26,642 nt of DNA from assembly GCA_046542505.1 (NCBI GenBank), contig JBKHBH010000024.1, forward strand, positions 1-26,642. Direction: 5' to 3'. The notes under the pieces were generated by a model that searched no databases, had not been told where the DNA came from, and saw nothing but the letters and a program-made list of their open reading frames with translations. The DNA is from Thermovirgaceae bacterium. Lineage in GTDB: Bacteria; Synergistota; Synergistia; Synergistales; Thermovirgaceae. A program made the translations under genes and the position numbers. Below, one piece after another: positions 1 to 26,642 of the stretch. Positions within the stretch are counted from its first letter, which is position 1. Each line of letters starts with the position of its first letter.

Positions 1-80
1 CACCGACTGCCGCCTGTTTCAGACGACCTTTTTACAGCAGTTTAGGGGCTCGATCAGTACTTTCCTTCTGGATTGTTCCT

Positions 81-108
81 ATCATACGATTTTCGTCAAA
101 GCTTTCAA
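81..108 (-). promoter_or_regulatory. Putative sigma70-type promoter firing leftward out of the window
   Basis: Minus strand reads TTGAAA (108-103), 16 nt spacer, TATGAT (86-81). The target gene is not visible in the window. Confidence 0.35.
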
Positions 109-259
109 AGCGATCTTGGCGCAGATGACATTGACATTTTCCCGTGGCAGAATGACATCTATTCATAAATTAGATCAAGAGGTATATTTATGCAAAGAGC
201 GAAAACAGTAAATCAAGAATAAGACGCAGTTTTTCTCCGTACGGAAGGGGAGATTAAAA

Positions 260-1120
260 ATGCGAGCAAGAAGAGGATTGCTTCTGGGGATCTTAGCGGC
301 GTTGATGGTTATCTGGGTGATTCCTGTATCAGCTGAGGAAATGCTGGAACACCCCCTGATCCGGCCTTTCCCCGGGTCCGTTCTGGCGGAAAACATGTCG
401 AAATATGTCCGTTTTGAGGCTTTTGATTTCCCTGTAAGAAATCCGGAAACGAGCAAGAAGGAGAAGCATACCGTCAAGGGAGAATACCGATACTTGCTTT
501 ATGAAGTGCGCAGGGAAAACGGTGAGCGGGTTACGGATATTTCAAGACTTGAATTTTTCGAGAATTTCAAAGCCGCCGCTCTCAAGCAGGGTGGTGAAAT
601 CAAATGTGAGGATCCCCTGGTCTTTACCATTCCCAGGGAAGACGGCGGAATGACCTGGTGCCAGGTAGCGCCTACGGCGTCCATGGGGCAGACCTATCTG
701 ACGATAGTGGATGAAAAGGCCCTTGAGACGTCGCTTGTTTTCGGGCCTGTCGAGATGAAGAAGGCCCTTGACGCTGAGGGAAAGATCGTTCTTTATGACA
801 TTTTGTTCGATTACGACAAGGCGACGCTCCAGCAGTTCTCTGACAAGCAGCTCCAGCATGTGCTTACACTGCTTGCCGAAAACCCTGAACTGCATTTTGA
901 AATACAGGGGCACACCGACGGTGACGGGAGCGAGGAATACAATCAAAAACTTTCGCAGCGGCGGGCGGAATCGGTACTAAACTATCTGCTTCTTTTCGGA
1001 ATAGAGCCGTCGAGACTCCAGGCAAAGGGGTATGGTGAATCACTTCCGGTGGCGTCCAACGATACTGACAAGAACAAGGCGAAAAACAGGCGGGTCGTTC
1101 TGTTAAAGATGAATCAGTAG
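260..1120 (+). CDS. OmpA/MotB-family peptidoglycan-binding protein with signal peptide
   Basis: Signal peptide ending VSA|EE and a purine-rich RBS upstream. C-terminal OmpA-like motifs ILFDYDKA, EIQGHTD..G..EYNQKLSQRRAESV, GYGES.P, NRRV. N-terminal HPLIRPFPGS domain of unknown function. Confidence 0.9.
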   Translation: MRARRGLLLGILAALMVIWVIPVSAEEMLEHPLIRPFPGSVLAENMSKYVRFEAFDFPVRNPETSKKEKHTVKGEYRYLLYEVRRENGERVTDISRLEFFENFKAAALKQGGEIKCEDPLVFTIPREDGGMTWCQVAPTASMGQTYLTIVDEKALETSLVFGPVEMKKALDAEGKIVLYDILFDYDKATLQQFSDKQLQHVLTLLAENPELHFEIQGHTDGDGSEEYNQKLSQRRAESVLNYLLLFGIEPSRLQAKGYGESLPVASNDTDKNKAKNRRVVLLKMNQ

Positions 1121-1127
1121 AAGCAGT

Positions 1128-1147
1128 TGTCAAAAGCGTTTTTGACA
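1128..1147. repeat. Perfect inverted repeat TGTCAAAA-N4-TTTTGACA
   Basis: TGTCAAAA at 1128-1135 and TTTTGACA at 1140-1147, immediately 5' of the terminator hairpin. Confidence 0.7.
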
Positions 1148-1183
1148 CCCCGCCCCAACCATATGGTGGGGGCGGGGGTTTTT
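1148..1183 (+). terminator. Intrinsic terminator between convergent ompA-like gene and glgB
   Basis: CCCCGCCCC (1148-1156) pairs with GGGGCGGGG (1169-1177), enclosing the palindrome ACCATATGGT, followed by TTTTT (1179-1183). Confidence 0.8.
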
Positions 1184-3107
1184 ATGTCTTTTCGTGTTGC
1201 TTTTCTTTTTTGAGAAAAGAAACAGAAAGCGGAGGCAAAACGATCGATATGGAGTGGTCGAACCCGTGATAGGGAATCGGCGTAGTTTGTGTGCCGCCGA
1301 AATTCCCCTGGCCGCTGCCGCCGTAATCTTTTGCGTCGCTGTTGAGTATTTCCTTCCAGAAACCGCTTTCAGGTACGCCGATCCTGTAATTGTGTCGTGG
1401 GACGGGGGTAAAGTTACAGGCGATGAGCACTTCCTCACCTGATTCACCGGACTTCCGCAGGAAGGAGATGGCGCTGTTTTCCCAATCCCGGAAATCAACC
1501 CAGCTGAATCCGTCAGAACTTGTGTCTTTCGCGTGCAGGGCGGGTTCTTCGCGGTAGGTTTTGTTCAGGTCTTCCACCCAGCGCTGTAAACGGCGGTGGT
1601 GCTCATTTTCGGAAAGATGCCAGTCAAGGCCCGAATCATGGTTCCATTCGGACCATTGGCCAAGCTCGTCGCCCATGAAAAGCAGTTTTTTCCCGGGGTG
1701 TCCGTACATGTACCCCAGAAGAAGTCTCACGTTGGCGAACTTCCTCCAGTCGTCACCGGGCATTTTCCCGATGAGGGATCCTTTTCCGTGTACGACTTCG
1801 TCGTGGGAGAGTGGAAGAACGAAGTTTTCCGAAAAGGCGTACCAGATGCTGAATGTGAGGGTATCGTGATGATATTTGCGATACAGGGGGTCTTTCGACA
1901 TGTATCCCAGGATGTCGTGCATCCACCCCATGTTCCACTTGAGGTCGAAGCCAAGGCCGCCGACTTCCACAGGCCGCGTCACCATGGGCCAGGCCGTGGA
2001 TTCCTCGGCGATAGTGAGCACTCCCTTATGATGGTCGTGAAGTATTTTGTTCATCTGTTTGAGAAATTCGATGGCATCGATGTTTTCCCTGCCGCCGTAT
2101 TTGTTCGGAATCCATTCGCCCGGTTTTCTCGAGTAATCCAGATACAGCATGGATGCAACGGCGTCGACGCGGAGGCCGTCGGCATGATATTTTTCAATCC
2201 AGAAATTGGCGCTGCTCGTCAAAAAGGACCGGACCTCGTTACGGCCATAGTTGAAAATTGAGCTTTTCCAGTCCGGGTGGAACCCGAGCCTGGGATCCAT
2301 GTGCTCGAAAAGGTATGTGCCGTCGAACTGCGCCAGACCGTGGGTGTCGGCGGGAAAATGAGAGGGGACCCAGTCGAGGATGACTCCGAATCCCGCCCTG
2401 TGCAATTCGTTCACGAGATACATGAAATCTTCGGGCGTGCCATACCTGGCAGTAGGGGCGAAGTATCCCAGCGTCTGGTATCCCCAGGAGCCGTAAAATG
2501 GATGTTCCATGACGGGAAGGAATTCCACATGGGTGAAATTCGTCTGCCGCAAATACGCGATGAGTTCGTCCGCCATTTCACGGTAGTTCAGAAAGCCTTC
2601 ACCATCCACAGGGGAGCGTCGCCAGGATCCTGGATGAATTTCGTAAATCGAGAGGGGCGAATCGAGAGCGTTGACCTTTTCCCTTGAGGCAAGCCAGTCC
2701 TCGTCGGACCATTGCCAGCCCAAATCCTGCACGATTGACGCATTTCCAGGCGGCATCTCCCAATAGAACGCGAAGGGATCGCCCTTGTCCTGGGTTCCGG
2801 TTTCCGATTCGATGCGATATTTGTAGGATGCCCCGGGGGAGACATCCGGAATGAAACCTTCCCGGATTCCTGTATCGGGCCAGTACTGGACCAGCTCGTG
2901 TCGCTCGTCATTCCAGCCGTTGAAATCGCCGATAAGAGTGACCCGTCGGGCATTGGGGGCCCACACGGCAAAATGGGTCCCTTTCCTGTCTCCGACGGTG
3001 GTCACGTGGGCTCCGAGCTTTTCATAGAGCCGCGAATGCGTTCCTTCCCTGAAGTAGTAAATGTCCTCTTCTGTCAGGAGCGTGTGCCTGATTAGATTCT
3101 GTTTCAT
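1182..3107 (-). CDS. glgB: 1,4-alpha-glucan branching enzyme (GH13), 641 aa short form
   Basis: FAVWAPNA, IYEIHPGSW, SWGYQ, LDWVPSHF, catalytic DGLRVDAVASM / IAEES / LSHDEVVHGK, HPGKKLLFMG. RBS GGAGGTG; TAATG overlap with the treS stop. Confidence 0.97.
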   Translation of the reverse strand: MKQNLIRHTLLTEEDIYYFREGTHSRLYEKLGAHVTTVGDRKGTHFAVWAPNARRVTLIGDFNGWNDERHELVQYWPDTGIREGFIPDVSPGASYKYRIESETGTQDKGDPFAFYWEMPPGNASIVQDLGWQWSDEDWLASREKVNALDSPLSIYEIHPGSWRRSPVDGEGFLNYREMADELIAYLRQTNFTHVEFLPVMEHPFYGSWGYQTLGYFAPTARYGTPEDFMYLVNELHRAGFGVILDWVPSHFPADTHGLAQFDGTYLFEHMDPRLGFHPDWKSSIFNYGRNEVRSFLTSSANFWIEKYHADGLRVDAVASMLYLDYSRKPGEWIPNKYGGRENIDAIEFLKQMNKILHDHHKGVLTIAEESTAWPMVTRPVEVGGLGFDLKWNMGWMHDILGYMSKDPLYRKYHHDTLTFSIWYAFSENFVLPLSHDEVVHGKGSLIGKMPGDDWRKFANVRLLLGYMYGHPGKKLLFMGDELGQWSEWNHDSGLDWHLSENEHHRRLQRWVEDLNKTYREEPALHAKDTSSDGFSWVDFRDWENSAISFLRKSGESGEEVLIACNFTPVPRHNYRIGVPESGFWKEILNSDAKDYGGSGQGNFGGTQTTPIPYHGFDHSISIVLPPLSVSFLKKEKQHEKT

Positions 3108-6100
3108 TATTGTCCACCTCCTGGTGGCGTCTCAACTTTTGTGGCGTCCTCGATCATTTCCAGGATCCCCTTTATGGGGATGTCGATCCAGCCGGGTCTG
3201 TTGTTCAATTCGTAATTGAGCTCGTAAAACGCCTTTTCGAGCATGAAGGCATGGAGAAGCCCCTGTGCCGCCGAATCGGATTCCGGGATGAAGGAGGCAT
3301 GTCCGGAGGCCTTTTTGTAACCCTCCAGAAATGTATTGGAAACTGAAGCGAGCCACACCTTCCGCCATGACAGAAGGCGGGGTTCATCCTGTGGTCGGAC
3401 GACGAGACGTTCTTTCAGTGCTGATGCTATGGCATAGTCGAAGGAGCGGAGCATACCGGCCAGGTCACGAAAGGGGGAACGCTTCAGACGTCGTTCACTC
3501 AGGGGTCGCATGGGTTCTCCCTCGAAATCGATGATCTTGAAATCTTTTCCTGTAAAGAGAACTTGTCCTAGATGGTAATCGCCGTGAATCCGGATTTTCT
3601 GGGTCCGGATTTTCTCTTTCGTGATCCTGTTCATTAACATCTGCACCGTCTTTTCAAGGGACAACAGGAGTTCTGCCTGTTTCGCCACGGCGTCGCGGAG
3701 TGTCTTCTGTCTTCGCTTGAGAGTTTTGAGAGCCGAAGAGGCGAGGCTTCTCATGGACTGGTAGATGGCTCTCTGGTAAAGCTTGGAGAAAGCTTCCGGT
3801 TTGAATTCGGCGTTCTCCGGGTCTGAGGCCAGCGCGAGGTGCATTTCAGCTGTCCGCTGTCCGAGCAGATACACCATTTCGAAGAAGAAATCTCCGGCTG
3901 TCTCGACAAGCTCCGGCGGTACAGGGCTGCCCCCGATCTGGGGAATAAAGGATCCCTTTGTTTCAGGGGCCGCCCGTGTCTCGGAAAGTACGGCATCGAA
4001 GAAGTGATCGAGGGAAGATTGCGCGAACGACCATGCGGTACCCTGGTTAGGAACGTATTCCTGAAAAACGCCGAGCATGATCGGTTTGTCCAGCGAAGGG
4101 GCATTGTATTCCAGGGCACCGATGTATCGGGGCGTATGGAAAAAGCGTGTTTCTTCTGTCAGGAACCGGCTGATCTCCCGATCAGGGTTGGGGCCTTCTT
4201 CTATCTTGCGAAGCATTTTCAAAAACAGCCATTCGTCGTAAATAACGGAAGAATTGCTTTGTTCGGCACGGAGAACCTTCGAAGAAAGGCGGTCGGGAAG
4301 CTTGAGCTTCTTTGCTTCTTTGCCCTGTATTCCGCAGAGGGTACCCTTGTGGTTGCGGATTTTCTTCCGTTTCAGCAGGAGGTCAAGCAAAGCAGAATGG
4401 AAAACGGAATCGTGAAAGCCATCGTAAAGAACACCGGAGGTTTCCTCTACTGTTGCTTCGGCAAAGAGTGTTTCAGGATAGTTTTTCCGTAGTTCCGCTT
4501 CAGCCTCGCCTGTGGCGAATGAAAGAGGAAGGGCGTACATTTCAGGAGCGCCTTCCGTGTAAAGGACACGAAGGATCATGAAATATACGCGGGATGAGTT
4601 TTTCGGGACGGGGATACATTCTTCGATGGAGACTGTGCGTATGGTTTTCGCCTTTCCCCCGAACCACCGCGATCTTGGAAGGTACGAAGGGAACACCTTT
4701 TTTTCGAGTTTCTGCATAACAGCAGGGCTCCGGAAATCCTTCCAGCGGGGTATATCCAGGCTGGGAATTTCCATGCCCTCTTCTTTGATAAAGGCCTGTT
4801 CACGTGATTTCCGGAGCTTAAACCAGAAATAGTCGTGGAACCCCATCGTCAGCGTATATGGCTGTGCGCCGATTTTCGGAAAGGCATTTCCGCTGAAAAC
4901 TTCTTCGGGAAAATACCCCTCGTATTCGGAAAGATCGAGTTCCGCAGCCTGAGAAAATCTCGAAAGATTGGCGACTACAAGGACGGTTTCGTCATCGTAG
5001 TTGCGTCTGAAGGCCAGGATTCTCGGATTTGAGCAGTTGACGATTTCCATGTCGCCCCTGCTTAGAGCCTTGAGCTGTTTCCTCATGGAGATGACCCGAC
5101 GCATCCACCAGAGGAAGGAAGAGGGGTTTTTTTCCTGGTTTTCGACGTTTACGGCCTCGTAGTTATACTCGGGGTCCATGATGACGGGCAGGTACAGCTT
5201 TTGAGGGTTTACTTTCGAGAAACCTGCGTTCCGGTCGGGGGACCATTGCATGGGTGTCCTGACACCGTTCCTGTCCCCGAGGAAGTAATTGTCTCCCATG
5301 CCGATTTCGTCACCGTAATAAAGGCAAGGTGCGCCCGGCAGGGAAAAGAGGATGAATTTCAGCAATTCGGCCCGTCGCCTGTTTTGCTGGACAAGGGGAA
5401 ACAGCCTTCGACGTATGCCGAGGTTGATTCTCGCCCTAGGGTCACGGGCGTACACGCTGTACATATAATCCCGCTCCTCATCGGTCACCATTTCGAGAGT
5501 CAGTTCATCGTGGTTCCTCAGGAACATCACCCACTGGCAGGGATCCGGTATCGGCGGTGTCTGTTCCATGATATCTACAATCGGGAAGCGGTCTTCCATC
5601 CACAGGGACATAAATATCCTCGGCATGATCGGGAAATGAAAGGCCATGTGGCATTCATCCCCGTATCCGAAATAGCTGACGGCATCTTCAGGCCATTGGT
5701 TCGCCTCGGCGAGGAGCATCCTGTCGCCGTACTTCTCGTCCACGTGACTTCTGAGTTCTTTCAGAAACTGATGGGTTTCGGGAAGGTTCTCGCAATTTGT
5801 CCCTTCTCTTTCAAAGAGGTAGGGAACAGCATCAAGGCGGAAGCCGTCGACGCCCAAGTCCAACCAGTGATCGAGTATTTTCAGGACGGCCTGGCATACC
5901 CGCGGGTTGTCAAAGTTCAGGTCCGGCTGGTGGGAGTAGAAGCGGTGCCAGTAATAGGCTCCTGCGACGGGGTCATAGGTCCAGTTGGATGTTTCGAAAT
6001 CCTGGAAAATAATCCGTGCGTCTGAAAACCTGTTGGGATCATCGCTCCATACGTAGAAATCCCGCCAGACGGAACCGGGTTTGGCCTTCCTTGCCCTCTG

Positions 6101-6460
6101 GAACCAAGGGTGCTGGTCCGAAGTGTGATTGATTACGAGCTCAGTGACGATCCGAAACTCCATTGAGTGAGCCTTTCGCAGAAACCTGCGGAAGTCCCGA
6201 AGCTTGCCGTATTCAGGATGGATGTTCTTGTAATCTGCGATATCATAGCCGTCATCCCTTAAAGGAGAAGGGTAAAAGGGAAGCAGCCACAGCGTGTTGA
6301 CACCAAGGTCTTTCAGATAATCCAGTTTCCGTATCAGGCCCTCGAAATCACCGATACCGTCATTGTTGCTGTCGAAAAAGGCCTTGACATGAACCTGGTA
6401 AATTACTGCATCCTTGTACCACTGAGCGTTCTCGTTCATCTTGTTGCTTCCTTCCTTCAT
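3107..6460 (-). CDS. treS: Trehalose synthase-maltokinase fusion (TreS-Pep2/Mak); alternative start ATG at 6439
   Basis: TreS motifs WYKDAVIY, RDDGYDIADY, HRFYSHQPDLN, GFRLDAVPY, AEANQW, FLRNHDELTLE, DRNGVRTPMQW. C-terminal maltokinase motifs RWFGGK, AEQSNSS, RIHGDYHLGQVL, IIDFEGEP, DLAGMLRSF, LEKAFYE. Confidence 0.95.
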   Translation of the reverse strand: MKEGSNKMNENAQWYKDAVIYQVHVKAFFDSNNDGIGDFEGLIRKLDYLKDLGVNTLWLLPFYPSPLRDDGYDIADYKNIHPEYGKLRDFRRFLRKAHSMEFRIVTELVINHTSDQHPWFQRARKAKPGSVWRDFYVWSDDPNRFSDARIIFQDFETSNWTYDPVAGAYYWHRFYSHQPDLNFDNPRVCQAVLKILDHWLDLGVDGFRLDAVPYLFEREGTNCENLPETHQFLKELRSHVDEKYGDRMLLAEANQWPEDAVSYFGYGDECHMAFHFPIMPRIFMSLWMEDRFPIVDIMEQTPPIPDPCQWVMFLRNHDELTLEMVTDEERDYMYSVYARDPRARINLGIRRRLFPLVQQNRRRAELLKFILFSLPGAPCLYYGDEIGMGDNYFLGDRNGVRTPMQWSPDRNAGFSKVNPQKLYLPVIMDPEYNYEAVNVENQEKNPSSFLWWMRRVISMRKQLKALSRGDMEIVNCSNPRILAFRRNYDDETVLVVANLSRFSQAAELDLSEYEGYFPEEVFSGNAFPKIGAQPYTLTMGFHDYFWFKLRKSREQAFIKEEGMEIPSLDIPRWKDFRSPAVMQKLEKKVFPSYLPRSRWFGGKAKTIRTVSIEECIPVPKNSSRVYFMILRVLYTEGAPEMYALPLSFATGEAEAELRKNYPETLFAEATVEETSGVLYDGFHDSVFHSALLDLLLKRKKIRNHKGTLCGIQGKEAKKLKLPDRLSSKVLRAEQSNSSVIYDEWLFLKMLRKIEEGPNPDREISRFLTEETRFFHTPRYIGALEYNAPSLDKPIMLGVFQEYVPNQGTAWSFAQSSLDHFFDAVLSETRAAPETKGSFIPQIGGSPVPPELVETAGDFFFEMVYLLGQRTAEMHLALASDPENAEFKPEAFSKLYQRAIYQSMRSLASSALKTLKRRQKTLRDAVAKQAELLLSLEKTVQMLMNRITKEKIRTQKIRIHGDYHLGQVLFTGKDFKIIDFEGEPMRPLSERRLKRSPFRDLAGMLRSFDYAIASALKERLVVRPQDEPRLLSWRKVWLASVSNTFLEGYKKASGHASFIPESDSAAQGLLHAFMLEKAFYELNYELNNRPGWIDIPIKGILEMIEDATKVETPPGGGQ

Positions 6461-8460
6461 TACATGAAGTAGTCGAAATCTTCCTCGCGGCGCATACGTC
6501 GGTGAATACGGAAAATCTTCGCAGGCAGGACCGCCGGATCGAAACCCACGGCATTTGTACCCCCCTGCCAGACAAATTTTTCATCACCAAGCAGGTCGTG
6601 GAGGAGATAGGACTGGTTAGAATCGATGCCGAGTTTCTCAAGAGGCAGATTAACATGGCAACTTTGATGCGTGAAGGGATCAAGGCTGACACCTATGAGG
6701 AGGAGGTCGTTTCCCTCGGTATTTTCCTTGAGATAAAAGAGAATGTTCTCATTGTCGGTGTCAAGGAATTTCAGGTTCCGTGTACTCTGCAACGCCGGAT
6801 TATCTTTGCGGATGGTGTTCACTCGAGAAATGAAATCCTTCAAATTCCCGGGTTGATCCCAGTTCCAGTCGCGTATCTCGTATTTTTCGGAAGCATGATA
6901 CTCTTCGCGGCCTGGTAATGCGTCAAATACGAGCAATTCAAAAGGAGGTCCATAGATACCGTAGCATGAAGAAAGGGTCGCTGCGAGCACAAGCCGTATG
7001 ACAAAAGCGGGACGGCCGCCGATTTGTAGAAATTCGGGAAGAATATCGGGGGTATTGGGCCAGAAATTCGGTTGAAAGTACTCGACGAGTTCGGTTTGCG
7101 TCAGTTCGACGAGATAATCCCGCATCTCCCGGGCGCTGTTTCTCCAGGTGAAATAGGTGTAAGACTGGGTGAAGCCTTCCCGCGCAAGGCGTCGCATGAC
7201 TTTAGGCCTGGTGAAGGCTTCGGCGAGAAAGATGACGTCCCTGTCACGTTTTTTGGCTTCCGCGATAAGCCAGTTCCAGAAACGAAATGGCTTCGTATGC
7301 GGATTGTCTACGCGGAAAATCCGTATGCCCTGGTCCATCCAGAAAAAGGTCACTTTTTTCAGTTCTTGCCAAAGATCTTTCCAATCCGGTGTTTCAAAAT
7401 TGAAGGGAACCACGTCCTGGTATTTTTTCGGAGGGTTTTCGGCATACTGGATGCTGCCGTCGGGTCTCCACCTGAACCACTCAGGATGGGAAGCAATATA
7501 GGGATGATCCCGAGAGCACTGGAAAGCGAGATCCATGGCAACTTCCATGCCCAGATCACCAGCTGTTTTGACGAAATCCCTGAAATCCTCGAGTGTGCCG
7601 AGATCCGGGTGGATGGTTTTGTGTCCTCCTTCGGAGGCCCCGATAGCCCAGGGGCATCCAGGGTCTTCAGGCCCTGCGGGAAGGGTGTTGTCCGGTCCCT
7701 TGCGATCGGTCGTACCTATGGGATGAACGGGAGGGACGTAAACGACATCGAACCCCATCCTGGCGATTTCTGGAAGACGTTCACAGGCGTCTTTCAGGGT
7801 ACCGCCCATTCTCCCGTTGCATGTCGAACGGGGGAAAAATTCGTACCAACTGCTGAAACGGGCTTTAGAAGGCACCACATCGACTTCAAGAGGCGCAGAA
7901 GGTTGCGTCACGGTGGAGCCTTCATCGGAGTTTCTGGTCATCAGGTCCTTGAGGCGTTTTTCTTCGAGAATCGGCGGTATCCTCTCGAGCTCCAAAGCGC
8001 CGGCTAATCTTTCCATATAGGTGAGAAGCTCCCGACGGTCGGCGCCAGTGGCCGTTGCAAGGTTTTTTTCGATTTCAGTACAGATCTGGTCGCGGTCAAC
8101 GGTGGTGGCCTCGCCGGCGGAAAGTTTTTTCAAGAAATCCTTCGAGAGTGTGGCAAACCTGTCGACGGTGCCACGGACCGCATATCTGTGGCGTTTCATG
8201 CCTGTAATTGTAAAACAGGCATTCCAGCGATCATTTCCGATATGGGTCATGGGATATTCCTGCCACTGAAGGGGAGTTTCATGTGTTCCCCTGTAGACGA
8301 GGAGAGTGGCTCGTATCTCATCATGCCCGTCGGCGAAGACATCCGCTTCGACAGACACGGTTTCTCCCGGGATCCTGCGGATCGGAAAGCGTCCATCGTC
8401 GATGGACGGAGTTATCTTTTCTATAACGACTCTAATTGTTCCTTCCTGCATATGCGTCAC
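6460..8460 (-). CDS. glgE: Alpha-1,4-glucan:maltose-1-phosphate maltosyltransferase; alternative start ATG at 8451
   Basis: ADVFADGHD, SWYEFFPRS, GFDVVYVPPVHPIG, YAENPPKKYQD, catalytic FRVDNPHTKP / AEAFT / NTPDIL, QSYTYFTWRN, SEKYEIR. Confidence 0.96.
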   Translation of the reverse strand: MTHMQEGTIRVVIEKITPSIDDGRFPIRRIPGETVSVEADVFADGHDEIRATLLVYRGTHETPLQWQEYPMTHIGNDRWNACFTITGMKRHRYAVRGTVDRFATLSKDFLKKLSAGEATTVDRDQICTEIEKNLATATGADRRELLTYMERLAGALELERIPPILEEKRLKDLMTRNSDEGSTVTQPSAPLEVDVVPSKARFSSWYEFFPRSTCNGRMGGTLKDACERLPEIARMGFDVVYVPPVHPIGTTDRKGPDNTLPAGPEDPGCPWAIGASEGGHKTIHPDLGTLEDFRDFVKTAGDLGMEVAMDLAFQCSRDHPYIASHPEWFRWRPDGSIQYAENPPKKYQDVVPFNFETPDWKDLWQELKKVTFFWMDQGIRIFRVDNPHTKPFRFWNWLIAEAKKRDRDVIFLAEAFTRPKVMRRLAREGFTQSYTYFTWRNSAREMRDYLVELTQTELVEYFQPNFWPNTPDILPEFLQIGGRPAFVIRLVLAATLSSCYGIYGPPFELLVFDALPGREEYHASEKYEIRDWNWDQPGNLKDFISRVNTIRKDNPALQSTRNLKFLDTDNENILFYLKENTEGNDLLLIGVSLDPFTHQSCHVNLPLEKLGIDSNQSYLLHDLLGDEKFVWQGGTNAVGFDPAVLPAKIFRIHRRMRREEDFDYFM

Positions 8461-9107
8461 CCGCTTTTTGAGGTAGGTCGTATCATTTTATGATAAAGCA
8501 GTGAAGAGGAAACGCAAGAGTCTGTATTTCCTCCGCAGCTTTTCCCTTTTGTGTTTTGCCGGGATTTTGACTCCGGTACGGGGGCATTTTCAAAAGACCG
8601 GCGTGCTTCCTCGGTCATGAGAACAATGAGAAGTTGCCCCTGTGCATGGTCACCTGTGTTGTCCCGTTTCAGTGCAAGATAGGCCGGGCCATGCGAACCG
8701 GGCTGGGCCGAGACAAAAAGGGCAAAGGAATCCTCTTTAAAGAGGAGATTATACCTTGAGTGCTTCTTTTCGATTTCCTGCAGCAGGGAGCTCATGGAAA
8801 TCTTTGAAGAATCGATCAACAGTTCAATAGCATGTATGAGATTCGTGTCAAGAGTAAGGAGCCTGATTGTTTCGAGACCCTCCGGACCGTCAAAATTCCT
8901 GCAGGCATATGTCCCGGGTCGGGCATTTTCCACGAGATCACCGCAGCGGACATGATCAAGGCGAGCATGCAGGCTGATTCCGCCTTTTTCAATGAAATCC
9001 AGCAGGCAACCGGTGGTATTTTCGCCGGACATATTCCGTATTGAATAAACACCGATGACCATAAGCAAGACAATCAGTAGAATCGGGATAAATCCTCTGC
9101 GTCTCAT
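8457..9107 (-). CDS. Hypothetical exported or membrane-anchored protein
   Basis: 216 aa ORF with a basic N-terminus and hydrophobic helix (MRRRGFIPILLIVLLMVIGVY). GTGA overlap with glgE. No family recognised. Confidence 0.6.
   Translation of the reverse strand: MRRRGFIPILLIVLLMVIGVYSIRNMSGENTTGCLLDFIEKGGISLHARLDHVRCGDLVENARPGTYACRNFDGPEGLETIRLLTLDTNLIHAIELLIDSSKISMSSLLQEIEKKHSRYNLLFKEDSFALFVSAQPGSHGPAYLALKRDNTGDHAQGQLLIVLMTEEARRSFENAPVPESKSRQNTKGKSCGGNTDSCVSSSLLYHKMIRPTSKSG
8481..8517 (-). promoter_or_regulatory. Putative internal promoter for glgE-treS-glgB with an overlapping palindrome
   Basis: Minus strand TTGCGT (8517-8512), N16, TATCAT (8495-8490). Palindrome TATCAT-N3-ATGATA at 8481-8495. 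Confidence 0.35.
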
Positions 9108-9249
9108 GGTATTCTGTTTTCAGGCCTTTCCTGATAGGATAAAAACGGCATACAAACTGGAATTTCTACGAATACACTAACAGAATCGAGACTTTTGAAA
9201 AGCGGGAACTCAAAGCGTCACGGCACAAAACAGGAGAAGGCATCCGTTG

Positions 9250-9741
9250 ATGACAGGAAACATCTCCTCCAGAGCATGGTCCTTTTTTGCATTTCTCGGA
9301 TTGAGTCTCGGTGTCGGTGCGACCGGTTCGCTGGTAACGGCAGGGTCCGTCAAAACGTGGTACCCGATGCTTGTTAAACCTGCCTGGACGCCTCCTTCTT
9401 TTGTTTTCGCCCCGGTCTGGACGGTGCTTTATGTCTGCATGGCCGTTGCCGCATGGAGAGTCTGGGTAAAGAGAGAAAAGAGCGATGCCAAGGCCAATGG
9501 CCCGTTGTTTTTGTACTTTATTCAGCTTGCGCTCAATTTTCTCTGGTCGATTCTTTTTTTCGGCCTTCGCGCCCCGATTTATGCCGGCGTGGAGATCCTC
9601 CTTCTTTTGAGCGCCGTCAGTCTGACTTTTCTGTCATTCAGAAAAATTGATGCCGTTGCGGGCTGGCTGATGGTTCCATATGTGTTCTGGGTTGCCTATG
9701 CCTCGACACTGAATATAGCCATCGTGTTTTTGAACCGCTGA
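9250..9741 (+). CDS. tspO: TspO/MBR tryptophan-rich sensory protein (TTG at 9247 is an alternative start)
   Basis: WYPMLVKPAWTPPSFVFAPVWTVLY, QLALNFLWSILFFG, LMVPYVFWVAYASTLN. Five hydrophobic segments; GGAGAAGG RBS. Confidence 0.95.
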   Translation: MTGNISSRAWSFFAFLGLSLGVGATGSLVTAGSVKTWYPMLVKPAWTPPSFVFAPVWTVLYVCMAVAAWRVWVKREKSDAKANGPLFLYFIQLALNFLWSILFFGLRAPIYAGVEILLLLSAVSLTFLSFRKIDAVAGWLMVPYVFWVAYASTLNIAIVFLNR

Positions 9742-9804
9742 ACGAGGAAGTACCCGAACACCCAAAATACAGGTACCAGGTGTTTCGGTGTCGGGGTGAT
9801 GCTG

Positions 9805-9810
9805 TATAAT
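9805..9810 (+). promoter_or_regulatory. Putative -10 element upstream of the MOSC/mbh genes
   Basis: Perfect TATAAT 35 nt before the MOSC start. No convincing -35. Confidence 0.4.
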
Positions 9811-9845
9811 GTATATTCGGATTTTCCAAAAAAAAGAGGTGCGAC

Positions 9846-10280
9846 ATGGCGATTCTGTTGTCAGTCTGCAGGAGCGACAGGAAAGAAGATCCCAAGAAAC
9901 CCGAAAAAATAGCGAATATAGATCATGATAGAGGAGTCCGTGGAGATTCCCACTATGGCTTTGGATTTCGCCAGATAAGCCTGTTGCGTCAGGAGGATGT
10001 GGAAGAAGCGGCGCAAAAAGCCGGTTTCCCCTTTCCGTACGGAAGCCTCGCGGAAAACCTTCGCATAGAAGGAGTGCCTGAAGAAAAGCTCCAGCCCGGG
10101 AAACGGCTTAGTATCGGAGAGACAGTTGTTCTTGAGGTGGTGGAAAAAGGGAAGAAGCCGGAAGAGCCCCATTCATATGACTATCGGGGATGGTGCCTTC
10201 TTCCTAAGGTCGGATATTTTTTGCGGGTTCTTTCCGGTGGCCGGATTTCTCCAGGCGATGAGATCGTGCCGGAAGAATGA
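9846..10280 (+). CDS. MOSC-domain protein (short, divergent)
   Basis: GVRGDSHYG, RQISLL, GSLAENL, PGKRLSIGETVVLEV, GYFLRVLSGGRISPGD. RBS GAGGTG. Confidence 0.8.
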   Translation: MAILLSVCRSDRKEDPKKPEKIANIDHDRGVRGDSHYGFGFRQISLLRQEDVEEAAQKAGFPFPYGSLAENLRIEGVPEEKLQPGKRLSIGETVVLEVVEKGKKPEEPHSYDYRGWCLLPKVGYFLRVLSGGRISPGDEIVPEE

Positions 10281-10364
10281 TTCCTGAAGAAGAAAGGGGA
10301 ACATGGGAATGCGCTTGCCTGGTGGGCGAAAATCTTTTGAAAATGAAAGAGGGAGGTGAGGCGC

Positions 10365-10862
10365 GTGGTCATATTTTTTCTTTCAGCCGCGACGTATCTG
10401 CTTCTGGCATGGAGCGGCGGCGGTATAGACCCGGCTGAAATCGTCATTGCCATCGTCCTTGGGGGAATACTCGCCATCGCTGCCCGGTCTTGGAATCCAG
10501 GGAGATCGTGGACGCTGGCGGGCTTGAACCCGGTTCGATGGATTTCGTTTATCGTGTACCTTTTTGGTCCGTTCTTATTAGGTATGATCAAGGCGAATCT
10601 TGATGTTGCAATGCGGGTCATCACCGGAGAAATACGTCCCGGCATCGTTCGTATTGATTCCGGACTCAAAAAGAGCATGTCATCGACGATGCTGGCGAAT
10701 TCGATCACGTTGACGCCAGGGACACTGACGGTTGATGTGGATGATGGCCCCGAAAAAGGAAACCTTTTCTACATTCACTGGATATTTGTAACGGATGAAA
10801 ATCCCGGTGAAGAAGAGGTATACGGTTCCTTTGGGAAATGGGCGAGGAGGGTAGCCGAATGA
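10365..10862 (+). CDS. mbhA: Membrane-bound hydrogenase subunit A (MrpE/MnhE-like)
   Basis: KANLDVA, IRPGIV, MLANSITLTPGTLTVD, FYIHW. Start re-placed at GTG 10365 after GGAGGTG (10352-10358). Confidence 0.88.
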   Translation: MVIFFLSAATYLLLAWSGGGIDPAEIVIAIVLGGILAIAARSWNPGRSWTLAGLNPVRWISFIVYLFGPFLLGMIKANLDVAMRVITGEIRPGIVRIDSGLKKSMSSTMLANSITLTPGTLTVDVDDGPEKGNLFYIHWIFVTDENPGEEEVYGSFGKWARRVAE

Positions 10863-11119
10863 TTCCGACTTTCTTTGCCTGGGGTGCCGCGGTTCTGGCG
10901 CTGTGCGCCCTGGTGATGACGGGACGTCTCATTTCCGGACCGACGATCCCCGACAGGGTTGTTGCCCTTGATTCAATCAATACTCTGGTAGTTGCGATGA
11001 TGGTCCTGCTTGCCGTTGTCTCCGATTCGGTGGTCATGGTGGACGTCGCCATTGTCTATGCTGCGCTGGCCTTCGTCGGCACCCTGTTCATCGCACGTTT
11101 TATCGAAGGCGGGGTGTAG
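10859..11119 (+). CDS. mbhB: Membrane-bound hydrogenase subunit B (MrpF-like)
   Basis: GPTIPDRVVALD, VDVAIVYAALAFVGT. ATGA overlap with mbhA and GGAGG RBS fix the start at 10859. Confidence 0.9.
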   Translation: MIPTFFAWGAAVLALCALVMTGRLISGPTIPDRVVALDSINTLVVAMMVLLAVVSDSVVMVDVAIVYAALAFVGTLFIARFIEGGV

Positions 11120-11122
11120 GCG

Positions 11123-11494
11123 ATGACAGTATTGATCGTCCTCTTTCTGGTCATAGGCGTTTTGTTCAATGTCCTGGGCACCGTTGCTCTCTACCGGTTC
11201 CCGGATGTCTTCACCCGACTTCACGGAACGACGAAATGCACGACTTTCGGTTCGATTTTTACGTCGAGCGCCGTCATTCTGTACGGTGTACAGAAATTGC
11301 TTGTCACTGGAGAAGGTCGTTTTGTGGCACTGATGGTTCATGTAGCCATCGCGATTCTCGCACTGCTTGTCACGAACCCGACCGGAGCCCATGCGATAGC
11401 AAGGGCGGCGCACAGGAGCGGAGTCCTGCCTAAATTTGCGGTGGTTGACAGACTTGCCGAAGACGAAAAGAAAAAAGGTGGTGTCTCGGCATGA
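11123..11494 (+). CDS. mbhC: Membrane-bound hydrogenase subunit C (MrpG-like)
   Basis: RFPDVFTRLHGTTKCTTFG, TNPTGAHAIARAA. Confidence 0.9.
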   Translation: MTVLIVLFLVIGVLFNVLGTVALYRFPDVFTRLHGTTKCTTFGSIFTSSAVILYGVQKLLVTGEGRFVALMVHVAIAILALLVTNPTGAHAIARAAHRSGVLPKFAVVDRLAEDEKKKGGVSA

Positions 11495-11751
11495 ACAGCT
11501 TGGTTCATATCGCGGTACTTACCGCAATTGTCATCGCGGGTTTTTTTGCCATCTGGTTCAGGGATTTGCTTTCATCAGTGATTTCCCTTGCGGTGTTCAG
11601 CCTGCTTTTGTCACTGGAATTCTACATCCTTCAGGCTCCCGATGTTGCAATTGCCGAAGCCGGAATTGGTGCAGGCCTTACGACGGCTATCTACATCATC
11701 GCGCTCAGAGGATGCAACGTGCTCCGCAAGGGCGGAGGTGGGCGCAAATGA
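11491..11751 (+). CDS. mbhD: Membrane-bound hydrogenase subunit D (MrpA C-terminal / DUF4040-like)
   Basis: LQAPDVAIAEAGIGAGLTT, three hydrophobic helices, ATGA overlap with mbhC. Confidence 0.88.
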   Translation: MNSLVHIAVLTAIVIAGFFAIWFRDLLSSVISLAVFSLLLSLEFYILQAPDVAIAEAGIGAGLTTAIYIIALRGCNVLRKGGGGRK

Positions 11752-12020
11752 AAAAGAACGTGCTGTTTCTGATTGCGCTGCTTGTGGTTACAGGGACGAT
11801 GTGGGGAGCCCTTAGCGGCATTCACCCTTTTGGTGACGCCGGGAAAGCTCCCATGGACGATTACTATATCGAAAACGCCCAACAGGAACGAAACGTGAAC
11901 AACATCGTCACATCCGTCGTGTTCGATTACAGGGGCTTTGACACCCTTGGAGAGGCGGCGGTTCTTTTCACCGCTGTCTGTTCCGTGCTCGTTGTTTTCA
12001 GGAAGGGAGGGCAAGACTGA
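11748..12020 (+). CDS. mbhE: Membrane-bound hydrogenase subunit E
   Basis: NIVTSVVFDYRGFDTLGEAAVLF. True start ATG 11748 (ATGA overlap, GGAGGTG RBS) lies within the longer track ORF 11436..12020. Confidence 0.88.
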   Translation: MKKNVLFLIALLVVTGTMWGALSGIHPFGDAGKAPMDDYYIENAQQERNVNNIVTSVVFDYRGFDTLGEAAVLFTAVCSVLVVFRKGGQD

Positions 12021-12514
12021 TGCAACCTCTCTCTCTTGTTGTCAGAACAATTTGCGACATTTTCGCCTGGTTTTTGGCCATATTCGGTGCATACATAATA
12101 ATCCACGGCCATCTCTCGCCGGGTGGCGGCTTCCAGGGTGGTGCAGTAGTTGCGACTTTCATTGCCCTTCTTCTCGTTTCGCACGGAGGAAAGAAACTGC
12201 TTTCCTTTGTGAAACCGGGTCTTTATTCCTGGGTTGAAACGGCAGGACTGCTTCTTTTCATCGGAACGGGATTCGCAGGACTGACAACAGCCTTTCTCTA
12301 CAATTTTCTTGCCGGCAAGGGCGGGCTCTTCGGGGCAGCTGTACAGGCCGGTGCCAATCCGGGGGTCTTGAACAGCTCTGGAACGATTGCTCTCATGAAT
12401 ATGGCGGTGGGCCTCGAGGTTATCGGCGGCCTTTCGCTGATTGTCATGTACATGTTCAAGGGAATCCGTCTCTATGAAGAGGCAGGAAGCGAGGAGACCG
12501 GCCATGACAGGTAA
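12020..12514 (+). CDS. mbhF: Membrane-bound hydrogenase subunit F (MrpB-like)
   Basis: HGHLSPGGGFQGG, SGTIALMNMAVGLEV. TGATG overlap with mbhE. Confidence 0.9.
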   Translation: MQPLSLVVRTICDIFAWFLAIFGAYIIIHGHLSPGGGFQGGAVVATFIALLLVSHGGKKLLSFVKPGLYSWVETAGLLLFIGTGFAGLTTAFLYNFLAGKGGLFGAAVQAGANPGVLNSSGTIALMNMAVGLEVIGGLSLIVMYMFKGIRLYEEAGSEETGHDR

Positions 12515-12851
12515 TACGCCTTTTCTCGTCGTAGGAATTCTTTTCTTCCTGGGCCTCTATGCGATCCTTTTTGAAAGGAACCTCATCAAGATCGCAATCG
12601 GGATCACGATGCTGGAGGCTTCGGCAAACCTGCTTCTCATCGTGTTGGGGTACAGGACCGGTGGCAGCATACCAGTGTTTACCCTTGCAGGAGAAGTGAA
12701 GACAATGACGCTTCCAACGCCCCAGGCATTGACGCTGACCGCCATCGTCATCGGACTGGCGACTTCGGCATTGCTTTTGTCGCTGATCATGATGCTCTAC
12801 AAGCATTATGGAACCCTTGACGTGCGGGAGATCAGGAGGTTGCGAGGATGA
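12504..12851 (+). CDS. mbhG: Membrane-bound hydrogenase subunit G (MrpC/NuoK-like)
   Basis: RNLIKIAIG, PQALTLTAIVIG, YGTLD. Start ATG 12504 after GAGGAG. Confidence 0.9.
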   Translation: MTGNTPFLVVGILFFLGLYAILFERNLIKIAIGITMLEASANLLLIVLGYRTGGSIPVFTLAGEVKTMTLPTPQALTLTAIVIGLATSALLLSLIMMLYKHYGTLDVREIRRLRG

Positions 12852-14413
12852 ACTGGAATATACATCTCCCGATTCTGGTAATCGCGGTCCCGCTGTTGGG
12901 CGCCTTTGCGGCTCCCGTCGCAGGTCTTGGAGGCAAGACGACAAGGAATATCTGGTTCATAGCGATTTCGGTTTTGACCACTGCATTGAGCATCATGCTT
13001 TTGCAGCATGTCCAGGCGGAAGGCCTTGCCGTCTATGTCCTTGGCGGCGAATCCTGGGACCTGACCTTGCCGTCGGGCTTGAGCTGGCCCATCAGAATCA
13101 TTCTTGAAGTAGATGCTTTCAGCGCATTCATGGCGGTTGTCGGATCCATAGCGGCCCTGGCAGGTGCTTTCTTTTCATTGCGCTTCATGGAGCGTTTCTC
13201 GGGGCTGGATAAGTTCGTTTCCCTGTATTTCCTGCTCACGGCGGGAATGATGGGAATGGAGCTGACGGGCGACCTGTTCAACTTTTTCGTGTTCCTGGAG
13301 ATTGCTTCGGTGGCCTCCTTCGGACTTGTCGCCTTCTGGCGGGACAGGCCGGAGGCGATTGAAGCCGGTTTCAAATATATGGTCGTTTCTACTGTGGCGG
13401 CCATGTTGGTGCTTCTTGCCGTCGGTTTTTTCTACGGACGCTACAACGCTGTAAACATGGCGGCAGTGGCGAGAATGATGCATTTCGGCTATCCGGAAAA
13501 AATCGCTCTCGTGTTTTTGGTGGTGGCCCTGGCTATGAAGTGTGGAACAGTGCCCATGCACATGTGGACACCTGACGCCTACACCGAGGCCCCGGCAGGA
13601 GTAACCTGCCTCCTCGTGGCAGTGAGCCAGGCCTCGCTTTACGGTCTTTTTCGGGTTTGTTTCTCTCTTTACGGCGCCAGCCTCGGGAGTACGGTGGTCC
13701 CGTGGACAATAATCGTACTGGGCGTCCTCTCAATGTTCATCGGGGTAACCATGGCTGTCATTCAGAAAGAAATTAAACGCCTGATGGCGTACCATTCGGT
13801 TTCGCAGATCGGCTACATTCTGCTTGGACTCGGGGTTGGCCTGCTTGCGCTGCGTGATCCACAGGCTATGGCGGATTATGGTTTCACGGCCATGAAGGGC
13901 GGAATTTACCATCTTTTCAACTACACGATGTACAAGGGACTGCTCTTTTTGACTGCGGGGGCACTGTATTACGCCGCAGGAACCAGAAACCTCAACGAAC
14001 TTGGCGGGCTCGCAAGAAACATGCCGCATACGGCATTCATGTTCGTCATAGCGGCGGCGGCGATTGCCGGACTGCCGCCTTTCAACGGGTTTGTATCGAA
14101 ACTCCTCATTTACGAATCCACTTTTGCCGTTTACCCGATTCTCGCGATAGCCGCTCTGGTTACGTCGGTGCTGACTCTTGCTTCTTTCGTTAAAGTTTTC
14201 CAGACGGCCTTTTTGGGACCTGAGAAATCGGTCTTTGCGAACGTGAAGGAAGTTCCGGCAACGATGCTTGTCGGCATGTCGATATTGACCGTCGTGGTCA
14301 TCGGACTGACGTTGCTCCCGACATGGTCACTGGCGAACCTCATCGAACCTGCCGCGAAAGCCCTGGTCGATCAGGCCGGTTACATTTCGGCCGTCATGGG
14401 AGGTGGGCTGTAA
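12848..14413 (+). CDS. mbhH: Membrane-bound hydrogenase subunit H (MrpD/NuoN antiporter-like)
   Basis: TGDLFNFFVFLE, KCGTVPMHMWTPDAY, KRLMAYHSVSQIGY, KGLLFL, GLPPFNGFVSK. 521 aa polytopic membrane protein. Confidence 0.92.
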   Translation: MNWNIHLPILVIAVPLLGAFAAPVAGLGGKTTRNIWFIAISVLTTALSIMLLQHVQAEGLAVYVLGGESWDLTLPSGLSWPIRIILEVDAFSAFMAVVGSIAALAGAFFSLRFMERFSGLDKFVSLYFLLTAGMMGMELTGDLFNFFVFLEIASVASFGLVAFWRDRPEAIEAGFKYMVVSTVAAMLVLLAVGFFYGRYNAVNMAAVARMMHFGYPEKIALVFLVVALAMKCGTVPMHMWTPDAYTEAPAGVTCLLVAVSQASLYGLFRVCFSLYGASLGSTVVPWTIIVLGVLSMFIGVTMAVIQKEIKRLMAYHSVSQIGYILLGLGVGLLALRDPQAMADYGFTAMKGGIYHLFNYTMYKGLLFLTAGALYYAAGTRNLNELGGLARNMPHTAFMFVIAAAAIAGLPPFNGFVSKLLIYESTFAVYPILAIAALVTSVLTLASFVKVFQTAFLGPEKSVFANVKEVPATMLVGMSILTVVVIGLTLLPTWSLANLIEPAAKALVDQAGYISAVMGGGL

Positions 14414-14751
14414 TGTGGAGCAAGGTATACACCGGGTTCGGCTACTGGGATGTCTACACCTGGCTGATCTTCTTTGCCATTGCTGCGGCGCTTGTTCTCT
14501 GGCTCCGCAGCCTCGGGAGAAAGGATTACAAGGAAGGCACCGAACAGGACGAGATCTTTTACGGCAGTAATGTCGTGCCGGAAGAAGGCTCCGAGATCCA
14601 GGTGCCGGCCAGTTCAGCCTACTGGGGTTTTACGGAGGCCCTGAAGGGCTATTATGAAATTCTTGTCGAGATGCACAGCGGCGATACGAGAGAATACGTC
14701 GGATACATGGTACTGACAGCCTCGGTACTCGCCGTCCTGGTGCTTTTGTAA
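14413..14751 (+). CDS. mbhI: Membrane-bound hydrogenase subunit I
   Basis: FGYWD start, TM helix, loop, YWGF...MHSGDTREYV, second TM helix. Sits between mbhH and mbhJ; TAATG overlap. Confidence 0.8.
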   Translation: MWSKVYTGFGYWDVYTWLIFFAIAAALVLWLRSLGRKDYKEGTEQDEIFYGSNVVPEEGSEIQVPASSAYWGFTEALKGYYEILVEMHSGDTREYVGYMVLTASVLAVLVLL

Positions 14752-14764
14752 AGGGGGGACGGCC

Positions 14765-15226
14765 ATGAAACTTGACCGGTATCTGGATATTCTTACGAAA
14801 TCCATCTGGGTGTTTCATTGCAACAGCGGATCTTGTAACGGGTGCGACATAGAAATCGTTGCGACCATCACTCCCCGGTATGATATTGAGCGGTTCGGGA
14901 TGAAACTTGTAGGAACGCCCAGACATGCCGATGCCCTGCTTGTTACGGGGCCGGTGACAAAATACATGACAGAAAGACTCAAGAGGATCTATGCGCAGAT
15001 TCCCGATCCGAAGGTTGTCATCGCCATAGGAAATTGCGCGAATTCAGGGGATGTCTTTTACAAATCCTATAATCTCGATGGCCCTGTGGACAATGTGATC
15101 CCTGTCGATGTATATGTCCATGGATGCCCGCCCCGACCGGAGGCAATCATCGAGGGTGCGGCCAAAGCGGTCCTCAAGCTTGAAAAAATGAAAGAGGAGC
15201 TTCAAAAGGCAGGTGTGCCGCAATGA
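14765..15226 (+). CDS. mbhJ: [NiFe]-hydrogenase small subunit (NuoB-like)
   Basis: GSCNGCDIE, PRHAD, GNCANSG, PVDVYVHGCPPRPE. Confidence 0.93.
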   Translation: MKLDRYLDILTKSIWVFHCNSGSCNGCDIEIVATITPRYDIERFGMKLVGTPRHADALLVTGPVTKYMTERLKRIYAQIPDPKVVIAIGNCANSGDVFYKSYNLDGPVDNVIPVDVYVHGCPPRPEAIIEGAAKAVLKLEKMKEELQKAGVPQ

Positions 15227-15771
15227 CATGCCGTCCTGAATATGTCAAGGAAAGCAGCGACCCGAAAGAAGTGATCAAATGCATCGAAGAGCGGTTCGGC
15301 GAAGATGCGCAAAACCTCGAATTGAGAGAATACCGGGGTGGTCTCGAGGATGCAGTACAGTACCATCTGCTCTGGCTCAAGATCACCAGAGAGCGCTTTC
15401 TGGAACTTGTCGACGTCTTTCGGGAATTCGATTTTTTGCATTTCCAGATTATGTCCGGTAACGATGATGGAGACGTGGTGACGCTGAACTATCACCTCGC
15501 GCTTTTCAGAGAAGCCGGAAAAGGGAAACGACTTGGAATAAGCATTTCCGTTGAAGTACCCAAGACCGATCCCGTCATGCCGTCACTCTGGGAAAGGATT
15601 CCGGGTGTCGAGTACAGCGAAAGGGAAATGCGCGAGATGTTGGGAATTGATTTCGACGGACTTCCCAACAAGGCTCTGGTCTTTCTCCCCGAGGACTGGA
15701 ACGAGGACATCAAGCCCTGGCGAAGGGATGAAACCGGACCGTCCGAAGCGGACGTCCGGGAATTGTCATAG
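15223..15771 (+). CDS. mbhK: Membrane-bound hydrogenase subunit K (NuoC-like)
   Basis: EREMREMLGIDFDG, FLPEDW, PWR. ATGA overlap with mbhJ. Confidence 0.9.
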   Translation: MTCRPEYVKESSDPKEVIKCIEERFGEDAQNLELREYRGGLEDAVQYHLLWLKITRERFLELVDVFREFDFLHFQIMSGNDDGDVVTLNYHLALFREAGKGKRLGISISVEVPKTDPVMPSLWERIPGVEYSEREMREMLGIDFDGLPNKALVFLPEDWNEDIKPWRRDETGPSEADVRELS

Positions 15772-15782
15772 GAGGTGCCGAT

Positions 15783-17021
15783 ATGGCTGTAGGAGCTGGA
15801 AAGACCTATAAAGTCCCCATCGGCCCTGTGCACGTAGGACTGAAGGAACCCATTACCGCCTGGCTCGATGTTGACGGGGAACGCATCGTCGACGCGACGA
15901 TCAGACCGGGGGCCATTCACAGGGGCATCGAGTTCATGGCGAGAGAACGAAACCCCATACAGGTGATTTACCTTGCCGAGAGAATTTGCGGCATTTGCTC
16001 TTTCGCTCACATCGAGTGCTTTGTCCGGGCCGTGGAAGACGCAACAGGGATAACAGTCCCGAAGCGGGCACAGTATATACGGACCATTATCCTCGAGCTG
16101 GAGCGTATCCATTCACACGTTCTTTGGGCGGGAGTTGCCTGCTACACCTTCGGGTATGATTCCGCCTTTCACCTTGGAATGATCCTCCGGGAAAAAGTGA
16201 TGGATGTTCTTGAAGCCCTTACGGGGAACAGGGTGAACTACGGGACCGGGACGATAGGCGGCGTCAGGCGTGACATTACTCCGAAAGTCGAAAAGGTCCT
16301 GAGGGACATGATCGCTTTCTACAAGAATGAATTCGACCTTTTCTACAACGTGGCCACCGATGATCCCATCACCATGGCACGCATGAGAAACGTGGGCGTG
16401 CTTGCGCCCGAGGATGCGGTGAAATACTGCGCTCTTGGTCCGACTGTCCGGGGAAGCGGCCACCGGGTCGACCTCCGGTGGTCACAGCCGTATGAAGCTT
16501 ACGGGGATCTCAATGTGCAGCCTGTAGTGCCCCAGGATCTGACAGGGGAAGTTTACGGTGATGTATACGACCGGTTTCTCGTTCGTGTGCTTGAGGTCTA
16601 TCAGTCCCTCGAAATTATAGAGACGTGTCTTGACGGTCTCCCGGAAGGGGATCTCATGTGGGAAACCAATCTGCCGAAACTGCTGAATTTCCTGAAAAAG
16701 GCAAATGGCACAGGGATTTCCTCCATAGAAGCCCCGCGTGGGGATGATACTCATGTGATAAAGCTTACAGGCGGGGAAGAAAATGTGACATGGTGGAAAG
16801 TGCGGGCACCGACGTACTCGAATGCCGTATCCTGGCCGATCATGTTCAGGAACAACGAACTGGCTGACGCCCCGCTTATCATTAACAGTGTCGACCCTTG
16901 CATCTCCTGCATGGAGCGAATGCTCGTCACCGAACAGAAAACGGGATCGAAACAGATCGTTACCCGCGCAGAGCTTCTGAATCGATGCAGAGAAAAAACA
17001 AGGAAGGTGATGGGGGCATGA
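15783..17021 (+). CDS. mbhL: Group 4 [NiFe]-hydrogenase catalytic subunit
   Basis: GPVHVGLKEP, HRGIE, L1 motif RICGIC (C69/C72), EAPRG, VRAPTY, L2 motif DPCISCMER (C373/C376). 33 aa extension after R379. Confidence 0.95.
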   Translation: MAVGAGKTYKVPIGPVHVGLKEPITAWLDVDGERIVDATIRPGAIHRGIEFMARERNPIQVIYLAERICGICSFAHIECFVRAVEDATGITVPKRAQYIRTIILELERIHSHVLWAGVACYTFGYDSAFHLGMILREKVMDVLEALTGNRVNYGTGTIGGVRRDITPKVEKVLRDMIAFYKNEFDLFYNVATDDPITMARMRNVGVLAPEDAVKYCALGPTVRGSGHRVDLRWSQPYEAYGDLNVQPVVPQDLTGEVYGDVYDRFLVRVLEVYQSLEIIETCLDGLPEGDLMWETNLPKLLNFLKKANGTGISSIEAPRGDDTHVIKLTGGEENVTWWKVRAPTYSNAVSWPIMFRNNELADAPLIINSVDPCISCMERMLVTEQKTGSKQIVTRAELLNRCREKTRKVMGA

Positions 17022-18007
17022 TGATTCTCTTCAAGATATTGGCGGGACTGGCGCTTCTGATTTTCGCCTCGCTCCTGTCACTGCTTTTTGAGGGGATCGA
17101 CAGGATTTTTCATGCGAGAATGCAGTCCCGGATGGGTCCGCCGCTGTTCCAGCCTTTCTACGACGTGCTGAAACTGCTTGGGAAAGAAAACATCGTCCCG
17201 CGCAGAGCGATCCCATGGGCTTTCAACGGAGCTCCCTGGGTGGCTGCCACGACGGCGCTTATGATAGTCCTGTATATTCCGATGGGATCCCTGCAACCGA
17301 TACTCGGAGGCCATGGGGACCTGATCCTGATTCTTTACCTGCTTGGACTGTCCGCGGTAGCAATGGCTGTAGGAGGCTTTTCGAGCGGTTCTGTTTACGC
17401 CAACGTGGGTGCTCAAAGAGAAATGGTGCTCATGATGAGCTATGAACTTCCTCTTGCCGCGGTCATCGTATCCCTCGCGTGGTTCGCCTACAGGTCGGGA
17501 ATGCCAGGGGACCCGTTCAGTCTGGAAACCTATGTCAGCATGTCCGTATGGAGCGTTGCGGGATGGACGGGAATTTTCGGGATTCTGGGGCTGCTTGCGG
17601 CACTGTTGGCCGTTGTCCCGGCTGAAACAGGGAAGGTGCCGATGGATATCGCCGAGGCGAAAACGGAAATTCTGGAAGGGCTGATCTGCGAATATTCAGG
17701 CCGGAACCTCGCAATGTTCAAAGTCGCCTTTTCCCTGAGGACCCTTGCCATGTGCGCCGTAGTTGTGTCGCTCTTTTTCCCGTGGTCCTTGGGACGACTG
17801 TTAGGGCTCGACGGCGTGCTCTTTTTTGTCGCTGATTTCATTTTCTTCTGGGCAAAGGTGCTGGTCGTACAGGTATTGGGTGTGACCATTATCAGGACCA
17901 CCTTCGGCCGATTCAAGATCTGGCAGGCGTCGAGACTGTACTGGTATCAGATCGGCGGGCTCGCCGCAGCTGGTATGGTCCTTTTGACCCTTGATGTAAT
18001 CCTGTAA
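17018..18007 (+). CDS. mbhM: Membrane-bound hydrogenase subunit M (NuoH-like)
   Basis: ARMQSRMGPP..QPFYDVLKLLGKE, MSYE, PMDIAEAKTEILEGLICEYSG. Start ATG 17018 (ATGA overlap) or 17021. Confidence 0.92.
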   Translation: MMILFKILAGLALLIFASLLSLLFEGIDRIFHARMQSRMGPPLFQPFYDVLKLLGKENIVPRRAIPWAFNGAPWVAATTALMIVLYIPMGSLQPILGGHGDLILILYLLGLSAVAMAVGGFSSGSVYANVGAQREMVLMMSYELPLAAVIVSLAWFAYRSGMPGDPFSLETYVSMSVWSVAGWTGIFGILGLLAALLAVVPAETGKVPMDIAEAKTEILEGLICEYSGRNLAMFKVAFSLRTLAMCAVVVSLFFPWSLGRLLGLDGVLFFVADFIFFWAKVLVVQVLGVTIIRTTFGRFKIWQASRLYWYQIGGLAAAGMVLLTLDVIL

Positions 18008-18019
18008 GGTGGTGTCGAG

Positions 18020-18682
18020 ATGCTGAATAAAATGCTCATCCAGATTTTGAAGCAGGGAAGCAAAAAGCCATCGACCAACCCCTTTCCTGTAGCTCATATG
18101 CCGGATAGCCTTCAGGAGGCTCTGGCTGCTGCGGAGGAAGGAGCTATTGAACTCCATCCTCCTGTCGAAATCCCGGAGAATTTCAGAGGAAGGATCGCCT
18201 ACGACAAGAATGCCTGTATCGGCTGCAAAATGTGCATCAGGGTGTGCCCGGCACATGCCATAACGTCCCTCGACGAGGAAAAGAAGGTCGAATTCCACAT
18301 GGACAGATGCTGTTTTTGTGCTCAGTGTACGGAAATCTGTCCCGTCAAATGCATCTGGATGACAGAGGAATTTGCTTTTGCCTCCTACGAGAGGAAAGCG
18401 GAAATCGTCAGCGATTCCGGGAAAAAACCTGAACCGCCGAAAGATGACTCCGGACCGAAAGCGGAAGAAAGCCAGGACGACAAAGCTGCAAAGCAGAATA
18501 AAAGTACATATGAAATCGATCCCGACAAGTGCATCGGTTGCACCAAATGTGCTCAGGTCTGCCCTGTAAATGCCATATCGGGCAAGGTCAAGGAGACACA
18601 CGCCATCGACGAAGAGACCTGCATTGGGTGCGGAGCCTGCGCGCAAGCCTGTCCTGTTCAGGCTATTCACCCGAAGGGTTAG
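18020..18682 (+). CDS. mbhN: Hydrogenase Fe-S subunit N (NuoI-like) fused to an extra C-terminal 2x[4Fe-4S] ferredoxin domain
   Basis: TNPFP...FRGRI, CIGCKMCIRVCP, CCFCAQCTEICP, charged linker, then CIGCTKCAQVCP and CIGCGACAQACP. Confidence 0.9.
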   Translation: MLNKMLIQILKQGSKKPSTNPFPVAHMPDSLQEALAAAEEGAIELHPPVEIPENFRGRIAYDKNACIGCKMCIRVCPAHAITSLDEEKKVEFHMDRCCFCAQCTEICPVKCIWMTEEFAFASYERKAEIVSDSGKKPEPPKDDSGPKAEESQDDKAAKQNKSTYEIDPDKCIGCTKCAQVCPVNAISGKVKETHAIDEETCIGCGACAQACPVQAIHPKG

Positions 18683-18704
18683 ACAACACGGAGGCATAAC
18701 TGAA

Positions 18705-18737
18705 GGGGCCGGCGGTATCGTCGGCCCTCTCCTTTTT
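18705..18737 (+). terminator. Intrinsic terminator at the end of the mbh operon
   Basis: GGGCCGGCG (18706-18714), GTAT loop, CGTCGGCCC (18719-18727, one G-U pair), then CTCC and TTTTT. Confidence 0.7.
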
Positions 18738-18751
18738 GGGAGGTCGAAAGG

Positions 18752-19813
18752 ATGAAGCAGGTTTCGGTTCTCCTCACAGGAGGGACGATCGCAAGCGGTT
18801 TCGGACTGTCCGGCAAGGAGCCGAAAGAGAAGGCTGCTTCAAGGCTCAAGGATTATCTAAGTGATTTTTTTGACGATAAGGGAGCCGCCGTCCTTTTCAG
18901 GGAACCCTGGGGTACACCTGGGCTTGACAGTTCTAACCTCGATCCGGGGCACTGGTACGAGATGGCGAAGATTATCGCCGAAGATTTGTCCGGTGGCAGC
19001 AGCGGTTTTCTTGTTCTCCACGGCACGGATACCATGGCATATACGGCAGCCTGGCTGGCCCTTTGCTTTTGGGGAGCGGGGGTACCGGTCATCCTGACCG
19101 GAAGTCAGCTGACGCTGGATTACACGCCTGATGACGTAACAGTCAATATAAGAGGCGCGGCACAGGCGCTGTGTTCAAAAATCTCGGGTGTCTGGGTCTA
19201 CTGCAACTGGAAACTGATACAGGGTGTGAGAGTACACAAGGCAAGGGCCAGCCATCCTGATGCGTTTGTTCCTGTCAACAGCGTACCGCTCTTTTTCAAT
19301 CCTGAATGGGCGCAAGGGGGTGGAAACAAGCACACGGAATTTCCAGGCAAGGCACATGTAGAAAAGGTCAGTGAAAGCCTGCGGACGCTTCTTTCTCTGA
19401 ACCCTGAAACACTGAGGGAGCGTGCATCACGGGCGAGATGGCTTTTCTGTGCACCGGGGAGCGCCCCCTATGCCGGGAAAGGTGAGCGGATACTCTTGCT
19501 TTTTGGTTTCGGAGCGGGGAATGTGCCGGCTTCTGTGCTCGAAAATATACGTATGCTTTACAAAGCAAATGTAAAACCGGTGATCATTGCCTGCAGCCAG
19601 GCAGAGGGGGATGTGAAGGATCCTTCGTCGTACAGCGGGGTAGGAGCAGCATTACTGGCTCAAGATGGCTTTGAGGTTTACAGTCAGATGGATTATCCTT
19701 TTGAGTTCATACACGCATTGAGTGTTTTTGCCCTTGCCGTTGACTACGAAAACCCCGGGAAAGTCCTGGCGAAATTCCTAAAACTCTACGGAAGTTCCGA
19801 CAACAGGAAATGA
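18752..19813 (+). CDS. ansA: L-asparaginase, type I (cytoplasmic) family
   Basis: TGGTIA, LDSSNL, HGTDTMAYTA, ILTGSQ, RVHK...DAF, GFGAGNVP. No signal peptide; GGAGG RBS. Confidence 0.85.
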   Translation: MKQVSVLLTGGTIASGFGLSGKEPKEKAASRLKDYLSDFFDDKGAAVLFREPWGTPGLDSSNLDPGHWYEMAKIIAEDLSGGSSGFLVLHGTDTMAYTAAWLALCFWGAGVPVILTGSQLTLDYTPDDVTVNIRGAAQALCSKISGVWVYCNWKLIQGVRVHKARASHPDAFVPVNSVPLFFNPEWAQGGGNKHTEFPGKAHVEKVSESLRTLLSLNPETLRERASRARWLFCAPGSAPYAGKGERILLLFGFGAGNVPASVLENIRMLYKANVKPVIIACSQAEGDVKDPSSYSGVGAALLAQDGFEVYSQMDYPFEFIHALSVFALAVDYENPGKVLAKFLKLYGSSDNRK

Positions 19814-19843
19814 CCAGCGCGGTTCAGACAGCAAGACAGGTTC

Positions 19844-19871
19844 GGGGCCCCGCTCAAAGGAGGCCCCTTTT
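19844..19871 (+). terminator. Intrinsic terminator between convergent asparaginase gene and gltX
   Basis: GGGGCC (19844-19849) pairs with GGCCCC (19862-19867), followed by TTTT. Confidence 0.6.
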
Positions 19872-19889
19872 CGATTGTTCTCCCGATTT

Positions 19890-21203
19890 TCAGAGGAGAT
19901 TGTAATGTTTCAGCCTCCTTGACGTTTCAGCTTTCCCGAGGACCGAAGCGACTTCGAAAATTCCGGGACTGACTTTTGTTCCGGTAAGAGCCATCCGGAA
20001 AGGCATGGCCACATCTTTCATTTTGAGCCCCTTTTCCTTGCTCCATTCTTTTGCGAAAGCAACCATTTCGTGAGGATCCCAGGCGTCTATTTCGACAAGA
20101 TGTGAGAAAAACTCGCGAAGCAGGGCCTTCTGGGTTTTTGACAGATCCGAAGCGTCGTATCTGTCTTTCACGACGTCGAAGGAAAGGAAATAATCGCTGT
20201 AGGCTGCGACTTCCCGCAATGTCCTGCCGCGTCCCTGGAGAAGCTCGAGACTTTCGGCAAGAAAGGAATCTTCGTGTTCTGCCGGATTTAATCCCATCTC
20301 TTGCCAGAAGGGTTTGACGAGTTCCACCCTTTTTTGCGGGGCCAGGTTGGTAATATGCACCTGGTTAACGGCGTCAAGCTTTTCCATGTCAAAAACGGCG
20401 GCACGTTTGGTGACACGGCTGAGGTCAAAAAGCTCTACAGCTTCATTCCGGCTGAAGATTTCCCTGTCGTCTCCCGGCGACCAGCCCAAAAGAGCAAAAT
20501 AGTTGAATAGGCCTTCCGGAAGATATCCCATGTTCTTGTACTCGTAGACACTTGTGGCACCATGTCGTTTTGACAGCTTTTTCTTGTCCTTTCCCAGAAT
20601 CATTGGGAGGTGCGCAAAGTGCGGAAGTCTCCACTCGAGTGATTCGTAGAGCAAAACCTGTTTCGGCGTGTTCGAGATGTGGTCTTCCCCCCTGATGACG
20701 CAGGTTATGTCCATCAGGTAGTCGTCTACGACGACGGCGAAATTGTAAGTGGGGGAGCCGTCGCTCTTGATGAGGACCGTATCCTTGAGGGTGTCGCTTT
20801 CCATCGTGATTTTGCCATAGACGATGTCCTCGAAAACAATGGTTTTCCCTTTCGGGATGGAGTAGATGATTGCGTCGCCTTCTTTGTAGGCGAGACCCTT
20901 GTCGAGCAACCGGTTCGCGGTTTCATGATATAGGTCCGTTCTCTCCGATTGACGATAAGGTCCCTTCGGTCCGCCTGCTGCCGGTCCTTCATCCCAGTCG
21001 AGGCCTAGCCATTTCAGCCCTTTCATGATGGTTTCTTCGAATTCTCTCGTAGATCTGGCCCTGTCGGTGTCTTCTATTCTCAGAACGAACGCCCCGTTGT
21101 TTTTTCGCGCCCAGAGCCAGTTGAACAAGGCGGTATGAGCTCCTCCAATATGTAATGCTCCTGTCGGACTCGGGGCGAACCGGACCCGGACATTCTCGTT
21201 CAT
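19890..21203 (-). CDS. gltX: Glutamate--tRNA ligase (start ATG 21203; GTG 21212 is an alternative)
   Basis: RVRFAPSPTG, HIGG, LRIEDTD, YRQSER, PTYNFA.VVDD, IRGEDH, KLSKR, LLGWS, and a C-terminal anticodon-binding domain (RMALTG...SP). Confidence 0.96.
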   Translation of the reverse strand: MNENVRVRFAPSPTGALHIGGAHTALFNWLWARKNNGAFVLRIEDTDRARSTREFEETIMKGLKWLGLDWDEGPAAGGPKGPYRQSERTDLYHETANRLLDKGLAYKEGDAIIYSIPKGKTIVFEDIVYGKITMESDTLKDTVLIKSDGSPTYNFAVVVDDYLMDITCVIRGEDHISNTPKQVLLYESLEWRLPHFAHLPMILGKDKKKLSKRHGATSVYEYKNMGYLPEGLFNYFALLGWSPGDDREIFSRNEAVELFDLSRVTKRAAVFDMEKLDAVNQVHITNLAPQKRVELVKPFWQEMGLNPAEHEDSFLAESLELLQGRGRTLREVAAYSDYFLSFDVVKDRYDASDLSKTQKALLREFFSHLVEIDAWDPHEMVAFAKEWSKEKGLKMKDVAMPFRMALTGTKVSPGIFEVASVLGKAETSRRLKHYNLL

Positions 21204-21324
21204 CGTTTTCACCCTTTCTGAAAGTATTTGTTCCTTAGGGGCATTTTCAGCCGAAAGTTGGTCAAGTCAAGTGCCACGGGTGATAGTATTATATCCGCAG
21301 GTGGAAATCAAAGGAGTGAGCATT

Positions 21325-23877
21325 TTGAATGAGAACCTGGTACTTCTCATCGACGGACACGGATTGGCGTACCGGGCGTTTTACGCGCTGCCGGAACTGA
21401 ATGCACCCGACGGCTCGCCGACACAGGCGATACTGGGTTTTGTGAACATGCTGCTCAAGACTCTCGACGAAAACGACCCCCTCCGGGTTGGTGTCGTTTT
21501 TGACGCCGCCGGTCCGACATTTCGGCATGAAGCTTTCAAGGAATACAAGGAAAACCGGCAACCGATTCCTGAAACGCTCATGGAACAGTTGCCCGCCATA
21601 AAGGATATTTCGGCGGCCATGGGGTTTACGGTTTACGAAAGGGAAGGCGTTGAAGCCGACGATGTCATTGCCGCGTCAGCGAAAAAAGCCAAGGAGAATG
21701 GATATGATGTCCTTGTCCTGACGGCTGACAAGGATATGTTTCAGCTGCTTGATGAGGGTGTACGGGTCATGCGTCCCGTAAAGGGTGTGAGCACCTTCAA
21801 AATGTACGACCGAAAGCGTTTTACCGATGAATACGGTTTTAAGCCGGAAGCAATGGCGGATTATCTCGCCCTTGTGGGCGACAATGCCGACAATATCCCC
21901 GGTGTAAGAGGAATAGGCGATAAAACGGCGAAGGCTCTGCTTTCCAGTTACGGAAACCTCGAAGGTGTATTCGAAGCCCTTGACGGACTGAAGCCCCGTG
22001 TGAAAACGGCTCTTGAAGAACAGCGGGCTGAAGTCTTGCGTTCCCGTGAACTTGTCAGGCTTCGGCTTGAATCACCCTTGAATCCTGACGACCTTTTGAA
22101 AACCGAAATGGACATGGAGAAACTGGGAAGACTCTGTGAGCGATTTGCCCTGAAGAAGCTGGCGGAACACTTTGGCATCAGCGGAGAAAGATTGAAGGGG
22201 GAAACCTCTGTGGCCGGACCGGTCATGACAGAGAGGAAAGAAGACAAAGAAAAAATTTTCGAAAGCGAGGGCCCCGTTTTTTTAGCCTGGAAAGGCGAAG
22301 GGAGGTACCCTGCTGCTTTCCGGCTTGAAAGCGTGTTCGCCGGAACAAGGGAAGGGGTATATGCTGACATCTCGGAAACTGAAACAGAAGAGCTGCTCAG
22401 AAAACTGGACACAAAAAAGTCCGGGCCGCTAGTCCTGTGGGGCTTCAAAGAACTCTGCGCTGCGGAACCCCGCTTACGTGGCCTGTCCTCGAAGGTCTGG
22501 GATGCGAAAATCGCTCATTATCTTTTACATCCGGACAAGGCAAGCCATGAAGCAGGCATCGGCAAGGATGCCAAGGGACCGCAGGTTTGCGGGCTGCTTG
22601 CCGATGCCTGGTCTGGCATGTCGGCGGAGGTTCGAGAAAAGGGCCTTGAAAAGGTTATGAATGAAATCGATATTCCGCTGTCACCCGTTCTGGCGTCAAT
22701 GGAGACTTATGGTATCAAGGTGGATTGCAAGCATCTTGAAACCCTTCGCGAAGAACTCAAGGAGAGGATCAAGAAAATACAGGAAGAAATCGATGAAACG
22801 GCAGGGACGCACGTCAATTTGAATTCGCCGAAACAGGTGAGCTGGCTGCTTTTCGACCACCTTGGATATCCTCCTGTAAGAAAAACCAAGACAGGCTATT
22901 CTACGGATGTCAACGTGCTGGAAGAGCTGGCATCATTGCCCTTGGGACAAAATGGTTTGCCGGGCTTGCTTCTCGAGCACAGGGAGATAACGAAGGTCCT
23001 AACGGGATTCGTGCAGGTTCTTTTGAAAAGCGTCGACATTGGAACAGGCTGTGTCCATACCGTTCTGGAACACACTGTCACAGGTACCGGCAGGTTGAGC
23101 AGCAGAGATCCGAACCTGCAGAATTTGCCGACTTACGGAACGTGGGCCGGGAGAGTGCGGGAAGCATTGACGCCACATGAAAAAGGAAGAGTATTTGTGG
23201 CCGGGGACTATTCTCAGGTAGAACTGAGAGTGTTGGCCCACATGTCGGGTGAAAAAAAGCTGATAGAAGCCTTTGCCGAAGGCAGGGATATCCACTCCGA
23301 GACGGCCGGATGGATCATGGGAAACAATGTTGAAGACATATCGGCCGAAAGACGTCGTGTCGCGAAGATGGTAAATTTCGGATTGCTCTACGGGATGGGG
23401 CAATACGGATTGGCCCAACGACTCGGGGTCAGTCGGCAGGAGGCTGCCGATCTGATTGAACGGTACTTCTCGGCCTTCCCGCGTGTGCGGGCCTTTCTGG
23501 AGGGCAGCGCCGAAGAGGCGAAATCGAAGGGATATACCCAGACCCTCTTCGGACGAAGACGCCCCCTTGAGGAAGTGACCACCGTTGAGGGAAGGGGAAA
23601 CAATGCCCTCAAAAGGATAGCCGTTAATACACCGATTCAGGGAACCGCCGCAGATATTGCGAGAATCGCAATGATCAAGCTTGCCGAATCCCTCGAAGAG
23701 CAAAAGGGATCGCCCAGACTTGTCCTTCAGGTTCATGATTCCCTCGTTTGCGAATGCGACGGGGGAACAGCGAGGGAAACGGAGCAAATGCTGAAGGCGG
23801 TTATGGAATCGGCGGTATCGTTGTCTGTCCCCTTGAAGGTGCAGACGAAGTCGGGGAAGTCCTTTTCGGAAGTATGA
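21325..23877 (+). CDS. polA: DNA polymerase I (5'-3' nuclease plus polymerase; vestigial proofreading domain)
   Basis: LIDGHGLAYRAFYA, EADDVI, TADKD, DNIPGV.GIG.KTA, TGRLSS.DPNLQN, DYSQVELR, R...K..NFG..YG, NTPIQG, QVHDS. TTG 21325 follows AAGGAG (21311-21316). Confidence 0.96.
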   Translation: MNENLVLLIDGHGLAYRAFYALPELNAPDGSPTQAILGFVNMLLKTLDENDPLRVGVVFDAAGPTFRHEAFKEYKENRQPIPETLMEQLPAIKDISAAMGFTVYEREGVEADDVIAASAKKAKENGYDVLVLTADKDMFQLLDEGVRVMRPVKGVSTFKMYDRKRFTDEYGFKPEAMADYLALVGDNADNIPGVRGIGDKTAKALLSSYGNLEGVFEALDGLKPRVKTALEEQRAEVLRSRELVRLRLESPLNPDDLLKTEMDMEKLGRLCERFALKKLAEHFGISGERLKGETSVAGPVMTERKEDKEKIFESEGPVFLAWKGEGRYPAAFRLESVFAGTREGVYADISETETEELLRKLDTKKSGPLVLWGFKELCAAEPRLRGLSSKVWDAKIAHYLLHPDKASHEAGIGKDAKGPQVCGLLADAWSGMSAEVREKGLEKVMNEIDIPLSPVLASMETYGIKVDCKHLETLREELKERIKKIQEEIDETAGTHVNLNSPKQVSWLLFDHLGYPPVRKTKTGYSTDVNVLEELASLPLGQNGLPGLLLEHREITKVLTGFVQVLLKSVDIGTGCVHTVLEHTVTGTGRLSSRDPNLQNLPTYGTWAGRVREALTPHEKGRVFVAGDYSQVELRVLAHMSGEKKLIEAFAEGRDIHSETAGWIMGNNVEDISAERRRVAKMVNFGLLYGMGQYGLAQRLGVSRQEAADLIERYFSAFPRVRAFLEGSAEEAKSKGYTQTLFGRRRPLEEVTTVEGRGNNALKRIAVNTPIQGTAADIARIAMIKLAESLEEQKGSPRLVLQVHDSLVCECDGGTARETEQMLKAVMESAVSLSVPLKVQTKSGKSFSEV

Positions 23878-23880
23878 TCT

Positions 23881-23909
23881 TTGACAGTACAGGTGCCACT
23901 GCGTATGAT
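23881..23909 (+). promoter_or_regulatory. Sigma70 promoter of the SurA-like gene
   Basis: TTGACA (23881-23886), N17, TATGAT (23904-23909). Confidence 0.75.
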
Positions 23910-23979
23910 ATGATGCGCTGCCCTGATAATGATGACCGGGGCGGGCAAGGCTCGAGGATTTGAAGGAGGACGATTTGTT

Positions 23980-25080
23980 GTGCTGATGCGCATGTTGAGA
24001 ACCAAAACGCGATCGATCATGCTTATTGTTGCTATAGTGTTTGTCCTTTCCACTCTGGGAATTTACATGATGAGAGGCAGCGGTGGAGGAAACAATGGGG
24101 AACGTACGCGTGACGAAGCTGTCGCTTCCATCGACGGAAAGAAAGTCATGATGTCCGACATCGAGATGGGTGTCAGGAACATGGCGCAGGAAGACCGCTC
24201 CACGGAATTGACGGCTGAAGATATCGTGAAGATGCGGAAATCCGTGCTCGACAATATGGTGATTTACGAAGAACTGAAAAAGGAGACGGCATCAAGGGGC
24301 ATAGAAGTTGAGAAATCAGAAATCGACGAGGCCGTCAAGAGGATAGAGGACCAGTTCCCCACAAAGGAAGCCTTCCAGGAATATATGGATAACAACAGAA
24401 TACGCTTGGACGACCTCCGAGAAGAAATAGAGCTCAGGCTTGCACAGCAGAAACTATTGGAACAGGTAACGCAGGATGTCGCTGTGTCCGACGAAGAAGC
24501 GAAGGAATTTTATGACCAGAACAGCGACTTCTTTTTCACTCAGCCGGCCGGCTATGAGGTTACTTACGCACGGTTTGACTCCCTTGAAGCTGCGGAATCA
24601 GCAAAAGAACGGCTCATTGATGGAGAAAACTGGGATGAAGTCATGGAAAGTTATGAAGACGAGCTTCTTGATCGAGTTACATTGAACGAACCCGCTTTCG
24701 TTTCGGACAAGGAGCTTGAAGCGGGTGAGCTTCAACAATTTTCCGACCTCGAAATGGATGAAATCGGAGGTCCCGTGGAGTTCGATGACGGCAACGTGGT
24801 CATTCTTGTCAAACGTGCAAAAACAGAGGCCAGGACACTGCCTTATGAAGAAATCAGCGGTGATGTCGTTCAGATACTGAAAAGCGAAAGAATCCAGCAG
24901 AACGAGGAGGAATTTTTCGCAGAACTTCTTGAAAGAGCCGACGTCAAACTTCTCAATGAAGAATATTTCACGGTTCCGGAGAATCCCGCTTCCCTGGACG
25001 AAGGCGCGGCCCCTTTTGAGGATATGGCCGGTGAAAAAGACCCTGGAGAAGACCTGGAGAAGGACGAGACCGCGGACTGA
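23980..25080 (+). CDS. SurA/PpiD/PrsA-like membrane-anchored chaperone (SurA N-terminal domain plus degenerate parvulin)
   Basis: N-terminal TM helix, VASIDGKKV, GIEVEKSEID, VSDEEAKEFY, EIGGPVE, RADVK. GTG 23980 follows AAGGAGGA; ATG 23986 is an alternative start. Confidence 0.8.
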   Translation: MLMRMLRTKTRSIMLIVAIVFVLSTLGIYMMRGSGGGNNGERTRDEAVASIDGKKVMMSDIEMGVRNMAQEDRSTELTAEDIVKMRKSVLDNMVIYEELKKETASRGIEVEKSEIDEAVKRIEDQFPTKEAFQEYMDNNRIRLDDLREEIELRLAQQKLLEQVTQDVAVSDEEAKEFYDQNSDFFFTQPAGYEVTYARFDSLEAAESAKERLIDGENWDEVMESYEDELLDRVTLNEPAFVSDKELEAGELQQFSDLEMDEIGGPVEFDDGNVVILVKRAKTEARTLPYEEISGDVVQILKSERIQQNEEEFFAELLERADVKLLNEEYFTVPENPASLDEGAAPFEDMAGEKDPGEDLEKDETAD

Positions 25081-25086
25081 AACGCC

Positions 25087-25115
25087 TTGACAGAGTAATT
25101 GAGGGTGAATAGAAT
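25087..25115 (+). promoter_or_regulatory. Sigma70 promoter of the tRNA operon
   Basis: TTGACA (25087-25092), N17, TAGAAT (25110-25115), 18 nt before tRNA-Ser. Confidence 0.8.
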
Positions 25116-25133
25116 AGACCGAGCACGCCACAA

Positions 25134-25227
25134 GGTGGGATGGCCGAGTGGCTGAAGGCACTCGCCTGCTAAGCGAGTAAGGGGGCTAAAACCTCCTTCC
25201 AGGGTTCGAATCCCTGTCCCACCGCCA
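25134..25227 (+). tRNA. tRNA-Ser(GCT)
   Basis: Acceptor stem GGTGGGA/TCCCACC, G73, encoded CCA. Anticodon arm CTCGC-CT GCT AA-GCGAG (25168-25170). Long variable arm; GTTCGAATC T-loop. Confidence 0.97.
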
Positions 25228-25243
25228 GGAAATCAAGCTTTGC

Positions 25244-25320
25244 GCGCCGGTAGCTCAACTGGATAGAGCATCGGACTACGGATCCGAAGGTTACGGGTTC
25301 GAATCCTGTCCGGCGCGCCA
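25244..25320 (+). tRNA. tRNA-Arg(ACG)
   Basis: Acceptor stem GCGCCGG/CCGGCGC, encoded CCA. Anticodon arm TCGGA-CT ACG GA-TCCGA (25278-25280). GTTCGAATC T-loop. Confidence 0.97.
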
Positions 25321-25331
25321 CTTGAAGATAG

Positions 25332-25360
25332 AGGCCAGCCCATCAGGGGCTGGCCTTTTT
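25332..25360 (+). terminator. Intrinsic terminator of the tRNA operon
   Basis: AGGCCAGCCC, ATCAG loop, GGGCTGGCCT, then TTTT. Confidence 0.88.
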
Positions 25361-25370
25361 GCGGGGTCCT

Positions 25371-26642
25371 TCATCCAGAGCTTCGACTGCTGCTGCGGGC
25401 AAGGTTTTTCAAGTGCTGGAGCGCATCGGGGTCGATGATTCTGGAAACATATGAAGAAAAAACCGTATTGTTGTGCAGCATGGGTTCTTTCCTGATTTCC
25501 GGAGTGATGAGTGCCGCTTCTTCAAAAACTCTGGTTTGTGGAATAGGTGAATATTGGGCGGTCTTGACCTTCACCCCGAAATCTTTCACTGTGCGTATGT
25601 TTTCTTCCATGGCTTCAAGGCGTTGGCCAGGGAGACCCAGGAGGATATATGTCTCTATTTCATCGTTATTGAATCCGGAGCTCCGAAGATTATCGACGGC
25701 AGAGGCGAAAGAATCCAGGTCGGTTTTTTCTCCCTGTATTTTTCGAAGGGTCTTGTCCGTGCCTTCGAAACTCAGTCTGAGCGTTATGAAGCCGGTATTT
25801 TTGAGAACTCGTGCACAAGTGGGATCGATCATTCGAACGTGAAGTCCGTTTGGTGTGTGAAAGCGCATCGTTGGGAAATCCCTTCGAAGATTTTCACAAA
25901 GGGGGTAAAAGTGGGATTCCCTGTCCATGAGAAGGGCGTCGTCATAAAAAGCGGTATCGTGAATGGCTCCTGATTCGGTCTGATACCTGATCTCGGCGGT
26001 TACCTCCTCCACGGTCCTGGCCCTGTATACCGGCCAGAGGAATGAAGAGGCGCAATACCCGCAGTTCATGGGGCATCCGAAGGATGTCAAGCTGACCGCA
26101 TAACCCTGCCCCGAATATAGAGTGGTAGACGGGAGGGTTAGCTCAAGATCAAGCGGAGCGGTCTGTATCATGTCGGCGCCGCTTTTTCGGGCATGTTCCG
26201 GACATAGGCGAGCATAAACCCCGCCGAGCATGACCGGGACCTTCGGGAACACTTCCTTGAGGATCGAAATTGCCCAAAACACGCCTGGGTACCAGTATGT
26301 CATCATGGAAGTCACCAAAATGATGTCGGGACTGCTTCCTTTGAGTCTGGAAAGAAAGTTTTCTTTATCAATTCCGAAATGATAAAACTTACGCGGGATC
26401 TTTTCGTAAGGCTCCGGTTTCGAAATGAGTTTTTTCGCCGGTGCGACCCGTCCAAAAGGTTTCCGTTTCCCGCCGGCTTCACTGATACAATCAAGGAGAG
26501 CGACATTGTTCCCCTGTTGCCGCAGTGTTTCAAGAATATACAAAAGTCCCAAAGGTTTTGCCCACAAATCAAAGAAGGCAAAGTCCTGTACGGGAGGGTT
26601 GACTCCAAGGATATTGCAGTTGCGGAGGTTCCTGAGAAATCC
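25371..26642 (-). CDS. Cobalamin-binding radical SAM protein (5'-truncated by the window edge)
   Basis: Frame is open to the window end (GFLRNLRNCNILGVNPPVQDFAFFDLWAKPLGL). B12-binding domain (PDIILVTSMMTYWYPG, LGGVYA); CPMNCGYC; FYDD, TPNG, ILLGLPGQ, YSPIP.T. Confidence 0.88.
   Translation of the reverse strand, partial: GFLRNLRNCNILGVNPPVQDFAFFDLWAKPLGLLYILETLRQQGNNVALLDCISEAGGKRKPFGRVAPAKKLISKPEPYEKIPRKFYHFGIDKENFLSRLKGSSPDIILVTSMMTYWYPGVFWAISILKEVFPKVPVMLGGVYARLCPEHARKSGADMIQTAPLDLELTLPSTTLYSGQGYAVSLTSFGCPMNCGYCASSFLWPVYRARTVEEVTAEIRYQTESGAIHDTAFYDDALLMDRESHFYPLCENLRRDFPTMRFHTPNGLHVRMIDPTCARVLKNTGFITLRLSFEGTDKTLRKIQGEKTDLDSFASAVDNLRSSGFNNDEIETYILLGLPGQRLEAMEENIRTVKDFGVKVKTAQYSPIPQTRVFEEAALITPEIRKEPMLHNNTVFSSYVSRIIDPDALQHLKNLARSSSRSSG

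Follow-up and report, generated by a model that had tools for sequence, protein, structure and literature searches.

A tethered HydB-like ferredoxin domain on the MbhN subunit of a predicted Mbh-type hydrogenase in Synergistota

The last gene of an mbh operon from a Thermovirgaceae bacterium encodes an MbhN protein that carries a second, C-terminal 2x[4Fe-4S] ferredoxin-like domain behind a low-complexity tether, and the same fusion recurs in Synergistota. The gene lies on contig JBKHBH010000024.1 of assembly GCA_046542505.1; the whole stretch of DNA analysed, here called the window, is 26,642 nucleotides long. In canonical Mbh complexes, a soluble ferredoxin delivers the electrons when it collides with MbhN at the distal cluster. 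To our knowledge, the entry of low-potential electrons into Mbh-type respiratory hydrogenases is known just in outline.

Results

Domain architecture of the fusion protein

The gene and its parts are arranged as follows (window coordinates, with residues of the protein in brackets):

18020..18682, + strand: MbhN-ferredoxin fusion gene, an open frame encoding 220 aa plus stop
18020..18421, + strand: NuoI/MbhN-type core (residues 1-134), ending at the invariant D132-x-G134; from PRK08348, 6cfw_N and invariant columns
18215..18250, + strand: cluster motif 1, CIGCKMCIRVCP (residues 66-77); motif scan and alignment
18308..18343, + strand: cluster motif 2, CCFCAQCTEICP (residues 97-108); motif scan and alignment
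18422..18508, + strand: low-complexity K/D/S/P/E-rich tether (residues 135-163); pLDDT <50 at 145-159, unconserved
18509..18679, + strand: C-terminal 2x[4Fe-4S] ferredoxin-like domain of the HydB/RnfB type (residues 164-220); Fer4_21 at 165-216
18530..18565, + strand: cluster motif 3, CIGCTKCAQVCP (residues 171-182); motif scan and alignment
18620..18655, + strand: cluster motif 4, CIGCGACAQACP (residues 201-212); motif scan and alignment

A first-pass annotation of this DNA had described four CxxCxxCxxxCP motifs, and the motif scan located all of them, starting at residues 66, 97, 171 and 201, each followed by the proline. Pfam searches recovered four Fer4 stretches (E 8e-30) together with two dicluster domains. 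The N-terminal part (residues 4-130) matched the NuoI-like model PRK08348 of NCBIfam with 152.7 bits, compared to a cut-off of 124, while residues ~150-217 matched dicluster models of the RnfB, HgcB, PorD and FdxA type from the same collection. On the added domain, FdxA_fam (NF058577) scored 79.2 bits against its cut-off of 65, and positions 94-161 of the RnfB model TIGR01944 aligned to it with 98.9 bits. The 57-aa C-terminal ferredoxin domain that had been assigned to nt 18509-18679 was thereby recovered as well, with Fer4_21 placed on residues 165-216 behind a disordered linker.

Across 27 diverse fused forms sharing 49-88% identity with the window protein, none of the 16 cysteines varied. 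Apart from the cysteines, four residues of the added domain (G188, H194, I196 and D197) were conserved in 27 of 27 sequences, and so were D132 and G134 at the end of the core. This conservation of the 16 cysteines and the four further residues argues that the added domain is functional and not junk.

Operon and genomic context

The fusion gene is the last gene of an operon with these features:

10356..18682, + strand: 13-gene mbh operon (Pfam), with the MbhN-Fd gene last
15783..17021, + strand: MbhL, the [NiFe] large subunit; Pfam Complex1_49kDa and NiFeSe_Hases, 6cfw_L with E 2e-105
18705..18738, + strand: terminator-like hairpin of 10 pairs, of which 8 are G-C, followed by a T-rich tail and located 23 nt past the stop codon of the fusion gene

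The operon starts with MnhE-, MrpF-, MnhG-, MbhE-like (D/E), MnhB-, NuoK- and NuoL-like genes, followed by a 142-aa ORF at the position of MbhI. Its second half consists of NuoB (MbhJ), NuoC (MbhK), NuoD/[NiFe] large subunit (MbhL), NuoH (MbhM) and MbhN-Fd. Pfam names all of these genes except the 142-aa ORF. We take the order of the 13 genes to be that of Pyrococcus mbhA-N. Both cysteine pairs of MbhL are kept, the N-terminal one in RICGICSFAH and the C-terminal one in DPCISCMER. No other terminator-like site of this kind occurs between 18500 and 20000; since shuffled sequences yield 1.7 on average, the hairpin by itself is weak evidence.

Judged by sequence and gene order, the fusion gene encodes the MbhN subunit of a true Mrp-linked, Mbh-type operon, and the host complex is predicted to be a ferredoxin-dependent, ion-pumping [NiFe] hydrogenase. 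The earlier assignment of the gene as MbhN is thus well founded: PRK08348 scores above its cut-off, 6cfw_N is the best solved match, and the surrounding operon is of the Mbh type.

The gene downstream of the operon in the window is asparaginase-like. Elsewhere the window encodes GlgB, TreS-Mak, GlgE, TspO, MOSC, GltX, PolA, SurA-like and radical-SAM proteins. A gene for a ferredoxin-reducing oxidoreductase was found neither within the window nor, as a donor gene, in the operon.

For a wider view, contigs representing one genome per species were searched. Relatives are encoded by 448 stretches, the best 80 of which were analysed as loci. Among these best 80, MbhM lies directly upstream of MbhN and MbhN closes the operon in every case (80/80 each), and wherever the upstream DNA reaches far enough the colinear operon is complete. 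MbhA was detected in 56 of the 80; the remaining loci end at a contig edge. The gene directly downstream is asparaginase-like in 24 of the 80 and varied elsewhere.

These gene neighbourhoods bear on the idea that the domain is a dedicated coupling arm, which would plug the hydrogenase into one particular partner, such as a Bfu/HydABC-type complex or a 2-oxoacid oxidoreductase, to form a supercomplex. Bfu/HydB-type enzymes harbour the closest relatives found for the domain (see below), and several Bfu enzymes are described for Synergistota (PMC9304861), both of which would suit such an arm. Against it, no partner gene was linked to the operon in the best 80 of the 448 loci: MbhN is always the end of the operon, and the downstream gene varies. 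We regard a dedicated coupling arm as unlikely.

Distribution of the fusion

A search of 5.8 billion protein clusters returned 870 matches at E <= 0.001, and we analysed the best 120. Four motifs were present in 72 of these, six in one, three in three and two in 44. Source names among the matches listed include Synergistaceae, Thermovirga, Aminobacterium and similar. Product labels among the matches listed include '4Fe-4S binding protein', 'formate hydrogenlyase subunit 6' and 'RnfB'. In a 50% identity clustering comprising 1.84 billion representatives, just three representatives have this fused form. Among fused forms longer than 385 aa, no close relative was detected, the best match being 32% identical.

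The best 80 of the 448 loci comprised 47 four-motif genes, one variant (L035, which has three strict motifs and was tallied as fused), 30 complete two-motif genes and two genes running off the contig end. With the exception of L004, which nests among the Synergistota fused forms in the core tree described below, all fused loci of this set belong to Synergistota-type records. Among the carriers of the fusion are Acetomicrobium hydrogeniformans, Pyramidobacter piscolens and Thermovirga-type organisms. The two-motif loci were distributed over Synergistota (21), Atribacterota (8) and Thermoplasmata (1). Accordingly, none of the nine non-Synergistota loci (8 Atribacterota, 1 Thermoplasmata) among the best 80 has the four-motif form, and the domain is kept in 48 of the 69 complete Synergistota-clade MbhN genes.

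The survey of MbhN architectures that the first-pass annotation had proposed therefore reveals a recurrent fusion, present in 47 of the best 80 of 448 loci and in 72 of the best 120 of 870 clusters. That annotation had also considered that a four-cluster form might already be described and widespread among group 4 hydrogenases. Widespread it is within Synergistota, but it is absent from the nine other loci, and we found no description of an MbhN-ferredoxin fusion in the full-text literature outside subscription journals and supplements.

The same data settle the question of an assembly or annotation artefact, in which a sequencing error would have joined two genes. The linker had been said to be free of stop codons, and the frame is indeed open. 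The same in-frame fusion is found in other assemblies, in total in 47 species-level genomes and at least 72 protein clusters, and the linker indels keep the frame. A related idea, that short forms have a split gene with a separate ferredoxin gene downstream, was rejected, since such an arrangement was seen in 0 of the 30 short-form loci. An artefact is refuted by these observations, and we give it practically no chance. As separate observations, a similar ferredoxin-like stretch is located 8.4 kb away from the gene in L077, and another one 540 nt away on the opposite strand in L078.

Gain and loss of the added domain

We calculated a maximum-likelihood tree from the core only. It contained 79 rows, namely 49 fused forms (including the window protein) and 30 short forms; two truncated loci were omitted. 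The distribution of the domain on this tree requires 8 state changes, at least 3 of which are forced by starred branches, and none of 500 label shuffles gave a number as low. Short forms are nested within fused clades; for example, L058 and L059 fall within the L029-L035 group, and L043 and L052 group with L023 and L027. The short forms of Atribacterota and Thermoplasmata constitute one starred clade.

Because the core tree is unrooted, it cannot by itself separate gain from loss. Loss is shown directly by decayed copies of the domain in two short forms. Just past the stop codon, L043 has out-of-frame remnants of 25 aa (60% identity) and 17 aa (76% identity), and L052 has one of 20 aa (70% identity). 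Two further short forms, L048 and L049, have kept about 30 aa of linker and no domain. The nested short forms and the two decayed remnants are best fitted by a single early gain in Synergistota and repeated loss thereafter. The repeated loss in turn indicates that the added domain is accessory and not essential.

If the domain can be lost this often, and even decays visibly in L043 and L052, it might be a vestigial or neutral appendage without any catalytic role. Against this, its eight cluster cysteines and four further residues have stayed invariant in all 27 fused forms right beside a freely drifting linker, and more than two thirds of the complete Synergistota-clade genes in the best 80 of 448 loci (the 48 of 69 given above) retain it. 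A vestigial domain is therefore quite improbable.

We also screened the core for changes linked to loss of the domain, using five comparisons of fused and short clades and 66 columns that are conserved among fused forms. No patch of the core was relaxed after domain loss in these five comparisons and 66 columns, so this screen gave no signal of an interface. Only the replacement of K70 by R recurs upon loss (4 of 5 comparisons), and this change is conservative.

The tether and the predicted structure

From the alignment of fused forms, AlphaFold2 modelled the window protein as two confident domains, the mutual placement of which is not confident (pTM 0.43). The pLDDT values were 88-96 at residues 61-110, 87 at 131-140, 44-49 at 141-160 and 90-95 at 161-220. 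A linker of 33 aa (residues 131-163) had been described for this protein. It is K/D/P/E-rich and contains neither stop nor Met, as stated; its composition is K7 S5 D5 P4 E3 A3 G2 Q2 N1 T1, and Cys and His are missing as well. Its disordered part is shorter, at approximately residues 137-160. We conclude that the tether is shorter than 33 aa from the invariance of D132 and G134 and from the pLDDT of 87 for the block 131-140; the truly disordered segment is predicted by the model to span about residues 137-160.

Across 72 fused forms, the linker has a median length of 20 aa and ranges from 13 to 95 aa. These length differences preserve the reading frame. The linkers are rich in K, E, V, A, G and P, and their sequence is unconserved and not alignable. 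In some lineages, an E/K/P/S-rich tail of 40-117 aa extends past the added domain, in many cases with a K/R-rich end. A third dicluster domain is present in P0064.

The added domain of the window protein has a net charge of -3. In the 72 forms, the mean is 0.08 and the range -3 to +4, compared to -4 and -6 for the two soluble clostridial-type ferredoxins found. Since it is less acidic than those two ferredoxins, the added domain hardly resembles a soluble carrier that was simply copied.

Relatives of the added domain

The best single-stretch match to a solved structure fell in HydB of T. kivui, at its C-terminus (8a6t_B, residues 567-628 of 630; 63.6 bits). Foldseek superimposed the added domain on 8a6t_B over 57 columns with 60% identity and 0.9 A rmsd. 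Furthermore, nine metagenomic NuoF/HydB-type proteins of 588-625 aa matched the domain over 55-56 aa with 62.5-74.5% identity, in 9 of 9 cases at their extreme C-terminus. Three of them are labelled NuoF or NADH-binding subunit F by their source; for the other six, we presume the family names that go with their Pfam accessions. Modules of RnfB, HdrA, FwdF and MvhB likewise match the added domain.

Four short ferredoxins were found that are 54-65% identical to the domain over 48-54 residues. They stem from a word-indexed search that used the added domain as query against free ferredoxins; five candidates were scored and four returned, the best at 63% identity, so that a closer free ferredoxin may exist. 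The likeness to the C-terminal domain of HydB/NuoF-type subunits, which the first-pass annotation had pointed out, is therefore borne out by identity and by structure, and in searches with the added domain alone these C-termini were the closest among those found. They would be its nearest relatives found so far, and this is the best-supported kinship that a 55-aa domain and a shallow search of free ferredoxins suggest.

According to PMC9499530, this domain moves in T. maritima HydABC between a 'bridge closed' and an 'open' state, beside a Cys3His zinc site. For an A. mobile enzyme related to HydABC, the same paper discusses the clusters of the domain as the ferredoxin site (PMC9499530).

Discussion

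Possible roles of the tethered domain

In the peripheral arms of MBH, MBS, NDH and complex I, three [4Fe-4S] clusters form a conserved chain, of which the N/NuoI subunit contains the distal and the medial one (PMC8165549). By analogy with the MbsN numbering given there (PMC8165549), the distal cluster of the window protein would be coordinated by C66, C69, C72 and C107.

We propose that the added domain serves as an accessory module for electron entry, held on a flexible leash, which hands electrons over to this distal cluster, and we give this proposal an even chance of being right. Its reduction would take place in the cytoplasm, with either reduced ferredoxin or, directly, the ferredoxin-reducing oxidoreductases of amino-acid fermentation as the donor. 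Once reduced, the domain would bind to the MbhN core where the distal cluster is exposed, and electrons would travel from there along the usual chain of three clusters as far as the [NiFe] site. Tethering would keep the carrier locally concentrated at the pump. Because the domain would merely speed a step that soluble ferredoxin also performs, lineages could lose it.

The domain could instead be docked permanently on the MbhN core as a static extension of the wire, which would lengthen the chain from three to five clusters and provide the ferredoxin or flavodoxin of the lineage with a new docking face on the outside; the linker would then be a leftover of the fusion. Such an arrangement would be in keeping with the kinship of the domain to cluster domains that interact with ferredoxin within enzymes (HydB, RnfB, HdrA) and with its near-neutral charge, unlike that of soluble ferredoxins. 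Additional Fe-S modules between NuoI-type subunits and their donors are also common in relatives, for example in the FHL structure 7z0s, where we take the partner to be HycB. A fixed interface is harder to reconcile with a linker that varies without constraint between 13 and 95 aa, with tails of up to 117 aa past the domain in some lineages, with the lack of confident inter-domain packing in the AlphaFold2 model, and with at least three losses of the domain that left the core without visible remodelling. We consider a static extension possible, and hold this view tentatively.

A permanently docked domain would fit all the sequence data equally well, and the disordered linker predicted by AlphaFold2 would allow the domain to move. 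We favour a flexible and accessory module over a fixed and integral one because the linker length is unconstrained, the two domains are not packed confidently in the model, the domain has been lost repeatedly and the core was not remodelled after loss. Both the swinging-arm role and direct wiring to a particular donor, as the first-pass annotation had put them forward, are roles that we infer only.

A more specific version of the flexible entry module is that the tethered domain takes electrons straight from fermentative 2-oxoacid and aldehyde oxidoreductases that degrade amino acids to the pump and thereby bypasses the soluble ferredoxin pool. This is rather doubtful. If it were true, low-potential electrons would be channelled at the membrane, and lineages that dropped the domain would have returned to using a diffusible carrier.

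With a tethered cluster domain found Synergistota-wide, structural work gains a built-in probe of where ferredoxin docks, and sister lineages that lost the domain serve as natural knock-outs. It also indicates that the mobile cluster domain of the HydB type is reusable outside bifurcating enzymes.

Comparison with known systems

The closest solved counterpart of the core is MbhN of Pyrococcus furiosus (6CFW chain N). Both proteins have the NuoI-type fold and two CxxCxxCxxxCP motifs, and both are encoded by the last gene of a colinear operon. 6cfw_N was the top Foldseek match and aligned with the window core over residues 47-159 (E 4e-24), whereas other solved relatives were weaker (7z0s_F with E 3e-14, and 7eu3_I as the best NdhI match with E 1.8e-15). 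The charged C-terminal tail of Pyrococcus MbhN aligns with the start of the linker in the window protein. However, the Pyrococcus protein stops after this tail, at 139 aa and with two clusters, compared to four in the window protein.

With HydB/BfuB (8A6T chain B, 7P5H chain B), the window protein shares the 2x[4Fe-4S] domain at the C-terminal end of the subunit. In contrast to these proteins, it has no NuoF-type flavoprotein body, as Pfam finds Fer4-type families only. Moreover, its domain is attached by a long disordered tether without Cys or His, and it has no counterpart of the zinc (or [2Fe-2S]) hinge site described for HydB (PMC9499530). A linker without Cys and His makes a zinc hinge of the HydB type impossible. 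With flavoprotein body and hinge site both absent, the window protein falls outside the HydB family, but carries the terminal domain of that family. The situation is similar for RnfB: the C-terminal domain matches residues 268-326 of 9eri_B, but the N-terminal membrane anchor/Fe-S domain of RnfB is absent from the window protein, and the host complex differs. Soluble clostridial-type 2x[4Fe-4S] ferredoxins have about the same size (~55 aa) and the same two CxxCxxCxxxCP motifs, but are free-standing and not fused.

In group 4 hydrogenases, Fe-S connectors are found as separate subunits, such as HycB in E. coli FHL, CooF, and the Eha/Ehb polyferredoxins. Like the added domain, they provide additional [4Fe-4S] clusters between the NuoI-type subunit and the donor. 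Each of them is a polypeptide of its own and belongs to a dedicated dehydrogenase, whereas here the two-cluster domain is covalently attached and the operon contains no dehydrogenase.

Extended NuoI proteins also occur outside this group. At least ten tandem-module NuoI proteins (P0125, P0133, P0137, P0138, P0143, P0148, P0158, P0173, P0185 and P0225) have a NuoI-like N-terminus followed by CxxCxxCxxxC modules on low-complexity A/P/E/K-rich linkers, with 6-12 motifs in total. In all four proteins scanned (P0133, P0138, P0163 and P0231), a NuoI or PRK08348 core exceeded the NCBIfam cut-off. Further HMM family scans returned generic di- and polyferredoxins. The tandem-module NuoI proteins differ from the fusion described here: they share no more than 39% identity with the window protein, and their added modules resemble, by eye, their own core, which suggests internal duplication. 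P0189 represents yet another arrangement, a NuoI-Fd-FpoF/FrhB-like fusion. By their sequences, extra ferredoxin modules appear to have been gained independently in other NuoI-family proteins. The tandem-module proteins and P0189, besides the Synergistota fusion, suggest that extension of the NuoI subunit could be a recurrent way to rewire complex-I-like enzymes. The Synergistota fusion is a distinct instance of this recurrent extension, in which familiar parts are joined, and it is useful rather than surprising.

Conserved and variable neighbors of the mbh operon

In the window, the mbh operon is directly followed by a gene of the asparaginase family and preceded by two groups of genes, separated by a 216-aa open reading frame (8457-9107) for which our Pfam scan returned no match. 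The first group is a GlgE-pathway alpha-glucan cluster on the minus strand (1182-8460), while the second one is located immediately 5' of the operon.

1182-3107, minus strand: branching-enzyme-like gene of the GlgE-pathway cluster
3107-6460, minus strand: TreS-maltokinase fusion of the same cluster
6460-8460, minus strand: GlgE
9247-10280, plus strand: genes for TspO/MBR and MOSC-domain proteins
18752-19813, plus strand: asparaginase-family gene (Pfam Asparaginase N-terminal domain, E 8.5e-37)

The linkage between asparaginase and mbh genes is conserved: 24 of the best 80 of 448 related loci carry an asparaginase homologue no more than about 1.2 kb from where MbhN starts, and two additional loci harbor one farther away. 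In the same set of 80 loci, TspO was found upstream in six and MOSC in seven.

Gene boundaries within the operon

Three open reading frames of the operon, all on the plus strand, are noteworthy for their boundaries or assignment.

11436-12020, plus strand: 194-aa open reading frame, MbhE family match confined to residues 138-189
14323-14751, plus strand: 142-aa open reading frame at the MbhI position
16898-18007, plus strand: MbhM as listed, with a TTG start

The 194-aa open reading frame may represent a fusion of MbhD and MbhE, in which case the operon would comprise 13 genes instead of 14. The 142-aa product at the MbhI position did not match any family in the Pfam scan. With its listed start, MbhM overlaps MbhL by 124 nt and its NADHdh match begins only at residue 51; the internal sequence 'MMILFKIL' suggests that the real start is located near position 17018.

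Remnants of the ferredoxin domain next to short MbhN genes, and residue K70

Two related loci encoding a truncated MbhN (L043 and L052) contain remnants with 60-76% identity to the ferredoxin domain. We also followed one residue of the NuoI-type core, K70, across fused and short forms.

L043, 9442-9563: out-of-frame remnant, directly 3' of the stop codon of truncated MbhN
L052, 9453-9512: out-of-frame remnant, likewise directly 3' of the stop codon
Window, 18227-18229, plus strand: MbhN K70, within the first cluster motif

These remnants reflect either ongoing loss of the domain or frameshifts introduced during assembly. Conservation of K70 is at least 85% across 49 fused forms. When fused and short clades were compared, K70 was replaced by arginine in four of the five clades lacking the ferredoxin domain and was constant in the fused sister sequences. 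The exchange is conservative and may have occurred by chance.

Extended MbhN relatives and other NuoI-family proteins

Some fused relatives from the protein-cluster searches (P0039, P0046, P0049-P0053, and P0056-P0062) extend beyond the ferredoxin domain by an E/K/P/S-rich tail of 39-117 aa. In many cases the tail is K/R-rich towards its end, and that of P0039 terminates in a long K/N/G run. A possible role of these tails is attachment to the membrane or to an acidic partner. The 325-aa relative P0064 possesses six motifs, with a third dicluster domain on a second linker.

The representative search additionally yielded NuoI-family proteins with 6-12 CxxCxxCxxxC motifs (P0125, P0133, P0137, P0138, P0143, P0148, P0158, P0173, P0185, P0212, and P0225), arranged as tandem modules joined by A/P/E/K-rich linkers. 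On visual inspection, the additional modules appear to be copies of the core. In another protein, P0189 (563 aa), one polypeptide contains a NuoI-like core together with an extra dicluster domain and an F420-type input module of the FpoF/FrhB-like kind; its scores with the FpoF and FrhB models were below the NCBIfam cut-offs.
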